IMG/VR virus record: IMGVR_UViG_3300045911_000150
Location: 1 to 57,615 of that record
Source of the DNA: a virus
Taxonomy: Duplodnaviria > Caudoviricetes
Direction: 5' to 3' (one strand)
Length of the DNA: 57,615 nucleotides
In this document: in pieces, positions 1-57,615 of the stretch
How positions within the stretch are numbered: the stretch's first letter is position 1
Layout: every line of letters starts with the position of its first letter
Made by a program: the position numbers and the translations under genes
Notes under the pieces: generated by a model
The model's input: only the letters and a program-made list of their open reading frames with translations
Database searches by the model: none
What the model was told of the DNA's origin: nothing

Positions 1-120
1 AGTTTGTGACACATGTCACAAACTCCGCTAGGTGTTGCGGGGTTCATGTTCGGTCCAGCGAGTTTGTGACACATGTCACAAACTCCGCTAGGTGTTGCGG
101 GGTTCATGTTCGGTCCAGCG
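1..120. repeat. 2 x 60-bp tandem repeat, each unit starting with the palindrome AGTTTGTGACACATGTCACAAACT
   Basis: 1-60 is identical to 61-120. Confidence 0.95.
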
Positions 121-126
121 AGTTTG
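1..126 (+). repeat. Terminal direct repeat / assembly overlap, identical to 57490-57615
   Basis: Base-for-base match; contains two copies of a 60-bp unit. Confidence 0.95.
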
Positions 127-262
127 CTACGCGGCGTAGCAAAGTCTATTCGAGGGCTTGCGCGAGTGTGCACTAGCAAGTTTGCTACGCGGCGTAGCAA
201 AGTCTATTCAAGGGCTTGCGCGAGTGCGCACTAGCAAGTTTGCTACGCGGCGTAGCAAACTT
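121..262. repeat. 58-bp-period tandem repeat carrying a second palindrome, TTTGCTACGCGGCGTAGCAAA (123-143, 181-201, 239-259)
   Basis: 10-bp perfect arms; spacers near-identical. Confidence 0.9.
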
Positions 263-388
263 GTTCTGGTTTTGTTCGTTTCCGGGGTGCACGGGTCTGC
301 CAGCCTCTGCCACCGGAGCCTGTCGGAAAGGGTCTGCTGCGCGGCCTGGCGGCCTGACTACGGTCCCGCAAGGGATGGGGGCGGGCAC

Positions 389-418
389 GAAAAGCCCCCG
401 GCCTTGCGGCTCGGGGGC
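389..418 (-). terminator. Probable intrinsic terminator
   Basis: On the - strand, GCCCCCGAGCCGCAAGGCCGGGGGC hairpin followed by TTTT, just after ORF 427-555. Confidence 0.7.
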
Positions 419-426
419 GGTGGCGG

Positions 427-555
427 TCAGCGCCGGAAGGTTCGGTCGGCGATGATGTAACAGGCCAGGGCGGCGAGGACGATCGCGACCAGGATGGCGG
501 CGGGGCTCAGGCTGGCCAGAGGGTCGAGGATCGACGGGGCGGAAACGGTTTTCAT
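427..555 (-). CDS. Small membrane protein, 42 aa (MKTVSAPSILDPLASLSPAAILVAIVLAALACYIIADRTFRR); not in the ORF track
   Basis: ATG preceded by the same CACACAAGGATGACTGCC leader as the neighbouring gene; one hydrophobic helix; terminator follows. Confidence 0.7.
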   Translation of the reverse strand: MKTVSAPSILDPLASLSPAAILVAIVLAALACYIIADRTFRR

Positions 556-926
556 GGCAGTCATCCTTGTGTGTGAGGGGAGGGTGGAGGGGCCCCTTGC
601 GGGGCCCCGTCAGACAGCTCGGAACTAGGTGTCCAGCGTGTAGAAGCACACCGGGAAGGGTTTCGTGTAGGAGCACACCGGGACGGGTTTCATCCACCAG
701 ATTTCCGGATGTCGCGGACCATCGAGTTCCTTACAGAGAATGGCCGCGATGTGGTCGTTAAACTTGGTCGCGTTAAACGCGTAAGTGGTCCAGCCGTGGG
801 CCGCGTCAAGGTAGAAGCGCGTGCCGTCAGGGCTGTCCCAGCAAACGGCGTTGGCATCATAGGCACTCATGGCAGTCATCCTTGTGAGTGAGGGGAGGGT
901 GGAGGGGCCCCTTGTGGGGCCCCGTC
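552..926. repeat. 60-bp direct repeats (552-611 and 867-926, 2 mismatches) flanking one gene
   Basis: Each copy, read on the - strand, is a GGGGCCCC hairpin plus CA-rich leader, RBS and ATG. Confidence 0.9.
625..870 (-). CDS. Hypothetical early protein (about 81 aa)
   Basis: ATG at 870 behind the repeated leader/RBS. Confidence 0.65.
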   Translation of the reverse strand: MSAYDANAVCWDSPDGTRFYLDAAHGWTTYAFNATKFNDHIAAILCKELDGPRHPEIWWMKPVPVCSYTKPFPVCFYTLDT

Positions 927-929
927 CGA

Positions 930-1577
930 TCAGTCGGCCTTGGGGGCCAAGGCCCGGATCGCGGCCATCTGGGCAGCGGTCGGTTTCTTCGGCGAGATGG
1001 CCGCGGCCTGAAGCAGGTAGGCCGCCATGTCTCGCAGCAGGCTGTCCCAGCCCTTGGCGTTCGTCACCTTGGGGATGGTCAAGGTCGGGGCGGCCGGGGC
1101 GTCAGCCTTCGGGGCGTCAGCCTTCGGGGCGTCAGCCTTCGGGGCGTCAGCCTTCGGGGCGTCAGCCTTCGGGGCGTCAACCTTCGGGGCGGCAGCATCC
1201 GAGGTGTCAGCATCCGAGATGTCAGCCTTCGGGGTGCGCGCGCCCCGCTTGCCGCCCTGCTTGGAGGGCGATTGCAGCTCAAGCGCAGCCAGAAGCCGGA
1301 TCAGGGCGCTGCGCGCAGCGTTGTCGGCAGCCTTGTACCAGTCGGGGCGGGAGTCGGGCGCCTTGTGCCACTTGGCCATGATGGCCAGGTTGGCCTGATT
1401 GGCAGCCAGCTTGCCATAGCGAAGCACATAGCCCAGCTTGAAATCAGCGCAGGTGCTGCCACAGGCAACGCCATTCGTGGCGGTGGCCATGAAGACATGG
1501 CGGGCAGCGTCATAAAGACGTGCGTCCATGTCGCGCGCCATGGCGCCAACGGCGCGGGCGGAAAGGTAGGTAGGCAT
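930..1577 (-). CDS. Hypothetical early protein with (ADAPK)n linker; paralog of 56556-57365
   Basis: GGAGA RBS; 15-bp tandem repeats; shares the AAR-A-RLLA-L-LQS-QGG-R motif. Confidence 0.8.
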   Translation of the reverse strand: MPTYLSARAVGAMARDMDARLYDAARHVFMATATNGVACGSTCADFKLGYVLRYGKLAANQANLAIMAKWHKAPDSRPDWYKAADNAARSALIRLLAALELQSPSKQGGKRGARTPKADISDADTSDAAAPKVDAPKADAPKADAPKADAPKADAPKADAPAAPTLTIPKVTNAKGWDSLLRDMAAYLLQAAAISPKKPTAAQMAAIRALAPKAD

Positions 1578-1721
1578 AGTCAGTCTCCGATGTTTCCGTC
1601 GGGGTTCATTCCCGCGACAAGGCCGGTATCGACTCGGAATGTGGCGAAATTAAGGCAGCACGTTTCCGCCCTGGAAAATGTCGCCGCGCGGATTGGAAAC
1701 AATCGTCCTCCCCCTCCCCCT

Positions 1722-2019
1722 CGCGCACCCGCGCACCCGCGCGCACCCGCGCACCCGCGCGCACCCGCACCCGCGCGCACCCGCGCACCCGCGCACCCGC
1801 GCACCCGCGCACCCGCACCCGCACCCGCACCCGCACCCGCGCGCACCCGCACCCGCGCGCACCCGCGCACCCGCGCACCCGCGCACCCGCGCACCCGCGC
1901 GCACCCGCGCACCCGCGCACCCGCGCACCCGCGCACCCGCACCCGCACCCGCACCCGCACCCGCACCCGCGCCCGCACCCGCACCCGCACCCGCACTTGC
2001 ACCCGCGCACCCGCACCCG
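1722..2019. repeat. About 300-bp microsatellite of GCACCC/GCGCACCC units
   Basis: Seen directly; non-coding gap between the divergent arms. Confidence 0.95.
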
Positions 2020-2285
2020 TCCTAAGAATCCTTTTCTCGGCCCGAGGGGGCCCGAGGGGGGTTGGGTCTGGAGCCCCCGCTTGCCCGCTTGACCATCCCC
2101 CATCTACGCCAGCCAAAAACCCCAAACAAATCAACAACTTGTAGCAAACTCTGCCAAAACCCCCAAACAAATCAGCAACCTGTAGAAAATTTTCCCAGAA
2201 AAACCCCAAATCAGCCCTCAACAAGTTGCAAACTCCTCTCAACCCCGACTGGACAGACCGGATCGCAGGCGCTATCTTCCCGGAC

Positions 2286-2699
2286 ATGAACATGGTCACC
2301 ACACCTGCGGACTTCGATGACACTGGCCTGGTCCAGCTGTATCCGCCGATGCTGCCGGTGGAGCTGGCGCTGCGGATCAACTCGCCGAAGGCGATCTGCG
2401 AGGCCTACGGACTCACGCGGGAGGAGTTCGAGGAGCTGGCGGCCAACCCGACGTTTCAGGCCGACCTGAAGCGGGCGATGGAGGCTGTCCGTCGGGACGG
2501 CATGAGCTTCAAGCTGAAGGCGCGGCTGCAGGCCGAGGAGCTGCTGAAGACCTCGTGGACGCTGATCCACAACCCGGCGATCCCGCCTGGTGTCCGGGCG
2601 GACCTGATCAAGTTCACCATCCGGGCGGCAGGGCTGGATGGCAGCAAGGAGCTGGCGGAGGCCGGGCGTCCGACCCTGAGCATTCAGGTCAACCTGTGA
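2286..2699 (+). CDS. terS: Probable terminase small subunit (start uncertain)
   Basis: Small helical protein whose stop overlaps the TerL start (GTGA). Confidence 0.65.
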   Translation: MNMVTTPADFDDTGLVQLYPPMLPVELALRINSPKAICEAYGLTREEFEELAANPTFQADLKRAMEAVRRDGMSFKLKARLQAEELLKTSWTLIHNPAIPPGVRADLIKFTIRAAGLDGSKELAEAGRPTLSIQVNL

Positions 2700-4114
2700 G
2701 CCAGATCGTCTATACGCCGCCGCCGACGTTGAAGCGGTTCATCCGGCATTGCTTGCCTGGCGAGCTGTTCTACTCCTGGGCCTTGGGCCCGGTCGGTGGG
2801 GGGAAGACGACGGCGATCTTCTTCAAGCTGGTGCACATGGCGCGGCTGCAGGCGCCCGGACCGGACGGGATCCGCCGGACACGTGCCGTGGTCGTGCGGA
2901 ACACCATGCCGCAGCTGAAGGACACCACCATCGCGTCGTGGAACACGTGGTTTCGCGACGGTGTGGCAGGGGAGTGGAAGGAGACCGAGAAGAAGTTCGT
3001 GCTCCGGTTCGACGATGTGGAGTGCGAGGTCCTGTTCCGGGCGCTCGACACCGCGGACGACGTGGCGCGGGTGCTGTCGCTTGAGGTGACCTTTGCCCTG
3101 ATCGACGAGTTCGTGCAGATCCCGCGCGCCGTCGTGGACGCGCTGTCTGCGCGACTGGGGCGCTACCCGTCGGCCAGGGATGGCGGCGCGACGAACTGGG
3201 GGATGTGGGGGGCGTCGAACACCGACACCGAGGACAACTGGTGGTTCGACTACCTGCACGCCGAGCTGCCGTCGAACGCGGCGACCTTCGTGCAGCCGTC
3301 GGGCTTCAGCCCGGACGCCGAGAACCTGGAGAACCTGCCGGGCGGGGCGGCGTACTACACCAACCAGGCGATCGGGAAGTCTCAGGCCTGGGTGAAGCAG
3401 TTCATCGAGGTGGAGTGGGGGTATTCGGTTGCCGGCAAGCCGGTGGTGCCCGCGTTCAGTCCTGCAGTCCACGTCAGCAACAAGCCCCTGATGTACGACC
3501 CGCGGCTGCCGCTCGTGGCCGGGTTCGACCCCGGGCTGGGCGGGTCGGCGTTCGTCTTCGGGCAGCAGGACCTGCACGGGCGCCTGATCGTGCTGGGCGA
3601 GCTGATCAGGTCCAACATCAGCGTCGTGCGGCTGATCGAGGAGGCCGTCAGGCCGTACATCCGGCGGCGGTTCCCGGACGCCCAGCTGATCGTGGCGCCG
3701 GACCCGGCCGCCAGCGGGCGCAGCTCGACGGACGCCCGCAGCGTCGTGGACATCCTGCGCAAGTACTTCGACGTGAAGGTGGAAAGCAACAACCGCCTGC
3801 CGCTGCGGCTGGATGCCATCGACCACTTCGCGACCCGGTTGACGGGGGCGGGGCCCGCGCTGCAGGTGGACGCACGGGAATGCCCCGTGCTGGTGCGCGC
3901 GCTCAAGGGCGGGTGGCGCTACGTGCTGGACAACAGGCGCGACGTGGTGCGCAGCCTGGAGCCCGAGAAGAATGCCTACAGCCACCCGGGCGACGCCTTC
4001 GGGTACCTCGCGCGCTACTTCCATCGACAAACCGAGCGGGAGATGCGACACAGGTTGCTGCCCGGGCCGCGGCAGCTGCTGAGGTCGACCGGCACGAACT
4101 ATCACTTCGGGTGA
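2696..4114 (+). CDS. terL: Terminase large subunit
   Basis: Walker A GPVGGGKTT, Walker B ALIDEF, RNase H-like nuclease GFDPG, C-terminal SHPGDAFGY; GTG start. Confidence 0.93.
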   Translation: MSQIVYTPPPTLKRFIRHCLPGELFYSWALGPVGGGKTTAIFFKLVHMARLQAPGPDGIRRTRAVVVRNTMPQLKDTTIASWNTWFRDGVAGEWKETEKKFVLRFDDVECEVLFRALDTADDVARVLSLEVTFALIDEFVQIPRAVVDALSARLGRYPSARDGGATNWGMWGASNTDTEDNWWFDYLHAELPSNAATFVQPSGFSPDAENLENLPGGAAYYTNQAIGKSQAWVKQFIEVEWGYSVAGKPVVPAFSPAVHVSNKPLMYDPRLPLVAGFDPGLGGSAFVFGQQDLHGRLIVLGELIRSNISVVRLIEEAVRPYIRRRFPDAQLIVAPDPAASGRSSTDARSVVDILRKYFDVKVESNNRLPLRLDAIDHFATRLTGAGPALQVDARECPVLVRALKGGWRYVLDNRRDVVRSLEPEKNAYSHPGDAFGYLARYFHRQTEREMRHRLLPGPRQLLRSTGTNYHFG

Positions 4115-4118
4115 CCCC

Positions 4119-6197
4119 ATGAGCGACAACGCACTGCAGGCCGTCCGCATCGAGACCGCTCGGCCCGACAGCGCGCCGGCGCAGAACCTGAAGCCGGCGG
4201 ACCTGGAGACGCTGGGCCAGAACCTCGTGCGCACCTTCGAGCAGTACCGCAGCGACCGGCACGAGATCGAGCGGAAGTGGCTCAGGAACCTGCGCCAGTA
4301 CCTGGGCGTCTACGACCCGGAGGTGAACAGGGAGCTCCCGCTCCGGCGGTCGAGGGCCTACCCGCGCATCACGCGGGTCAAGGCGATCTCGGTGCTGTCG
4401 CGGCTGATGAACCTGATGTTCCCCGGCAACGAGAAGAACTGGGAGCTGAAAGCCAGCCCGTCGGCCGACATCGACCCCGAGGAGGTCCGCCAGCTCCTGC
4501 AGGAGATGATGCGGCAGGACGAGGCGGCCGGGGTGCCGCCCAGCCCGCCGTCGCGGGAGGCCGTGCACCAGGCCGTGCAGGCCCTGGCCGCCGAGCGCGC
4601 GGCCGAGCTGGAGCGGGAGATCGAGGACCAGCTGCAGGAGATCGGCAAGGACCAGACCATGGACTACATCACCATGGTCCGCCATGTCGTGAAGTCAGGG
4701 ATCCTCTACGGGGTGGGCGCGCTGGAAGGACCCATGGTACAGGAAGCCACGGTCACCGTCTGGGACGTGGACGAGAACGGCCAGCCCACCGTGGACCAGC
4801 GGACCAGCTACAAGCCCGTGTTCGAGGTGCTGCCGGTCTGGGACTTCTACCCCGACCTGACGGCCAAGAGTCTCCACGAGATGGACGGCTACTTCGCCCG
4901 CAAGATCATGTCGCGCGGGCAGTTGCGCAAGCTCGGGGACCGGCCGGACTTCCTCCGCGCCCAGATCAGGCGCGTGATCGCGCGCCACCCGCAGGGCAAC
5001 TACAAGGCGCTCAGCTTCGAGAGCGAGCTGCGCAGCATGGGCGTCCGGGCGCAGCTGTCCGACACCAAGAGCGGCGCGGAGCGGTACGAGGTCATCATCT
5101 GGCGCGGGCTGGTGTCCGGCACGGCCCTGGTCGAGGCCGGCGTGGATGTGCCCGAGGAGCACCGCGACCGGGACATCGAGGCCGAGGTCTGGCTGGTCGA
5201 CAACCTCGTCATCAAGGTCGACATCAACGCCTGGCGGAAGCTCGGGGTCGAGATGCGCCAGATCCACACCTTCGTGTTCGACGAGGACGACACCGCGCCG
5301 GTCGGCAACGGACTGCCCAACATCATGCGGGACAGCCAGATGGCGATCTGCGCGGCGGCGCGCATGGTGCTCGACAACGGCTCGGTCATCGCGGGGCCGA
5401 ACCTGGAGGTCAACACCGACCTGCTGCGCGCCGATCAGGACATCGGACAGGTCGAGGCGCACAAGATCTGGTACCGCGAGGGCACCGGGCAGGACGCCAA
5501 CGTCCCGGCGGTGCGGAACGTGCCCATCAACAGCTACCTCAACGAGCTGCTGCAGGTCATCGAGCTGTTCATGCGGTTCGCCGACATGGAGACCTTCGTC
5601 GGGCCGGGCACCGGGGGCGAGCAGCGCGGCGCCTCCGAGCCCATGCGGACCGCAGCCGGGGCCTCCATGCTCCGCGCCGACGCGGCGCTGCCGTTCAAGG
5701 ACATCGTGCGAAACTTCGACAGCTTCACCCAGTCGGTGATCCAGGCACTGGTGGCCTTCAACCGGACCTTCAACCCGAAAGTCCGCCCGGGCGACTACAG
5801 CGTGATCGCGCGCGGCGCGACCAGTCTGATCGCCAAGGAGGTCCGCGGCATCCAGCTCGACCAGATGGCGGCGACCCTCAGCCCCGAGGACCGGCTGCAC
5901 ATCAACGACCGCAAGTTCATCAAGGCGCGCTTCGATGTGCGCGACCTGGCGGACATGCTGGTGCCGGAGGATGAGGTCGAGCGGCGGCAGAAGGCAGGCC
6001 AGCAGCGGGTGCAGCAGCAGGCCGAGCAGCAGAGCAAGCTGGCCGAGGCCCAGATCCGCAAGCTCCTGTCGGATGCCCTCAAGAACATCGCCCAGAGCAA
6101 GAAGAACGCGGCCAACGCAGATGCCACCCAGATGAAAATCATGCTGGACATGCTGGCCCAGACCATGGAGAGCGGCGGAAATGGTGACGACACCTAA
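4119..6197 (+). CDS. Portal protein
   Basis: 692 aa directly after TerL; WDFYPD motif; C-terminal Q-rich coiled coil typical of podovirus portals. Confidence 0.85.
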   Translation: MSDNALQAVRIETARPDSAPAQNLKPADLETLGQNLVRTFEQYRSDRHEIERKWLRNLRQYLGVYDPEVNRELPLRRSRAYPRITRVKAISVLSRLMNLMFPGNEKNWELKASPSADIDPEEVRQLLQEMMRQDEAAGVPPSPPSREAVHQAVQALAAERAAELEREIEDQLQEIGKDQTMDYITMVRHVVKSGILYGVGALEGPMVQEATVTVWDVDENGQPTVDQRTSYKPVFEVLPVWDFYPDLTAKSLHEMDGYFARKIMSRGQLRKLGDRPDFLRAQIRRVIARHPQGNYKALSFESELRSMGVRAQLSDTKSGAERYEVIIWRGLVSGTALVEAGVDVPEEHRDRDIEAEVWLVDNLVIKVDINAWRKLGVEMRQIHTFVFDEDDTAPVGNGLPNIMRDSQMAICAAARMVLDNGSVIAGPNLEVNTDLLRADQDIGQVEAHKIWYREGTGQDANVPAVRNVPINSYLNELLQVIELFMRFADMETFVGPGTGGEQRGASEPMRTAAGASMLRADAALPFKDIVRNFDSFTQSVIQALVAFNRTFNPKVRPGDYSVIARGATSLIAKEVRGIQLDQMAATLSPEDRLHINDRKFIKARFDVRDLADMLVPEDEVERRQKAGQQRVQQQAEQQSKLAEAQIRKLLSDALKNIAQSKKNAANADATQMKIMLDMLAQTMESGGNGDDT

Positions 6198-6432
6198 AGT
6201 CCAGCAGTTTGAGCTGGTGAAACAGCTACAGGCCGCGAGCACCGGACACGAGGTGCGGGTGCTCAAGCAGTGGCTGAATCTCCTGCTTGAAGAAGCCAAG
6301 ACAGCTCTGGTAACATGCGCCCAGACGGACTTCCCTCGGCTGCAAGGTGAGGCGCAGGCGTATCGCAAGATGCTGGACCAGCTGACCCGACCGCTCGCGG
6401 CCGGACCCTATAGCAAAGGACCGACCCTATGA
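6181..6432 (+). CDS. Small conserved head-region protein
   Basis: Overlaps both neighbours; RLQGEAQAY motif typical of small post-portal genes. Confidence 0.7.
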   Translation: MVTTPKVQQFELVKQLQAASTGHEVRVLKQWLNLLLEEAKTALVTCAQTDFPRLQGEAQAYRKMLDQLTRPLAAGPYSKGPTL

Positions 6433-7319
6433 ACGACGCTGCTGCCCCGGCCGATGACTTCGACACCGCCTTCGCGACGCTGATGAACGAGGGGGCACCT
6501 GCGGAGGCTCAGGGAGCGCCCGCGGAGGCTCAGGACGCGACCGCGGAGGCGCAGGACGCGCCCGCAGAGGCGCAGGAGGCTCAGGACGCGCCCGCAGAGG
6601 CGCAGGAGGCGCCCGCAGAGGGCCAGGAGGCGCCCGTCGAGGAGAGCGGGGCTCCAGCCGAGGACGACACGCTCTCCGACGACGACTTGCTGGCCCGGTT
6701 CGCGGCGCTGGTGCGCAAGGCTGAGCCGGCTCCGGCGGCACAGCCTGCTGCCCAGCAGCCCGCTGCCCAGGAGCCCGACATCTACACCCCGGAGGAGCGC
6801 CAGCTGCTGGAGTCCTACCAGAAGGACTGGCCCGATGTGGCGCGGGCCGAGCAGCTCGCGCGCCGGGCCGAGTACCGGCAGCTCGTCGGGTACGTGTTCG
6901 AGGAGATCTCCAAGCACCTCCGACCGATCGCCGAAACTGTGGAGGTGCTGTCAACGCGCACCCACCTGGCAGACCTGCAGTCGAAAGTCGGGGACTATGA
7001 CCAGGTACGGGATCGTGTGGTCGAATGGGTCGCGAAGCAGCCGGCCTATTTGCAAACGGCATACAACCATGTTATCGAACAGGGAACCGTCGAGGAGGTC
7101 GCCGACCTGATCGAGCGGTTCAAGCGCGAGTCGGGCGCGACCGCGCAGGGCAACATGGGGCAGACGCAGCCCCGGCAGAAGACTCCCGAGCTGCCCCCGG
7201 CGACCAAGAAAGCGGCTGCCGCGCTGGCCCCAGTCGGATCCAAGCGAGCCCCGGTCTCGCCGACGCTCGACCTCGGAAACTTCGAGGAGGCGTTTGCGAA
7301 GTTCGCGGCGAACCCGTGA
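6429..7319 (+). CDS. Probable capsid scaffolding protein
   Basis: Acidic and helical, with APAEAQE repeats; immediately upstream of the major capsid gene. Confidence 0.7.
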   Translation: MNDAAAPADDFDTAFATLMNEGAPAEAQGAPAEAQDATAEAQDAPAEAQEAQDAPAEAQEAPAEGQEAPVEESGAPAEDDTLSDDDLLARFAALVRKAEPAPAAQPAAQQPAAQEPDIYTPEERQLLESYQKDWPDVARAEQLARRAEYRQLVGYVFEEISKHLRPIAETVEVLSTRTHLADLQSKVGDYDQVRDRVVEWVAKQPAYLQTAYNHVIEQGTVEEVADLIERFKRESGATAQGNMGQTQPRQKTPELPPATKKAAAALAPVGSKRAPVSPTLDLGNFEEAFAKFAANP

Positions 7320-7338
7320 CACCCTCTAGGAGCCCCCA

Positions 7339-8373
7339 ATGAGCATCACCGCCTACGGCGACATCTCGCCTGCCATCGCAGCGTATTCGGTCGTCCGCAT
7401 GCTGAAGCGTGCAATGCCCTACCTGCACATCGAGAAGTTCGGCCAGACCTACGTCTTGCCGACCAACAACACCAACGTGGCCAAGTTTCGCCGGTACTTC
7501 CTGACGGGCGCCGGCGGTTCGGCCGGCTCGGGCGCAGGCAACTTCTTCATCCCGCTGGCGACGACCCCGCTGCTGGAAGGCGTGACCCCGGCGGGCAACC
7601 GCCTGGCGAACCAGGACTACACCGTCACGCTGCAGCAGTACGGCGACTTCATCACGATCTCCGATGTCGTGATGGACACCCACACCGACCCGATCCTCAA
7701 CCAGGCTACCGAGATCCTGGGCGAGCAGGCGGCGGTGACCGTCGAGACGCTGCGGTTCAACGTGCTGCGGGCCGGGCTGAACGTGTTCCTGGCCAACCTG
7801 GTCGGTACGCGGGGCGGCATCGTTACCGCGATCTCGCTGGCCGACCAGCGGCGCGTCACCACCGCGCTGAACCGCCAGAACGCCCGCAAGATCAGCTCGG
7901 TCGTGGCCTCGACCCCCGACTTCAACACCAAGTCGGTCGAGGCGGCGTACATGGCGATCTGCCACCCGGACTTGGAGTCGGACATCCGCTCGATGACCGG
8001 GTTCAAGCCGGTCGCGGACTACGGCTCGCACACCTCGCCGTTCGAGGGCGAGATCGGCTCGGTCGAGCAGGTGCGCTATCTGTCCTCGACGGTCTTCGAG
8101 CCCTGGCTGGGCGAGGGCGGCGCGGTCTCGGCGGCGTTCCGGCGCACGGGGTCGAACGCGGACGTGTATCCGATCCTGTACTTCGCGCGCGATGCGTTCG
8201 GCATCGTGCCGCTGAAGGGCAAGTCGTCGATGACGCCCATGGTCGTCAACCCCAAGCCGGCGGCGGGCGACCCCCTCGGCCAGCGTGGGACTGTCGGCTG
8301 GAAGCTGTGGCACGGCACGGTCATCCTCCAGGACGCCTTCATGGTGCGCCTGGAAGTGGCCTGCAGTGCCTGA
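7339..8373 (+). CDS. Major capsid protein, N4-gp56 family
   Basis: YGDISP N-terminus, LEGVTP, QYGDF, EGEIG, DPLGQRGTVGWK; AGGAG RBS. Confidence 0.9.
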   Translation: MSITAYGDISPAIAAYSVVRMLKRAMPYLHIEKFGQTYVLPTNNTNVAKFRRYFLTGAGGSAGSGAGNFFIPLATTPLLEGVTPAGNRLANQDYTVTLQQYGDFITISDVVMDTHTDPILNQATEILGEQAAVTVETLRFNVLRAGLNVFLANLVGTRGGIVTAISLADQRRVTTALNRQNARKISSVVASTPDFNTKSVEAAYMAICHPDLESDIRSMTGFKPVADYGSHTSPFEGEIGSVEQVRYLSSTVFEPWLGEGGAVSAAFRRTGSNADVYPILYFARDAFGIVPLKGKSSMTPMVVNPKPAAGDPLGQRGTVGWKLWHGTVILQDAFMVRLEVACSA

Positions 8374-8380
8374 TGAACCG

Positions 8381-8400
8381 GGGAGGGCTTCGGCCCTCCC
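8381..8400 (+). terminator. Hairpin after the capsid gene (GGGAGGGC-TTCG-GCCCTCCC)
   Basis: 8-bp stem and UUCG loop; no U-tract. Confidence 0.55.
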
Positions 8401-8430
8401 TGACCCCCACACCTTCCAGGAGCAACCTCC

Positions 8431-8751
8431 ATGATCGTCACCACGCTTCCCCGCAACACATCGGCCGGTCTGGCCAACCTGGCGACCGGCTCGTTCACCA
8501 CGCCTGACCCTGCCGAGCTCATCACCGTGATCTGCGGCTTCCGCCCGCGTCGGGTCGAGCTGATCAACGCGACCACGCCCACCGTGCTCGTCAAGACCGC
8601 GAGCATGGACGCCGGAGCGACGTTCCGGCAGGTCGCGGCGGGCACCGGCACGATCCAGACCGGCCACATCACGCTGACCGACGAAGGCTTCACCTTGGCC
8701 GCGACCCCGGCCGGTGCGGCGCAGACCTGGCACTACGCGGCTCAGGACTGA
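8431..8751 (+). CDS. Probable capsid decoration/minor structural protein
   Basis: AGGAG RBS; beta-rich, T/A-rich; CGFRPRRV motif; followed by a hairpin at about 8755-8780. Confidence 0.6.
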   Translation: MIVTTLPRNTSAGLANLATGSFTTPDPAELITVICGFRPRRVELINATTPTVLVKTASMDAGATFRQVAAGTGTIQTGHITLTDEGFTLAATPAGAAQTWHYAAQD

Positions 8752-8804
8752 CCAGAGAGGGGCCCTTGCAGGCCCCTCTCGCACACACGAAAGCGATCTC
8801 CGCA

Positions 8805-9050
8805 ATGGCATACAACGACCCGATCAGCATCGAGCGCACCGGCAACGGGTTCATCGTCTGCGTGCGGGACCCCGAGATCGAGGCGCAGAACCGCAAGGAG
8901 AGGGCCCCGTGGCGGGACCCGCAGCTGAAGTTCTCGTTCGAGACGATCGACTCCGTGGTGGAGTTCGTCAAGAAGGCCCTGAGCGACATGTCCTCGGAGG
9001 ACCCGTACACAACCGCCTTTGCGAAGGCCATGAAGGAGAGCGTGAAGTGA
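8805..9050 (+). CDS. Hypothetical protein
   Basis: Phage-like codon usage; coupled to the next gene. Confidence 0.65.
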   Translation: MAYNDPISIERTGNGFIVCVRDPEIEAQNRKERAPWRDPQLKFSFETIDSVVEFVKKALSDMSSEDPYTTAFAKAMKESVK

Positions 9051-9427
9051 ACGACGAAGACGACCTGCTGAGCAACCTCAGCGACATGGATGATGACGAC
9101 GGCCCTGGCGGCCTGGTGGCGCAGCCCAAGACCAAGACCAGGACCAAGACCAAGGCGCCGCGGGTCTCAACGCCCGAGGGCGAGCAGATGGTTCGGATCA
9201 TCCTGGAGGAGTCCGAGGAAATCCCGCCCACCGGTCAGTTTGTCGGCCTGAACGGGCGCACCTGGATCATCCGGCCGGGCGAGGAGGTCGAGGTGCCGCA
9301 GGGCGTCGTCGAGGTGCTGCAGAACGCAGTCACGAGGGTGCCCGTCGTGGACCCGCAGACGCGGCAGGTCGTCGATTATCGGGACCGCACGCGGCTGCCG
9401 TTCCGCATCCTGAGTCGGCGAGGGTAA
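9047..9427 (+). CDS. Conserved virion-region hypothetical protein
   Basis: GTG start with AAGGAG RBS; VGLNG...IRPGEEVEVP motif. Confidence 0.7.
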   Translation: MNDEDDLLSNLSDMDDDDGPGGLVAQPKTKTRTKTKAPRVSTPEGEQMVRIILEESEEIPPTGQFVGLNGRTWIIRPGEEVEVPQGVVEVLQNAVTRVPVVDPQTRQVVDYRDRTRLPFRILSRRG

Positions 9428-9430
9428 CAC

Positions 9431-10195
9431 GTGACCTTGCGCGAGCTGCTCCGTGAGCTGCGCGAGAACATCCTTCACGATCGGTCGCACCGGGTGGAGG
9501 GTGACAGCGACTTGCTGTGGAGCGACGCGACGCTCGTGCGCTATATCGACGAGGCACAGCGCCGCTTGGCGCGGCAGGGCCTGGTCATTCGGGACGCGCG
9601 CACCCCCGAGGTGTGCCGCGTCCCGCTCCTTGAAGGGGTCGAGGAGTATGAGCTGCACCCCTCGGTGGTGGCGGTGGTCTCTGCGCGGCTGGAGGACAGC
9701 GCGCGCGACCTCGTCCGGGTCGGCCACGCGCTCCTGAACGGGTACCAGTCCCCGGACCAGCACGTCCATAGCGTGGCGTCCTACGCCAGCCTTCCTCCGG
9801 GCAGGGTGATCGCCTACTCGACGGACGAGAGCATCTCGGCGACCGAGACCGACTCGTTCGATGCTCCGATCCTGCGCGTCTTCCCGGCTCCGCGCGTCGA
9901 CGCGCTCACTCCGGTGCTGCTGCGCGTCGTGCGGATGCCGATTGACCGGCTTTCGGTCAACAACCTGGACGCAACCCCGGAGGTTCCGAGCGACTTCCAT
10001 CTGCCGATGCTGGACTGGGCGGCCTATCTTGCGCTACGAATGGCAGACATCGACGCAGGTCTGCCCCAGCGTGCTGCGGAGTTTCGGACCTCGTTCGAGA
10101 TGATGGTGGCAGAGGCACGCAAGGTCACGCTGCGGAAGATGTTCGCCCCGAAAGGCTGGGGCTTCGGTCGTGGCGGGTGGACATGGGAGACGTGA
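9431..10195 (+). CDS. Probable head-tail adaptor protein
   Basis: LWSD..L..YIDEAQ and PEVP..FH..LDWAAY patterns typical of podovirus adaptors. Confidence 0.7.
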   Translation: MTLRELLRELRENILHDRSHRVEGDSDLLWSDATLVRYIDEAQRRLARQGLVIRDARTPEVCRVPLLEGVEEYELHPSVVAVVSARLEDSARDLVRVGHALLNGYQSPDQHVHSVASYASLPPGRVIAYSTDESISATETDSFDAPILRVFPAPRVDALTPVLLRVVRMPIDRLSVNNLDATPEVPSDFHLPMLDWAAYLALRMADIDAGLPQRAAEFRTSFEMMVAEARKVTLRKMFAPKGWGFGRGGWTWET

Positions 10196-10196
10196 C

Positions 10197-10934
10197 ATGG
10201 CCGACAACAGGGTTCTCGACTTCCTGAGGGGTGCCGTGCAGATGGCCTCCCCGGTTCCGGGGGGTGCGCCGGAGCGACCGCCTGTACAGAGTCCGCCCCC
10301 TCCGCCGCCGGTGATGGACGCTGCCGCGCAGCGCGCGCAGGCGGTTTCGGGGTTTCTGCCGACTCTTGCGAGGGAGGTTGTCGAGCAGACGGTTACGCGC
10401 CCTGCTGCGCGGACGGCAGCGGCTAGCGGCGCTTTGGGTAGCCGCATACTAGGCTATGGCGCGTCGTTGCTTGGTGCGACGGATTTCGGAGCAGATCAAT
10501 TTCGACGTGCTGAAGCTGCAGATCGGCGGTTTCTGGAGCTCGTGGGTGCTCGCCCGGGAGTGCCCATGCCGACCATGCCCGCACCCGCTGCCGCGCCCGC
10601 GCCCGCCGCCAAGACCCCGAATACCGGCGTTCAGCGGTCGGCAGGCACGTCTCAGCAGCAGCAAGAGCAGGCCATGATCCGGGCAGTGCAGGCTCTCGGC
10701 GGGCTGAACATCCGCCAGATCGACCAGCTGATGGGCGCGGTGCCTGCTGCGCCCGCGCGGCTGACGCCTCAACAGCAGGCGACCGAGGATCTGCGACAGC
10801 TCGCGCTGCGTGAGTACCTGGAAAATACGGGTCCGAATGCGACCGTGGAGCAGGCCTCGGCCGCGCGGCAGCAGCTGCTGCAGCTGCTCGGGCCGATCGC
10901 CGGCAATAACCAGGTCGGGCTGTTCAGCCAATGA
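10197..10934 (+). CDS. Putative internal virion (ejection) protein
   Basis: A/Q/G-rich; coupled to the giant protein gene. Confidence 0.55.
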   Translation: MADNRVLDFLRGAVQMASPVPGGAPERPPVQSPPPPPPVMDAAAQRAQAVSGFLPTLAREVVEQTVTRPAARTAAASGALGSRILGYGASLLGATDFGADQFRRAEAADRRFLELVGARPGVPMPTMPAPAAAPAPAAKTPNTGVQRSAGTSQQQQEQAMIRAVQALGGLNIRQIDQLMGAVPAAPARLTPQQQATEDLRQLALREYLENTGPNATVEQASAARQQLLQLLGPIAGNNQVGLFSQ

Positions 10935-13900
10935 GCACCAACCCCTTTACGGGCGAGTACACCTCTCCGTTCGCAGCCGCGAACGGCTTGCCGAGGTATG
11001 ACGGGCCGCGGCGGTGGGAGGATCCTCCGGGGACCATGGTCAGCCGGGCGCTCGGGCGCGGCATCGACATCATGCAGCAGAACCTCGGCTCTGCGGTCGA
11101 GGGCATCGGAAACGTCACCGGCATCCGGGCGCTGGCCGATTATGGGGCGGATGTCGTGCGCCGCAACCAGGCGCAGATCGACGCCTCGCGCGCGATGGAG
11201 TCGGACGGCCCGCTGAGCTACTTCGTGAGCCTGCTCGGCGAGAACGCCCCCCAGTTGGCGCTGTCAGTGGGCGCTCCGCTGGTCGGGGGGCTCATGCGAG
11301 CTGCGCAGGGCTTCCGCGTCGGTGCCGCAGCCTCGGCCGGGTTCAACTACGCGATGCTGGCCGGTGAGGCGCGTGAGACCCAGCGCGCCGAGAACGAGCG
11401 CCAAGGCCTGGGTGCGCCGATCAACGAGGCGGCGGCATTCGGCGCCGCAGTCCCGGCGGCTGCGCTCGACACGCTGTCGGGCGTGATGCAGGCGCGGCTG
11501 GCGACGCGCTTCGCTCGCGCGACCGCAGAGGGCCGGCCGTTCTTCTCGGCGGCTACGGCGCGGGATGTTGCCGGGGCGGCGGCGCGTGGCGCGGCGACGG
11601 AGGCTCCGACTGAGGCGGGCCAACAGGCGATCTTGCGGGCGCAGGCCGGACAGTCGCTGACCGACCGCGAGGCCGCGCTGGAGATCCTCGAAGCGGGCAT
11701 GGCCGGGGCCATTCTGGGCGGCACGCTTTCGGGCGGTGCGCGGACTCTGGGCGCCCTGCGCCGGCCTGCGCAGCAGGTCACGAACGAGGACATCGTCCAG
11801 ACGGTCGATGCCGAGCTGGGGTCGGCGGAGCAGCCTGATCCGCGGCAGCCCGGCCTATTGCAGCCCGGCGAGGCCGGGCCGGGCAGAACGCTCCAGAACG
11901 TGCCGACGCCGGTGCTGGTTGAGCAGCTGATGGCGGCCCAGCAGCGCGAGCTGTCTGGTCAGGCGTCGCGAGAGGATGTGACGGCCCGGCAGATGCTGCA
12001 GGCCGAGCTGCGGCAGCGCGAGCGGGAGGCGGCGGAGTCTGAGCAAGCACAGCCCGTCGTGGACCAGCAGCAGTATGCGCTGCCTAGCCAGCAGGGCGAC
12101 CTGTTTCCCGGGGTGGCGCCGCCTCCGGCGCCACCGGCGCTTGCACAGCCGCCGCGGCCTGCTCAACGGTCGCTGTTCGGGGTGCAGGAGATGGGCCCGC
12201 AGCGGCCCTTCGGGACGCTTTCGGATCGAGAGCTGGAGGCGCGGTTCCTTGAGGCGCGCAAACAGGAAGCTGCAGCTGAGCGTCCTCAGGAAGTTCGGGA
12301 GACTACGCGCCTGCGGCAGATGCTTCAGGCGGAAATGCGGCGTCGGGATGCTGAGCGCGCGGAGGTCGAAGCGCGACAGGCGGAGGGCACCGAGGATCAG
12401 CGGCGGTTTGCGCGGCCCAGCCAGCAGGGCGACCTGTTCGACGGGGAAACTCTACTCGCTCAGCGCGCCGAGCGCGACGGCATGGCGGCCATCCGCCAAG
12501 AGATGTCGTCGATCGCGCAGGCTATGGGCTTGTCGCCGAGGTCCAAGTTCGCTCAGAGGCTGAGCGTTACCTCGCCCGAGGAGCTGCTCAATGCGGTGCT
12601 GGACGGGCTGGAGCGTACGAACGCTCCAGACTTCGACCCGAAAACCGAGGGCGATCTATCGCGGGTGCTGCAGCGGATTTCGTATGCGCTCGGTGTCGGG
12701 CGGGACTTCGATGCGGAGATCGGTGCGCTGGAGGCTCAGCGAGACCAGCTTCGGCGAGAGACCGGCCTGCGCACGCAGGAGTCCGCGAGTCAGTTTCGGG
12801 CGATGACGCAAGAGATGAACGCGCTCATGGCCCGCAAGGACATGTACGAGCGCGTGGTGGCGGAGCGTCGAGCTGCTGCAGAAGCTGCGGCTCAGGCTCA
12901 GGCGCGAGAGCAGGCTCTAGCAGCCCGGCGAGCGCAAGCGCGGGCCGCGGTCGAGGCGCGCATGCGAGATCGCCAGCGCGGACGCGATATGGCAGCAGCT
13001 CTGGCTCAGGAGCGGGCCCGGGAGCAGGCGGAGGCTCAAGCTCGGGCCCAAGCTGAGGCGGAACGCAACCCGCTCATGGCAGCGCGCCTACAAGAGGCTC
13101 AGGCGCGGCGAGCGCAGGCGGAGGCGCAAGCGCGGCTCTCTCGTCAGCGCCAGCAAGAGTTCGAGGCGGCGCAGCAGCAGCGGCGGGATGCTGACGTGCG
13201 GCGCGCACGTCAGCAAGCTGCGGATCAGCTTCTGGCGCGACAGAACGCTGAGATGCTCGAACAGCTGCGAGAGGATGTTCGGGCGAAACGAGCTGAGCTG
13301 AGGGCGGCAGCACAGCGCAATCCGATCATGGCTGATCGGCTCCGTGAGGCGATGGCTGCGGCAGAGCAGAGGCTGCGGCAAGAGCAAGAACGGCAGGCGC
13401 AGGAGGCACAGGCGAAGGCGCAGGCGGAGGCGCAGGCACGGCTCTCTCGTCAGCGCCAGCAAGAGTTCGAGGTAGCGGAGCAGCAGCGGCGGGATGCTGA
13501 CGTGCGCGCCGCGCGTCAGCAAGCTGTGGAGCAGCGTCTGGCGCAACAGAACGCCGAAATGCTTGCCCAGCTGCGAGAGAATGTTCGGGCGAAGCGAGCT
13601 GAGCTGAGGGAGGCAGAACAGCGCAACCCGATCATGGCTGATCGGCTCCGCGAGGCGATGGCTGCGGCAGAGCAGAGGCTGCAGCAGGAGCAAGAGCGGC
13701 AGGCGCAGGCGGAGGCGCAGGCGCGGCTCTCTCGTCAGCGCCAGCAGGAGCTTGCGGCGGCGGAGCAGCAGCGGCGGGATGCCGACGTACTGGCGGCCGA
13801 GCGGCAGGCGCGCGAGCAGATCGGCGAGCAGGTGCTGGCAAGCCGCGAGCCGTGGATGGAGCGCGGGTCGCCTGAGGCCCTTGCGCGGCTTCAGCAGGGT

Positions 13901-16900
13901 GCTGTTGAGCGGCGGCAGGCCCAGGCTGCGCAAAAGCCGGCTGTGATCGTGAGTGAGGCCCGGAAGGGCAACACATTCGAGATGACTACGGCGGACGGGG
14001 TGACCTACCGCCTCGACAAGCGACGTGACGGCTTCTACCTGAACAACCAGCGTGTGGGCAGGACGATCGAGACTGCCCGGGAAGGTGTGCGCCGGTATCA
14101 TGATGCCGAGCGCGGCATCATGCGCCGCGCGAACAAGGTATTCGATGCTGAGTTCGAGTCGGTTGCGGATGTGTCGCCTGCAGGGAGCCCGCTGCCTGGT
14201 CGGGCGGACATGATTCGCAACTACATCGCGCAAGCGACCCGCGGGTGGGCTGCCGCGCCCGGGAACGTCGTTGTGGTCGACTCCTACGCCGATCTGCCGG
14301 CCGGTCTGGCAGATGCAGATACGGCTGGGGTGATCGACACCAACGGAGATGTCTACATCGTCGCTGATGCGCATCAGCACCCCATGCTGGCGGTTGGGAC
14401 GCTGTTTCACGAGGTGCTCGGGCACCGGGGGCTGCGATTGCTGTATGGCCGCGCGCGGGCGGACGTGCTGGAGAACCTCTACGAGAACAGCCAGCGTGTG
14501 CGCGACCTCGTGCAGGAGTGGGAGGCGTCTTACTCCCCGGATGTGTTCCAGAGATCGTACGGCGATCTGCCTCTGCATCTGCGCGTGGAGGAGGCGCTGG
14601 CGACCATGTCGGAGGGCGGCCCGATCCGGGCCACCTTGCTCGACCGCATGAAGAAGGTCATCGCGGACTTTGCCCGGCGGCTCGGGCTCAAGGTGCAGTT
14701 CTCGGAGGCGCAGATCCGCGCCATCATGGCTCAGGCACACGAGCTGGCGATGGCGCAGGGCAGTGTCGAGCGGGATCTGAGCACGCCTGCGATGGGTCGC
14801 CCGGCTCGACGGGCGGTCGGCCCTGTCGCTACTCCGAGCCAGATCGCCGAGCTGGCGAAGCAGTACAAGGATCCCGTGCTGGCGGCGCCGATCCTGCGCC
14901 TCGCCTCAGTGGCGGCCAGCGGCGTCCCGGACACACCGCAGGGCGACCAGACGATCGTCCAGCGTCTGATCAAGGCGGTCACCGGTGTCACGAACCGGGC
15001 TCAGAGCACGAATGTGCGCGAGGCGGCCCGGGCGGCCGGGGTGTACTATCAGTCGCTCGGTCATCTCGTGAACACCTACGGCGATCTGTTCAAGATCACC
15101 ACGCGAGACGGGCGGCAAACCAACGCGCTCAAGGAGTTCCAGCGTGGTCGAGACCTGCGCGCGTCGGTGCGCGAGATCATCGGCCGGGTCGCCAACCAGG
15201 CGATGGACAGCTTTGCCAAGCTGAGCCCGACGGCCCAGCAGGATACGCTGGACCTGATGACGGGCACGTTCCTGCAGCTCGACCCCGGCAAGAGGCTGGA
15301 GGATCATGCGCACCTGACGCCTGCGGAGCGCGCGGCGCGGCGGTCGGAGCATGCCAAGCTGGTAGAGGCACGCAACCGGCTGGCTCGGGATGGCAATCTG
15401 AGCGCGTATGACAACATGGTCCACACCATGCGCGCGACCTACCTGCAGCAGCATACAATGGACCTGTACGACCTGATCCGGGCTACGCCCGAGATCCGGC
15501 AGAGAATCCAGGCGGCGGGGTCGAACCCGATTTTGAAGTTTGCCGAAGCGCACCGGATCCAGGGTAGCCCGCAGAAGATCGAGCAGTTCTGGGACAAGGA
15601 GCTCAAGGAGCTGCTTGTGCAGACCAAGGCGTTCGTTGCGCAGCAGACGACGACCAAGGCTACGGACCCCCAGATGCTGAAGTTCTCGTCCATGGTTGGT
15701 GCAATTCGCGAGGAGGTCGACAGCATCGAGCACGAAGTCCGGGCGATGAACGACTACCCCTACTTCCACCTCGGGCGGTTCGGGAAATACTACGCTTCGT
15801 TCCAGCTGCGCTCGGTGCCTGGCCCCAACAACACGCGCTTGCCGGATCCCAGGGCCGTGCGTGTGGTGCAGGAGCGCCTCAAGGCGATCGGGATGGACAA
15901 CGTGGTCCTCAGCGAGAACGCGGACGGGTCGAGCGTGTTCATCCGCGTGGAGAGCCCTGCAGCTGCGGACACGATCCAGAAGATGGCGCAGGACCTGATG
16001 GCCGAGGGCGTCGTCGACGACAAGGTGCCGCCGAAAGCCGGCGAGGTGGACCCTCTGGCGGAGCTGCCTGAGTCCGCGCGGAAGACGCTGGACAGCCTGC
16101 TGCTTGAAGTGGAGGCGCGGAACGCCCCCACGACGGCGGACACGCCCGAGACCAGCGCCGTCAAGGCGGAGTACGTCGCACGACTGAAGGCCGACCTGAA
16201 GGCTGCGTTCCTGGCTCGCCTGCCGGACTCCTCGGTGGCGAAGGTCATGGCCCGGCGAGGCTTCAAGGCAGGGTTCGACAAGGACATGCTGCGGGCCTTC
16301 GCCCTGCGGATGCAGGTCGCCTCGAACTCGGCTGCGTCGCGACTGGCGGCGAACATCACGGGAGACGCGATCAACGAGATGACGACGGCCGTCTCGAACG
16401 CACGCGCGGGCGACTCGAGCAAGTGGACCATGACCACGGTTCTGCGCGAGCTGATGAAGCGCGAAGCGACGGCGCCGGACACCATGGCGACGAACTTCAT
16501 CGACGCCATGCGGGCGTTCAACCATAACTACTTCCTGGCCTGGAACCCCGGCTACTGGCTGACCCAGATCACGCAGCTGCAGACCAACCTCTGGCCCGAG
16601 CTGGTCAAGAGCGGGATGAGCTACAAGGACGCCTTCGGAGCGATGCAGCGTGGGTTCGGCCCGGCGTTCCAGATCACCAAGGCGGTGATCGCGGACGCCA
16701 AGAAGCGCGGATTCGCACGCTACGGCGCGGACGCCACGGTCACGACCGAAGTCCTGGACAAGATCCAGCTCTTGCCGGATCCGGCGAAGGACGCGGAGCT
16801 CAAGCAGTTCATTCTGCGGATGTATCTGCGCGGGTCGATCGACATCGGGTCGGCCTCGCGAGAGCTTGGCCGGGTGGCCGAGGGCCGAGCAGAAGGCAAG

Positions 16901-18118
16901 TTCGACACCACGATGCGCTGGGCGTCGTCGAGCAGCTACTACCTGGAGACCATGACGCGACTGACCGCTGCGCTGGCTGCGCGTGAGGTTGCGCTGAAAC
17001 AGGGCAAGACTGCGGACCAGGCTGTCGAGTATGCGACCGATGTCGTGCGCGAGGCGATGCTGGACTATACCGAGAGCAACCGGGCTCGGGCGTTCGGAAA
17101 GCAAGGCCTCGCAGCGCAGTTCACGCCTCTCGCTACGGCGTTCCTGAGCTTCCAGTTCCTCATGCTGGAGAAGTACAGCCGGGAGATCGGCACAGCATTC
17201 ATCAGCTCGGCGGCTACTCCGCAGGAGAGGGCGGCAGCGCGGCGGTGGCTGGCGTCGCACATGGCTTCCATGACCGTGCTGGCCGGGTCTTTGGGCCTGC
17301 CGTTCGTCACCGTGATCGCCCGCGCGATCGACGCGCTGAAGGAGCTGCTGAGCGACGACGAGGAGCCGTTCGACTCCAGGATCGCCTACCGGAACTTCCT
17401 GGCCGACATCTTCGGGCAGGACGTGGCCGAGGTGCTGGCGCGCGGGCTTCCGCGTGCGGTCGGGTTCGACATCTCGGGCCGCATCGGAGCGGCCGACATC
17501 TTGCCGTTTTCGCAGCTCATCGCGGATCGTCGCGACTGGGACGACGCGCTGAACGACATGGCTGCGCGGACTTACGGCTCGGCGTTCAGCATCCTGCAGG
17601 GCATGCTGAAAGGCGGGCAGCGGATCGCGGACGGCGACATTCTGGGCGGGATGCGAGAGGCGCTGCCGGTGGCCGTGCGAAACCCTCTGGAGGCGGTGCG
17701 TTACACGCAGGAGGGCATCGTCGACCGGCGGGGGAACCTGCTGCCGATCGAGCCGTCGGCGATGATGGTGGTCTGGCAGGCGCTCGGCCTGACCCCGGCC
17801 GAGCGGGCCGAGTACAGCGAGGCGAACTTCGCTGCGTCAGCGCGTCGGGGTGTCTTGGGACGCTCGGCGACGCGGATCCGCCAGACTGTCGCGCGGGCGG
17901 TGCAGACGGGCGACCAGGAGGCGCTGCGGGCGGCGCTGGAGCGCGTCAGGGAGTTCGACGCGAATGTGTCCCCGGCCTTCCGCATCGGGCCGAATCTTGC
18001 GACTTCCGTGCAGCAGGCTGTCCGGCGACGCGAAATGGCGCAGGCGATGGGGGCACCGCTGGGGCTGGCGCCGCAAGACCTCATGGGGCAGAATGCGCTG
18101 CGGTTCGCAAACTTCTGA
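10931..18118 (+). CDS. Giant internal virion / polyvalent protein (2395 aa) with a zincin-like HExxGH peptidase and a PLxRFG-like C-terminal region
   Basis: LFHEVLGHRGL at about 14400-14435; YFHLGRFG at about 15761-15784; A/G-rich N-terminus; central coiled-coil repeats. Confidence 0.8.
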   Translation: MSTNPFTGEYTSPFAAANGLPRYDGPRRWEDPPGTMVSRALGRGIDIMQQNLGSAVEGIGNVTGIRALADYGADVVRRNQAQIDASRAMESDGPLSYFVSLLGENAPQLALSVGAPLVGGLMRAAQGFRVGAAASAGFNYAMLAGEARETQRAENERQGLGAPINEAAAFGAAVPAAALDTLSGVMQARLATRFARATAEGRPFFSAATARDVAGAAARGAATEAPTEAGQQAILRAQAGQSLTDREAALEILEAGMAGAILGGTLSGGARTLGALRRPAQQVTNEDIVQTVDAELGSAEQPDPRQPGLLQPGEAGPGRTLQNVPTPVLVEQLMAAQQRELSGQASREDVTARQMLQAELRQREREAAESEQAQPVVDQQQYALPSQQGDLFPGVAPPPAPPALAQPPRPAQRSLFGVQEMGPQRPFGTLSDRELEARFLEARKQEAAAERPQEVRETTRLRQMLQAEMRRRDAERAEVEARQAEGTEDQRRFARPSQQGDLFDGETLLAQRAERDGMAAIRQEMSSIAQAMGLSPRSKFAQRLSVTSPEELLNAVLDGLERTNAPDFDPKTEGDLSRVLQRISYALGVGRDFDAEIGALEAQRDQLRRETGLRTQESASQFRAMTQEMNALMARKDMYERVVAERRAAAEAAAQAQAREQALAARRAQARAAVEARMRDRQRGRDMAAALAQERAREQAEAQARAQAEAERNPLMAARLQEAQARRAQAEAQARLSRQRQQEFEAAQQQRRDADVRRARQQAADQLLARQNAEMLEQLREDVRAKRAELRAAAQRNPIMADRLREAMAAAEQRLRQEQERQAQEAQAKAQAEAQARLSRQRQQEFEVAEQQRRDADVRAARQQAVEQRLAQQNAEMLAQLRENVRAKRAELREAEQRNPIMADRLREAMAAAEQRLQQEQERQAQAEAQARLSRQRQQELAAAEQQRRDADVLAAERQAREQIGEQVLASREPWMERGSPEALARLQQGAVERRQAQAAQKPAVIVSEARKGNTFEMTTADGVTYRLDKRRDGFYLNNQRVGRTIETAREGVRRYHDAERGIMRRANKVFDAEFESVADVSPAGSPLPGRADMIRNYIAQATRGWAAAPGNVVVVDSYADLPAGLADADTAGVIDTNGDVYIVADAHQHPMLAVGTLFHEVLGHRGLRLLYGRARADVLENLYENSQRVRDLVQEWEASYSPDVFQRSYGDLPLHLRVEEALATMSEGGPIRATLLDRMKKVIADFARRLGLKVQFSEAQIRAIMAQAHELAMAQGSVERDLSTPAMGRPARRAVGPVATPSQIAELAKQYKDPVLAAPILRLASVAASGVPDTPQGDQTIVQRLIKAVTGVTNRAQSTNVREAARAAGVYYQSLGHLVNTYGDLFKITTRDGRQTNALKEFQRGRDLRASVREIIGRVANQAMDSFAKLSPTAQQDTLDLMTGTFLQLDPGKRLEDHAHLTPAERAARRSEHAKLVEARNRLARDGNLSAYDNMVHTMRATYLQQHTMDLYDLIRATPEIRQRIQAAGSNPILKFAEAHRIQGSPQKIEQFWDKELKELLVQTKAFVAQQTTTKATDPQMLKFSSMVGAIREEVDSIEHEVRAMNDYPYFHLGRFGKYYASFQLRSVPGPNNTRLPDPRAVRVVQERLKAIGMDNVVLSENADGSSVFIRVESPAAADTIQKMAQDLMAEGVVDDKVPPKAGEVDPLAELPESARKTLDSLLLEVEARNAPTTADTPETSAVKAEYVARLKADLKAAFLARLPDSSVAKVMARRGFKAGFDKDMLRAFALRMQVASNSAASRLAANITGDAINEMTTAVSNARAGDSSKWTMTTVLRELMKREATAPDTMATNFIDAMRAFNHNYFLAWNPGYWLTQITQLQTNLWPELVKSGMSYKDAFGAMQRGFGPAFQITKAVIADAKKRGFARYGADATVTTEVLDKIQLLPDPAKDAELKQFILRMYLRGSIDIGSASRELGRVAEGRAEGKFDTTMRWASSSSYYLETMTRLTAALAAREVALKQGKTADQAVEYATDVVREAMLDYTESNRARAFGKQGLAAQFTPLATAFLSFQFLMLEKYSREIGTAFISSAATPQERAAARRWLASHMASMTVLAGSLGLPFVTVIARAIDALKELLSDDEEPFDSRIAYRNFLADIFGQDVAEVLARGLPRAVGFDISGRIGAADILPFSQLIADRRDWDDALNDMAARTYGSAFSILQGMLKGGQRIADGDILGGMREALPVAVRNPLEAVRYTQEGIVDRRGNLLPIEPSAMMVVWQALGLTPAERAEYSEANFAASARRGVLGRSATRIRQTVARAVQTGDQEALRAALERVREFDANVSPAFRIGPNLATSVQQAVRRREMAQAMGAPLGLAPQDLMGQNALRFANF
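13112..13810 (+). repeat. About 2.3 copies of a 285-306-bp in-frame repeat inside the giant gene
   Basis: AQAEAQARLSRQRQQE starts at 13112, 13418 and 13703. Confidence 0.85.
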
Positions 18119-18133
18119 GCCAAGGAGTCCGGG

Positions 18134-18502
18134 ATGAACGTCGCGAACTACCCGATCACCGTCCATCAGGGCGCGACCTATACTCTCGCGCTCACGTGGA
18201 GGGTGGACGGCAACCCGGTCGACCTGACCGACTGGTCGGCGCGGATGCAGTTGCGGCGCAGGCACAAGGACGAGGCCGTGTGGGTCAGCCTGACCTCGGA
18301 TGTGGGTGGGGGCATTGTCTTGGGCGGTCCGGCCGGCACGATCAGCATTCGTATCGAGGCAGACGAGACCGCCACGCTGCCGGCGCCTCAGACCGGGGTC
18401 TATGACCTGGAGCTGGAGCACACCGATGGCACGGTGCGACGCATTCTGGAGGGGCTTGTGCGCGTCACGCCGGAGGTCACGCGGCCGGAGGTCACGCCGT
18501 GA
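18134..18502 (+). CDS. Ig-like tail fibre anchor/adaptor protein
   Basis: QGAT..., [13 protein letters not shown] and GVYDLEL...RILEG.V.VTPEVTR motifs, typically found upstream of tail fibres. Confidence 0.7.
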
Positions 18503-21483
18503 GCACGCTGGAAATCGTCGAGGGATCGGCCGAGACCGTCTTCATCCCGGTGCCGCAAGCAGATCAACTCGTCATCGAGTCTGGCGGCCCGCCCGGAGCG
18601 CAAGGCCCTGCGGGGCCGCCCGGCCCGCAAGGCGACCCCGGCCCGCCTGGTCCGATCGGCCCGGCTGGCCCGGCTGGCCCGGCTGGCCCGGCTGGCCCTC
18701 AAGGCCCTGCAGGTGCCGCCGGTGCGCCCGGCCCCCAAGGACCCCCAGGCCCCGCAGGCCCCGCAGGTCCGCCCGGCCCCGCAGGTCCGCAGGGAACGCC
18801 GGGCGCGGATGGCGCTCCGGGTGCGGTCGGTCCGGCTGGTCTGACCGGCCCGCAGGGGCCTGCAGGCCCCACTGGTCTGACAGGTCCGGCTGGCCCGGCT
18901 GGTCCGGCTGGTCCGCAGGGGCCTGCTGGGCCGACCGGCGCGACCGGAGCAACCGGCCCGCAAGGCCCTGCCGGGCCGCAAGGCCCTGCGGGTGATCCGG
19001 GGCTGCAGGGCCCTCCCGGACCTGCGGGCCCTGCGGGGCCTCCGGGCAACCCTGGGCCTCCGGGTGACGTTGGTCCGGCCGGACCTCCGGGTGCCGTGGG
19101 TCCTGCAGGCCCCATTGGTCTGACAGGCCCGGCTGGTCCGGCTGGTCCGGCTGGTCCGCAGGGTCCGACAGGCGCGACCGGTCCGCAGGGGGTTCCAGGT
19201 GCTGTCGGCCCGGCAGGCCCGGCTGGCCCCGCGGGCCCGCAAGGTCCGCAAGGTCCGCAAGGTCCGCAAGGTCCGCAGGGGCCGACCGGCCCCGTCGGCC
19301 CGCAAGGCCCCGTTGGTCCCGCCGGCCCCGTCGGCCCGCAAGGACCGCAAGGCACAGGACTCACGCTGCTGGGGGAGCTGGATGACGTAGGCGACCTCCC
19401 AGGGTCTGCGACGCTAGGCGACGGCTACCTGATCGACGGCGAGCTCTGGGTCTGGAACGGCACGGACTGGGTGAACGCAGGTCAGGTGCAGGGTCCTGCA
19501 GGCCCTCAGGGCCCTGAAGGACCTGCAGGCGCGACAGGCGCGACTGGTCCGCAGGGGCCTGCTGGGCCGACCGGCGCGACAGGCGCGACCGGTCCTCAAG
19601 GCCCGCCTGGCCCTGCTGGTCCGACTGGCGCAGCTGGTCCGCAAGGACCTGCGGGGCCGCAAGGTCCGGCAGGTCCGGCTGGCGCGCAGGGTGCTACAGG
19701 CCCTGCAGGGCCGCAAGGCGTGCAAGGCGATCCTGGCCCTGCTGGCCCGACTGGCGCAACTGGTCCGCAAGGACCTGCGGGGCCGCAAGGTCCGGCAGGC
19801 CCGGCTGGCGCGCAGGGTGCTACAGGCCCTGCAGGGCCGCAAGGCGCGCAAGGCGATCCTGGCCCTGCTGGCCCTGCTGGCCCTGCTGGTCCGACTGGCG
19901 CAACTGGTCCGCAAGGGCCTGAGGGGCCGCAGGGCCCTGCGGGAACTCCGCCGCCGTCGCAGAACGTCAACACCGCTCCTGCGGAGGCACTGACCAATTT
20001 CCTCGGGCTGAACGGGTCGGGGGAGCTGGTGCAGACTGCGCCAGGGTCGCTGCCTGCCGGCTCGATTTCCAGAGCGACTCTTGTCGATGGCGTCGCGCTG
20101 AGCGTGATTGGTCGCAGTACGGACAGCGCGGGTGCGGTGGCCGACATCGCCGCAGCGAGCGATCATCAGGTGCTGCGCCGTTCGGGCAGCGAAATCGGCT
20201 TCGGCGCCGTGGCCCTGGATCAGAGCGCAGCCGTGACCGGCCTTCTGGCACTGACCAACGGCGGCACCGGTGCCAGCACGGCCGCGGCCGCACGCACCAA
20301 CCTGGGGCTGGGTAGCGCGGCGACCGAGACCGCGGCGGCCCTGCGCGACCGCAGCACGCACACTGGCACGCAGTCGGTCAGCACACTGACTGGCGAACTA
20401 CCTGTCGCCAACGGCGGCACCGGTGCAAGCACGGCCGCCGCCGCGCGCACCAACCTGGGTCTGGGCAGCGCGGCGACCGAGACCGCGGCGGCCCTGCGTG
20501 ACCGAAGCACCCACACTGGCACGCAATCGGTCAGCACACTGACTGGCGAACTACCTGTCGCCAACGGTGGCACCGGTGCCAGCACGGCAGCCGCCGCGCG
20601 CACCAACCTGGGGCTGGGTAGTGCGGCGACCGAGACCGCGGCGGCCCTGCGCGACCGCAGCACGCACACCGGCACTCAACCGGTGGACACGTTGACCGGA
20701 GTGTTACCTGTCGCCAACGGCGGCACCGGTGCCAGCACGGCCGCCGCTGCGCGCACCAACCTGGGGCTGGGCACTGCCGCCACCGCGGCCGTGACGACCA
20801 GCGCGACCGACAACACCGCCGGTCGGCTGCTGAAGACGGGCGACAGCGCGAATCTTCTGTCCGCAAGCCCGTCGCGGCGCATGACAATCGGCGGCACGGC
20901 CAATTCCATCACCCTGCAGACCGGCCCGTCCCCAGTTTTCACCGGCACCCCGCCCACGGGCCTGCAGCTGCGCTTCCGCGCGACGGCGGCCAACACCGGC
21001 GCGACCACCATTGCGCTGGACGGCGGCTCGTCCATCGCTTGCCGGACCGTCACTGGAGTGGCTCTGCCTTCGGGCTATATTCGCACAGATGTCGAGACCG
21101 AGGCAGTATTCGACGGGACTTTCTGGGTGCTACGGCGCTGGCCTGAAATCGGGTCCAATGGAAATGGAAGATTTCAGCGTCTGGAAACAGGCCAAATGAC
21201 GTGCTGGCGTGATCCTTTCACTATCACCGGCCTCAGTGTCGCGACAAACGGCATTTACAATTCCCCGCAATACGATTTCCCGGCGGAGTTTTCCGGGCAG
21301 CCGTGCCGAAACTATGACGGAATGACCACCACCGGCAGCGGCGCCCGACTGCCGAATGCACTGGTAGACGACAGCTATACATCTAATTCGGTGCCGTGGA
21401 GATTCACCTTCAGGAATGTGCACGCCACGACGATCACGCAAATCACCAAGGTGCAGATGACTGCCATCGGGCGCTGGTATTGA
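18499..21483 (+). CDS. Collagen-like tail fibre protein
   Basis: Two long Gly-X-Y blocks; 51-aa GGTGAST...RTNLGLG repeats; C-terminal AIGRWY typical of fibre tips. Confidence 0.9.
20260..20775 (+). repeat. 153-bp in-frame tandem repeat, about 3.3 copies
   Basis: Unit starts at 20260, 20413, 20566 and 20719. Confidence 0.9.
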
Positions 21484-21494
21484 GGGAGGCCACA

Positions 21495-21797
21495 ATGATC
21501 CTGACCTTGAGCCCCATCAGCGCCTTTCGTCCAGAGACGACGATTTTCGTCTTAGGCGACGTGCTGACGGTCGATGGCATCCCCTACGACCTGTCTCCGG
21601 TGCCCGAGGGCGGCGAGGGATGGCCCGAGGGCGATCACCCCTTCGTCGGGCCGATCCGCCGTGACGGGGGCGCGATTCACGCCACGGTGCGCGTGTTTCT
21701 GGGCCCGACCGCCGCGCCCGACCAGCCCGACAGCCCCTGGACGGTCGAGGCCGGGGACGGCCCCGTCGCCATCCCCTGCGCGAGGACCCCGGCATGA
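21495..21797 (+). CDS. Tail-fibre-associated protein
   Basis: GGGAGG RBS; GDVLTVDG..YDLS.VPEG motif typical of post-fibre genes. Confidence 0.65.
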   Translation: MILTLSPISAFRPETTIFVLGDVLTVDGIPYDLSPVPEGGEGWPEGDHPFVGPIRRDGGAIHATVRVFLGPTAAPDQPDSPWTVEAGDGPVAIPCARTPA

Positions 21798-22117
21798 CCT
21801 TTGCCCTGACCATCCGCACCTCCGACGAGCTGGCGGCTGAGGCCCGCGCCGCGGCCGAGCGCGACATCGCGGCGGCTATCGACGCCCGGGTCGAGGCGCA
21901 GGCCCGGGAGCTCGGCTACAACTCGGCCGCGCACCTGGCTGGCTACGTCAGCTCGACCGTGCCGCAGTGGGCGGCTGAGGCGCAGGCTTTCGTGGCATGG
22001 CGCGACGCGGTCTGGCTAGCGGCTTTCGAGGTGCAGACGCAAGCTCTCGCGGCCCAAGAGGTACCGAGCCTCGATGATGTGCTGGCCGCCCTTCCGGCGT
22101 GGGAGGGCGTGCCGTGA
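21794..22117 (+). CDS. Probable tail fibre assembly/chaperone protein
   Basis: A...GY.S......Y..S.VPQW.AEA.AF.AWRD.VW motif. Confidence 0.65.
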   Translation: MTFALTIRTSDELAAEARAAAERDIAAAIDARVEAQARELGYNSAAHLAGYVSSTVPQWAAEAQAFVAWRDAVWLAAFEVQTQALAAQEVPSLDDVLAALPAWEGVP

Positions 22118-22308
22118 CAATCGCTCTGTCGGGAGGAAACGGTCTGCTTGTCGGGAACTTTCCCGGCGGGTTGCGGTTGCTGACCGCGACGCTTCCGGTG
22201 ATCCAGCAGGTCTACGATCCGCCGAATGGCGATAACGTCATCCTGAACTTCACCGGAACCTACACACCGCCGAATGGCGACAACGTCATTTTGAACTTTA
22301 CCAACTGA
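22114..22308 (+). CDS. Small protein with a duplicated Y.PPNGDNVILNFT motif
   Basis: GTG start coupled to the upstream stop; internal repeat. Confidence 0.55.
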   Translation: MTIALSGGNGLLVGNFPGGLRLLTATLPVIQQVYDPPNGDNVILNFTGTYTPPNGDNVILNFTN

Positions 22309-22315
22309 GGAAAAA

Positions 22316-23200
22316 ATGGCTCAATTCACGAAAATCTTTCCGTCACGGTTTCAGACTGACGGAACGGTTATTCCCGCAGGGAACTCTGCGTTCAGCGATT
22401 TGACGCTTGGGACGGGGTTGACGAACTGGCGACCTTGGTATGAGTTTCCCGGATGCTTTGCGCGCGAGGGCGGTAGTGGGAACGGAATGTCGCTGCGCAT
22501 TACCGCGAACGATACCGCGACCCAGGATCACGAAATCCTTGCGGTTCTTCCCGGCCCCAACGTCAGTCAAAACAGCGCAGTAATGTGCCGTTCCACCGCT
22601 TCCTGGGCCACTCAACCGAATGGGAACATTTGGGCCTATCTTTGGGGGGACGGCAGGCTTTACGTCGAACGCAGAAACACCAGCGGCAACTCGGCGACGG
22701 TCGGCAACATCAACCTCGTTTCCCTCGGGCGGGATACGCGCCCGATCCTGTGCAGGCTAAAGGTTACGGGCGGCGCGGCTTCAACCCGCGTTCGCTGCAA
22801 GGCTTGGTCGTTTCAGCAGAATGAGCCGGGCTCTTGGGACATCGACACGACCCTTAGCATAACGGTGAATGCTGACGGATACCCCGTTCTTTGCAGAACT
22901 GGAACGGGGTGGCCTGGTTTCCTCGGAATGGCGTTTTCGGTCGGGACCGACAGCGATGAGGCCCCGAACTTCGTAGGCACCATCTCGGGACAAGTTCAGG
23001 TCAACGGAACCCCCCAGAGCGGCCGAACCGTTCGGGCAGTCGCCCGCGAAGACCCGGGCTATCATTGGGACGCAGTCAGCGATGGCTCTGGAAACTTCAG
23101 CCTGAAAGTCCTCAAGGACTTCACCTACGCTGTCTACGCCATGGATGTTCTTGTAGGCGACTTCAACGCCGTGATCTACGACAAGATCGTGCCTGTCTGA
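22316..23200 (+). CDS. Putative second receptor-binding protein (lectin-like beta-sandwich plus carboxypeptidase-regulatory-like C-terminus)
   Basis: GAGG RBS; KAW...EPGSW; GTISGQV.VNG.P...TVRA...SDGSGNF; visibly lower GC. Confidence 0.55.
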   Translation: MAQFTKIFPSRFQTDGTVIPAGNSAFSDLTLGTGLTNWRPWYEFPGCFAREGGSGNGMSLRITANDTATQDHEILAVLPGPNVSQNSAVMCRSTASWATQPNGNIWAYLWGDGRLYVERRNTSGNSATVGNINLVSLGRDTRPILCRLKVTGGAASTRVRCKAWSFQQNEPGSWDIDTTLSITVNADGYPVLCRTGTGWPGFLGMAFSVGTDSDEAPNFVGTISGQVQVNGTPQSGRTVRAVAREDPGYHWDAVSDGSGNFSLKVLKDFTYAVYAMDVLVGDFNAVIYDKIVPV

Positions 23201-23265
23201 CCGCTGACCGCACTTGCCGTTCGCCCTTGGAGCGAGTAGACACCTGAACTAGTTGGAGGGCGCAG

Positions 23266-23640
23266 ATGACGGTTACACTGCCAGAGGTATGGAGCGTTTC
23301 CGTCGGTGCCCTTGCGGGCCTGATCGTGGCCATGGTCGTCGCAGTATGGGCTGCGGCGGCGGCCTACTGGAGCGTCATGCGCGGGATTGCGGAGTTGCGT
23401 GCCAGTGTGGCAGCCGGTCTGCACGACGTGCAGAAAGACCTTGATCGCTTGCGGGAGCGAAACATGGAGCGAGACACCCGCACGACCGCGAGCGACCTCA
23501 AGCTGACCGAGCTGGATCGAACGATCGCCGTGCTGCAAGAGCGTGTTCGAGAAATGGAGAACAAGCTCGATCAGGTGCTTCGCTTGATCGAACGAAGCGC
23601 GCTAGCTGCGCGTCGGCGCAAGGGGGAGGACGAAGAATGA
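23266..23640 (+). CDS. Membrane protein (N-terminal TM plus coiled coil), possible holin/antiholin
   Basis: GGAGG RBS; hydrophobic N-terminus; directly upstream of the endolysin. Confidence 0.6.
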   Translation: MTVTLPEVWSVSVGALAGLIVAMVVAVWAAAAAYWSVMRGIAELRASVAAGLHDVQKDLDRLRERNMERDTRTTASDLKLTELDRTIAVLQERVREMENKLDQVLRLIERSALAARRRKGEDEE

Positions 23641-24455
23641 TTGCAGCGCAGCGGTTCGAGCGAGTCATGGCGGAGGTGTTCCGTCACGAGGGGGGCTATG
23701 TGGACCACCCGCGCGACCCCGGCGGAGCCACCAACATGGGGATCACTCACCGCACGCTGGCCGACTGGCGCGGGCGCCCGGTGACCAAGGACGATGTGCG
23801 CAACCTGACCCGCACCGAGGCGATGGCGATCTACCGGGCGCGCTACTGGGCGCCGGTGCGTGGAGACGAGCTTCCGGCCGGGCTGGATTTTGTGGCGATG
23901 GATGCGGGTGTGAACGCCGGCCCCCGTCGCGGAATCGAGTGGCTGCAGCGCGGCATCGTTGCGGCAGGGCAGCCCATCCGCGTGGATGGCGCGATCGGCC
24001 CTGAGACGATCAGCGCAGCTCAAACGGTCAGGGCTGCCGGGCGCGTGGTCGAGGCTGTGAGGGCGGCCTGCGCGGCGCGGCTGGCGTTCAAGCGTCGGCT
24101 GGCCACGTGGGATGTGTTCGGGCGGGGCTGGTCGCGGCGGGTGGCTGAGGTCGAGGCCAAGGCCGTGCGCTGGGCGGTCGAGGATACGGGGCAGCCCGCA
24201 CGGCCGACGCTGATCGCTCAGGAGACGCGGGCGCACTGGGACGAGGTTGCGGCGCAGCGCAACGCGGGCGCGGCTGTTGTGGCCACGCCCGCGGCAGGTG
24301 TGGGCGTCGACCAGGCTGTGGGCGCCGTGAGCTGGGGCTGGATTCCGGTCATTGTCATCGGGTCGGTCGTCGTGCTTGTCTTCGCGCGACAGGTGGTCGA
24401 GGCGCGGGAGCGGAAGCAAGCCTACCGCAACGAGGCGCTGGAGGCGAAGCCATGA
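23637..24455 (+). CDS. Endolysin, glycoside hydrolase family 108 with peptidoglycan-binding region
   Basis: HEGGYVDHPRDPGGATNMGIT, VDGAIGPET, FGRGWSRRV; C-terminal hydrophobic helix. Confidence 0.92.
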   Translation: MIAAQRFERVMAEVFRHEGGYVDHPRDPGGATNMGITHRTLADWRGRPVTKDDVRNLTRTEAMAIYRARYWAPVRGDELPAGLDFVAMDAGVNAGPRRGIEWLQRGIVAAGQPIRVDGAIGPETISAAQTVRAAGRVVEAVRAACAARLAFKRRLATWDVFGRGWSRRVAEVEAKAVRWAVEDTGQPARPTLIAQETRAHWDEVAAQRNAGAAVVATPAAGVGVDQAVGAVSWGWIPVIVIGSVVVLVFARQVVEARERKQAYRNEALEAKP

Positions 24456-24664
24456 GGGACTTCCTGCGCGGCTGGCGCACGATCATCGTCAACACGGTCA
24501 CGCTGCTGTTCGTGGCTCTGGAAGTGCTGGTCCCAGTGCTCCACCTGCCCGAGTTCCTTGCGGTGCTGCCGCCCGAGTGGGCGCCCTACGTCGTGCTTGG
24601 GCTGGCGGTGGTCAACATCCTGCTGCGCGTCGACACGCGCACACCACCGGGGCGCAGCGAATGA
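24452..24664 (+). CDS. Probable holin (2 TM)
   Basis: 70 aa, GWRT..VN start, two hydrophobic helices, coupled to the endolysin. Confidence 0.65.
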   Translation: MRDFLRGWRTIIVNTVTLLFVALEVLVPVLHLPEFLAVLPPEWAPYVVLGLAVVNILLRVDTRTPPGRSE

Positions 24665-24723
24665 TTCGGGCGCTGGTGAGCTGGCTGACCAGCGGTGTGC
24701 TGGACCGGCTGCGGCGCCCTTGA
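24661..24723 (+). pseudogene. Possible truncated lysis-gene remnant (MIRALVSWLTSGVLDRLRRP)
   Basis: ATGA overlap with the holin stop; amphipathic start; stops after 20 codons. Confidence 0.35.
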
Positions 24724-24774
24724 CAGCGCCCACCCTCTGAGCGAGGGTGAAGGCCTCCCTGGGCTGGGCAGAAG

Positions 24775-25059
24775 ATGGCAGAAACGCGCAAGGGCATGGT
24801 GTCTGCAAGCGACCCGCGCCTCAAGCGCGCGGGGGTCGCGGGGTTCAACAAGCCCAAGGCGACCCCCTCCCATCCGACCAAGAGCCACATCGTCGTCGCC
24901 AAGTCCGGCGACCAGATCAAGACGATCCGCTTCGGTGAGCAGGGCGCCAAGACCAACCAGAGCGCCAAGCAGCGCGAGGCCTTCAAGGCCCGGCACGCCA
25001 AGAACATCGCCAAGGGCAAGATGTCGGCGGCGTGGTGGGCGAACAAGGTCAAATGGTGA
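24775..25059 (+). CDS. Small, very basic conserved phage protein
   Basis: NKPK.TPSHPTKSH.V.AK.G...K.IRFG.QG...FKARH; K-rich. Confidence 0.75.
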   Translation: MAETRKGMVSASDPRLKRAGVAGFNKPKATPSHPTKSHIVVAKSGDQIKTIRFGEQGAKTNQSAKQREAFKARHAKNIAKGKMSAAWWANKVKW

Positions 25060-25065
25060 CCACCA

Positions 25066-26133
25066 GTGGACGCTGAGCAGCCAACAGACAAGCGACTTCG
25101 ACAGCCTTCGGAGTCCGTAATTGTCGGGCAGTTCGACGGCATCAAGAACACCGCGACGCCTGAGCGGCTGGGGCCGAGCGACCTGGAGCGCGCCGTCAAC
25201 GTCGACATCGACAACGAGGGGCAGGTGCGCCGTCGGCGCGGCTACGCCCGGCTCCTGACGGGCAGCTTCCACAGCGCCTGGACGGCGCCCGACGGGCGCA
25301 CCTTCGTCGTGCGCGACGGCCAGCTCGTCCTGCTGCGGCCCGACCTGACTGTCGTCCCTCTCGGGGCGGGCGGCACGCGCCCGATCAGCTACCAGTCTGT
25401 GGGGGGCACAGTCTACTTCTCGTCGCGCTCTGTGAGCGGCAAGATCTTGCCCGATCTGACGGTCGCGCCCTGGGGCCAGACCGGCGGCGACGGGCAGTGG
25501 CTGTCGCCCGTGGTCCGGCCGACCGACACGCTGGGCGAGGTGCAGGGGCGCATCCTGCGCGCGCCGCCGTTGGCCGAGTGGCTGACTCACCACAATGGTC
25601 GGATCTACCTCGCCACCGGGAGCGTGCTCTGGGCCACCGAGATGTTCCTCTACGACTTCGTGGACGCCACCCGGACCTTCTTCCAGTACGAGGCTCCGAT
25701 CACCGGACTGGCGGCGTGCGGCGACGGCTTCTACGTCGGCACGACCGAGGCGGTCTATTTCGTCAGCGGCGCGCTGCGGGAGCTGAACCGGCGCACCGTG
25801 GTGCAGTCTGGCTGCATCCCCGGGTCGATGATCCCGATCACCGGCGACGTGGCCGCCAAGGCCGGCGAGCCGTCGCTGCAGCACCGCGAGGGGGTCATGT
25901 TCATGACGGCCGAGGGGCTGATCGTCGGGTTCAACAACGGCTTCTGCCGCAACATGACGGCCGGCCGGGTCATGTTCCCCAGCGCCGACCGGGTCGCGCC
26001 GATGCTGCGCGAGCAGGACGGGATGCACCACTACCTGGCTGTCGCTCAAACCGGCGGCGCACCGATCTCCCGGGCCAACCTGGGGGACTGGGTCGACATC
26101 GAGATCGTGCGGGGTCCGCGCCGCGCCATCTGA
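25066..26133 (+). CDS. Probable tail nozzle/stabilisation protein (beta-propeller-like)
   Basis: FDGI.N...AVNVDID..G...RRRGY N-terminus typical of podovirus tail tubular proteins. Confidence 0.6.
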   Translation: MDAEQPTDKRLRQPSESVIVGQFDGIKNTATPERLGPSDLERAVNVDIDNEGQVRRRRGYARLLTGSFHSAWTAPDGRTFVVRDGQLVLLRPDLTVVPLGAGGTRPISYQSVGGTVYFSSRSVSGKILPDLTVAPWGQTGGDGQWLSPVVRPTDTLGEVQGRILRAPPLAEWLTHHNGRIYLATGSVLWATEMFLYDFVDATRTFFQYEAPITGLAACGDGFYVGTTEAVYFVSGALRELNRRTVVQSGCIPGSMIPITGDVAAKAGEPSLQHREGVMFMTAEGLIVGFNNGFCRNMTAGRVMFPSADRVAPMLREQDGMHHYLAVAQTGGAPISRANLGDWVDIEIVRGPRRAI

Positions 26134-26210
26134 CCGCCAGTTGCTTGCTTGCGCCGTTGAGGATACAGTGCCGCTGCAATACCCTACATCACTTCAGCAG
26201 GAGCGCGCCC

Positions 26211-26756
26211 ATGGAGGGTCTCGAACCGATCTACAAGTCCCTGCCCAGCGGCCTCATGGTGCCCGACGGCAAGCTGCACGTCCACGGCTGGTACCATGGC
26301 CAGATCGTCCGGGATGGCGAGGTGATCGACGAGTTCGAGGCCCCGAACCTGGTGGTCAACCAGGGGCTCGATCTGGTGCTCGACGTGGTGTTCCGCGGGC
26401 AGTCCGGGCCGGGCGCGTGGTACCTCGGCCTCTACCAAGGCACCTACACCCCCGTGGCCACCGTCACCGCCGCCACCATCGCATCCGCGTCCAACGAGCT
26501 GGTCGACTACTCCGAAGCGACGCGGCCGGTGTGGACGCCGGGCGCGGTCGATAACCGCGTGGTGAGCAACAGCGCCTCGCGCGCGACCTTCACCTTCACG
26601 GCGGCGCGCACGGTCCGCGGGGCGTTCCTGATCAACAGCTCGACCAAGAACGGCACGGCAGGCATCCTGGCGTCCGCGTCGAGCTTCGGAACGCCGCGCA
26701 CGGTCGAGTCCTCGGATCAGCTGCTGCTGACCTACAACGTCTCCGCCGCGAGCTGA
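26211..26756 (+). CDS. Tail structural protein
   Basis: AGGAG RBS; NLVVNQG, WYLGL, TVRGAFL and L.LTY patterns. Confidence 0.65.
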   Translation: MEGLEPIYKSLPSGLMVPDGKLHVHGWYHGQIVRDGEVIDEFEAPNLVVNQGLDLVLDVVFRGQSGPGAWYLGLYQGTYTPVATVTAATIASASNELVDYSEATRPVWTPGAVDNRVVSNSASRATFTFTAARTVRGAFLINSSTKNGTAGILASASSFGTPRTVESSDQLLLTYNVSAAS

Positions 26757-27925
26757 TGCCTGAGGTCTACGAGGAGGAGGTCGACGGCAAGCCCGACACC
26801 GAGTTTTTGTGCCTTGTCGCGACCATAGCGACTCGGCAGAGGTTTGTGTCGCCCTTCGCTTACTTCAGCGTCTCGGATGAGACGGACTATGCCTGGCTGG
26901 AAGGGCTCAGTCTGAGCGACGGCTTCACCCTGGCGGGCGAGGCTCTGACGGACGCGGCTGCAGCGATCCTGCGGGAGCGGCTCACGCTCGGAGATACCCT
27001 GGCGCCGGGGCTCATGTATGGCCTGCTGGTGCAGACCGTGCTCAGGCTGCAAGACGCGCTGGCGCGGCAGTCCGCGCTGAGCGCGACCGAGACGATCACG
27101 CTCAGCGACGTGACCAGTCTGTTCGACGCCCTGCAGGCCATCGAGCAGGTGGGGCTGAGCGACGCGCTGTTCGGCTCGGTCATCCGGGGCCGGACGCTCA
27201 GCGAGCAGCTCCGGTTGCAGGACACGCTTCTGCGCTTCTTCGGCGCGACGGCCGAGAGCCTGCTCACCATGGCCGACGTGATGAGCACGCTGACCCGACG
27301 TGCGCTCGCAGTCGCCGAGCCGCTGACGGTTGCCGACAGCATGGCGCCTGTGGCCGTGATGCGCGTGACGACTGTCGAGCCGGTTCAGATCACGGCAACC
27401 AGCCTGCTGCAGCTGCTCTACTCGCAGACGCTGAGCGACGAGATCGAGCTGGAGGCCCTGTTCCGCACCCCGCAGGGGGTGGCGACCTGGGCGATGAACA
27501 CGCGCACCGGTGCCGTGACGCAGTACGACAACTTCGCCTTCAACAGCTTCGCGCGACTGGGTCTCCGGTACCTGGGCGCGGCCGACAACGGGCTGTACGA
27601 GCTGGTGGGCGACGACGACGAGGGCGACCCGATCATCGCTACGCTCAAGAGCGGCGCGCTGCAGATGAGCCAGACGCGCCTGCACGGCCTGCGCGCGGTC
27701 TACCTGGGCGTCAACGGCGAGGGCGAGTTCTTCCTGCGCCTCACGGGCGGCAACGGCGAGACCTACCTCTACAGGGTACTAGCGCGCGACATGGAGAACA
27801 CCAAGGTGTGGACAGGGAAGGGTTTGCGCCACCGGTACCTGACCTACGAGCTGATCTCCACCGGGCAGGACTTCGATCTCGACACGATCGAGTTCGTGCC
27901 CATGCGTCCGCGCCGCCGTGTCTGA
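26756..27925 (+). CDS. Tail structural protein with E-x-L-x-L-x-D repeats
   Basis: Coupled start; C-terminal WAMNTRTGAVTQYDNFAFNSF. Confidence 0.6.
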   Translation: MPEVYEEEVDGKPDTEFLCLVATIATRQRFVSPFAYFSVSDETDYAWLEGLSLSDGFTLAGEALTDAAAAILRERLTLGDTLAPGLMYGLLVQTVLRLQDALARQSALSATETITLSDVTSLFDALQAIEQVGLSDALFGSVIRGRTLSEQLRLQDTLLRFFGATAESLLTMADVMSTLTRRALAVAEPLTVADSMAPVAVMRVTTVEPVQITATSLLQLLYSQTLSDEIELEALFRTPQGVATWAMNTRTGAVTQYDNFAFNSFARLGLRYLGAADNGLYELVGDDDEGDPIIATLKSGALQMSQTRLHGLRAVYLGVNGEGEFFLRLTGGNGETYLYRVLARDMENTKVWTGKGLRHRYLTYELISTGQDFDLDTIEFVPMRPRRRV

Positions 27926-28925
27926 GCGATCAGGATCCGCCCTGCCGCGGTTCAATCCGCTGGTCAACGTCGTGGCGGGTCCGCCATCTGCTGCAGGCAT
28001 GTTCCAGCCACCCGCTGTCGTAGCGCCTGTCCGCGTCCTGGGGGTCGAGAACCCGTTTGCCGCGAGAGCCATCGTGGACGGGCTGGCGCAGCAGATCAAC
28101 GCTTTCTACCAGATGGCCCAGATGCAGCACCAGATGGCGGGTCGCGGGTTCAGCCACCAGCTGCGGGAGGTGAACGGCGCGCGGCTGCGGTTCATCGCCA
28201 ACGGCGGGCAGTCGATGGTCGAGGTCATGCCCGCGATCGAACCGCTGATCGAGCCGCTGGTCGAGCCGCTGCCATCTCCCGAGCTATCGCCGGTAATGCT
28301 GCGCGAGTCCTGGGTTGCGCGGTACAGATTCGTCGCTTGGGGAGGTCCTCACCGCGGGCCCGGCCTCTCGACGGGGGTGGTGTCGCCTGCCCAGCTGAGT
28401 CAGTTCGGGGACAATGCGGTCGCGCGGGCCCGAGGACCCGGCACGGCTCTAGACCAGCGGTTCAGCGTCCTGAGAAACTCGCAGACCGCATTCTGGCAGG
28501 GCGTGCAGCTGTCGCCGACTCAAGCGTATTTCTCGACGTTCTACTGGGCGCTCGGGTTCGTCGGCTTCAACACCCGCAAAGAAGCCGAGGAATGGACCCC
28601 TCCTTCATCGGGCGCGAGCCTGTGGTCGCTCGCCATCCCCGGCAACGTCTTCTACAACATCGGCACACCCGAGAATCCTCAGATCGTGTTCTGGGCTTAT
28701 TCGACCTGGGTGCTACCGCCTGCGATGGTACCCTTTACGCCCATGCCTAGCCCGACCAAGCTGGATGTCTTCCGTACGTCCGCAGAGGCATACAACATGG
28801 CGCGTACTCTGGTGCCTGGCCTTGGTTTGCCGAGCGATGTGATCCAGGCTCGCTTCCCGGAGCTGGACACGGTCCAGCTGTTCGCGCTGATAGACTGGCC
28901 TCCTCCGCCGGCACCTGTCGGGTGA
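27918..28925 (+). CDS. Hypothetical virion-region protein
   Basis: Long ORF in the late operon overlapping the previous stop. Confidence 0.55.
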   Translation: MSERSGSALPRFNPLVNVVAGPPSAAGMFQPPAVVAPVRVLGVENPFAARAIVDGLAQQINAFYQMAQMQHQMAGRGFSHQLREVNGARLRFIANGGQSMVEVMPAIEPLIEPLVEPLPSPELSPVMLRESWVARYRFVAWGGPHRGPGLSTGVVSPAQLSQFGDNAVARARGPGTALDQRFSVLRNSQTAFWQGVQLSPTQAYFSTFYWALGFVGFNTRKEAEEWTPPSSGASLWSLAIPGNVFYNIGTPENPQIVFWAYSTWVLPPAMVPFTPMPSPTKLDVFRTSAEAYNMARTLVPGLGLPSDVIQARFPELDTVQLFALIDWPPPPAPVG

Positions 28926-29010
28926 TTGCCCGACGGCGTTGCCCTGACCGGCGACGTGAGGTAGTGTAGCCGTGCGAGCAGGAGGCAGGCATGTCGCTGG
29001 GGTGGGCACA

Positions 29011-30897
29011 ATGAGCAGGTTTGCGACCGCAGCGGCGCTGATCGGCGGAGGACCGTTCCCGCAGGATCCGACGCCGTTCGTGTCCTATGCGCTGCAGTTC
29101 GTCGGCGCGCTGCAGGACGCTGCCACGAACCTGAACCCGCCTCAGATCGCGGTCAGCCAGATTCAGACTCCGCCGGTCCCGCAGTTCTACAACGTCAACC
29201 GCCCGACGCTGCAGCCGATCACCTTCTCGCTGCCGCCGATCCCGACCGAGTTCACCGGCCAGTTGAACGTGGACGGCCTGCTGCCGGCGCCCTTCGATGC
29301 GAGCCCGCCGACGCTGGTGCTGGGCGCTGTGCCGACCGCCGAGTTCGACCCGCTGCCCACGGCGCCGGGGGTGGACCTGTCGTTCGTGATGCCCGAGCTG
29401 GACCTGAGCCTGCCGACCGCGCCGGAACTTCTCAGCATCTCGGTGTCTACCTTCAACGGCATCTCGCTGCCCGCCCCGCCCGGGCCTGGCGATGAGCCGG
29501 TGCTGAACATCGTGGCGCCGACGATCCGCGAGTACGTGCCGGGTACCCAATACAGCTCGGCTCTGCTGACCGCGCTGGAGGGCGAGCTGCTGCGGCGAAT
29601 CACCGACGGCGGCACGATGCTCAACCCGGCCGTCGAGGGTGCCATCTGGGATCGCGGCCGGGAGCGCGAGGCCGAGACGCTGCGGGTCAAGCTGGACGAC
29701 CTGGAGCGGATGGAATCGCTCGGCTACGCCCTGCCCAGCGGCGTCTGGCTGGACGCGCGGCTGAAGATCCAGACCGAGCATGCCGCTGCCAGCCGGGGGC
29801 TGTCGCGCGAGATCATGGTCGAGCAGGCGAAGCTGGAGCTGGAAGGCGTCAGGCAGGCGCTGGAGATTGCCCAGCGCGTCGAAGCCCAGAACATGCAGAT
29901 TGCCAACCAGATCGAGCAGCGGGCCTTCGAGGCCGCGCGCTACGCCACCGAGGCCGGGGTGGCCATCTACAACGCTCGGGTGCAGGCTTTCGGCGCCTTC
30001 GTCGATGTCTACCGGGCCAAGGTGCAGGCCTACGAGGCGCGCATCCGTGGCGAGCTGGCGCGCGTCGAGGCGTACAAGCTGGAGATCGACGCCGAGCGGC
30101 TCAAGGTCCAGGTCAACCAGTCGCGGGTCGAGCAGTTCAAGGTGCTGACCGACGCGGCGCTGGCCGCGATCGAGGTCTACAAGGCCGAGATCGGCGGCAT
30201 TCAGGCCCGGGCCGAGATCGAGAAGCTGCGAGTGCAGATTTTCGGCGAGCAGGTGCGCGGCTACTCCGCGCAGGTCAACGCCTACACCGCCAGTGTCGAA
30301 GCGTTCCGGGCGGCCACGCAGGCCGAGGTGGCGCGGCAGGAAGTTTACCGGTCCACGGTGCAGGCCTACAGTGCCCGGGTGGACGCTGGCGGCAAGCTGG
30401 TCAACGCGCGGGTCACCGAGTTCGAGGCGCGGGCGCGGGCCAAAGAGAACGAGTGGCGGGCCTACCAGGCGCGTGCAGGCGCCGAGAGCGACCGGGTGCG
30501 GGCGCTGGCAGGGATCAACGAGGCGGTGGCCCGGGTCTACGCGGCCGAGGCCGGTGCAGCGGCGTCCTACAATGAGGTGCTGGCTCGCCAGTGGCAGGCC
30601 GCTACCCAGCTGTCGATCAACCTGGCCAATGTGTCGCTGGAGCAGGCCAAGGCCAACGCGCAGCTTTACATGCTGCAGCAAAGCATGATCATGGATGCGG
30701 CGAAGGTGGGGGCCACGGTGTCTGCTCAGATGGGTGCGGCGGCGCTGTCGGCCAACAGCTTCTCGACATCGTTCTCGAACAGCCGCTCGGTCTCGGCCAA
30801 CATGAGCGAGACCTACTCGACGAGCACCAGCAAAAGCGAGAGCAAAAGCGACAGCTACTCGCGTTCGTTCAGCGAAGTCAAATCTCTCAACGTGTAA
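29011..30897 (+). CDS. Putative ejection/tail protein (Pro-rich N-terminus, long coiled coil, Ser-rich tail)
   Basis: 628 aa; strong codon bias. Confidence 0.65.
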   Translation: MSRFATAAALIGGGPFPQDPTPFVSYALQFVGALQDAATNLNPPQIAVSQIQTPPVPQFYNVNRPTLQPITFSLPPIPTEFTGQLNVDGLLPAPFDASPPTLVLGAVPTAEFDPLPTAPGVDLSFVMPELDLSLPTAPELLSISVSTFNGISLPAPPGPGDEPVLNIVAPTIREYVPGTQYSSALLTALEGELLRRITDGGTMLNPAVEGAIWDRGREREAETLRVKLDDLERMESLGYALPSGVWLDARLKIQTEHAAASRGLSREIMVEQAKLELEGVRQALEIAQRVEAQNMQIANQIEQRAFEAARYATEAGVAIYNARVQAFGAFVDVYRAKVQAYEARIRGELARVEAYKLEIDAERLKVQVNQSRVEQFKVLTDAALAAIEVYKAEIGGIQARAEIEKLRVQIFGEQVRGYSAQVNAYTASVEAFRAATQAEVARQEVYRSTVQAYSARVDAGGKLVNARVTEFEARARAKENEWRAYQARAGAESDRVRALAGINEAVARVYAAEAGAAASYNEVLARQWQAATQLSINLANVSLEQAKANAQLYMLQQSMIMDAAKVGATVSAQMGAAALSANSFSTSFSNSRSVSANMSETYSTSTSKSESKSDSYSRSFSEVKSLNV

Positions 30898-30910
30898 GGA
30901 GGGCACCAGG

Positions 30911-31522
30911 ATGAGCATCAACTGGTCGGGGTTGGCTGCACAGAAATACGCCATCATGGAGCAGCAGGCGCGCGCCGGGATGATCTCGGCGCAGGCGCAG
31001 CAGCGCAACGCCGCGACATCGGCCTCGCTGGCCCCGGCCTCGATCGCGGACACCGAGGCGCAGGCTGCGCTGCGGCGCATGCAGGCCGAGCAGATGCCGC
31101 TGGACAGCGCGGCTCAGCGCGAGCTGCAGCAGGCGCAGGCGGGCCTGACGCGGGCCAACACGCAGCTCGTCGGCGAGCAGGCCATCACGGAGGGGATGCG
31201 GGACAACGTCAGGGCCTTCCTGGGCGCGTTCGACCTGTCGCGAGGCACCAACCTGCTGGACGCTCTCAAGTCGACCCAGCCGGCTGCTCCAATGCTCGGT
31301 GCGCCGGAGCCCGAGCCCCCCTTGGTCAGGCGTGGTGGGCGGCTCGGTCTCGCCGCCGGGACGGCGCGGGTGCCCGGCAAGGGGTCGCCGAAGAAGGACA
31401 CGGTTCCGGCCAAGCTGGCGCCCGGCGAAGCGGTGCTGAACGCTGCTGCGGCCGAGAACCTGGGACGGGGGCTGATCGCTGCACTGAACGCCCAGGGCGC
31501 ACAGCAGCTGGGCCTGATCTGA
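30911..31522 (+). CDS. Putative internal virion protein
   Basis: AAGGAGG RBS; A/Q-rich; C-terminal VPG.G....DTVPA.L.PGE.VLN motif. Confidence 0.65.
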   Translation: MSINWSGLAAQKYAIMEQQARAGMISAQAQQRNAATSASLAPASIADTEAQAALRRMQAEQMPLDSAAQRELQQAQAGLTRANTQLVGEQAITEGMRDNVRAFLGAFDLSRGTNLLDALKSTQPAAPMLGAPEPEPPLVRRGGRLGLAAGTARVPGKGSPKKDTVPAKLAPGEAVLNAAAAENLGRGLIAALNAQGAQQLGLI

Positions 31523-31535
31523 CGACTCCTCCCTG

Positions 31536-34505
31536 TCAGGTCACGGCTCTGGTCGCTCCCTTCACTGGCGCGGTCGCTGTCTGGCTGTCCCCCACAACGG
31601 ACAGATTGACCGCGCCAGTGATCTCCGGGTGCTTCATGTCGAGCAGGAAGCACCGGGACTGCATCTTCGCATACTCGGTGCCGCGCCCCATGATCACCCG
31701 CGCGTGGGGGTCCAGCACCATCCGCATCGCACGGCCGTCGGGCAGGTAGGTGATGTGCTGCAGCTCGCTGAGGATCTTGGTGAGGTCCGCGCCGACCTTG
31801 CTGCAGTAATCCTTGAACCCCTTCTTGGACACGGCGAGCACCTTGGTCTCCCAGTCGAAGTGACCTGCCACGGGGCCGGTCGGGCCGCGCATGACGTAGG
31901 GGCCGCTCGCCCCCCGGCCGGTGATCAGAATCTGGCCCGAGACCAGCTCCAGATAGTCCGCGAGGATGCTGGCGGAACTGCCGTACTCCGCCACGATGAC
32001 GCCCCGCATGGAGGACATCAGGTCGGTCACAGCCCACTGGTGCAGCATCCGCATGTCGTAGGCGATCAGCCGCAGCTCCTGGGCGATCTCGCCAGCGACC
32101 AGCACGGCGGCGATCCCGGCGGACCAGAACCGCTCGGCGGCCTGCACAGCCACCTCCTTGTCGATCTGCTTCATCTTGTTCCGTACCCGCGCGATCACCG
32201 CGTCGTAGTGGGTCACGACGTGGGCGATGAACAACTCGCCAACATGGCCATAGTTCTCGCGCAGGGCGTACAGGTAGTCGTCCGCCTCGTGCTTCTGGTG
32301 GGCGTTCCCGGGCCGCATCCGCAGCTCGATCACCCGCATCGACCCGGCCGTGCCTGCGGCGTTCTCGTGGGACAGCAGGCTGTGCAGCGAGTTGTTCGCC
32401 GTGCAGATCATGATGGTCGACTTCTCGCCGCCGCCCGGACGGCGCTCCTTGCCATCGCGGGTGAGCCCGACGCGCCCCTCGGGCTGGGTCACGTTCATCA
32501 CCAGCTCCTGGGCGTCCCGAGGGTGCATCGTGGTGATCTCGTCCACGCAGACCGGAAGGCTGCCCATGGTGACCATGCGTTGCGCACGGGCCTTCTGCGT
32601 GGCGCCGTGGTTGGTCCCGTTCAGGGGGAACTTGGTCGGGTGCGCCCAGAGCGAGGCCGCTGTGTAGAGGCTGGTGGACTTTGATGCGCCGGGCTCGCCG
32701 GTCGCGTTGACCACCACCCCGTGGTGGCCGGTCATGTGGAACAGCGGTGCCGCGAGCGAGGCGAGCACGAGGAACTGGTGGGCCTGGTACTGCGGGTGCT
32801 GGTAGAACCGCAGCAGCTCGACCTGACGCTCCAGCGTCCCGGCCTTGGAGATGCTGTGCGACGAGCTCTCGGCGTGCTGGGTCAGCTGCGCCGGGATGAC
32901 CTTGCCGTCGCGGGTGAAGGATCGCGCGGGGAGCACGAACCGGGTGAAGTCGTCGTGCCACCCCAGGGTATTGTGGCTGGGGTCAGCCGCCTGCTGCTTC
33001 TGCAGCTCCGAGATGTACGCGGACATGTATTCCTGAATCTCCTTGACATGTGCTGGTCTAGGATAGACGCCGTTGTTGGACAGCTGAGATGCGAGCACGT
33101 CGCCGCGATACAAGGAGGCGGCGTCGATCACGAAGTCCTTGACCTCGCCCCGGGGCAAGTGGACGCGCCACATCTGCTGCTCGATCCCGCGGTCGGCGTC
33201 CACGATCCGCCGGATGGGATACAGGTCATGGCTGTAGATCACCATTGTGACTTCGTCGCCGTCCCGGTTCGTGTGGATCATGCCGACCCCGCCCGACTTC
33301 AGCCGGATGAACGGCGGGGGCGGGTCGGGCAGCTGAACGACTTCCTCGACCAGTGCCTCGACCGGCAGCACAGGCGCAGGCGCCGGGTCCTTGAGCCGCG
33401 CAGCGGCCAGCGGCGACTTGATCCTCCCAGCATGTGGGCAGGTATCGCATATGGCGTTGCCGCACCGCTCGGCGATCACGGCGCAGGTCGTGGGCCCCAC
33501 ATCGCGGTCTTTCAGATGCGCCAGCTTTCTGTCAGTTTCCTCGCGGGTGTAGTTGGGGTGCCCGGCGGACAGCTTGTGGCACCACTCCTCGCCGTCCTCG
33601 ACGTGCCGGATCAGCTGCAGCATGGCGTACCAGGCAGGCTCGGTCACGTTGCCGAGGGCCTTGGCGAACGCCCTGACCTGCCCGCACACCCGACCCAAGG
33701 CCTTCAGGCTCACCGGAGGGCCGTCGTAGACGCGGTCCAGGTTGCTGCCCAGCTCCTCACTGCCCGGCGGCGGTGCGGCCACAGGGCGGCTCTCCAGCGC
33801 CTCTGACGGGGCGCCCACGAGGATCAGGCCGGTCTGCAAGTGCTGAGCCATCGCCTCGGGCGTGAGCGGCTCCGAGGGGCGCAGAACCTTGACGGGCTTC
33901 GGGTTCTCTCGGTCCTTCAGGTTGAAGGTGCCCGCAACGCGCAGCACCGAGGCGGTGTCGGTCGTCCGCATAGGGTCGACCCGTAGCATGTGGGCGTTGG
34001 CCAGGCGCTTGAGGCGTGTCGCCAGCTGCCGCCAGTCGTCCGAGGGAATGCTCTCGGTCAGCCGCCAGTAAGCGTGGATGCCGCGCCCGGACGACACCAG
34101 CATGGGTGGGGGTAGGCGAGTCTCGGCAGTGAACCTGTCCAGCGCCTCGATCGCGGTGGCCTGGTCGGGATACTTGTCCTCGTCCGGGCCGATGTCGAGG
34201 TCGAAGAACAGGCAGCGCGCGGCACGCATGTTGCGCTGGGTGCGCACCTCGTAGGCGCCCAGGGTGCCTGTCTTGCGATCCGGCTTGCGGGGATTCCAGA
34301 CGCGCGGCTCGCGCAGGGCGTGGACGCAGAAGAAGATGTCGGTCTGCGCGCGAGCCCGCTGGGCGAACGCGGCAGCCTCGGCGATGGTATCGAAGACCTT
34401 GTGCGCATAGACCGTGGTCGTCGTGCCGGGAATCTGAAACGGTATCGCCAGCGCGTATGGGCCTGATTCAGGCCAGACGGCCCGCAAGAAGTCGGCAGAT
34501 GTCAT
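31536..34505 (-). CDS. AEP-type primase fused to a DUF927/Cch-type helicase
   Basis: FFDLD and SSGRGIHAYW AEP motifs; Cys cluster; LGWH; Walker A-like GEPGASKST; Walker B CVDEIT. Confidence 0.85.
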   Translation of the reverse strand: MTSADFLRAVWPESGPYALAIPFQIPGTTTTVYAHKVFDTIAEAAAFAQRARAQTDIFFCVHALREPRVWNPRKPDRKTGTLGAYEVRTQRNMRAARCLFFDLDIGPDEDKYPDQATAIEALDRFTAETRLPPPMLVSSGRGIHAYWRLTESIPSDDWRQLATRLKRLANAHMLRVDPMRTTDTASVLRVAGTFNLKDRENPKPVKVLRPSEPLTPEAMAQHLQTGLILVGAPSEALESRPVAAPPPGSEELGSNLDRVYDGPPVSLKALGRVCGQVRAFAKALGNVTEPAWYAMLQLIRHVEDGEEWCHKLSAGHPNYTREETDRKLAHLKDRDVGPTTCAVIAERCGNAICDTCPHAGRIKSPLAAARLKDPAPAPVLPVEALVEEVVQLPDPPPPFIRLKSGGVGMIHTNRDGDEVTMVIYSHDLYPIRRIVDADRGIEQQMWRVHLPRGEVKDFVIDAASLYRGDVLASQLSNNGVYPRPAHVKEIQEYMSAYISELQKQQAADPSHNTLGWHDDFTRFVLPARSFTRDGKVIPAQLTQHAESSSHSISKAGTLERQVELLRFYQHPQYQAHQFLVLASLAAPLFHMTGHHGVVVNATGEPGASKSTSLYTAASLWAHPTKFPLNGTNHGATQKARAQRMVTMGSLPVCVDEITTMHPRDAQELVMNVTQPEGRVGLTRDGKERRPGGGEKSTIMICTANNSLHSLLSHENAAGTAGSMRVIELRMRPGNAHQKHEADDYLYALRENYGHVGELFIAHVVTHYDAVIARVRNKMKQIDKEVAVQAAERFWSAGIAAVLVAGEIAQELRLIAYDMRMLHQWAVTDLMSSMRGVIVAEYGSSASILADYLELVSGQILITGRGASGPYVMRGPTGPVAGHFDWETKVLAVSKKGFKDYCSKVGADLTKILSELQHITYLPDGRAMRMVLDPHARVIMGRGTEYAKMQSRCFLLDMKHPEITGAVNLSVVGDSQTATAPVKGATRAVT

Positions 34506-34531
34506 GCGCGCACCCGGCAAGAATGTGAGGG

Positions 34532-34559
34532 TGCGCCCCCTGCAGGTGCGGGGGGCGCA
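34532..34559 (-). terminator. GC-rich hairpin between the SSB-like and primase genes
   Basis: TGCGCCCCC...GGGGGCGCA inverted repeat; weak U-tract. Confidence 0.45.
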
Positions 34560-34565
34560 GCGATG

Positions 34566-35699
34566 TCAATCGTCCCAGTCGCTCAGGAGCTCCTTCAGGT
34601 CGGCAGGGATCTCCGGGTCCACCGCCACAGGCGCCGCCGGGCGCGCGGGTGCAGCGCGGGGCGGTGCGATCACCTCGTCATCGTCGTCCATGATGATCGC
34701 AGCCGAGGGCTTGGAGGCCTTCGCCTTCGCCTCGGCTTCGGCCTTGGCAGCGGCAGCGGCAGCTTCGGCCTCGGCTTTCGCCTTCGCCTTGGCGGCCTTG
34801 GCGGCCTTGGCGTCGGCTGCCCGCTTCGCCTCGGCCTGCAGCGCAGCTTCCGCCTCGGCATCGACCCTGGCCTTCGCCTTGGCAGCAGCGATGGCCGCGC
34901 CGTCGTCATCCGCTTCGGTGGCGATCGGGATGCCGTTCACACCGGCGGGCGTCCAGGTCCCGGCGAGCAGCTTGGTGACCGCCTCGGACTTCACCACCGG
35001 CGTGATGAAGCTCACCTCGTCGGGGGTGAGGAACCGATCCGGCGAGAAGACGACCTTCGGGTACGCCACGCTCGGATCGAACTTCATCTTGGTCACGACC
35101 ATGGCGCTGTGGTTGACGCCCCGCGCCTTGAGGAAGTCGCGGTACTGCTGGAACGCGAACCACTGAGGATCGTCCAGCTCCTTGTCGTAGTCGCTGGTCA
35201 CCGGGATCTTCATCCGCAGAGGCTCCATGTCCATCTTGTGGGCAGGAACCACGGCCATGATCCGGTGCTGCGAGCAGGCCGCCACGGCCTTGCCCTGCTC
35301 CGAGACTTTCGACCCTTTCACGGCCAGCGGGCACTCGGCGCAGGTGCGGCTCTGCGGCTCGGCGATCGAGGGGTGCGGCTTGTCCCCGTCATCCGACCAG
35401 CAGGTGGGCTGGGAGGCCTTGGCCGGGTCGTAGGCGCCCGGGTAGTAGGACCGGCCCCGGCGCGGGTTGAACCCGAGGATCACGGCGCGCATGACCGAGA
35501 CAGGGATTTCGTCCCCGTCGGCGTCGCGCTTCATCAGCGGCACCTTCTCGCCGTTCAGCGAGATGGTCCAGACCTTTCCCTCGAACGAGAGGGACGGGGT
35601 CGTCTGCTTGTCGGGGATGTTCCCCTCGTCGTTCAGGTCGCGCAGATAGTCCGGGATCGCGACGGTCTTGGCGTCGAACAGGGTCAAGGCGGTGCTCAT
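34566..35699 (-). CDS. Putative ssDNA-binding/annealing protein
   Basis: AAGGAG RBS; CWS.DG..P and CAECP...GS...AC motifs; acidic C-terminus (LLSDWDD). Confidence 0.6.
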   Translation of the reverse strand: MSTALTLFDAKTVAIPDYLRDLNDEGNIPDKQTTPSLSFEGKVWTISLNGEKVPLMKRDADGDEIPVSVMRAVILGFNPRRGRSYYPGAYDPAKASQPTCWSDDGDKPHPSIAEPQSRTCAECPLAVKGSKVSEQGKAVAACSQHRIMAVVPAHKMDMEPLRMKIPVTSDYDKELDDPQWFAFQQYRDFLKARGVNHSAMVVTKMKFDPSVAYPKVVFSPDRFLTPDEVSFITPVVKSEAVTKLLAGTWTPAGVNGIPIATEADDDGAAIAAAKAKARVDAEAEAALQAEAKRAADAKAAKAAKAKAKAEAEAAAAAAKAEAEAKAKASKPSAAIIMDDDDEVIAPPRAAPARPAAPVAVDPEIPADLKELLSDWDD

Positions 35700-35713
35700 G
35701 TGTACTCCTTGGG

Positions 35714-36112
35714 CTAGGTTTCGGTCGCGTCCGAGCGGCGAACCCGGACCACGTATTTGCTGAAGACGTTGACTCCCGGGGGCAGGGCGCCCTCGTTGGC
35801 CTCCATGTATTGCGTGATGAAGGTTTTCTTGATCCGGCGCTCAAGCGCGTCGAAAGCGTCGTTCTGTTTGATCCAGTCGTAGAAGGCCCCCCAGTCAGCC
35901 GCCGAGGGTATGACATCTTTCTGGCGATAGAAAGTGCCGTGGTCGGTGCCGACCTGCGTGGCCTGAACCGACTCCAGATGCTGTAGCAGAAACGCTTCGA
36001 TGCGCTCCATCTTGGCTTTGAGGTCTGCGTCCTCGGCCTCGAAGGCGCGCTTCTTCTCCGCGCGCTTATCCCGAATCTTGACATAGGTCGCGACGACCTT
36101 GTTCAAGTCCAT
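35714..36112 (-). CDS. Conserved replication-region protein (coiled coil plus DW..FY.WI...LPPGV)
   Basis: AGGAGG RBS; putative promoter upstream. Confidence 0.75.
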   Translation of the reverse strand: MDLNKVVATYVKIRDKRAEKKRAFEAEDADLKAKMERIEAFLLQHLESVQATQVGTDHGTFYRQKDVIPSAADWGAFYDWIKQNDAFDALERRIKKTFITQYMEANEGALPPGVNVFSKYVVRVRRSDATET

Positions 36113-36146
36113 GTGGCACCCTCCTGTGTGTAGCCGTGATGTATTG

Positions 36147-36175
36147 TATGTATCAGATGTAAGTCATGGTGTCAA
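36147..36175 (-). promoter_or_regulatory. Putative sigma70 promoter TTGACA-N17-TACATA
   Basis: Perfect -35 in an AT-rich gap. Confidence 0.5.
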
Positions 36176-36177
36176 GG

Positions 36178-37749
36178 TCAGGCCGTGATCTGCTTAAACA
36201 GCTCCAGGATAGTCTCCTGTGTCAGTCTCTTAGTGTCCACCATCTTGTAGATTTGCCACTCGACGGGGTGGATTCCGATCCGCAGGACCGTCATCTTGCG
36301 GGTCTGGCCCGTGCGGTTGAACCGCTCGATGACCTGCAGGTATTCGTCATTGGAGTAGATCGGGCCGTAGAAGATCAGGGTGTCTGCCTCGGTGAGGTTC
36401 AGGCCGTGCGACATGACCTTGGGATGGCAGAGAAGAACGTGGGGGTCGGGCTGGGTCTTGAAGTCGTGGACGATCTGGTCCCGCCGCTTCGGGGAGACAT
36501 CCCCGTTCAGCAGGCCGACCGACCATGTGGTGCTCAGCTCGCGCTCCAGCGCCTGAATGATGCCCTTGAAGGGCACAACCACGATGACCTTGGCCGAGGC
36601 TTGCTCGATGCACTCCTTGAGCACGGATAGTCGCCCGCTATGCGGGATGTCGATATAGTCCCCGGTCAGCGGGTCCTTGATCGACCCGCACAGGATCTGC
36701 CGAATCTTGTTGATCTTGTCGGCCGCGTTGGCCGCCGAGATCACCGTGGTCGCTGCCTCGGCGCGCATGTGGCCGCGCATCTCCAGGAACGCCTTGCGCT
36801 GCTCGGGCGTGATCTCGGCCTGCCGGTCCCGCACGGTTACCGGCGGCAGGTCGAGGCAGTCAGCCTTGCGGAACCGCACCGCCGGCCACAAGGCCTTGTA
36901 CGCGGTGTCGTAGGCATCGTGGCGCGGCGCCCACTTGAAGGTGCTGACCTTGACCATGGTCATGCGCTCGAACACCCCGTAATACTCTGGAACACGTTGT
37001 GGACTGACCAGCCGCGCAAGCGCCCAGGCGTCGGTCGGTGCGTTCGGGCACGGCGTGCCGGTCAGCAGCCACAGCCGCTGGTCCGGGCGGATCAGCTTCT
37101 TCAGGGCCTTGTACTTCTTGGTCTGGTGGTTGCGGAACATCGACGCCTCGTCGATCACCACCAGGTCGATCTCGGGGTTCTTGCGCAGCGCCTCGGTCAC
37201 GGCGGAAATCATCACCCCGTCGTGGTTGAGGATGTAGATGTCGGCCGGCTTCTCCAGCGCGGCGAGACGCTTCTCCTTCGGCCCGTAGACCACGGACACC
37301 GGGCGGTGCATCAGCACGTCGAAACAGTCGCTCTGCCACACCCGCACCATCGTGGACAGCGGCGTCAGGATCAGCGCCTTGCGCACCCGGCCGGTCTTGA
37401 TCAGCCAGTCGATGGCCCAGAGGGTCGCAGCGGTCTTGCCGGTCCCCATCTCGGACAGGTTGAAGCACCGGCGATGGAGGGTCAGAAACTCCGCCATGAC
37501 CTTCTGGTGCTCGAATGGCTGGTAGCGCCCTGGCCACGTGTAGTCCGTCAGGATCGGCGCGGGCACGTCGATGCCGAGATTGCGCAACACCTTGACGCTT
37601 TCCAGCGTGTGCTGGGTGGCCAGGTTGAATTGGTCCCCCGGCAACAGCTTGGAGCGCGGTAGCAGCTCGCGCAGACCGAGCGGGTCCTGCGCCTTGAGCA
37701 GCACGCTGCCCGTGCCGCGGTGGACAACAGCGGTCGCAGCCTGCATCAC
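36178..37749 (-). CDS. SNF2-family (SF2) helicase
   Basis: EMGTGKT, VIDEAS, LTGTP, HGLNLT, Q..ERFNRTGQ. Confidence 0.92.
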   Translation of the reverse strand: MMQAATAVVHRGTGSVLLKAQDPLGLRELLPRSKLLPGDQFNLATQHTLESVKVLRNLGIDVPAPILTDYTWPGRYQPFEHQKVMAEFLTLHRRCFNLSEMGTGKTAATLWAIDWLIKTGRVRKALILTPLSTMVRVWQSDCFDVLMHRPVSVVYGPKEKRLAALEKPADIYILNHDGVMISAVTEALRKNPEIDLVVIDEASMFRNHQTKKYKALKKLIRPDQRLWLLTGTPCPNAPTDAWALARLVSPQRVPEYYGVFERMTMVKVSTFKWAPRHDAYDTAYKALWPAVRFRKADCLDLPPVTVRDRQAEITPEQRKAFLEMRGHMRAEAATTVISAANAADKINKIRQILCGSIKDPLTGDYIDIPHSGRLSVLKECIEQASAKVIVVVPFKGIIQALERELSTTWSVGLLNGDVSPKRRDQIVHDFKTQPDPHVLLCHPKVMSHGLNLTEADTLIFYGPIYSNDEYLQVIERFNRTGQTRKMTVLRIGIHPVEWQIYKMVDTKRLTQETILELFKQITA

Positions 37750-38153
37750 TTGCGGCCTTCCACGATTGCCTCGGTCAGCAGGCGGATAGCATCCAGCATC
37801 GCAGCGCCGTCGGAGGCCTGCACCTTCTGCCCGTCGCTGACCGTGGCCGCAGCAGCGTCGAAGGCCGTCAGGAACGCAGCGAATACGGGCAGGGTCGTCT
37901 CGGTCACCACCAGGCCGAACCCGTCCTCGGCCGCGACGGACTCAAGGAACGCGCGCTGCAGCTGGGACGGCTTGTTCTTGCCGAACTTGGTCTCGACAGC
38001 CATGAACACCCCGTCGCGAAGCGCGAGGAAGTCGGCCACGCCCTGGGCGCCAAACCCGTTGGCGCCGGGCATCCACCAGAACCACTTGTGTCGGGTCAGC
38101 AGCTTCTTGACCTCGGCCTTCACGTCTTTTTCGGTAGTGAGTGTGCGGGGCAT
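37746..38153 (-). CDS. VRR-NUC domain nuclease (Holliday junction resolvase-like)
   Basis: EKDVK...GVADF...AVETK...PSQLQ. Confidence 0.8.
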   Translation of the reverse strand: MPRTLTTEKDVKAEVKKLLTRHKWFWWMPGANGFGAQGVADFLALRDGVFMAVETKFGKNKPSQLQRAFLESVAAEDGFGLVVTETTLPVFAAFLTAFDAAAATVSDGQKVQASDGAAMLDAIRLLTEAIVEGRK

Positions 38154-38155
38154 GG

Positions 38156-38725
38156 CTATTTCTTCTCGAAGATGGTGACCACACGAAACCGGTGGTTGGT
38201 GGACTTCACAACTGCGATGTAGGCGATGACAGCCCACTGATCCTTGCGATACATCGGTAGCACCTGATCCAGCCACACTACGTGCGTCCCGGGTCGCGAG
38301 CGGCTGCCCAGTGCCTGCATGACCTTGTTCCGCTTGATCATGGTTGTCTGGTAGTGCTCGGCGTCTTCGACCGAATAGGGCGGGTCTGCGAGGATCAAGT
38401 CGTAGCTCTCGACCGGAACCTTCTCCAGCGACTGGGCATCATCGACGTAGGTGGGGTTCAGGTCCGGCGAGATGTCCACCGTATCTCCGGGCAGGTCCGA
38501 CTGGTCGACGCGACCGCTGAAGATATGGAGCACACGCTGCTTCTCAGGAAACAGCGCGCGGACCCGGCGCAGATAGGTGGCCGGATAGCCGCCATAGTAT
38601 CCACTCTTGACGCGGTAGTCGTTCCCCATGATCCACGTGCCGTAGATCACGTCGCCTAGCGTCCAGAGCGCCGGAGGAAACCCCGTCTGCGCGGCGTAGG
38701 CCGCGATGCGTTCGGAGGGCAGCAT
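38156..38725 (-). CDS. Small amino-methyltransferase-like protein (DPPY)
   Basis: VLHIFSG (motif I-like), YDLILADPPY. Confidence 0.7.
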   Translation of the reverse strand: MLPSERIAAYAAQTGFPPALWTLGDVIYGTWIMGNDYRVKSGYYGGYPATYLRRVRALFPEKQRVLHIFSGRVDQSDLPGDTVDISPDLNPTYVDDAQSLEKVPVESYDLILADPPYSVEDAEHYQTTMIKRNKVMQALGSRSRPGTHVVWLDQVLPMYRKDQWAVIAYIAVVKSTNHRFRVVTIFEKK

Positions 38726-39396
38726 CAGTAGCTCCTTTTCGGCTTCCAGTGCTCGCAGTGCCTGACCGGGCACCAGCCGTTGCAGAGCCCCGAGGGCTTC
38801 TCGCGCCACACGTCGTCGTGGAACGCCTGCCGATACTGGCGCAGGTCGCCGGTCATGTGGCTCCAGAGCTCCGGGATCATGGGTCGGGTCACCAGCTTGG
38901 TATCTGCTTGCTTATCCTGTGTCCAGTATAGATGCAAGTCAATGGTTGTCACGTCCGGGTGTTTGGCAAAAACCCATATCGCGAAGATATAGAGCTGCAC
39001 CCAGTCGGGCTTCCGCTTGCCGGTCTTGTAGTCCACAACATCGGCGGTTCTGTTGTGGATCCGGTGGTAGTCCAGCACCCCGCGCCACCAGACATCCCGG
39101 TCGAAGAACCCACAGGGCTCGGCGCGCTTGTTCAGGGCGACCTTTTCCTCGGCCTTCGCGACGCCCGGCGCCTGCCTCAGCTTGTCGAGGAAGGGCTGGT
39201 GCTCAGCCAGCATGTCGGGCAGCGGGGTGCCGTGCCCGACGAACAGCTCGAAAGCCTTGTGGATTTGGTTCCCCCAGACCAGCGCCTCGGTGCTTTCTTC
39301 CTTGACGGACTTGATCACCCGCTTCTCGTAGAACGCGCGCGGGCAGTTCTTGAAGTCGGTGAGACTCGTGTAGCTCCATGGCATCGGTGCGGGCAT
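38725..39396 (-). CDS. Cas4/RecB-like PD-(D/E)XK exonuclease
   Basis: WSYTSL..F..CPR, G..IH, GVLD, VVDYKTG, PSGLCNGWCPVRHC. Confidence 0.88.
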   Translation of the reverse strand: MPAPMPWSYTSLTDFKNCPRAFYEKRVIKSVKEESTEALVWGNQIHKAFELFVGHGTPLPDMLAEHQPFLDKLRQAPGVAKAEEKVALNKRAEPCGFFDRDVWWRGVLDYHRIHNRTADVVDYKTGKRKPDWVQLYIFAIWVFAKHPDVTTIDLHLYWTQDKQADTKLVTRPMIPELWSHMTGDLRQYRQAFHDDVWREKPSGLCNGWCPVRHCEHWKPKRSY

Positions 39397-39941
39397 CAGA
39401 GCACCAGGCTCAGCGCGGCGCGAATGCGCTGCAGGTGACGCGCCTGGTCCACAGCGTCGTCGAGAGCGTTGTGGTGTGTGCCCGATCGCTGGATCCTGAC
39501 CTGCGGGGTCAGCGCCTTGAGCGTGCGGTAGCACCGGTCGTTCCGGTGGTCCCAGAACGGATCCGTGCCGAGACTCCGGTAGGCCGAGGCGAGGATCACG
39601 TTGTCGAAGGCCGCGCCGTTGCCCCAGACCCTGATGTCTTCGGTACTCTCCACGGCCACCTGCTGGTCGCGCACCCACCTCGACAGACCGGTGAGGGCGG
39701 AGTAGGCGTCAACCTTGCGCTCGGCCAGCCAGGCCTCGCGCGCGGCGGTGCGCTCAGGACTCATCCACCACAGGATGGTGTTCGTATCTACGTGCCGCCC
39801 CGGCATCGAGGCCGGCTCGATCGCGGCGTAGAACCGCTCCCCCACATCGGCGCCCTTGGGGTCGAACATGCACGCGCCGATCGAGACGATCAACGCATTG
39901 GGCTGGGTAGACCAGGTCTCAAGGTCGATCATTACGTGCAT
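39396..39941 (-). CDS. DEDDh 3'-5' exonuclease (Rv2179c/exonuclease VIII-like)
   Basis: HVMIDLET, WGNGAAFD, RCYRT, HNALDDA. Confidence 0.88.
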   Translation of the reverse strand: MHVMIDLETWSTQPNALIVSIGACMFDPKGADVGERFYAAIEPASMPGRHVDTNTILWWMSPERTAAREAWLAERKVDAYSALTGLSRWVRDQQVAVESTEDIRVWGNGAAFDNVILASAYRSLGTDPFWDHRNDRCYRTLKALTPQVRIQRSGTHHNALDDAVDQARHLQRIRAALSLVL

Positions 39942-39944
39942 CGC

Positions 39945-40259
39945 TCACACCCTCCCATGCCCGTGACTGAACGACAGCTCGCCCGCCAGCGCCCGGTAGC
40001 CCAGCCCGTCGACGTAGTTGTCCGCATGCTGGGGGTTCCCTCGCGCGCGGGCGTCCTTGAACAGACCCATCATCATGGCCACGTCGTGCGGCGTCAGCGG
40101 CGACGTGAGGCGATGCTCAAGCCACCAGTTCCACACGCCTGCGATGCTGGCGAAGCTGTCCTCGGCGTTGCCATGGGTCGCTGCCCTGTCGCGCGTGATC
40201 GCTTCGTTGGCAAACCGCAGAAGCGCGGTGCGGGTCTGTTCTGTCGTGTCGGCGCTCAT
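39945..40259 (-). CDS. DUF6378-like phage protein
   Basis: DRAATHG.AEDSF..IA..W, DVAMMM...K.AR, DNYVDG.GY. Confidence 0.8.
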   Translation of the reverse strand: MSADTTEQTRTALLRFANEAITRDRAATHGNAEDSFASIAGVWNWWLEHRLTSPLTPHDVAMMMGLFKDARARGNPQHADNYVDGLGYRALAGELSFSHGHGRV

Positions 40260-40438
40260 TTCGACTTCTCCTTTGCGCCTGCCTTCCCATGGCGGGCCGT
40301 GTTTCCGATGCTGCTCGCGTGGGTGCGCTTCTGGCTGATGTCGCGCTTGCGCCCATCCTCGTCGACAGGCTTCGGGGACTTGGCCGAGAGCGGCTTGCAC
40401 AGCTCGGCGATGGTAGGGCCAGGCAGGATAGGCTTCAT
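40256..40438 (-). CDS. Small basic hypothetical protein
   Basis: GGAGG RBS; fills the gap and is coupled to the next gene. Confidence 0.5.
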   Translation of the reverse strand: MKPILPGPTIAELCKPLSAKSPKPVDEDGRKRDISQKRTHASSIGNTARHGKAGAKEKSK

Positions 40439-40439
40439 G

Positions 40440-41051
40440 TCAGTCCTCCACGTGTGAAAACTTTTCGACTTCGTCTCCCCACGCAGTCCACCCGAGGCGG
40501 CGCTGACGCGAGAACATGTCGAGCCTCTGTGCGGAGGGCATCAGCATCTCCGCCGCGATGTAGGCTTCGTCGGGCTTGCGCGAGTGCTCCCGCACCAGCC
40601 CTTCGACGGTGATCATGCTCGGCTGATCGGTCGCGTCCTCGCCCGAGGTCACCGCAGAGCGGACGTTGCGCGTCGTGCGCGGCTGGCCGCGCGTGCCGAT
40701 CAGGAACGGCTCGTTGGCCGAGCGCAGCAGATAGCCGGTACCGAACCCGGTCTTGCCGGTCCGGGTGCGCTTCACCCAGGTGCCGGCGGTCTTGTAGGCG
40801 AACCCCCACGCCCGCATGGTCTCCAGCGCCTGAGGCAGCATGGGGTTGGTCGCCCAGAGCCACAACAGGCAGTGTCTGGACGCAACCTCGGCCACCGGCA
40901 GGGCTGCGATGTCGAGCATGGTCATGGTGCGGTACTGACCGCCAGCGCCCTTGGGAGTGACCCCCTTGGCGGAGCGGGTGGCGAAGGTCCACGGCGGGTC
41001 GGCCATGATCAGGTCGAACCCGCCAGGTGGACAGATGGCGAGAAGGTTCAT
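40440..41051 (-). CDS. MT-A70 family adenine methyltransferase
   Basis: IMADPPW, LWLWATNPML, WGF.YKT, EHSRKPDE, LDMFSR. Confidence 0.92.
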   Translation of the reverse strand: MNLLAICPPGGFDLIMADPPWTFATRSAKGVTPKGAGGQYRTMTMLDIAALPVAEVASRHCLLWLWATNPMLPQALETMRAWGFAYKTAGTWVKRTRTGKTGFGTGYLLRSANEPFLIGTRGQPRTTRNVRSAVTSGEDATDQPSMITVEGLVREHSRKPDEAYIAAEMLMPSAQRLDMFSRQRRLGWTAWGDEVEKFSHVED

Positions 41052-41335
41052 GTGTTCCGCTTCATGCTGCCGTCCGGGTTGCGCGGGAAGCTGCGGTTCT
41101 CCGAGGCAGACACCACGCGGGCGTTCTTCAGCGTGTTCGCCCCGCCCTTGGACAGGGGTTTCTTGTGGTCGAGGTCCTTGCCGTCGCCGGTCTTGACCAT
41201 GCCCTTCTTCAGCGCGAGCCTGCGCAGGCGCTTGCGCTTCGCGTTGGGGCTATCCGAGCCCCCGATCTCGCCGCGCGCCCTGGCGGTGCGCGCCTCCTGC
41301 TTGTAGTCCCTGACGTAGCCGGGCGGGCTAGGCAT
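41048..41335 (-). CDS. Small HNH-type endonuclease
   Basis: GDGKDLDHKKPLSKGG.N...N.RV.....NRS. Confidence 0.75.
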   Translation of the reverse strand: MPSPPGYVRDYKQEARTARARGEIGGSDSPNAKRKRLRRLALKKGMVKTGDGKDLDHKKPLSKGGANTLKNARVVSASENRSFPRNPDGSMKRNT

Positions 41336-41504
41336 CGTGAGTCTCCTTCTCCAGAGTGTAGCCGAGGGCCTTGAATCGTGCGGGATCATAGGGCTCCTCG
41401 AAGGTGGCGTACTGCCCCTTCAGCCGGATGAGTCCTGTCGTCTTGTCGAGGCTCAGAACCTCGTAGCGCGTGCCGGTCGCTGTGTGTCTGAGAAACGCCT
41501 TCAT
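41328..41504 (-). CDS. Hypothetical protein, 58 aa
   Basis: ATGA overlap with the polymerase stop. Confidence 0.6.
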   Translation of the reverse strand: MKAFLRHTATGTRYEVLSLDKTTGLIRLKGQYATFEEPYDPARFKALGYTLEKETHDA

Positions 41505-43402
41505 GCCTGCTTCACCTCCTTGAGTGTGCCCCATGTGGGGCCGACCTTGATGTCCCACGGCAGCGGGATCGGAGGGCTGAATCCCCACGCCTGCCGGTAG
41601 GGAAGACCTGCCAACAGCTTCGGGACTTCGGCCACGAACCGACTGACCGCCGGGGTGGGCACGAACATGTAGATGCCGTCGTGCAGGTCCCACGCGAAGT
41701 AGGCGCCGACCTGACGAAGATACGGCGACAGAACCGCGATGGCCAGATACTTCTGGTCCGCCCCAGTGCCTTGGATCCGGTAGTTGATCGCCGTGGACCC
41801 CATCGACCACTCTTGCCTTCCTTGCCAGTTGCCCGTGACCTGCACGCGCCGACCTGCGAACGTTTCGACGTAACCAAGCCGCTTGGTCATGCTGATCTGC
41901 TTTTGCCAGTATACAGGCACTTGCTTGTAGCTGGCTTGGTATGTCTTGTGGATTACCATAGCCTCAGGCAGCGTCATAGGCAAGTTATATTGCACGCGAG
42001 CCACGGTTTGAAGTTTGGGCGCCGAGGTACGATATTGGAGCGACAGGTTTGCCACCTTACCCAGCTGTCGCGCATCTCGTGCATCGGGGTCGTCGGCTCC
42101 TACAAGGGTCATCAGGGTGCGATACTCCATACTTTTGATCTGGGCACCCATGAATGTGTGGGCATCTTCGCCCGGCAGGCACAGCTGCAGCATGGTCTCG
42201 TCGTCAGAGGCGATGGCCATCCACCGAAACTCCTGCCCGGCGGCGTCCACCTCGACGATCGTGTAGCCCGGCGGGGCCTGCAGCGCGGCACGGAAGGCCT
42301 TGTCGCGTTTCATCTGGTGCAAGGCGAAACCGGTCTGCACTGCAGCGACGCCGGTGCCTTGCTTGGAGCTGTAGGTCAGCCTTCCGCTGTACGTACCGAA
42401 CACGATGGCGGCTGGCCGGGTGCGCCCGTCGCCGTTGTACGCGGCACTGGCCAGCGGTGTCTCGGCGAACTTGGTCCGGTTGTTCAGCGCCTCGCGGTAC
42501 TCGCGCAGCCTCTTGGCGCGTGGGTCGACAAAGGCCAGCTCGTGGAGCGTCTCCTTGTCGGTCGCCCGACTGACCTTGCCGGTCTTCCTGCCGGTGTTCT
42601 CCTTGAGCACAGGAAGCTGCCAGTCGTCGAACAGCAGCTTGCCCAGCTGGGTCGGAGACCGGACGATCTTCTCGGTAACGCCGTGGGGCGCCAGTTCCTC
42701 AAGCAGCGCCGCCGCATCGTTCGCGAGCTTGGCCGACAGGTGCCGGGTGGCCACAGTGTCCACAGGGACGCCCCGCAGGTTCGCCAGCGCCGCGTGGGGC
42801 AGCATGCGTGCCTCGATCAGGGCGGCCTTCAGGCGCTGCGGCTCCGCCGCCAGCTTCTGCCACCAGTGCCGCGCCAGCCGCAGGGTGAAGGTGGTGTCCC
42901 GGACGTTGTAGGCGTGCAGCCGCGCCAGGTCCTCTGGCGCCGTGCTGTGGAAGTCGATGTCTTCCTCGTAGCCCGCGTGCGCGGGCAGCACCTCGGCGAC
43001 GCAGGCCTTGAGCCCGTAGGACTTCTTGTTCGGGCGATCGGTGTCGTACTCGGGCTCGATGAACCAGTGCCGCCAGAGCAGCATCCCGTCGAGCCACCGC
43101 GCCTTGAACACGAGGTCCTCCAGCCCGTAGGCCAGCAGCCACGAGATGTCGAACACGGTGTTCCAGCCAACGAGGTACTGGTCGCGCGCGATGGCGCGCT
43201 CCAGCATGTCGCGCATCATGTCCTGCGTCGGGTGCAGCCCGCCGTGCGGCACAACACGGCCGTTGACCCGCTCGCACCAGACGAGCGATGTCGCCCAGGC
43301 CTCGCCGGTCGCGACCCGCCACGGCTGCAGCGCGTAGGCCGGAAGCGTGCCGGATGTCTCGAAGTCGAAGGCAACGAACTTCTCGTCCGCCCAGGCGGTC
43401 AT
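41501..43402 (-). CDS. polA: DNA polymerase family A with 3'-5' exonuclease
   Basis: AFDFET, GWN..FD, SGRLTYS; motif A DAAGQEFR; motif B RQLGKVANLSLQY; NYRIQGTGAD; motif C LHDG. Confidence 0.92.
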   Translation of the reverse strand: MTAWADEKFVAFDFETSGTLPAYALQPWRVATGEAWATSLVWCERVNGRVVPHGGLHPTQDMMRDMLERAIARDQYLVGWNTVFDISWLLAYGLEDLVFKARWLDGMLLWRHWFIEPEYDTDRPNKKSYGLKACVAEVLPAHAGYEEDIDFHSTAPEDLARLHAYNVRDTTFTLRLARHWWQKLAAEPQRLKAALIEARMLPHAALANLRGVPVDTVATRHLSAKLANDAAALLEELAPHGVTEKIVRSPTQLGKLLFDDWQLPVLKENTGRKTGKVSRATDKETLHELAFVDPRAKRLREYREALNNRTKFAETPLASAAYNGDGRTRPAAIVFGTYSGRLTYSSKQGTGVAAVQTGFALHQMKRDKAFRAALQAPPGYTIVEVDAAGQEFRWMAIASDDETMLQLCLPGEDAHTFMGAQIKSMEYRTLMTLVGADDPDARDARQLGKVANLSLQYRTSAPKLQTVARVQYNLPMTLPEAMVIHKTYQASYKQVPVYWQKQISMTKRLGYVETFAGRRVQVTGNWQGRQEWSMGSTAINYRIQGTGADQKYLAIAVLSPYLRQVGAYFAWDLHDGIYMFVPTPAVSRFVAEVPKLLAGLPYRQAWGFSPPIPLPWDIKVGPTWGTLKEVKQA

Positions 43403-43430
43403 GTGCTTCTCCGTGTGTGTGAGGTGGAGG

Positions 43431-43727
43431 TCAGGCTGTACGCCAGACCGCGATGCCTCGGACCGCTCCGGGCGTGCCAGCCGCGACGATCTTGGGCGGC
43501 CCCTTCGACGAGGTCAGCAGCGCCACATCGCGCGTCGAGAACTTGCGGCCGAGTTTCTTCGCCTCGACCGAGACATGTGTTGCAAGGCTCTTGCGACTGG
43601 GGCCGGAACCATGCGGGACGAAGAACATCTGCCCGACCTTCAGCTCGTCAAGCGGATACTTTCGATAAGCCCCGGCCTTCGACCTGGCCGGCGGAGGTTG
43701 GATAACGTTGTCGAAAACCTCGAACAT
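43431..43727 (-). CDS. Small putative DNA-binding protein
   Basis: AAGGAG RBS; KYPLDELKVGQMFFVP...F..R...VWR pattern. Confidence 0.7.
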   Translation of the reverse strand: MFEVFDNVIQPPPARSKAGAYRKYPLDELKVGQMFFVPHGSGPSRKSLATHVSVEAKKLGRKFSTRDVALLTSSKGPPKIVAAGTPGAVRGIAVWRTA

Positions 43728-43754
43728 GGTCGCTCCTTACGTGATGGCGTGCGC

Positions 43755-43783
43755 AAGATACCATACCACAAGGCGATGCACAA
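43755..43783 (-). promoter_or_regulatory. Putative promoter TTGTGC-N17-TATCTT, abutting a palindrome
   Basis: 17-bp spacing; upstream of the replication genes. Confidence 0.45.
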
Positions 43784-43785
43784 GG

Positions 43786-43805
43786 TTTGTGACATCCGTC
43801 ACAAA
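43786..43805. promoter_or_regulatory. Palindrome TTTGTGAC-ATCC-GTCACAAA
   Basis: Intergenic copy. Confidence 0.85.
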
Positions 43806-43840
43806 CCTCGGCGCCGCGACTACCGTCCCCTACTGTCCCG

Positions 43841-44338
43841 CTAAAATATCTGCAGCTCATGCGCGCGCTTGAGAAACAGCGTCTTCGCCCGCTCGGGACT
43901 CAGGAACTGCACGGTGCGCCCGGGCCGGCGTGGGATTTCGACACCCATGGTCTCGGCCAACTCGATGTCCAACATGGTCCTGTCGGCCTCGATCACCCTT
44001 CGCGGCGTCTCCACCGAGACCTTGAACCGCCGCCGGACCCCTGCCTCCACACGGGCCTCCATCGCCTGATAGTCCGGGAGCAGAGACTTGAGCGGCGAAC
44101 TGACATCGCCGATCAGTGCCTCGTGGGCATCGTGCAGCAGCGCGTCGGCCGCCAGCGTCGCCGGCACCAGATAGCTCGCGTGGACGCTGTGCTCGGCCAC
44201 CGAGTAGAACCGCCGCGTGTGGCCAGTGAACCGGCAGATGTGGGCCAGCCCATGGGCGACATCCAACAGGGTCACGCGGTCGAAGCTCGGGTCGGCAAGG
44301 TCGACAACCGTGCCCGAGAACAGCTTGATCTGAGTCAT
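43841..44338 (-). CDS. HD-domain phosphohydrolase (YfbR/YfdR-like deoxynucleotidase)
   Basis: AHGLA.ICRF.GH, YSVAEHSV, LLHDAHEA.IGD..SPLK. Confidence 0.85.
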   Translation of the reverse strand: MTQIKLFSGTVVDLADPSFDRVTLLDVAHGLAHICRFTGHTRRFYSVAEHSVHASYLVPATLAADALLHDAHEALIGDVSSPLKSLLPDYQAMEARVEAGVRRRFKVSVETPRRVIEADRTMLDIELAETMGVEIPRRPGRTVQFLSPERAKTLFLKRAHELQIF

Positions 44339-44550
44339 GTGGGGGTATCCTCTTGCGTGAAGGCGCGTTGGGTCGCGATGAAGGCGTTGGCGGCCATGAA
44401 GCTGGCCGCTGCGGCGCCCTGCCAGTGTCGTGCGATCGCTTCGGCCGGGTTCTCGCCGGGTGCAATGCGGTGTCCGGCCGCCTGGCCGAACACCGAGAGG
44501 AAACACGCTTCTGCGATGCGATTGCGCTGGGCAATCTCGTCAGGACTCAC
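44335..44550 (-). CDS. Hypothetical protein
   Basis: GTG start; overlaps both neighbours. Confidence 0.5.
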   Translation of the reverse strand: MSPDEIAQRNRIAEACFLSVFGQAAGHRIAPGENPAEAIARHWQGAAAASFMAANAFIATQRAFTQEDTPT

Positions 44551-44926
44551 GGCTTCGCTCCTGCGCACGAAGCGCCTTGACGGCGCCCATGTAGTCGCCA
44601 TCCGCCCACGCGACGACGGCGTCGGCGGCATGGGCGCAGGACGTGTCGGTCTCGCGGATCGCCTCTGCCAGCCGGGCGATGAACACATCCGCCGACATCG
44701 GCGCCGCCTTCGAGTCCCGTCGGAGCGTGTTCGCCAGCCACGGCGTGCGCTCGCGGTGCAGGACGTTGGGCACGAGCACGGCCAGCACGGCCATGCCCGG
44801 GGTCACCTGCACAGACCGGGCGACCTGGCTGGGGATGAACACCGCCTCGCGCGGCTCGGTCAGGGTGGAGCCGAACGCGCTGCCCGAAGGCAGCACGTTG
44901 GTGATGGTGATCGGAACCTCATACAT
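44540..44926 (-). CDS. Hypothetical protein (OB-like N-terminus)
   Basis: AGGAG RBS. Confidence 0.65.
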   Translation of the reverse strand: MYEVPITITNVLPSGSAFGSTLTEPREAVFIPSQVARSVQVTPGMAVLAVLVPNVLHRERTPWLANTLRRDSKAAPMSADVFIARLAEAIRETDTSCAHAADAVVAWADGDYMGAVKALRAQERSRES

Positions 44927-44942
44927 GATGGTATCTCCTGAC

Positions 44943-45806
44943 TCAGTCGGGGTTGCCGAAGGCGGCCATGATCCCGGCCATGTGGTCCATGATCGCGCGG
45001 GCCTCGTCGGCCGCCTTCTGGCGCGTGGCGTCGTTGGTCCTCAGCTCGGTGGCGTCGGGCCCGGTCAGCTTCGCCTCGATCATCTGCCGCAGACGCTCCA
45101 GGTTGGGGTCGTCGACGATGTTGAGTGCGGGGATGACCTGCACCAGCTCGCGCAGGTTCTCCACCAGCTCGACCCGGATCCCGGAGTTGGTCGTGGTGCG
45201 TTGCACGTAGTTGCTCAGCGCGTCCGCGAGGCGCTTCCACGTGGGCGCCATGGCGCGGTGCAGGCGCGCTTCCGCCGTTTTCTCCAGCCGCTCCACGACG
45301 CGCGGGTCGAGGTTCTCGGACACCTTCACCCGGAAGTCGCCGAGAGCGTTGACCGGCTCCATCTCCAGGTTGACATAGAACCGGCGCCGCACTTCCGCCG
45401 GCGACGGGTAGTCGTCGGCGTTGAACAGCGCGCCCATGCGGAACCGGGCGCGCTCGCGCTCGGCCGGGTAGATGTCGAACGCGAAGCGATCTGCGGCCTT
45501 GTCGTGCGCCGCAACCAGCGGCTCGTGTTCCTCAAGGAACTGCAGCAGCCCGCTGCGCTGGGTCAGCCGCGCGCCCGCGTCCGTCCACGGCAGGGTGCGC
45601 GCGTAGAGGTGCTGCCGCACCGCCGTGGCGGCCTGACCGATCTCGGCGAGCGCCGTCTCGGGCAGCAGGTGCTTGTTGACGCGGGCGGCGCCGATCTCGG
45701 CCTGCGCCTCGGTCGTGACCTTGCGGCTGGCGGCCTTGTCCAGCCGCTGTGCGGTCCACTTCCCGATATTCAGGGTCAGGACCATGCATTCTGTGACGAT
45801 GCTCAT
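44943..45806 (-). CDS. DUF3150-like protein
   Basis: L.IG.WTA...D, RVNK.LL, TLPW...GARL, FN.DDYP...EV..RF, LNI.DDP.L. Confidence 0.7.
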   Translation of the reverse strand: MSIVTECMVLTLNIGKWTAQRLDKAASRKVTTEAQAEIGAARVNKHLLPETALAEIGQAATAVRQHLYARTLPWTDAGARLTQRSGLLQFLEEHEPLVAAHDKAADRFAFDIYPAERERARFRMGALFNADDYPSPAEVRRRFYVNLEMEPVNALGDFRVKVSENLDPRVVERLEKTAEARLHRAMAPTWKRLADALSNYVQRTTTNSGIRVELVENLRELVQVIPALNIVDDPNLERLRQMIEAKLTGPDATELRTNDATRQKAADEARAIMDHMAGIMAAFGNPD

Positions 45807-45859
45807 GTGTGTGTATCCTCATGCTGTGGGGTTAGGGATATAGGTAGACTGTCGATCTG

Positions 45860-46594
45860 TCAAGGCTTGGTGCTCAGGTAGGGGTAGTCGGTGGGATCGA
45901 AGCCATAGTCAAAGCCGTGCAGGTGCATCTGCACACGCTCCACAAAGGTCAGGTCCACGAACGATTTGTGAACCAGCTTCTGGGCCGGGACCGCATCCGA
46001 AGGAACCTTCGTGCGCTTGCGAACGCCGTCGACGGTGTGGATCACCGTCGACCCATACTCCTCAACCACGTCGAGCATCAGCGCCCACGCCGCAGCCTGA
46101 TGCTTCAGCCCCTGCAGATGCGCCTTCTGCTCGGGCGACGGCACCCACGGCGGCGCGACGGTGATGGGGTCGCCGACGGGCTTGCATCCCGGACCGCCCC
46201 AGTAAACCGCGCACTGACCGTGGAACCGCTGCGGGATCGGTCGATCGGTCCAGTCCGGTGTCTTGCCGTAGTACGAGTGGTGCATCAGCTTGACGGCCAT
46301 GTTGAAGTCGTAGTCGATGACCAGGTGCTGCATACCCTTGCGGCTGAGCCACGCGGTCGGGATCGGCTTGTCGTCACCGGGGATGTACAGCTTCGGGCAA
46401 TCCGAGTCCGTCGTCGCCACGAGTTGTACGTTGCGCTTGCCGAACCGCCGCCGCTGATCGGGATCGGGCGCGGACCCCGACCAGATGCACTCGCCGGTCG
46501 AGAAGTCGGTGAAGTTGCGGTCGACCACGTGGAACGCGCGCCAGTGATCCCAGCGGTGCGCGGCCGGGTTCGCGTTGAAGTCAGGCATCTGCAT
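45860..46594 (-). CDS. Hypothetical protein
   Basis: AGGAG RBS behind the palindrome and leader. Confidence 0.7.
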   Translation of the reverse strand: MQMPDFNANPAAHRWDHWRAFHVVDRNFTDFSTGECIWSGSAPDPDQRRRFGKRNVQLVATTDSDCPKLYIPGDDKPIPTAWLSRKGMQHLVIDYDFNMAVKLMHHSYYGKTPDWTDRPIPQRFHGQCAVYWGGPGCKPVGDPITVAPPWVPSPEQKAHLQGLKHQAAAWALMLDVVEEYGSTVIHTVDGVRKRTKVPSDAVPAQKLVHKSFVDLTFVERVQMHLHGFDYGFDPTDYPYLSTKP

Positions 46595-46623
46595 GTGAAT
46601 AGCTCCTGTGTGTGAGGTTGAAG

Positions 46624-46643
46624 TTTGTGACACATGTCACAAA
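46624..46643. promoter_or_regulatory. Palindrome TTTGTGAC-ACAT-GTCACAAA
   Basis: Intergenic; 29 bp upstream of ATG 46594. Confidence 0.85.
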
Positions 46644-46650
46644 GTTGTGG

Positions 46651-47391
46651 TCAGTAGCCCCAAGTCCGACATGCGGCGCGGCAGGCGTAGACATCGCGCC
46701 AGTCGCAGAGGTATGCGTACTCGGCTACGGTCAGGCAGTGCGCACGCATGTGGTTGTGCTCATAGTGCGCCACGGCCTTGATACCGCCCAGCTTCAGCAG
46801 CTCGGGCCACCGCGCCGGGTCGGCGATGATCCCGGCGACATCTACCTGACCCAACCACTTCCGGTCGTAGACCGGGAAGCCCATCGCCTGAGCCGCGCGC
46901 AGCCACTGGCGCACCTTGTCGAGCCCGGTCTCGCGACGGAACGCATTCGCCGCCTTGCGGTTGACGCGCGGCCAGATCCACGGTCTGGCGCCGGTCACCC
47001 CGCTGCCACGGATGGTCAGCACGTCGCCGCCACAGGCGCGATAGAAGTTGCCCGCGACGCGAACATGGCCCACGCTATACCCGCTCAGCGACGCGGAGAT
47101 GTGGGACGGAGCGTGCGCGTGGATGAACTCCGCCGTGGTCATGCTGTCGTAGATGCGCAGCACGACCGACCCGTCGGAGCGGTAGGTCACCACATCGGTC
47201 TGATGCAGGCGGAACACGACCGAGCCGTCGGCCAGCTTGCGCACACCGGTGTTGCGGTACCGACGATTCCTGAGCGGGCGCTCGTCGCCGTCGGCGGTCT
47301 CGCCGCGCCACGGTTTCATGGAGTTGTAGTAGGCCAGCGCCTCGGCATGGCTGTCGAGGCGCCGGGAAGAAAAGCGCATACCGCCGAACAT
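46651..47391 (-). CDS. Hypothetical protein
   Basis: CACACACAAGGAG leader. Confidence 0.7.
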   Translation of the reverse strand: MFGGMRFSSRRLDSHAEALAYYNSMKPWRGETADGDERPLRNRRYRNTGVRKLADGSVVFRLHQTDVVTYRSDGSVVLRIYDSMTTAEFIHAHAPSHISASLSGYSVGHVRVAGNFYRACGGDVLTIRGSGVTGARPWIWPRVNRKAANAFRRETGLDKVRQWLRAAQAMGFPVYDRKWLGQVDVAGIIADPARWPELLKLGGIKAVAHYEHNHMRAHCLTVAEYAYLCDWRDVYACRAACRTWGY

Positions 47392-47414
47392 GTTGTAGTC
47401 TCCTTGTGTGTGAG

Positions 47415-47693
47415 TCAGCTGTGAGTGAGGGCGCAGCCCGCATAGGCTGCGTCCAGGGTGGGGTAGGTCACGAACGTCCCGGGGTAGGGACGCCGGAACT
47501 TGTCGAACAGGGCCGTGTACAGGTCGTAGGCGCGCACCTCATCGCCGCACAGCACGACCGCGAACTGGCACCCGTCGCCGAAGGCGTTGCGGCAAAAGAT
47601 CTCGGCAAAGGTGCTGGTGCCGATGTCGCCCGTCTCGCGCACCACGCCGCCCGAGCAGACGAAGGCGATCAGCTTGAGTCGATGCTCGGTCAT
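47415..47693 (-). CDS. Hypothetical protein
   Basis: ATGA overlap with the vWA gene. Confidence 0.55.
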   Translation of the reverse strand: MTEHRLKLIAFVCSGGVVRETGDIGTSTFAEIFCRNAFGDGCQFAVVLCGDEVRAYDLYTALFDKFRRPYPGTFVTYPTLDAAYAGCALTHS

Positions 47694-48871
47694 ATCCGCA
47701 CCACCTCTCCGAACGGCACCGCGACCTTGGTCGTGCAGACCGTGATCAGGGGGTAGTCCGGGGCAGAGCCAGGCCACGGAGTCTCGCCGTCCGTGATCAG
47801 CACGACCACGTCGGGGTTCAGCTCTGCGGCGTAGGCCAGCGGCACCCGCATGTCGGTGCCGCCGCCGCCCTTGGGCTCAAGCCGGATGGTGTCGCCGGAC
47901 TCGAACACCTGTTCGCCTGCGACGCGGGTATCGGCCCACAGGACGTGGATCGACCGGGGGTTCACTTCCTCGGCGATGTCCACGATCGAGCCGCCGATGC
48001 TCCGCAGATCGTCGCTGGTGATCGAGCCGGACGTGTCGCCGATCACCACCACCTTGCGGATCTGCGTGCTGTGGCGGCTGGGCAGGTAGACCTGCGAGAA
48101 GCGGCGGTTGCGGCGCGACCACGACTCGTTGGCCTTGACCACCGACCGCATCATGGGGCGCAGCAGCTCCTGCCACGGCACCGGGGGGTGCAGCAGGTTG
48201 TCGAGGGCCCGCAGCAGGCTGCCGGGCATGTTGCCCGCCATGCGGCCCATGTTGGTCGCCTGGGCGATGCGCTCGGTCAGGCGGCGCTCGATCTCGCGCA
48301 GCTTGGCCGGGTCGTGTGCAGCCGCCTCAGCCGCCGGGTCGGGCTTGCCGTCCTTGCCCAGCGAGCCGGGCGCCAGCAAGTCGCTGCCGGTGCCGGGGAT
48401 GCCATCGCCCTGCGTGTTGGGCGCCCCGCTGCCGGAGCCTTTGCCCGATCCGGGCCGCTGCGGGCGCTTGGGCTGCTTCTTCTCCAGCAGGGCGTAGATC
48501 TGCTCGGCGGCCATGTCCTTGTAGGTCTTGTCGACCAGCCCGCCCTCGGGCAGCTTGAACCCGCAGTCGATCAGGATCAGGTTGACGGCGTAGTCACAGG
48601 CCATGTTCCAGACCACAGGGTCTCGGCCCTGCCGCCGCAGCCCGTGCTTGAGCGCGATATGCAGCACCTCATGGGCCAGCACCCCGACGATCTCGTCGAG
48701 CGGCAGGCTGTCGAACCAGTCGGGGTCATAGGCGATGGACACCATGTCGGTGGCCGCCGTGCCGAGCCCCGGCACCCGGATCATGGGCGCGGAGACCAGC
48801 AGGGTGCCGAAGAAGGCTGACTTGAGCAGCAGCCTCGCTCGGGTTTTGAGGACTTTGTCAGAGTGCGGCAT
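47690..48871 (-). CDS. DUF2201-type metallopeptidase plus vWA domain protein
   Basis: TAATD, AHEVLHIAL.H..R, WN.ACDY..N, MIDAS DTSGSI, GGGGTD, ITDG. Confidence 0.9.
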   Translation of the reverse strand: MPHSDKVLKTRARLLLKSAFFGTLLVSAPMIRVPGLGTAATDMVSIAYDPDWFDSLPLDEIVGVLAHEVLHIALKHGLRRQGRDPVVWNMACDYAVNLILIDCGFKLPEGGLVDKTYKDMAAEQIYALLEKKQPKRPQRPGSGKGSGSGAPNTQGDGIPGTGSDLLAPGSLGKDGKPDPAAEAAAHDPAKLREIERRLTERIAQATNMGRMAGNMPGSLLRALDNLLHPPVPWQELLRPMMRSVVKANESWSRRNRRFSQVYLPSRHSTQIRKVVVIGDTSGSITSDDLRSIGGSIVDIAEEVNPRSIHVLWADTRVAGEQVFESGDTIRLEPKGGGGTDMRVPLAYAAELNPDVVVLITDGETPWPGSAPDYPLITVCTTKVAVPFGEVVRI

Positions 48872-48902
48872 GTGTGTAGAACTCCTTGAGGGTAGGGTGA
48901 GG

Positions 48903-48922
48903 TTTGTGACATATGTCACAAA
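48903..48922. promoter_or_regulatory. Palindrome TTTGTGAC-ATAT-GTCACAAA
   Basis: Between the AAA and vWA genes; arms extend to GAGG/CCTC. Confidence 0.85.
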
Positions 48923-48934
48923 CCTCGTGGGGTC

Positions 48935-49951
48935 TCACGGCTGGAACAGGGTGCGATACTGAGTCGCCAGCTTGAGGAACTCAGGCGCACCCAGCAGCGC
49001 GTTGTCGCGCTTGAGCGCCAGCTGCCACGCGAGGATCAGGAACTCCGGGTCCATGCGGGTCAGGTAGGTGTGGAGCGCCGAGACGTTCTTGAGGTCCATG
49101 GCGCCCGAGACCGACACGGCGGTCGCGTAGCGCATGGACAGCTCGTCGGGCAGCGGCGCCCCGGCCGGGTCGGCGAGAATCTTCGAGACCGGGATCACGT
49201 TCTTGATGTTCTCGATGAACCCCCAGAACTCCACCGCCGCGCCCTCGCCAACCAGGCCGGCCATGCCGATCCGCTTGGCTTCCTCGGGCGCCTTGGACGC
49301 ATAGACCCTAAAGGCGGCCATCCACGTGCGCGGGGTGGCGAACACCCGCTCGCCGCGCGCGGGGTCGAAGGTGGACACCAGCGGCTTGCGGAAGGACAGG
49401 AAGGCCACGCACTCGGCCGGGACCTTGCCCATCATGTAGGCCACTGCCACATCCGCCGACACGCCGAGCTCGACGTGGCAGAAGCGGTTGGCCAGCGGCA
49501 GGGGCATCTTGTTGGTGACGCCCTTGTCACCGTCGCGGTTGCCGGCGGCGATCTTGTAGACGTTCGGCTTGAGCCGATGCTCGCCGCAGGCGCCGTCGAG
49601 GATCAGCTGATAGGCCACGGCCATGACCGCCGGTTCGGCCGAGTTGATCTCGTCGAAAAACAGCACGATGGGCCGATTGTCAGGGAAGGCATCGTTGCCG
49701 ACGAAAGGCAACGTGCCGGGCATGTTCCAGACAGTCAGTCCCTTCTCCGGCACCGGGATGCCGCGCAGGTCCACCGAGTCGTACTGGCTGAGGCGGATGT
49801 CCACCAGCACGGCGCCCATGCGGTCGGCCAGCTGACGGACAGCATCCGACTTGCCGACGCCGGGCATACCCCAGATCATCACGGGCAGGTTGAGCGGAAT
49901 CGCCACGGTGTCGAAGAACTGGGCGAGGCTGACGTGATCGACGATATGCAT
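48935..49951 (-). CDS. MoxR/dynein-related AAA+ ATPase
   Basis: WGMPGVGKS, DLRGIP, LFFDEIN, AAGNR, LANRF, TPRTW. Confidence 0.9.
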   Translation of the reverse strand: MHIVDHVSLAQFFDTVAIPLNLPVMIWGMPGVGKSDAVRQLADRMGAVLVDIRLSQYDSVDLRGIPVPEKGLTVWNMPGTLPFVGNDAFPDNRPIVLFFDEINSAEPAVMAVAYQLILDGACGEHRLKPNVYKIAAGNRDGDKGVTNKMPLPLANRFCHVELGVSADVAVAYMMGKVPAECVAFLSFRKPLVSTFDPARGERVFATPRTWMAAFRVYASKAPEEAKRIGMAGLVGEGAAVEFWGFIENIKNVIPVSKILADPAGAPLPDELSMRYATAVSVSGAMDLKNVSALHTYLTRMDPEFLILAWQLALKRDNALLGAPEFLKLATQYRTLFQP

Positions 49952-49972
49952 GTTGCAGTCTCCTGTGAGTAG

Positions 49973-49992
49973 TTTGTGACACCCGTCACAAA
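49973..49992. promoter_or_regulatory. Palindrome TTTGTGAC-ACCC-GTCACAAA
   Basis: Between the promoter and the RBS of the AAA gene. Confidence 0.85.
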
Positions 49993-50033
49993 GTTGGGTT
50001 TGGTTGGTAGGCACAGCTTTCCGAACCAAGCAT

Positions 50034-50062
50034 ACACTATCATGGCTCGGACCTTATGTCAA
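50034..50062 (-). promoter_or_regulatory. Sigma70-type early promoter TTGACA-N17-TAGTGT
   Basis: Matches the promoters at 54566-54594 and 57435-57463. Confidence 0.75.
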
Positions 50063-50096
50063 GCATTATCTCACATGTTGAGATTTCTCCCTCGGG

Positions 50097-50387
50097 TCAT
50101 GCGTGCCTCCAGTCGTTGACGATCCGGGGCTCGCCCTCGAACACGAGGTGCAGATTCAGGCCCTCGGCGACGGCCGCGATCTGCGCGGCGACCGTGGGGT
50201 CGTCGGTGTCGGGCTCGCCCTCGATGTCGCGGTAACGCTCCAGCGCGACCAGCGCGAGGATGGTCTCCCGGTCGCAGGCCGGCACACCGTGGAGCGTGTA
50301 GACCAGCGGCCACGGCGAGCACGGCGGGAACGGGGTGGCGGACTCCGTGACGATGGCGGTCACGGTGCGCGCGGTGTGGCAGTTCAT
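50097..50387 (-). CDS. Hypothetical early protein
   Basis: CAACACATGGAGACCTGAC-ATG leader. Confidence 0.7.
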   Translation of the reverse strand: MNCHTARTVTAIVTESATPFPPCSPWPLVYTLHGVPACDRETILALVALERYRDIEGEPDTDDPTVAAQIAAVAEGLNLHLVFEGEPRIVNDWRHA

Positions 50388-50415
50388 GTCAGGTCTCCAT
50401 GTGTTGAGGTTTAGG

Positions 50416-50435
50416 TTTGTGACACACGTCACAAA
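50416..50435. promoter_or_regulatory. Palindrome TTTGTGAC-ACAC-GTCACAAA
   Basis: 1 bp after the upstream stop. Confidence 0.85.
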
Positions 50436-50436
50436 G

Positions 50437-50697
50437 TCAGGCTTCGGGCAGGGACTCCCACAGGTGGTAGGACTCGTCGCCGCCCGTGGGCAACCACTCA
50501 ACCTCGTAGGGCTCGATGCCCTCGTCTTCGCACTGGCAGGACCATTCGGACGCCCAGTACTCGATGTGCGTGTCGGACTCCTGGCGGCAGTAGTGGTTGC
50601 GCCAGACGCACGGGTTGCCGCTGGTGTCCACGTCGAGGTGGGCGAAGTCGGGGTGCCCGAGGCGCACGAGGTCCGCGCGGGTCTGGTAGGCGGTCAT
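50437..50697 (-). CDS. Hypothetical early protein (acidic, Cys/Trp-rich)
   Basis: ATGA-coupled; NHYC...WSCQCED. Confidence 0.65.
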   Translation of the reverse strand: MTAYQTRADLVRLGHPDFAHLDVDTSGNPCVWRNHYCRQESDTHIEYWASEWSCQCEDEGIEPYEVEWLPTGGDESYHLWESLPEA

Positions 50698-51224
50698 GCT
50701 TCAATCTCCAGATGTGCGACGGCCTCAGCCGCCATGGCGAACGGATCGTCGCCGACGAGCAGGAACCCGTCCGCGTCGTTGTCGGGATCCCAGAGAACCC
50801 ACCGGCCCTTGTGCTCGGCCGCACGGGCGATCAGGGCCTCGGCGTCGTTCAGCTCCTTGCGCGCCTCGGCCTCGAACGCCGGGCGCAGGTCGATGGCGTA
50901 GCCGTGCGCGGTCAGCGCCTGGGTCGCCGGGGACCACGGCCACAGGGTGCCGTCTGCCGGGGCCTCGGACCACATGCCGCCCTCGCTGGGCGACAGGGTG
51001 CAGTCGTTGGCCAGCCACTTGCCATTCTCGTCGGCCCACTTCACCACGGGCACGCCATCGCCGAAGGTCATCTGGCACCCGGTGCAGGTCAGCACGGTGC
51101 CCCGCGGCACGCGCATCGCCCAGCCCTGCTGGGCGTAGGGCCCGGTCGGCTTCATGCCGCTCAGCTGGACATCGTCGGCCACCACGCGCCACTTCTGGCC
51201 GGGCTTGAAGTCTCTCTGGATCAT
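50694..51224 (-). CDS. Hypothetical early protein
   Basis: Conserved leader and RBS. Confidence 0.7.
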   Translation of the reverse strand: MIQRDFKPGQKWRVVADDVQLSGMKPTGPYAQQGWAMRVPRGTVLTCTGCQMTFGDGVPVVKWADENGKWLANDCTLSPSEGGMWSEAPADGTLWPWSPATQALTAHGYAIDLRPAFEAEARKELNDAEALIARAAEHKGRWVLWDPDNDADGFLLVGDDPFAMAAEAVAHLEIEA

Positions 51225-51246
51225 GTTAGGTCTCCATCTGTTGAAG

Positions 51247-51266
51247 TTTGTGACACATGTCACAAA
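51247..51266. promoter_or_regulatory. Palindrome TTTGTGAC-ACAT-GTCACAAA
   Basis: 1 bp after the upstream stop. Confidence 0.85.
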
Positions 51267-51267
51267 G

Positions 51268-51684
51268 TCAGGTCAGCATCCGCACGGCGGTGTTTGCCCG
51301 GTTGTACATGTCGTCGAGCCAGGCGTTCCAGCGCAGCGCGGCGGCGAGGCGCGCAGAGTCGGTCGCCTCGTCGAGCGTGAGCAGGATCGACCCGTCGTAC
51401 GCTTCGTGAAACGTGGCGACAGCAGGCGCGATGGCCGGGTCGAACAGCATGACGGAGGCGTCGTACTCGTCGCCCCGCCCGGAGCGCCACGCGAAGGGCG
51501 TCCCGGTGCCGATCAGGTGGCTCTCCACCGCCTCGGGCAGCGAGCCGTAGTTGACTTCTTCCCAGCCGTACTGGATCGGCGAGTCAACGTCGGTCGGCTC
51601 GCCCAGCGCGCTCGTGAGGCGCTCCATCAGCTCCGGCGTCGGCGGGCTGGCGAGGATCAAGATGCAGTAGGTGCGATCACTCAT
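51268..51684 (-). CDS. Hypothetical early protein
   Basis: CATGGAGACCTGAC-ATG leader without a palindrome. Confidence 0.7.
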   Translation of the reverse strand: MSDRTYCILILASPPTPELMERLTSALGEPTDVDSPIQYGWEEVNYGSLPEAVESHLIGTGTPFAWRSGRGDEYDASVMLFDPAIAPAVATFHEAYDGSILLTLDEATDSARLAAALRWNAWLDDMYNRANTAVRMLT

Positions 51685-51753
51685 GTCAGGTCTCCATGCG
51701 GTTGGTGCAAGCGCGGGCCGTGGGGTAGACCACGCCGCGTACCTCGATCTGCA

Positions 51754-52098
51754 TCACCAGTCGTAGAGCGGCAGCTGGTCCAGCGTGTCGCCGTCCCTGT
51801 CGAGGCACAGCCAGACGCAGCCCAGTTTGCGCGCACAGGTCATGCAGTCCGCGAGGTCGGGCGGCAGGGTGTCGCTGCACTCGGCCCACGCCTGCGCGTC
51901 GCCCGGCACGTGGATCCACCAGCCGTAGTCGCCCTTCGGATACACGGTCAGGCGCAGGCGGGGCTGTCGTGCCCACGGGTCGGTCGCGCGGGTCATGCGC
52001 CGGCAGTGGCTGTCCAGCCGCTGCGCGGTGCTTTCGCGGATGTGTCCGGTGCTGATGGTGAGCATGAGCTCGACGCCGACGGGATGTCGGTAGTCCAT
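51754..52098 (-). CDS. DUF5983-like protein
   Basis: LTISTGHI, YGWWIHV, LP.DL.....AR..GC.W...DRDG.....LPLYDW. Confidence 0.75.
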   Translation of the reverse strand: MDYRHPVGVELMLTISTGHIRESTAQRLDSHCRRMTRATDPWARQPRLRLTVYPKGDYGWWIHVPGDAQAWAECSDTLPPDLADCMTCARKLGCVWLCLDRDGDTLDQLPLYDW

Positions 52099-52126
52099 GT
52101 CAGTTCTCCATGTGTTGAGGTTTAAG

Positions 52127-52146
52127 TTTGTGACATGTGTCACAAA
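52127..52146. promoter_or_regulatory. Palindrome TTTGTGAC-ATGT-GTCACAAA
   Basis: Contains the stop codon of 52140-52544. Confidence 0.85.
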
Positions 52147-52544
52147 GTCAGTGCAGCCGCTGCGCGCAGCCGGGTGAACCAGTCGGGGTGCAGGCTGATG
52201 GAGTAGTCCCACTCCACGCAGGTTGCGAGGAACAGGGGGCAGTACTCGAAATCGAAGGCCACGGGATCGTGCTCGGGGCTCAGCGCGGCCCAGCCGATGT
52301 CGCAGGGCAGCACTATCTGCGACACGGCGTGGCGCAGTCCGATCGAGCCGTACCTGACCCGGACAGCGGCGTAGGTCTGCGCCACCGCGCTTTCGCCGGG
52401 GTCGATGAAGGCTTCCCAGAGGCACATCGCCGTTTCCAACTCGCTCTTGCGCGAGCGCGCCTCGGACTGGCGCAAATAGTCCTCGACACGCGCGATCTCG
52501 GTCAGGGTCATCTGTGCAGCCCAGTTGGGGGGAATGTGCTTCAT
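52140..52544 (-). CDS. Hypothetical early protein
   Basis: GGAGG RBS; ATGA overlap; FDFEYCP. Confidence 0.7.
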   Translation of the reverse strand: MKHIPPNWAAQMTLTEIARVEDYLRQSEARSRKSELETAMCLWEAFIDPGESAVAQTYAAVRVRYGSIGLRHAVSQIVLPCDIGWAALSPEHDPVAFDFEYCPLFLATCVEWDYSISLHPDWFTRLRAAAALTL

Positions 52545-52762
52545 CGCTTCTTCCTCCGGGCGAAGATCTCGATGCCGAGGTCGAGGTTGATGGCGAACAG
52601 GGTGTAGTCGCGCGGCCAGCGCGTCTTGCCCCGACGGATGGCATAGATCGCCGACGTGGACACGCCGATGCGCTTGCTCAGGCGGTAGACATCCTCGCCG
52701 TGGAGCGCATCGCGCACCACGGCCATCATGTCGGCACCGCTGGCGACGGGGATGTCGGTCAC
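52541..52762 (-). CDS. XRE/Cro-like helix-turn-helix protein
   Basis: LSKRIGVSTSAIYAIRRGKTRWPR; AAGGAG RBS; GTG start. Confidence 0.7.
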   Translation of the reverse strand: MTDIPVASGADMMAVVRDALHGEDVYRLSKRIGVSTSAIYAIRRGKTRWPRDYTLFAINLDLGIEIFARRKKR

Positions 52763-52766
52763 GGGC

Positions 52767-52913
52767 CTACTCCTTCGTGAAGCCGTGGAACCAGCCGGGC
52801 CCGCGGGTGTCGGGGCGGCTGCACCACGCCTGCGCCTCGGCCAGGGTCAGGCCGCGCCGGATGACGCGCCGGCGCCCGCTGCGCGAGAAGCGGATGATCA
52901 TGTAGGTGTCCAT
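52767..52913 (-). CDS. Small conserved phage protein, 48 aa
   Basis: Conserved leader; [14 protein letters not shown]...WF.G. Confidence 0.7.
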
Positions 52914-52941
52914 GTCAGGTCTCCATGTGCTGAGGGTGAAG

Positions 52942-52961
52942 TTTGTGACACATGTCACAAA
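52942..52961. promoter_or_regulatory. Palindrome TTTGTGAC-ACAT-GTCACAAA
   Basis: Contains the stop codon of 52955-53179. Confidence 0.85.
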
Positions 52962-53179
52962 CTCTGGTCGTGCAGGGCGGCGTCGGCCCGGCGAAACTGG
53001 CGGCTGTCGTGCGGGTTGCCGCTGTTGCACATCGGGCACGAGCATTTCCGCAGGTTGTCGGCCCAGCGCAGGACCTTGGTCATGTCGCGCCAGCCGAGGT
53101 GGCGGGTCACGACGGGCAGAGCGCGGGCGATGGCCTTCTGGCGCTGAGCGCGGCGCCAGGCGCGGTCACGGGTGGTCAT
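52955..53179 (-). CDS. Small Arg-rich protein with a CSCPMC..GNP motif
   Basis: GGAG RBS. Confidence 0.6.
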
Positions 53180-53180
53180 G

Positions 53181-53669
53181 TCAGAAAACTCCGATGGAAC
53201 GAAAGCTGGTGGTCTTGTCGGCGGCCACGAGGACGTGGTCGTGCAGGGTCACGTCGATGGTCTTGAGCGCGTCGGCGATCCGGCGGGTCATGTGGATGTC
53301 GGCCTCGCTGGGGCTCACGCTCCCGCTGGGGTGATTGTGGGTGATGATGACGGCCGAGGCGTCGAGCGCCAGCGCCCGCGCCACGATCTGCCGGGGGTAG
53401 ACGGGAACGTGGTCCACGCTGCCCCGCGCCACCTCCTCGTCGGCGATCAGGGCGTTGCGCTTGTCGAGGTAGAGGACGCGGAAGCACTCCACCCGCTGCG
53501 GCCCCAGCGTGACCTTGAGGTAGTCGAGCAGCGCGCCCCACGACTGGATGACGGGCCGGCCGGCGATCATGCGGGCGAGGATGGCCCGCGCCTCGCGCAA
53601 GGTGCGCTGCTGGTCAGGGGTGAGCATGTGCGCCCAGTCCGGCTCCCGGATGTCAGCGATCTTTTCCAT
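53181..53669 (-). CDS. radC: RadC-like JAB-domain protein
   Basis: E.FRVLYLD.RN.LI, V.VYPRQI, HNHPSG...PS.AD...T, LHDHVLV. Confidence 0.92.
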   Translation of the reverse strand: MEKIADIREPDWAHMLTPDQQRTLREARAILARMIAGRPVIQSWGALLDYLKVTLGPQRVECFRVLYLDKRNALIADEEVARGSVDHVPVYPRQIVARALALDASAVIITHNHPSGSVSPSEADIHMTRRIADALKTIDVTLHDHVLVAADKTTSFRSIGVF

Positions 53670-53696
53670 GTGTCGTCTCCTTGTGTGTGAGTCAAG

Positions 53697-53716
53697 TTTG
53701 TGACATGTGTCACAAA
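53697..53716. promoter_or_regulatory. Palindrome TTTGTGAC-ATGT-GTCACAAA
   Basis: Contains the stop codon of 53710-54003. Confidence 0.85.
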
Positions 53717-54003
53717 GTCTGTTTGCGGCACCAGTCCAGCAGGGCGGGCGGCAGGTGTTTCGCGGCGCAGGCCAGCGCCCCCTCGGGGTCGCTCCGCGCG
53801 CACCGGTCCAGCAGGTCGGGCGGCAGCCGGTGCGCGGCGTGGACCAGCGCCAGCGGCGGATGCTCTCGCGCGCACCAGTCCAGCAGGTCGGGCGGCAGCC
53901 GGTCCGCGGCGTGGACCAGCGCGCGCCACGACGCAGGCTGCTCGTCGTCCGGCAGGCCAAGCAGCGCCACCAGCGCCGCCACCCGGTCCCGCGCGTCGGT
54001 CAC
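53710..54003 (-). CDS. Small helical-repeat protein (3 x about 24 aa, AL..AA..LPP.LLD.C)
   Basis: GTGA overlap with the upstream gene; internal repeats. Confidence 0.6.
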   Translation of the reverse strand: MTDARDRVAALVALLGLPDDEQPASWRALVHAADRLPPDLLDWCAREHPPLALVHAAHRLPPDLLDRCARSDPEGALACAAKHLPPALLDWCRKQTL

Positions 54004-54455
54004 AGCGCCACCCACCGCTGGCCGGTGCGCGGATCGCGGATGGTGACGGTGCGCGTGGGGCCGTACACGTCCTCGATCATGGCCGGGCGGTAGCGGCCCG
54101 AGGCCACGGCCCGGTCGAAGGCATCCAGCACGGACTGGGGAGTCTGCCCCACGTGGGCGCGCGGCCGGGCGACGATGCCCGCCGGCTTGCGCTTGCTGGC
54201 CGGGTCCGGGATCGCGTCGCTGCACTCGGGCAGGGCGGGCGCGCGGCCCACCGACACGGCGCAGGGACTCAGATCGGCCGGCCTGACCACGGGGGCGCTC
54301 TTGCGGCGGCGCGGCTTTGCCGGCGCGGCAGGGTTCAGCCCGAGGCTCATCAGGAACCGCGCGTGGGCGGCATGGGCGGCATCGCGGCTGGCGCGCTCGC
54401 CAGCAGCCAGAGGCGGAGCGGAGCGACCGGAGCGGTCGGCGACATAGATGATCAT
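54000..54455 (-). CDS. Hypothetical early protein
   Basis: CACACACAAGGATACCTGCC-ATG leader; first gene after the promoter. Confidence 0.6.
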   Translation of the reverse strand: MIIYVADRSGRSAPPLAAGERASRDAAHAAHARFLMSLGLNPAAPAKPRRRKSAPVVRPADLSPCAVSVGRAPALPECSDAIPDPASKRKPAGIVARPRAHVGQTPQSVLDAFDRAVASGRYRPAMIEDVYGPTRTVTIRDPRTGQRWVAL

Positions 54456-54486
54456 GGCAGGTATCCTTGTGTGTGAGGTTGAGGAG

Positions 54487-54506
54487 TTTGTGACATGTGT
54501 CACAAA
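54487..54506. promoter_or_regulatory. Palindrome TTTGTGAC-ATGT-GTCACAAA
   Basis: Between the promoter and the RBS. Confidence 0.85.
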
Positions 54507-54565
54507 GTCCGGGCAGGCACTTCGGGCAGTCACTTCGGGCAGGCACTTTTTCGATTATGTGTATA

Positions 54566-54594
54566 AGACTACCACATATTGGGGCTTATGTCAA
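54566..54594 (-). promoter_or_regulatory. Sigma70-type early promoter TTGACA-N17-TAGTCT
   Basis: Perfect -35; AT-rich upstream. Confidence 0.75.
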
Positions 54595-54641
54595 GCATAA
54601 AATATCCCGGAGCGCCTCCATGCGGGGCACTCCGGGCAGGA

Positions 54642-54740
54642 TCGGGCGGCAGAGTCGGGCGGCAGGGTCGGGCGGCAGGGTCGGGCGGCAGGGTCGGGCG
54701 GCAGGGTCGGGCGGCAGGGTCGGACGGCAGGGTCGGGCGG
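54642..54740. repeat. 13-bp tandem repeat (GGGCGGCAGGGTC), about 7.5 copies
   Basis: Seen directly; intergenic. Confidence 0.9.
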
Positions 54741-54771
54741 GACTACTGTGGCGCCGCCTGCGGGGCGCCTG

Positions 54772-55350
54772 TCATTCCGCGGCCTCTCGGGCTGCGGCGG
54801 CCCGAGCCTTGCGCCGGGCCTTCAGCTTGTCGTGGCAGGTCCTGATCACAGCGACGATCAGATCGCACTCCCTGGGGTCAGGACGCTCGGCCCAGATGCC
54901 GCGCATCAGAGTGTCGACCATCGCCCGCGCGGCGCTTCGAGCGTGGCTGCCTCCCCACGGATCGACCTTGCCGTTGTAAGGGGTGCGGGGCGGCAGCCAC
55001 ACAAGGTTGTCCAGCGCGCAGTCGGCAAGAATGCCGTTCTTGTGCTCCAGCACCATGTCCGGGATGTCGGGCTTGAGTCCGAAGGCAGCGGCCACGGCGT
55101 GCTTCAGCTGGATCGCGCAATACTTGCGCTGGCCGTGAACCCGGTGGAAGCCGATCGGCTGGATGAACAGGGTGCCGTTGGGCCGCACGGACGCCTTGAG
55201 CGGGCGGGGATGGTCCATGCGCTGACCGGCGAAGCTGTGCGTGCCTGCCCATGTGCGAACGCGGCCGAGATTGGAAATCTCCACGAGTCCACGGAACTCG
55301 GTGTCTCGGACAGGCGGCAGCGGTTTCCACACTTCTTGAGGGGTCGTCAT
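54772..55350 (-). CDS. NUMOD4/HNH homing-endonuclease-like protein
   Basis: EVWKP...EISNLGRVRT; VA.AF...EHKNG...DCALDNL.W (HNH partly degenerate); AGGAG RBS. Confidence 0.75.
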   Translation of the reverse strand: MTTPQEVWKPLPPVRDTEFRGLVEISNLGRVRTWAGTHSFAGQRMDHPRPLKASVRPNGTLFIQPIGFHRVHGQRKYCAIQLKHAVAAAFGLKPDIPDMVLEHKNGILADCALDNLVWLPPRTPYNGKVDPWGGSHARSAARAMVDTLMRGIWAERPDPRECDLIVAVIRTCHDKLKARRKARAAAAREAAE

Positions 55351-55842
55351 CGGAGATTCTCCTGGGTTGGGGCTGGTGGAAGGCATGTAGCAGACGGTTT
55401 TGCCCATTTCAAGGGGGTTAATAGAGGCTTTTGCCCATTGGGCGGGCTAATGGGTTGTTTTCGACCAAGGTGAGTCAGTCAGGGGGCGGTTAAGTAGCTG
55501 ATGCAGCACGAAGGTGAGTCCACTGGTCAAAATAGACACGGTTTTAGAGCGATAGTAAGTGTGTCTGGCATAGGATTCGGGGGGATTCGGGAGTTCGCCA
55601 CATGTTGGCAACTAAAAATGGCATTCCGTACCGTGACTACAGCAAAAAAACCTGTCTATCCAGTCTATTTTATATATCTATTGACTTATAAACAAACAAA
55701 AACAACAACATGGAGATCGCCCGACTGAAGGCCTCCGGCGACCACTAGACTCAGTGGACCCCCCCAATGGACGCATTGGACCCCCCCAATAGGTCGCGTT
55801 TTCTCTATTCGCCTACCCCGAGGTGGTCAGAATCGGCCCAAG

Positions 55843-56180
55843 TTTGTGACATCTATCACAAACTTGTTGGAGACTTGCCCTATTGGGGACCTACACTAGG
55901 TTCACCGGTTGGAAACTTTCTCTATTCGCGCCTACACTAGGTTCACCGGTTGGAAACTTCCCCTATTCACGCACTACACTAGGTTCACATGTTGGAAACT
56001 TTCCCTATTCACGCACTACACTAGGTTTGCATGTTGGAAACTCTCTCTATTCGCTCACTACACTAGGTTTACATGTTGGAAACTTTTCCTATTCGTGCGC
56101 GAGTTTGTGACATGTGTCACAAACTTGTTGGAGACTTCACCTATTCGTGCGCGGCACTAGAGTCACTTGTTGGAGATTCT
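55843..56180. repeat. About 42-bp-period iteron-like array with two embedded palindromes (55843-55862 variant, 56104-56123)
   Basis: CTACACTAGGTT...GTTGGAAACT....CTATTC units start at 55891, 55932, 55974, 56016 and 56058. Confidence 0.9.
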
Positions 56181-56400
56181 TGCCTGGCGACGGCACTACC
56201 GTCCCACTACTGTCCCGTATCGGCTGCTGGCGCAGCCTGCATTGGGGTCGGCTGCTGGTGCAGCCTGCGTGGTGAATAGAGAAATGGAGTCCGCGTTGGG
56301 GGCGGCGGGCTGCGCCGCCTGCGTGGTGAATAGGATCGTCGCGGCGAATAGGCCCGTTGTGGCGAATAGGGCAATAGGGTCTGGGCGAGTCCTCAGCAAG

Positions 56401-56420
56401 TTTGTGACATGTGTCACAAA
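56401..56420. promoter_or_regulatory. Palindrome TTTGTGAC-ATGT-GTCACAAA
   Basis: Just downstream (- strand) of the double terminator. Confidence 0.85.
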
Positions 56421-56444
56421 CTCGGGCCCTGTGCGGCAGGCATG

Positions 56445-56530
56445 AAAAAACCCCCCGGCTTGCGCCGGGGGGTTGGGGGCCGGGGGCTGGGCGGCAGGCA
56501 TGAAAAAACCCCCCGGCTTGCGCCGGGGGG
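56445..56530 (-). terminator. Two identical intrinsic terminators in tandem
   Basis: CCCCCCGGC-GCAA-GCCGGGGGG-TTTTTT at 56445-56472 and 56503-56530. Confidence 0.88.
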
Positions 56531-56555
56531 TTGGGGGCCGTTCGGGCCGGGGCGG

Positions 56556-57365
56556 TTACTTCGAGGTCTCCGCCTTGACGGCCGCGATGAAGGCCTCATA
56601 GGCGCTGCGCAGCGGGCCGGGCAGGCTCTTGCGATTTTTCTTCATGTTGGCGACCATGAACGCGGCTTCGTTCTGCGCGTGGGCGTACCATTCGGCCTTG
56701 CTCACCAAGATCGGCAGGGTGAGGCCCTGCGCGGCCGGCACCTCGGCCGGCACCTCGGCCGGCGCCTCGGCCGGCGCCTCGGGCTCCGACTCGGTCTGCG
56801 TCATGCGCGGCTTGCGCGAGCTGATCTTGACGGCGGTCATGTCGGCCGGAGGCGGGTTCGTGGCCAGCGGCACGAAGAACGCATCCGAATTGATCGCCGT
56901 GGTGTCGGCCGGGGTGGGCGACTCGGTGTCGGCCGGGGTGGGCGACTCGGTGTCGGCCGGGGTGGGCGACTCGGTGTCGGTCGCGGCCGACGGCCGCGCG
57001 CCGCCCTGCGGCGCGTCGCTCTGAAGATCCAGCTTGGCCAGCAGGCGCGAACGGGCCTGCCGCGCGGCATCGTAGGCGGTTTTCCAGCCCTGCGGTCGAT
57101 CCTTGTCGGCGAAATCGAACCACGCCAGCGCCTTGGCCATGGATTTGACGTTGCAGGGCATCCCCAACGCGTGGGCGATGTAGCCCGCATCGAACGTACG
57201 CCGCATCTGAGTGGACACGACGCCAGCGACACCGGCCGAGTTGCGGAACGCCTTTTCGACGGCCGCGCGCAGCGCCGCATCCTTGGCGCTGGCCATGTGG
57301 CCCGCATCGAAGAGTCCGCGATCCGCCTCGGACGGGTTGAACGGGGTCGGCTTGGGTTTGGTCAT
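56556..57365 (-). CDS. Hypothetical early protein with (ADTESPTP)n and (APAE)n linkers; paralog of 930-1577
   Basis: AGGAG RBS; own promoter and double terminator. Confidence 0.8.
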   Translation of the reverse strand: MTKPKPTPFNPSEADRGLFDAGHMASAKDAALRAAVEKAFRNSAGVAGVVSTQMRRTFDAGYIAHALGMPCNVKSMAKALAWFDFADKDRPQGWKTAYDAARQARSRLLAKLDLQSDAPQGGARPSAATDTESPTPADTESPTPADTESPTPADTTAINSDAFFVPLATNPPPADMTAVKISSRKPRMTQTESEPEAPAEAPAEVPAEVPAAQGLTLPILVSKAEWYAHAQNEAAFMVANMKKNRKSLPGPLRSAYEAFIAAVKAETSK

Positions 57366-57434
57366 AGCAGTAACTCCTATGTGTGATTTGGGCGGGTTGC
57401 CCGGCTGGCCTCGGTTATTCGCGACCATACACAT

Positions 57435-57463
57435 AAACTAGCCCATGTTCGGGTCTATGTCAA
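57435..57463 (-). promoter_or_regulatory. Sigma70-type early promoter TTGACA-N17-TAGTTT
   Basis: Perfect -35; immediately downstream of the palindrome ladder. Confidence 0.75.
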
Positions 57464-57489
57464 GCACTATTTTACATGTTGGCGGTTCT

Positions 57490-57615
57490 AGTTTGTGACA
57501 CATGTCACAAACTCCGCTAGGTGTTGCGGGGTTCATGTTCGGTCCAGCGAGTTTGTGACACATGTCACAAACTCCGCTAGGTGTTGCGGGGTTCATGTTC
57601 GGTCCAGCGAGTTTG
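57490..57615 (+). repeat. Terminal repeat identical to 1-126
   Basis: Direct comparison. Confidence 0.95.

Follow-up and report, generated by a model that had tools for sequence, protein, structure and literature searches.

The palindrome and its distribution

The question raised by the early region of this uncultured phage (IMG/VR record IMGVR_UViG_3300045911_000150; hereafter G000) is what a 20-base palindrome, TTTGTGAC-N4-GTCACAAA, does at so many of its gene junctions. The window is the whole analysed stretch of 57,615 nucleotides. A scan allowing at most two mismatches yielded 17 matches in the window and none in 100 dinucleotide-preserving shuffles. Since bases 1-126 of the window are identical to the last 126, the matches at 57492 and 57552 are the copies at 3 and 63, and thus there are 15 distinct copies, the number given in a preliminary description. 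Fourteen of them are exact, the sole mismatched copy being that at 55843. Both half-sites are invariant over the listed sites. The centre is variable, yet always purine-N-N-pyrimidine, and the centres ACAT and ATGT are about equally common on the sense strand. Invariant arms around a variable four-base centre, as described earlier, are therefore confirmed. No degenerate copies were found: each junction has either a perfect palindrome or none. In the unique genome the 8-mer TTTGTGAC is present 15 times, where 0.29 would be expected per strand, and the only 7-mer half-site outside the palindromes is at 33245. The reported absence of copies from 2.3-43.7 kb also holds, as none is present at 83-43785 even with spacers of 3-6 and two core mismatches; the relaxed scan gave merely weak, unrelated matches at 11977, 33246, 48581, 49514 and 49964. 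The palindromes are AT-rich islands in phage genomes of 50-67% GC, and three of the eight stem pairs are G-C.

The palindromes (no strand assigned) and other features of the early region are as follows.

3..22 (= 57492-57511), no strand: palindrome in a 60-bp tandem repeat, upstream of promoter P1
63..82 (= 57552-57571), no strand: palindrome in the second unit of the same tandem repeat
43786..43805, no strand: palindrome 2 nt upstream of a promoter-like TTGTGC-17-TATCTT, weaker than P1-P3
46624..46643, no strand: palindrome preceded by the stop at 46651; next ATG 46594
48903..48922, no strand: palindrome separating the MoxR-like ATPase gene from the VWA/metallopeptidase gene (ATG 48871)
49973..49992, no strand: palindrome in the 5' leader that follows P3; ATG 49951 of the ATPase gene, 21 nt downstream
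50034..50065, minus strand: P3, promoter near-identical to P1, TGCTTGACATA-N14-TAGTGT
50416..50435, no strand: palindrome 1 nt after a TGA stop; ATG 50387, 28 nt downstream
51247..51266, no strand: palindrome 1 nt after a TGA stop; ATG 51224, 22 nt downstream
52127..52146, no strand: palindrome whose left arm (TTTG-TGA-C) holds the TGA stop of the upstream gene; next ATG 52098
52942..52961, no strand: palindrome with the TGA stop of the upstream gene in its left arm; next ATG 52913
53697..53716, no strand: palindrome with the TGA stop of the upstream gene in its left arm; next ATG 53669, of a RadC-like JAB gene
54487..54506, no strand: palindrome in the 5' leader downstream of P2; ATG 54455
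54566..54597, minus strand: P2, promoter near-identical to P1, TGCTTGACATA-N14-TAGTCT
55360..56400, no strand: non-coding region with five or six repeats of about 44 bp and an AT-rich stretch near 55640-55710 (by eye)
55843..55862, no strand: non-genic palindrome with one mismatch (T.G on the minus strand), in the repeat-rich non-coding region
56104..56123, no strand: non-genic palindrome within the array of ~44-bp repeats
56401..56420, no strand: non-genic palindrome just downstream of the twin terminators
56449..56532, minus strand: two identical intrinsic terminators, 11-bp stem with 9 G-C pairs, then a T-run
56556..57365, minus strand: g1, first gene after P1, encoding an arginine-rich, all-helical protein of an unnamed family
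57435..57466, minus strand: P1, sigma-70-type promoter, TGCTTGACATA-N14-TAGTTT; consensus match only, start site predicted

All genes of the early region are on the minus strand. At 10 of the 15 copies the order is stop codon, palindrome, G-poor leader, GGAG, ATG. Nine sites have distances to the ATG of 31, 27, 28, 28, 22, 28, 21, 31 and 29 nt; the distance is 58 nt at 43786, where the ATG (43727) belongs to a DUF7303 gene followed by the DNA polymerase; the relative G003 has the same layout of palindrome, promoter-like match, DUF7303 and polymerase. The distances thus match the 21-31 bp upstream of an ATG reported for nine cases, the stated orientation being valid only on the reverse complement. 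As claimed, five of 56 bases distinguish the segments 50385-50440 and 52096-52151. About 42% to about half of the early junctions carry a palindrome (some 12 of some 22, counted by hand), and the CA-rich leader is also present at junctions that have none. Copies away from translation starts lie upstream of P1, after the terminators and in the non-coding repeat region; the latter region may, by inference only, be origin-like. In G000, G001, G002 and G006 the gene g1 has palindromes on both flanks and a terminator after it.

The palindromes are neither host promoters nor terminators. The strong sigma-70-type promoters P1-P3 sit upstream of palindromes, which therefore are not host promoters themselves. 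P2 and P3 each have a palindrome 35-53 nt downstream, and two or three of the 15 copies are just downstream of a sigma-70-type promoter. The possibility of an intrinsic terminator was ruled out by the three G-C pairs in eight and by the lack of a sense-strand T-run after the stem. A scan for terminators retrieved only the two GC-rich hairpins after g1 on the minus strand and a 5-bp hairpin at 54620-54608, which is no palindrome copy.

Palindromes of related phages

About 36 relatives, all uncultured, were identified. In some the palindrome is the same (G001-G004 have the arms of G000), and others have different palindromes at equivalent junctions:

G003: TTTGTGAC-N5, 6 copies, and one N4 copy
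L134: TTTGCGAC-N4, 5 copies
L128: ATTTACC-N1-GGTAAAT, 8-9 copies
L133: ATTAACC-N2, 9 copies
L131: ATTAATC-N2, 4 copies
L146: GTTACA-N3-TGTAAC, 7-9 copies
L149: TGATAC-N5, 5-7 copies
G007: GTCACGACA-N3, 8-11 copies
G006: TTTGTNAA-N5-TTNACAAA, 14 copies against 0 with the reversed control

Palindromes heading early cassettes are thus a trait of the family. There are about 12 lineage-specific palindromes, with arms of 6-9 bp and spacers of 0-5 bp, and the dyad symmetry is kept throughout. A Shine-Dalgarno box and a start codon follow within 60 nt at 74 of 105 copies in 12 genomes or loci. In G001 the gap between palindrome and ATG is 15-16 nt at three sites (48862, 50199, 54704); in G006 the ATG follows after 0-1 nt and the Shine-Dalgarno box is inside the palindrome centre. 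Two G006 copies are intragenic, encoding FVNEIYK in an SNF2 helicase and FVNLVNK in a primase-helicase. They use AT-rich codons, whereas the helicase orthologues of G000, G001 and G002 have GC-rich codons and no palindrome there. The same 16 arm bases are common to phages of 53-67% GC whose proteins are just 40-60% identical.

A candidate site for a dimeric protein

The array most resembles a series of docking sites for a putative regulatory protein. We tentatively favour, at somewhat less than even confidence, a dyad-symmetric site in double-stranded DNA that is recognised by a dimeric, sequence-specific protein, most probably a product of the phage itself. This possibility is favoured because the dyad symmetry is conserved without conserved hairpin stability, there is no G-U bias, and some copies are intragenic. 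Indeed, the predicted RNA hairpin energies at 37 C are -12.1 kcal/mol in G007, -8.3 in G000, -2.2 in L133, -0.2 to -1.5 in G006, -0.5 in L128 and 0.0 in L131. The 40 non-complementary arm positions on the sense strand comprise 11 G.T, 16 A.C and 13 other pairs, with no preference for wobble, and none of the 12 early-region copies of G006 has fully complementary arms. Thus the operator or roadblock proposed in the preliminary description gives the best fit, although no binding protein was found for it. The closest relative, G003, also counts against a protein site: the centre has changed from four to five bases at all six of its early sites, which is trivial for a hairpin loop and awkward for a rigid dimer. 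The site centres are at +44.5, +62.5, -47.5, -73.5 and -133.5 relative to the promoters (start sites estimated), which is no operator geometry. The analysis thus establishes the sites with their placement, symmetry and lineage specificity, and from these we infer protein binding, the identity of the factor and an effect on transcription.

The search for the factor covered 150 early ORFs of six genomes. Pfam gave scattered helix-turn-helix matches only, none of them common across genomes, and no cNMP-binding or CRP helix-turn-helix domain. The protein at 52541-52762, suggested earlier as a candidate binder, has one weak HTH_3 match (E 0.0013). Searches by tblastn (E <= 1e-5 or 1e-4) in G001, G002, G004, G006 and G007, and by blastp in the L118 part of G003, gave no match to it, even though the arms are the same in G001-G004; this candidate is thus not supported. 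The ATPase, VWA and DUF3150 proteins are common to all carriers of TGTGAC-type palindromes, but are no more similar among these carriers than between lineages with different palindromes. No DNA-binding fold was recovered for the DUF7303 and g1 proteins, and no repressor or integrase was recognised in G000.

Alternative explanations

One possibility is that the transcribed palindrome folds into an 8-bp hairpin before each translation-initiation region of a polycistronic early mRNA. Such a hairpin could protect the mRNA or take part in its processing, or it could screen the start site from ribosomes and RNA structure lying upstream. The palindromes either follow one of the three sigma-70-type promoters or separate cistrons of the same strand, and all copies may be transcribed. 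The G000 hairpin is predicted to be moderately stable (-3.8 kcal/mol even at 65 C), its single mismatch is a G.U on the sense strand, and the freely varying centre, including the N4 to N5 change in G003, is what a loop would allow. The stop codons within the left arm and the Shine-Dalgarno box within the G006 centre also agree with an RNA element. However, the equivalent elements of L128, L131, L133 and G006 are essentially unfolded (0 to -2.2 kcal/mol), A.C mismatches are more numerous than G.T ones, and conservation of the exact arm bases at such protein divergence is not needed for structure alone. Moreover, the intragenic G006 copies adjoin no start codon, the CA-rich leader is independent of the palindrome at some junctions, and Rfam gave no match above threshold. 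Of the mRNA hairpin proposed earlier, the position inside transcription units stands and a general ability to fold does not, and we consider it possible but rather unlikely.

The G000-type element could instead be bound by a host protein of the CRP/FNR family, coupling early expression to host physiology or titrating the regulator. The CRP consensus is TGTGA-N6-TCACA, and it is present exactly at 14 of the 15 sites and with one mismatch at the other. A conserved host factor would explain the arm bases shared at 53-67% GC, L131, L133 and L134 retain a 5-N4-5 geometry (by eye), and no binder encoded by the phage was found. On the other hand, G003, with a polymerase 85% identical, has N7 between TGTGA and TCACA at 6 of 7 sites, and a G003-like contig is in run X5, assigned to the same sample as the G000 runs X1 and X3. 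The spacing is of the N7 type at 14 sites of G006, so that a fixed 6-bp spacing is not kept, and other relatives have N1-N3 spacings and unrelated half-sites. The site centres are off the activator positions -41.5, -61.5 and -71.5 (start sites estimated), most copies have no promoter nearby, and the site is present in at most two exact copies in any scanned genome (48 loci, mostly single). Thus the fit to the CRP consensus noted in the preliminary description is exact in sequence, but is not matched by position or by conservation of spacing, and regulation by a host protein of this family is distinctly unlikely.

Less probable still is a selfish or neutral repeat, consisting of palindrome and leader, homogenised by recombination, with PeSL-like shuffling of cassettes and no binding factor. 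Gene-content breakpoints are at gene junctions, often but not solely at palindromes. Between G000 and G003, four of the six breakpoints are at most 31 nt from a palindrome, whereas two are at palindrome-free junctions, and the translocated 46651/45860 block of G000 has no flanking palindromes; the recombination junctions suggested earlier are thus borne out only in part. As about 42% of early junctions carry a palindrome, four of six is not a clear enrichment. A contig of run X5 joins 50374 to 52964, palindrome to palindrome, and the cassette order in G000 is unlike that in G002 and G006. The single centres shared by all six early copies of G003 (ATGAT) and by all 11 copies of G002 (ACGT) point to concerted evolution. 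However, a neutral repeat would be expected to decay, whereas no degenerate copy was found here and even deeply diverged phages have identical arms.

Finally, it is very improbable that the palindrome, perhaps as an N4-like extruded hairpin, is a promoter for an unrecognised phage or virion RNA polymerase producing one short-leader transcript per cassette: a conserved block of 20-23 bp lies directly upstream of many early leaders and is lineage-specific like T7-group promoters, the order of the virion module (terminase, portal, capsid, giant protein) is N4-like and the ATPase/VWA pair is similar to the one in N4-like phages, but neither Pfam nor PHROGs revealed an RNA polymerase among 51 G000 proteins, the region already has three strong sigma-70-type promoters, and the G006 overlap with ATG and Shine-Dalgarno box and the short G001 gaps imply that the element must be transcribed. 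The conserved C-terminal 1000 aa of the giant protein are of the polyvalent/DarB-like type (in the Atlas, LPD39 occurs in 28% of one cluster), and the protein is not similar to a sequence annotated as a putative virion polymerase. The N-terminal 1350 aa of the giant protein are poorly conserved.

Similarity to known systems

By analogy, the closest known parallels of the array are stoperators, PeSLs and ESAS repeats. The stoperators of mycobacteriophage L5 are asymmetric 13-bp sites in one orientation in a temperate phage, where a known repressor bound to them blocks elongation. The array described here is similar in that many copies of one short site occupy short intergenic gaps within transcription units. 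It differs in that the sites are symmetric and confined to the early region of a phage with no recognised repressor or integrase.

The sites share with the CRP/FNR operator an identical core and dyad symmetry, but their positions are neither class I nor class II, and G003 and other relatives depart in spacing and half-sites. The early hairpin promoters of N4 are likewise short inverted repeats before early genes, in a phage with a similar capsid module; however, here no virion RNA polymerase was found, the promoters are of the host type, and the element overlaps the Shine-Dalgarno box and the ATG in relatives.

PeSL cassettes of T4-type phages were reportedly treated by Comeau et al. in 2014. 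The PeSL of T4-type phages combines a sigma-70 promoter with a terminator stem-loop, as described by Arbiol et al. 2010 (PMC2839356). On that description, both systems have repeated regulatory motifs interspersed among small early genes of variable content; PeSLs bound the differences between close relatives, and here four of the six breakpoints are near a palindrome and two are not. However, the palindrome mostly has no joined promoter (the copy at 43786 is just upstream of a weaker one, and those at 3 and 63 are upstream of P1), and it is followed by a ribosome-binding site rather than a T-run, so it is not a terminator.

In the source papers (PMC3203893, PMC12699233), the ESAS of Cluster K mycobacteriophages are inverted repeats right before the start codons of a subset of genes, with imperfect 17-bp arms, a 4-13 bp spacer and usually an associated 13-bp SAS motif, GGGATAGGAGCCC. 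Their positions are kept gene by gene among relatives, and some bases vary by subcluster. The function of ESAS and SAS is still unknown according to Pope et al. 2011 (PMC3203893) and the Yasnaya_Polyana paper (PMC12699233). The palindromes, too, stand before the starts of only some genes (10 of 15 copies in G000, 74 of 105 across the 12 genomes), and the right repeat sometimes abuts the start codon, as in G006. In contrast to ESAS, G000 has exact 8-bp arms, a 4-bp spacer and no SAS, only a general CA-rich leader; the whole palindrome sequence is replaced between lineages, and the phage family and host are unrelated.

Implications

The palindrome array is real. If the palindromes are sites for a dimeric protein, they would head early translation units inside transcripts from a few strong host-type promoters, and the bound protein could switch off or time early expression, as a roadblock or a global regulator. 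Co-evolution of site and factor would give each lineage a palindrome of its own. Together with the general leader, the palindromes make up the region's only repeats of about 50 bp and would thus be substrates for homologous exchange, by which early cassettes may be gained, lost and reordered as a by-product.

Palindromes at early gene starts

Many early gene junctions of the G000 genome carry a 20-bp palindrome, TTTGTGAC-N4-GTCACAAA. With up to two mismatches allowed, the pattern was matched 17 times in the window and never in 100 shuffles. Since the window, a complete virus record, ends in a repeat of its bases 1-126, matches 57492 and 57552 are copies 3 and 63. This leaves 15 distinct copies, of which 14 are exact and one, at 55843, has a single mismatch; the preliminary description had given the same number. 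No copy was found in 83-43785, also with relaxed spacing. The 8-mer arm occurs 15 times (0.29 expected), and there is one 7-mer half-site outside the palindromes. Degenerate copies are absent: where a junction has the element at all, it is perfect. The array is real and far beyond chance, and its design is conserved across an uncultured phage family.

All genes in the 31.5-57.4 kb region lie on the minus strand, as judged by codon-position GC. Ten copies follow one order on this strand: stop codon, palindrome, leader, Shine-Dalgarno box, ATG. The upstream stop codon is 1-12 nt before the palindrome or within its left arm, as in TTTG-TGA-C at 53697, 52942 and 52127. The leader is 15-25 nt long, CA-rich and G-poor, and is followed by GGAG or a similar Shine-Dalgarno box. 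The earlier measurements of palindrome-to-ATG distances (21-31 nt at nine sites) and of the similarity of two element-leader segments (5 of 56 bases differing) were correct. A hand count from the first early gene to the polymerase gave about 22 junctions, about 12 of them with the palindrome. The palindrome-free junctions have the CA-rich leader too; this leader thus belongs to translation starts in general rather than to the element.

Promoters, terminators and repeats

Features surrounding the palindromes in G000
57435-57466, minus strand: promoter P1, -10 box at 57440
54566-54597, minus strand: promoter P2, -10 box at 54571
50034-50065, minus strand: promoter P3, -10 box at 50039
56556-57365, minus strand: g1, the first gene after P1
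56449-56532, minus strand: a pair of identical, strong intrinsic terminators within a 58-bp direct repeat, directly after g1
55360-56400: non-coding region with five or six repeats of about 44 bp (GAATAGRGAAAGTTTCCAAC...CCTAGTGTAG), CCTATTC repeats and an AT-rich stretch near 55640-55710
54772-55350: free-standing HNH/NUMOD4 endonuclease gene, between the non-coding repeat region and P2
54640-54745: tandem repeat of about seven copies of a 13-bp unit (CCCGACCCTGCCG), just upstream of P2
1-126 and 57490-57615: 'terminal repeat', 2.1 units of a 60-bp tandem repeat with one palindrome per unit

The three promoters are nearly identical and of the host (sigma-70) type, with the consensus TGCTTGACATA-N14-TAGTNT. 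The -35 box is perfect in each, and the ends are TAGTTT, TAGTCT and TAGTGT in P1, P2 and P3, respectively. An automated promoter scan missed them because the -10 box fits the expected pattern at three of six positions only. Palindromes 54487 and 49973 fall in the 5' leaders of P2 and P3, the transcription start sites being estimates, and two copies are upstream of P1. The DUF7303 and polymerase genes are preceded by a weaker promoter-like match, which palindrome 43786 adjoins. The twin terminators are followed by a palindrome and then by the 1-kb non-coding region with two more. As P1-P3 and the terminators are separate from the palindromes, the latter are neither host promoters nor terminators; they sit within or between transcription units. 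A search of Rfam produced two sub-threshold matches only, both at the terminators.

The non-coding repeat region may be a replication origin. In two of its repeat units of about 44 bp, the palindrome replaces the right half. The 126-bp overlap of the genome ends may be an assembly overlap. In metagenome sequencing run X1, a 66-nt contig of the 60-bp repeat has depth 240, compared with about 100 in its neighbours, and thus there may be more units than were assembled.

Gene content and setting

Genes assigned by PHROGs and Pfam
plus strand: terminase, portal, capsid, 2395-aa virion protein (10931-18118; the last 1000 aa or so are the only part conserved in relatives)
minus strand: DUF927 primase-helicase, SNF2 helicase, exonuclease, two methyltransferases, family A polymerase
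early region: small proteins, mostly without assigned function; also a MoxR-type ATPase, a VWA/metallopeptidase protein, a RadC-like JAB protein and an HNH endonuclease

Among isolates, Pseudomonas phage Rollin comes closest (46% identity in the capsid, 30% in the primase); it has no repeated palindrome in 31 kb. The polymerase is less than 30% identical to that of any isolate, the ATPase resembles those of N4-like phages, and megablast of 43000-57615 against phage records gave no match. Sequencing runs X1-X4, labelled as hot-spring and microbial-mat metagenomes, contain G000 sequence and are possibly the source of the record itself.

No RNA polymerase was detected among G000 proteins with PHROGs and Pfam, and neither of two candidates showed signs of being one. 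One was the giant virion protein, whose C-terminal 1000 aa are of the DarB-like/PLxRFG/LPD39 polyvalent type and whose residues from about 580 to 1000 are a low-complexity repeat of the QAEAQAR type. Its BLASTP matches to the annotated putative polymerase of StenR_269 are confined to low complexity, and phmmer found no match among PDB sequences. The other was the 246-aa protein 46651-47391, considered as an N4-type small polymerase subunit; its alignment, inspected by eye, contains no polymerase-like motifs.

Palindromes in related genomes

Relatives were traced by scanning viral contigs for the exact pattern and by follow-up searches. The same palindrome is present in the uncultured phage genomes G001 (9 copies), G004 (3 copies) and G002 (11 copies, of which eight differ by a single outer T/C change). 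The GC content of these genomes is 55-58%, compared with 66.6% in G000. G001 and G002 share gene order with G000 at 30-74% protein identity; G004 is more distant. When ATPase and polymerase alignments were used as queries, about 36 members of the family emerged, many of which have different palindromes at equivalent places. Counted over the family, equivalent junctions hold at least ten distinct palindrome sequences.

Other palindromes of the family (L-numbers are contigs or loci of relatives)
G003 (polymerase 85% identical): TTTGTGAC-ATGAT-GTCACAAA at six early junctions, and one N4 copy at the polymerase-proximal promoter
L134: TTTGCGAC-N4-GTCGCAAA
L128: ATTTACC-N1-GGTAAAT
L133: ATTAACC-N2-GGTTAAT
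L131: ATTAATC-N2-GATTAAT
L146: GTTACA-N3-TGTAAC
L149: TGATAC-N5-GTATCA
G007: GTCACGACA-N3-TGTCGTGAC
G006 (capsid 75% identical): imperfect, TTTGTNAA-N5-TTNACAAA, 14 sites versus none for the reversed control

A short palindrome lies at most 95 nt upstream of the orthologous ATPase gene in 13 of 16 loci, two of the 13 being identical in sequence and three of the palindromes having been found by eye. A Shine-Dalgarno box and a start codon follow within 60 nt after 74 of 105 palindrome copies from 12 genomes. Among the 22 loci whose upstream sequence was 5 kb or longer, a script search found no clear multi-copy palindrome in eight, and so the trait may not be universal.

Several relatives have further peculiarities. 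The polymerase match of G003 (L118 9204-12014) spans 2811 bp, compared with about 1900 elsewhere. The product of the G006 VWA gene (50142-52184) has 680 aa; the gene is overlapped in another frame by a 226-aa ORF (51011-51691) with a weak LAGLIDADG_3 match. One possibility is that both genes contain inserted elements, e.g. an intein or a homing endonuclease. G006 (L109-L112) is rated complete; tblastn found in it no homologue of the G000 large terminase or of the 137-aa protein upstream of it. Thus its packaging module appears to have been replaced, despite the 75% identical capsid.

Proposed recognition of the palindrome

The features conserved across lineages are dyad symmetry and AT-richness, and not foldability. 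The sense-strand arms contain 40 non-complementary positions, 11 G.T, 16 A.C and 13 other; in G002, five copies have C.A and three G.U. None of 12 copies in the early region of G006 has fully complementary arms. In the same genome, two copies are intragenic, in AT-rich codons of the helicase and primase genes; the helicase site in the orthologues from G000, G001 and G002 consists of GC-rich codons without a palindrome. Finally, the left arm in G006 contains the upstream stop codon, the centre contains the Shine-Dalgarno box, and at six sites the ATG is 0-1 nt after the right arm. It appears that translation signals have been accommodated at those positions of a constrained site that are free to vary. 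Symmetry without foldability, mixed mismatches, intragenic copies and overlapping translation signals favour recognition of duplex DNA, and we tentatively predict a duplex-DNA site for a symmetric protein, a reading that is well within reach although short of probable.

An RNA hairpin is unlikely. All copies may be transcribed, and the expansion of the centre from four to five bases at all six early sites of G003 would be easier for a loop than for a rigid dimer. However, stability is not conserved across lineages, the predicted energies at 37 C ranging from -12.1 to 0.0 kcal/mol; mismatches of the A.C type outnumber G.T, and the copies inside the helicase and primase genes of G006 also speak against a hairpin.

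Candidate binding factors

The G000-type palindrome is a perfect CRP-type sequence. Binding by a conserved host CRP-family factor would suit its presence in phages of very different GC content. However, G003 has an N7 variant, a G003-like contig occurs in run X5, assigned to the same sample as the G000-containing runs X1 and X3, and the rest of the family has unrelated palindromes. Together these observations argue for a phage-specified factor. A 22-mer scan of species genomes gave 48 matches, most of them single; no genome was enriched, and no host was indicated.

Pfam analysis of 150 early ORFs for a palindrome-binding candidate gave scattered HTH matches only, and the 73-aa HTH protein named in the preliminary description has no match in the relatives searched. 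DUF3150 (44943-45806) seemed to co-occur with the TGTGAC type, yet it is present in 21 loci with any type of palindrome and was rejected as the binder. The DUF7303 model is confident (pLDDT 84), with no PDB match at E <= 0.001.

The g1 product is a circumstantial candidate for the palindrome factor: its gene comes first after P1 and, in G000, G001, G002 and G006, has palindromes on both sides and a terminator behind it, and the protein is arginine-rich and fast-evolving. In the 50% library, g1 has 137 representative homologues, which form an unnamed family; Pfam, PHROGs and PDB sequences gave no match. In the confident model of g1, a disordered linker, rich in Pro/Ala/Glu and containing tandem repeats, lies between a five-helix N-domain and a C-terminal helical hairpin; Foldseek found no match, and VIA-align gave helical-hairpin matches only (Z <= 5.7). 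As a long shot, this uncultured podophage family might control its early programme by a lineage-specific palindromic operator co-evolving with a putative phage factor, which might be the immediate-early g1, with the specificity of the factor re-set at least ten times.

Rearrangements at gene boundaries

Comparison of G000 with 22 kb of G003 revealed extra or rearranged blocks. Two parts of G000 are missing from these 22 kb: the RadC-like JAB gene (53181-53669) and three cassettes spanning 2.5 kb (50401-52911), to which the 73-aa HTH gene belongs. In agreement with the order seen in G003, a contig from run X5 connects 50374 with 52964. The six breakpoints are 53728, 53185, 50710, 50436, 52911 and 50401. 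Homologues of 46651 and 45860 are upstream of the ATPase gene in G002 and G006 and after the VWA gene in G000 and G003; in G000 this block has no flanking palindromes.

The palindromes had been proposed to be recombination junctions. This agrees with four of the six breakpoints, which lie within 31 nt of a palindrome, but not with the other two, at palindrome-free gene junctions, nor with the unflanked translocated block. Thus breakpoints follow gene boundaries, often although not exclusively those with palindromes, and recombination is likely a by-product of the palindromes rather than their primary function. The uniform palindrome centres within G003 and within G002 suggest concerted evolution.

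Comparison with known systems

Start-associated repeated inverted repeats are known in a few phage groups. The closest parallels are the L5 stoperators, the PeSL cassettes of T4-type phages (PMC2839356) and the ESAS inverted repeats found in Cluster K mycobacteriophages; according to PMC3203893 and PMC12699233 (2025), the function of ESAS is still open. The G000 palindromes lack at least one defining feature of each. The palindromes of the G000 family have the same start-associated design as ESAS, but in an unrelated, uncultured phage family that lacks a close cultured relative. The SrpA palindrome is a different motif and was rejected as the same element. No description of this phage family was found by sequence searches or in the literature on phage early-gene palindromes and PLxRFG proteins.

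The palindromes also illustrate how short repeats in front of genes can contribute to the mosaic structure of phage early regions. The natural series of palindrome variants makes the question of function testable. If a factor exists, the family would be a set of orthogonal site/regulator pairs. If the operator and the factor indeed co-evolve, the family would amount to a natural library of such pairs, its early genes would be controlled in a new way, and the ESAS-like repeats of other phages would be explained as well.

Follow-up and report, generated by a model that had tools for sequence, protein, structure and literature searches.

In T4-type phages, shuffling takes place through promoter-early stem-loop (PeSL) cassettes (Arbiol et al., 2010, PMC2839356; Comeau et al., 2014, PMC4122927). 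Cluster K mycobacteriophages carry a 13-bp start-associated repeat with upstream inverted repeats (SAS/ESAS; Pope et al., 2011, PMC3203893), and stoperators are dispersed repressor sites (PMC9283540).

The window, as we call the whole 57,615-nucleotide stretch of DNA analysed here, is a complete phage of 57.6 kb whose first and last 126 nt are identical. The 20-base palindrome TTTGTGAC-N4-GTCACAAA occurs in it 17 times against 0.04 expected; searching the window with the pattern TTTGTGACNNNNGTCACAAA gave 16 exact matches and one with a single mismatch, and none of 100 shuffled windows reached 17. Because the terminal 126 nt are identical, the pair at 3 and 63 and the pair at 57492 and 57552 count once, and the 15 distinct copies all lie within 43786-57571. 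They are restricted to the leftward early/middle region, in which the early genes are on the minus strand and GC3 is 0.86-0.95 in the called frames. The palindrome stands between early-gene units and is followed by a G-poor leader and then by a conserved Shine-Dalgarno/start motif (Table 1). A start codon follows 21-31 nt after the palindrome in 9 copies, the leaders being 56-94% alike between copies, and 6 of the 15 copies belong to non-coding control regions and are not directly followed by a start codon. The arms are invariant and the centre is variable, in the window facing either way with respect to transcription (ATGT and ACAT). Half-sites do not occur on their own. G002, a relative with 81-87% nucleotide identity, differs from the window by cassette replacements.

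Table 1. Palindrome copies, start motifs and associated genes in the window.
Feature	Position	Strand	Remarks
Palindrome copy	43786..43805	.	59 nt upstream of DUF7303 gene (43431-43727); sole copy keeping the 4-nt spacer in G002
g45806	44943..45806	-	DUF3150-like; sole conserved gene whose presence tracks palindrome arrays
Palindrome copy	46624..46643	.	Between g47391 and g46594
Palindrome copy	48903..48922	.	Between MoxR-like ATPase and VWA/DUF2201 gene; same position in G002, G004 and G001
Palindrome copy	49973..49992	.	Before ATPase gene
Start motif CATGGAGACCTGACATG	50385..50401	-	Shine-Dalgarno sequence and ATG of g50387; G002 homology stops exactly at 5' edge
Window-specific block	50402..52910	-	Holds 7 genes and 3 palindromes; not in G002 at this location
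Palindrome copy	50416..50435	.	Spacer ACAC (+ strand); between g50697 and g50387; upstream TGA 1 bp before
g50697	50437..50697	-	Own TGA 1 bp before palindrome
Palindrome copy	51247..51266	.	Between g51684 and g51224; upstream TGA 1 bp before
Start motif	51682..51698	-	Of g51684; palindrome absent upstream
Palindrome copy	52127..52146	.	Inner TGA (52140-52142, + strand coordinates) is stop of g52544
g52544	52140..52544	-	ORFan; stop in palindrome
Start motif	52911..52927	-	Of g52913; G002 homology begins at ATG
Palindrome copy	52942..52961	.	Inner TGA is stop of g53179; joint common to G002; border of window-specific block
g53179	52955..53179	-	Small CSCPxC protein; stop in palindrome; homolog tails differ
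Palindrome copy	53697..53716	.	Inner TGA is stop of g54003
g54003	53710..54003	-	LPPxLLDWC repeat protein; stop in palindrome
Palindrome copy	54487..54506	.	Before g54455
Palindrome copy	55843..55862	.	One mismatch; non-coding repeat region; no start codon behind
Palindrome copy	56104..56123	.	Non-coding repeat region
Palindrome copy	56401..56420	.	Just past two terminator-like hairpins behind the first early gene
Two palindrome copies in 60-bp tandem repeat	57492..57571	.	Equals window 3-82 via terminal repeat

By analogy, this palindrome system resembles the PeSLs and SAS/ESAS. The PeSLs and the window alike show small repeated stem-loop regulatory cassettes between non-essential ORFans in a hypervariable early region, and in both the cassettes form the borders of insertions, deletions and replacements that distinguish close relatives, and exchange between otherwise unrelated sequences is ascribed to homologous recombination (PMC2839356, PMC4122927). 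Unlike the PeSLs, however, the joints of the window hold no sigma-70-like promoter (a scan of 43000-57615 gave 0 sites), the hairpin has no U-tract and is therefore no terminator by the usual rule, its partner is a Shine-Dalgarno/start motif, and its arms match to the letter between phages with about 40% protein identity. With SAS/ESAS the window shares an asymmetric ribosome-binding repeat at start codons (13 bp there, 17 nt here), inverted repeats of variable spacer just upstream in a subset of copies, and the keeping of sites before the same gene families across related genomes (PMC3203893). The sequences, host and phage lineage are nevertheless unrelated, the arms of ESAS are imperfect, 17 bp long and 4-13 bp apart, whereas those of the window are perfect, 8 bp long and separated by a fixed 4-nt spacer (5 nt in G002), and the palindromes of the window occur away from start codons too. 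The stoperators of Cluster A mycobacteriophages are similar in that many copies of one short site lie at gene boundaries in transcribed regions, with an own variant per phage lineage (PMC9283540, PMC6550527). They are, however, asymmetric, orientation-dependent and bound by the monomeric immunity repressor of temperate phages, whereas the element of the window is a symmetric palindrome and the phage, in whose genome no repressor or integrase gene was found, appears to be lytic.

The original prediction held that genes take their stop codon from the palindrome. As it stated, three ORFs share the TGA inside the palindrome at + strand offset +13 (xxT TTG TGA, palindrome positions 5-7): 52140-52544 ends in ..ALTL*, 52955-53179 in ..DQSL* and 53710-54003 in ..KQTL*. 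Two genes, 50437-50697 and 51268-51684, likewise stop 1 bp before it (TGA, C, palindrome), while at the other intergenic copies a gap of 10 to 107 nt separates the upstream stop from the palindrome. The copy number far exceeds chance, whereas the sharing of the TGA does not: the palindrome carries TGA in one of three frames, and 3 of the 5 genes running up to it use that frame (P about 0.21 for at least 3 of 5 at 1/3, by hand arithmetic). Comparison with homologs, the check that the prediction had proposed, bore it out to the extent that the tails of genes abutting the palindrome are set by the junction and shift with the entry frame. The G002 homolog of g53179 carries an indel of 8 nt and continues across the palindrome, ending in ..DQWLEVCDMMSQT* instead of ..DQSL*, and three further homologs carry three other tails past a conserved ..RRADAA core. 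The G004 homolog of g47693 ends in ..IYNL* on the palindrome TGA, while the window copy, which has no palindrome after it, ends in ..THS*. In G002 the g54003 homolog contains additional repeats, has its tail extended by 5 residues and ends at the same palindrome TGA; for g52544, a search of 5.8 billion proteins matched only g52544 itself. The claim that the element supplies the stops of all five genes is not supported under the refutation test set by the prediction itself, since g50697 and the ATPase keep their last residues and stop whether the palindrome is adjacent (window), at another distance or absent (G002); behind the g50697 homolog in G002 there is no palindrome. Genes packed against a joint are terminated by the first in-frame stop, whichever it is, and in one frame of three this is the TGA inside the left arm, so that the stop codons in the palindrome are best read as a by-product of tight packing.

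The element had also been credited with bringing its own ribosome-binding site and ATG. Both belong instead to a separate 17-nt motif outside the palindrome, CATGGAGACCTGACATG, found in 7 copies at no more than 3 mismatches against 0.09 expected. The distance from the palindrome to the Shine-Dalgarno sequence is 3-22 nt in many genomes.

Homology between the window and G002 breaks at 50401, 52911, 53185, 50436, 50710 and 53728. All six breakpoints lie within the repeated joints and no more than 17 nt from a start or stop codon, and four of them are at the start motif, not at the palindrome. The window-specific block includes a weak HTH_3 gene (52541-52762) and a DUF5983 gene (51754-52098); a further gene of the block, g50697, has its homolog at another place in G002. 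The joints are points of gene-content difference between these close relatives, and the same joined form is present in contigs of two sequencing runs. Together, the breakpoints and the shared joined form support the weaker inference of the original prediction that genes are joined at these seams, which on sequence comparison are places of gene-content exchange. Since the joints are near-identical direct repeats, the exchanges most likely result from homologous or microhomology-driven recombination. Against recombination at the joints counts that breakpoints at gene borders are also expected from random recombination combined with selection. Three orthologous joints of the window and G002 differ by indels of 10, 8 and 15 nt that abut the palindrome on its left.

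The same 16 arm bases recur in G001 (9 copies), G004 (11) and G003 (3), whose proteins are 25-75% identical to those of the window, and there they precede the same conserved genes (ATPase, VWA and DUF3150-like). Other relatives have a private palindrome in the same place, for example TTTGCGAC-N4, TTTGTTAGA-N3 or CGTCAGAT-N1, and in L358, by its proteins the closer relative of the window, both arms have changed together (TTTGTGACA against TTTGTTAGA). In G005, 3 copies of a related imperfect hairpin carry the Shine-Dalgarno sequence in the loop. Six of the 7 copies in G002 have a 5-nt spacer, ATCAT, each time in one orientation, against 4 nt in the window, and both spacings coexist in G002. In G004 the centre ACGT is found 11 times, and 8 of these copies have TCTG in one arm, whichever way they face; CCCC/GGGG is present 3 times in each of two metagenome contigs. 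In bacteria, single copies of the 21-mer are scattered across many phyla and 119 of 120 loci have one copy; arrays were seen in phage contigs only.

The reading we prefer, at about an even chance of being right, is that the palindrome acts in cis as a lineage-specific site, probably as the operator of a putative phage protein, inside repeated cassettes that double as recombination substrates; a simple operator in a spacer had been disfavoured by the original prediction. Palindrome, G-poor leader and Shine-Dalgarno/start motif would together form a repeated 50-60 nt expression joint before early units of 1-3 genes across an uncultivated phage clade. A putative phage-encoded dimeric regulator would most likely read the palindrome as duplex DNA and co-ordinate the early region, as operator or roadblock, while homologous or microhomology-driven recombination would exchange genes between joints under selection against breaks inside genes. 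Invariant arms, both orientations of the centre and the lack of half-sites point to a symmetric binder of duplex DNA, as do, for duplex DNA, the six copies in control regions and the absence of a G-U excess (8 G-U, 6 A-C and 9 other on the sense strand of imperfect copies of known direction). Against an operator count the lack of a binder family and of sigma-70-like sites relative to which operators could be placed, the two spacings in G002, which argue against a rigid dimer and would be tolerable for a hairpin, and the closeness to the Shine-Dalgarno sequence, which suits a role at the RNA level. It is possible, though we consider it less probable, that the element is an RNA hairpin in a polycistronic early transcript, serving as a processing or stabilising signal, as an insulator of translation starts against the sequence upstream, or as a translational operator through which a phage RNA-binding protein would control many early genes together. 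Every joint tested folds cleanly into a stem of 8-11 bp and a 4-nt loop, inside a transcribed operon and ahead of a G-poor and hence unstructured leader; structure and position are kept in relatives while the sequence shifts, in L358 in both arms together, and the hairpin of G005 fits as well. Yet RNA-binding proteins usually read the opposite pattern to invariant stems with variable loops, the stems contain almost no G-U pairs, a C-A mismatch stands on the sense strand in 4 of 6 oriented imperfect copies of G004, the loop occurs in both orientations in the window, and the control-region copies are not immediately followed by a start codon. The joints have unremarkable fold z-scores (-2.1 to +0.4), and an Rfam search of the element matched no family. 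We think it quite improbable that the palindrome is a site for a host CRP-family regulator, coupling early expression to host physiology or titrating a host factor. This reading arises because the palindrome contains TGTGA-N6-TCACA, which we take to be the CRP core and which is perfect in every copy of the window, G001, G003 and G004; it would fit with the missing conserved phage-encoded binder, with the single bacterial copies and with the copy closest to the putative early promoter, its centre being about 73 nt upstream of a start site placed by eye. However, the core spacing is N7 in 6 of 7 copies of G002, sister phages have unrelated palindromes at the same places, arrays are confined to phage contigs, and eight bases per arm are invariant where CRP needs fewer.

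An origin of the repeats in DNA movement has also to be weighed against the operator reading. That the element is a mobile or actively homogenised palindrome (REP/MITE-like), or is spread by endonuclease cutting and repair copying another joint, seems unlikely to us. Derived states are common within genomes, as in G002, G004 and the CCCC/GGGG contigs, indels abut the palindrome in three joints, and the phage's gene products include an HNH/NUMOD4-like protein, an endonuclease VII-like protein and a PD-(D/E)XK nuclease; but no transposase or Y1 HUH gene is present and no consistent target-site duplication was seen, and stoperators have been reported to change in concert with their repressor (PMC6550527). 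Moreover, palindromes at orthologous positions before conserved genes in deeply diverged phages argue for retained function and not for repeated insertion. Least probable of all, to the point that we rejected an integron-like mechanism, is an attC-like site at which a site-specific recombinase would insert promoterless cassettes at the folded palindrome. The analogy, drawn by the original prediction, has in its favour short one-orientation promoterless gene units parted by a repeated palindromic element downstream of a promoter region, gene content varying there between relatives and some ORFs ending inside the element. attC sites are 57-141 bp long, with an imperfect R''/L''-L'/R' architecture, extrahelical bases and a GTTRRRY core. 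At 20-24 bp the palindrome is about a third to a seventh of this length and has neither that architecture nor the core, and folding, which the prediction had proposed as a check, gave on both strands a fully paired stem of 8-10 bp, closed by a 4-nt loop and free of bulged or extrahelical bases. Tyrosine (PF00589), serine (PF00239) and Y1 (PF01797) recombinases were not found in the complete genome, while controls matched in 14, 12 and 6 of 14 genomes. Breakpoints also spread beyond the element, mostly to the start motif, and palindromes are fixed before core genes in distant relatives.

For the regulator that the operator reading calls for, no HTH or other DNA-binding family common to the genomes with the same palindrome was found. 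Among the 46 loci with a homolog of g45806, 19 have an array, defined as at least 3 copies of one palindrome; among 80 ATPase-only loci, 1 does. This association makes g45806 a lead as a candidate binder. Its predicted fold is confident (pLDDT 86.8) and matches only generic helical bundles. Separately, a promoter-like site, TTGACA-N17-TAGTTT, can be read by eye downstream of the two palindrome copies in the 60-bp tandem repeat.

The palindrome, TTTGTGAC-N4-GTCACAAA, matches 17 times in the window where 0.04 matches are expected; with the terminal repeat counted once, these are 15 distinct copies, all within 43786-57571. In 9 of the 15, a start codon on the minus strand follows at 21-31 nt, and the settings of other copies are given in the table. 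Alignment of the joints gives the consensus CnGAC-TTTGTGAC-AnnT-GTCACAAAC-TT-(G-poor leader)-GGAGAC-CTnA-CATG, in which leader identity between copies ranges from 56 to 94% (87-94% for the joints at 50416, 52127 and 52942). The 17-nt start motif CATGGAGACCTGACATG is itself present in seven copies (up to three mismatches; 0.09 expected), all on the minus strand and every one at a start codon. A palindrome lies upstream of five of these seven and is absent at 51682 and 40436. The original prediction had treated the ribosome-binding site and ATG as part of the element; since the start motif stands without a palindrome at 51682, they are instead a second module outside it.

The phage record is complete in IMG/VR (57,615 nt), and its terminal 126 nt are identical at both ends (1-126 and 57490-57615), made up of a palindrome-bearing 60-bp unit in 2.1 copies. 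Contig depth reaches 240 in this repeat, compared with 80-155 nearby. The repeat may be a genuine direct terminal one, or may reflect overlapping ends of a circular assembly, and it may contain more units than the assembly does. No tRNA genes were found in the window, and lysogeny genes are not seen. The sequencing runs containing this DNA are labelled as hot-spring and microbial-mat metagenomes, with no RNA run among those listed. We found no close DNA relatives in the cultured-phage collection; the cultured relatives found for the clade are three cyanophage records, and a literature search on these named phages returned nothing relevant.

Features of the window, with the points at which homology to the close relative G002 breaks
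Feature	Position	Strand	Remark
Head, portal, terminase, adaptor, 2395-aa virion protein	2.2-31.5 kb	+	
2395-aa virion protein	10931-18118	+	Only the last ~650 residues conserved among four homologs
Primase-helicase, SNF2 helicase, PD-(D/E)XK nuclease, exonuclease, MT-A70 methylase, family A polymerase	within 57.4-31.5 kb	minus	
MoxR-like ATPase, VWA/DUF2201 protein, series of small genes	within 57.4-31.5 kb	minus	
DUF5983 protein	51754-52098		Among ORFan cassettes
RadC-like JAB protein	53181-53669		Among ORFan cassettes; another gene in its place in G002
HNH/NUMOD4-like protein	54772-55350		Among ORFan cassettes; below Pfam cut-offs
g54003	53710-54003	minus	97 aa; LPPxLLDWC repeats of ~24 residues each; G002 homolog (42164-42904) 246 aa
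Two palindrome copies			In the 60-bp tandem repeat; promoter-like TTGACA-N17-TAGTTT lies downstream (by eye)
Three palindrome copies	55.8-56.4 kb		Non-coding repeat region
One palindrome copy			59 nt before the DUF7303 gene
Homology break	50401		5' edge of the start motif
Homology break	50436		Base separating stop codon and palindrome
Homology break	50710		13 nt ahead of an ATG
Homology break	52911		At an ATG
Homology break	53185		6 nt ahead of an ATG
Homology break	53728		12 nt off a palindrome
Two identical GC-rich hairpins with T-runs	56449-56474, 56507-56532	minus	11 pairs each; directly after the first early gene (56556-57365)
Five tandem ~46-bp units	55870-56180 (minus), 55640-55700		GAATAG..AGTTTCCAAC ATGTAAACCTAGTGTAG

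Folded as RNA (six joints) or as single-stranded DNA (four joints, both strands, hence eight folds), the palindrome forms a perfect 8-11 bp stem closed by a 4-nt loop, not embedded in any larger imperfect structure. Bulges and extrahelical bases were absent from all eight DNA and six RNA folds of palindrome-bearing joints; a seventh RNA fold used a joint that lacks the palindrome. Fold z-scores in context ran from -2.1 to +0.4. A scan of 43000-57615 returned no sigma-70-like promoters (shuffle mean 1.6), no T-run follows the palindrome stem-loop on the sense strand, and Rfam gave no row on the palindrome and two sub-threshold rows on terminator hairpins.

An integron attC site is 57-141 bp long and crosses over at a 7-bp core, GTTRRRY. 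The original prediction had likened the palindrome to such a site, but the corresponding bases here, GTTTGTG, do not fit the core and the element measures 20-24 bp. Whereas attC is an imperfect inverted repeat with extrahelical bases, the window element is a perfect stem on both strands. The complete 57.6-kb genome has no match to the tyrosine recombinase family (PF00589), for which the control was detected in 14 of 14 genomes, nor to serine recombinases (PF00239) or Y1 transposases (PF01797), whose controls were likewise detected. Given the perfect stem and the missing recombinases, we reject membership in the integron family.

What had suggested the analogy is nevertheless there: three genes share the palindrome's TGA, each ending xxT TTG TGA in the left arm, and two others end in TGA, a C and then the palindrome. 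In-frame GC3 is 0.86-0.94 for all five. Homologs elsewhere were found for g53179, g54003 and g50697 (g-names denote minus-strand window genes); g52544 matched only itself. The arm offers a TGA in one frame of three, and three of the five genes running up to the palindrome do so in that frame, for which our own arithmetic gives P of about 0.21. Relatives show the same: in G004 the palindrome TGA closes two upstream ORFs, of 106 and 171 aa, and the TAA that ends the ATPase abuts the palindrome. We read the shared stop as a consequence of genes packed closely against an element in which a TGA happens to occur.

Comparison of C-termini points in two directions. The own stop is kept in g50697, which ends in SLPEA on the same TGA in the window, where the palindrome comes next, and in G002, where there is none. 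It is also kept in the ATPase, which ends in LFQP on the same TGA in both although the gap from stop to palindrome is 12 nt in the window and 2 nt in G002. Other palindrome-adjoining tails are plastic. An 8-nt indel at the palindrome edge separates the g53179 ending DQSL in the window from DQWLEVCDMMSQT in G002, which reads through the palindrome, and three more homologs have three further tails beyond the conserved core. A 15-nt indel separates the g54003 ending RKQTL from REQLCLPRGL in G002, the palindrome TGA ending both. The tails of g47693 also differ, with THS and no palindrome in the window, and IYNL on the palindrome TGA in G004. The proposal that genes take their stop from the element is thus, as far as these sequences indicate, not general, nor is it refuted. 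Deletion of an LPPxLLDWC repeat unit of g54003 also occurs in run contigs (53779 to 53867).

The closest view of the joints comes from G002, a 43.6-kb contig reached through a search with g45806, a DUF3150-like gene; of the 583 homologs returned, the G002 protein is 90% identical. At the DNA level G002 shares 81-87% identity with the window and runs colinear with positions 11136-50401; it is 70% complete and stops opposite 54.6 kb of the window. With P for the palindrome, gene order in G002 is P / g54455' g54003' / P / g50697' g53179' / P / orf62 g50387' / P / ATPase. The window reads P / g54455 g54003 / P / RadC g53179 / P / g52913 g52762 g52544 / P / g52098 g51684 / P / g51224 g50697 / P / g50387 / P / ATPase. 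All six breakpoints between the two fall inside joints, at most 17 nt from a start or stop codon. The same joints are seen in contigs from runs X5 and X6: 50374 is joined to 52964 with 2589 nt left out, and 53185 is joined back to 50531. The letters between two of the contig pieces are those of the G002 joint, and X5 also contains a low-depth contig of the window type. Breaks at gene borders would also be expected from random recombination followed by selection.

The palindrome is shared well beyond this pair. A scan of IMG/VR for palindrome arrays identified G001, with 9 copies, G003, with 3, and G004, with 11, of which 8 have TCTG as one arm. Synteny of G001 and G004 with the window extends genome-wide, their proteins being 29-74% identical to those of the window; the more distant G003 has replication and early core genes in common with the window (24-59%). 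None of the three has homologs of the window genes between 50 and 57 kb, and in all three, start codons follow the palindrome at a distance of 15-46 nt, among them those of the ATPase, VWA and g45806 homologs. From these arrays, the 16 arm bases are unchanged across a divergence that leaves about 40% protein identity. The centre is 4 nt in all 16 exact window copies, whereas six G002 copies read TTTGTGAC-ATCAT-GTCACAAA in a single orientation and one has 4 nt. Centres are near-uniform within genomes (ACGT 11 times in G004) and different between genomes. No solo half-sites were found when the window and G002 palindromes were compared.

Further out, the palindrome is replaced by others. None of 80 loci found through the ATPase has a g45806 homolog or a window-type palindrome, and one of them (L021) carries five copies of another palindrome in the same position. 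Among 46 loci with a g45806 homolog, 19 hold at least three copies of one palindrome, which is of the TGTGAC type in 5 (two with N5) and private in 14. In most of their copies, private palindromes precede a Shine-Dalgarno sequence by 3-25 nt, and the gene directly behind is often the g45806 homolog. Palindrome type does not track the protein tree, since one locus (L358) has TTTGTTAGA-N3-TCTAACAAA despite proteins closer to the window than those of G001 and G004 (TerL 74%). Among the matches listed, 119 of 120 bacterial loci with the 21-mer have a single copy and one has three, and metagenome contigs mostly have single copies, with at least five short contigs carrying arrays. The private palindromes of the relatives and the single bacterial copies argue against a host factor and favour a phage-specific partner or homogenisation among copies.

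The complete relative G005 has neither the canonical palindrome nor a g45806 homolog. At positions 4971, 5795 and 8077 of its locus, TGA-TTTTGTAAAYGAGGTTCACAAA-ATG occurs three times; it is an imperfect hairpin whose outer arms are similar and whose loop contains the Shine-Dalgarno sequence. By capsid, the closest cultured phage is Pseudomonas phage Rollin (46% identity), which carries another palindrome, AAAAGGTAG-N7-CTACCTTTT, in four copies within positions 3-500, at one record end only. A literature search combining the arm sequences with phage returned primer-type matches only.

Two familiar explanations were set aside. The CRP consensus is TGTGA-N6-TCACA with fixed spacing, and it is matched in the window, G001, G003 and G004; a host CRP site was rejected on the N7 spacing of six of the seven G002 copies and the other palindromes of sister phages. 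The ATPase has its best cultured matches in N4-like phages, which use hairpin promoters for a virion RNA polymerase. Such promoters appear unlikely here: in sequence searches the 2395-aa protein shows no polymerase signal, no Pfam match and no significant PDB match, with a best BLASTP E-value of 0.62 against N4 gp50, and in G004 the 6 nt between palindrome and Shine-Dalgarno sequence leave no room for a start site. The C-terminal ~650 residues of the giant protein match the C-terminal ends of giant-protein PHROG families, one of them named DarB-like.

As for what the palindrome does, we give nearly even chances to its being an operator, read as duplex DNA by a symmetric binder. Its arms are invariant while its centres vary, the window centre occurs in both orientations, and about a third of copies stand apart from start codons. 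G-U pairs are almost absent, and imperfect copies show no sense-strand bias (8 G-U, 6 A-C and 9 other). That the palindrome acts instead as an RNA hairpin seems less likely to us, though it would agree with the location near the Shine-Dalgarno sequence, the 4-nt and 5-nt spacers found side by side, the arms that change in concert between lineages, and the G005 variant with its Shine-Dalgarno sequence in the loop. A search for the binder favoured by the operator reading identified none, with Pfam and PHROGs on 47 window proteins or with Pfam on 105 ORFs from the early regions of three relatives. No DNA-binding family common to the same-palindrome genomes was found. HTH_3 scored 19.2 bits on g52762 (cut-off 23), a gene with no homolog in those genomes. 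Presence/absence profiling singled out g45806. Its AlphaFold model (pLDDT 86.8) gave nothing in Foldseek at E <= 0.001 and helical-bundle rows only in VIA-align (Z <= 10.1), and the protein Atlas, in the wider search for a binder, gave DUF7303 and DUF3150 clusters only. No protein tracked palindrome type when identities were compared between same- and different-palindrome genomes.

An active system with the palindrome as its handle is improbable, in our estimate. In one form, a hairpin-specific phage nuclease or recombination function would copy one joint into others, which would explain the genome-wide switch from a 4- to a 5-nt centre in a phage about 85% identical, as well as the indels at the palindrome's left edge. 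If true, such a system would capture and reshuffle early genes of the anti-defence type without an integrase. In the other form, a sequence-specific RNA endonuclease would cut the early polycistronic transcript at every hairpin, which would make it nature's equivalent of the Csy4-type insulators of synthetic biology.

Whatever its partner, the joint is best viewed, by analogy, as a variation on known repeated phage cassettes in an uncultivated clade. PeSL cassettes (PMC2839356, PMC4122927) contain a strong sigma-70-like early promoter and a stem-loop that ends transcription, and give rise to mini-circles by exchange between neighbouring cassettes. They bound indels and replacements between close relatives, as the window and G002 joints do. 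Unlike PeSL, the window joints have no promoter, the gap from palindrome to ATG being just 21-31 nt, and their stem-loop has no U-tract. The SAS/ESAS repeats of Cluster K mycobacteriophages (PMC3203893) share the architecture only: a conserved asymmetric RBS-bearing repeat at the start codons of some genes but not others, CATGGAGACCTGACATG here differing from GGGATAGGAGCCC there. Inverted repeats with a variable spacer precede about half of the SAS repeats, compared with five of seven here, where the arms are perfect and short. Stoperators, operators bound by an identified repressor, are likewise reported to be dispersed and lineage-specific (PMC9283540, PMC6550527). They are, however, asymmetric and set in one orientation relative to transcription, whereas the window site is symmetric with its centre both ways, and the phage here shows no lysogeny genes. 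The 'conserved inverted repeats' of phiC31 may be a further analogue.

In place of a promoter and a terminator, the cassette here combines a start motif with a palindrome whose conservation is perfect, and the idea of regulatory cassettes as seams of mosaicism, so far resting on T4-type phages, extends with it to an uncultivated clade. The lineage-private palindromes offer a natural series of site variants from which a binder could be found by covariation. Its cargo, RadC-like, DUF5983 and ORFan genes, is typical of host-takeover and anti-defence loci; RadC-like and DUF5983 proteins are types known from plasmid leading regions.

Several smaller observations concern the early region. With the two T-run hairpins directly after the first early gene, the first transcription unit looks sealed from the remaining early region. 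The ~46-bp array is flanked on each side by a unit with the palindrome in place of its second half, and an AT-rich stretch comes after; this could be an iteron-bearing origin or else a promoter array. By eye, TGnTATGGT is kept 20 nt after the palindrome at 43786 (window 43740-43785; G002 about 34750-34800). It resembles an extended -10; if it is one, the palindrome would be centred near -42 of a putative middle promoter. The equivalent G001 site has no such element. Relatives carry nucleotide-metabolism genes (G004 locus, 2329-2658 and 644-1210; G003 locus, 1932-2429; G001 locus, 14233-14793) for a dATP/dGTP diphosphohydrolase N-terminal domain (PF18909) and for dCMP deaminase or dCTP deaminase-like enzymes, a hint of modified DNA bases in those phages.
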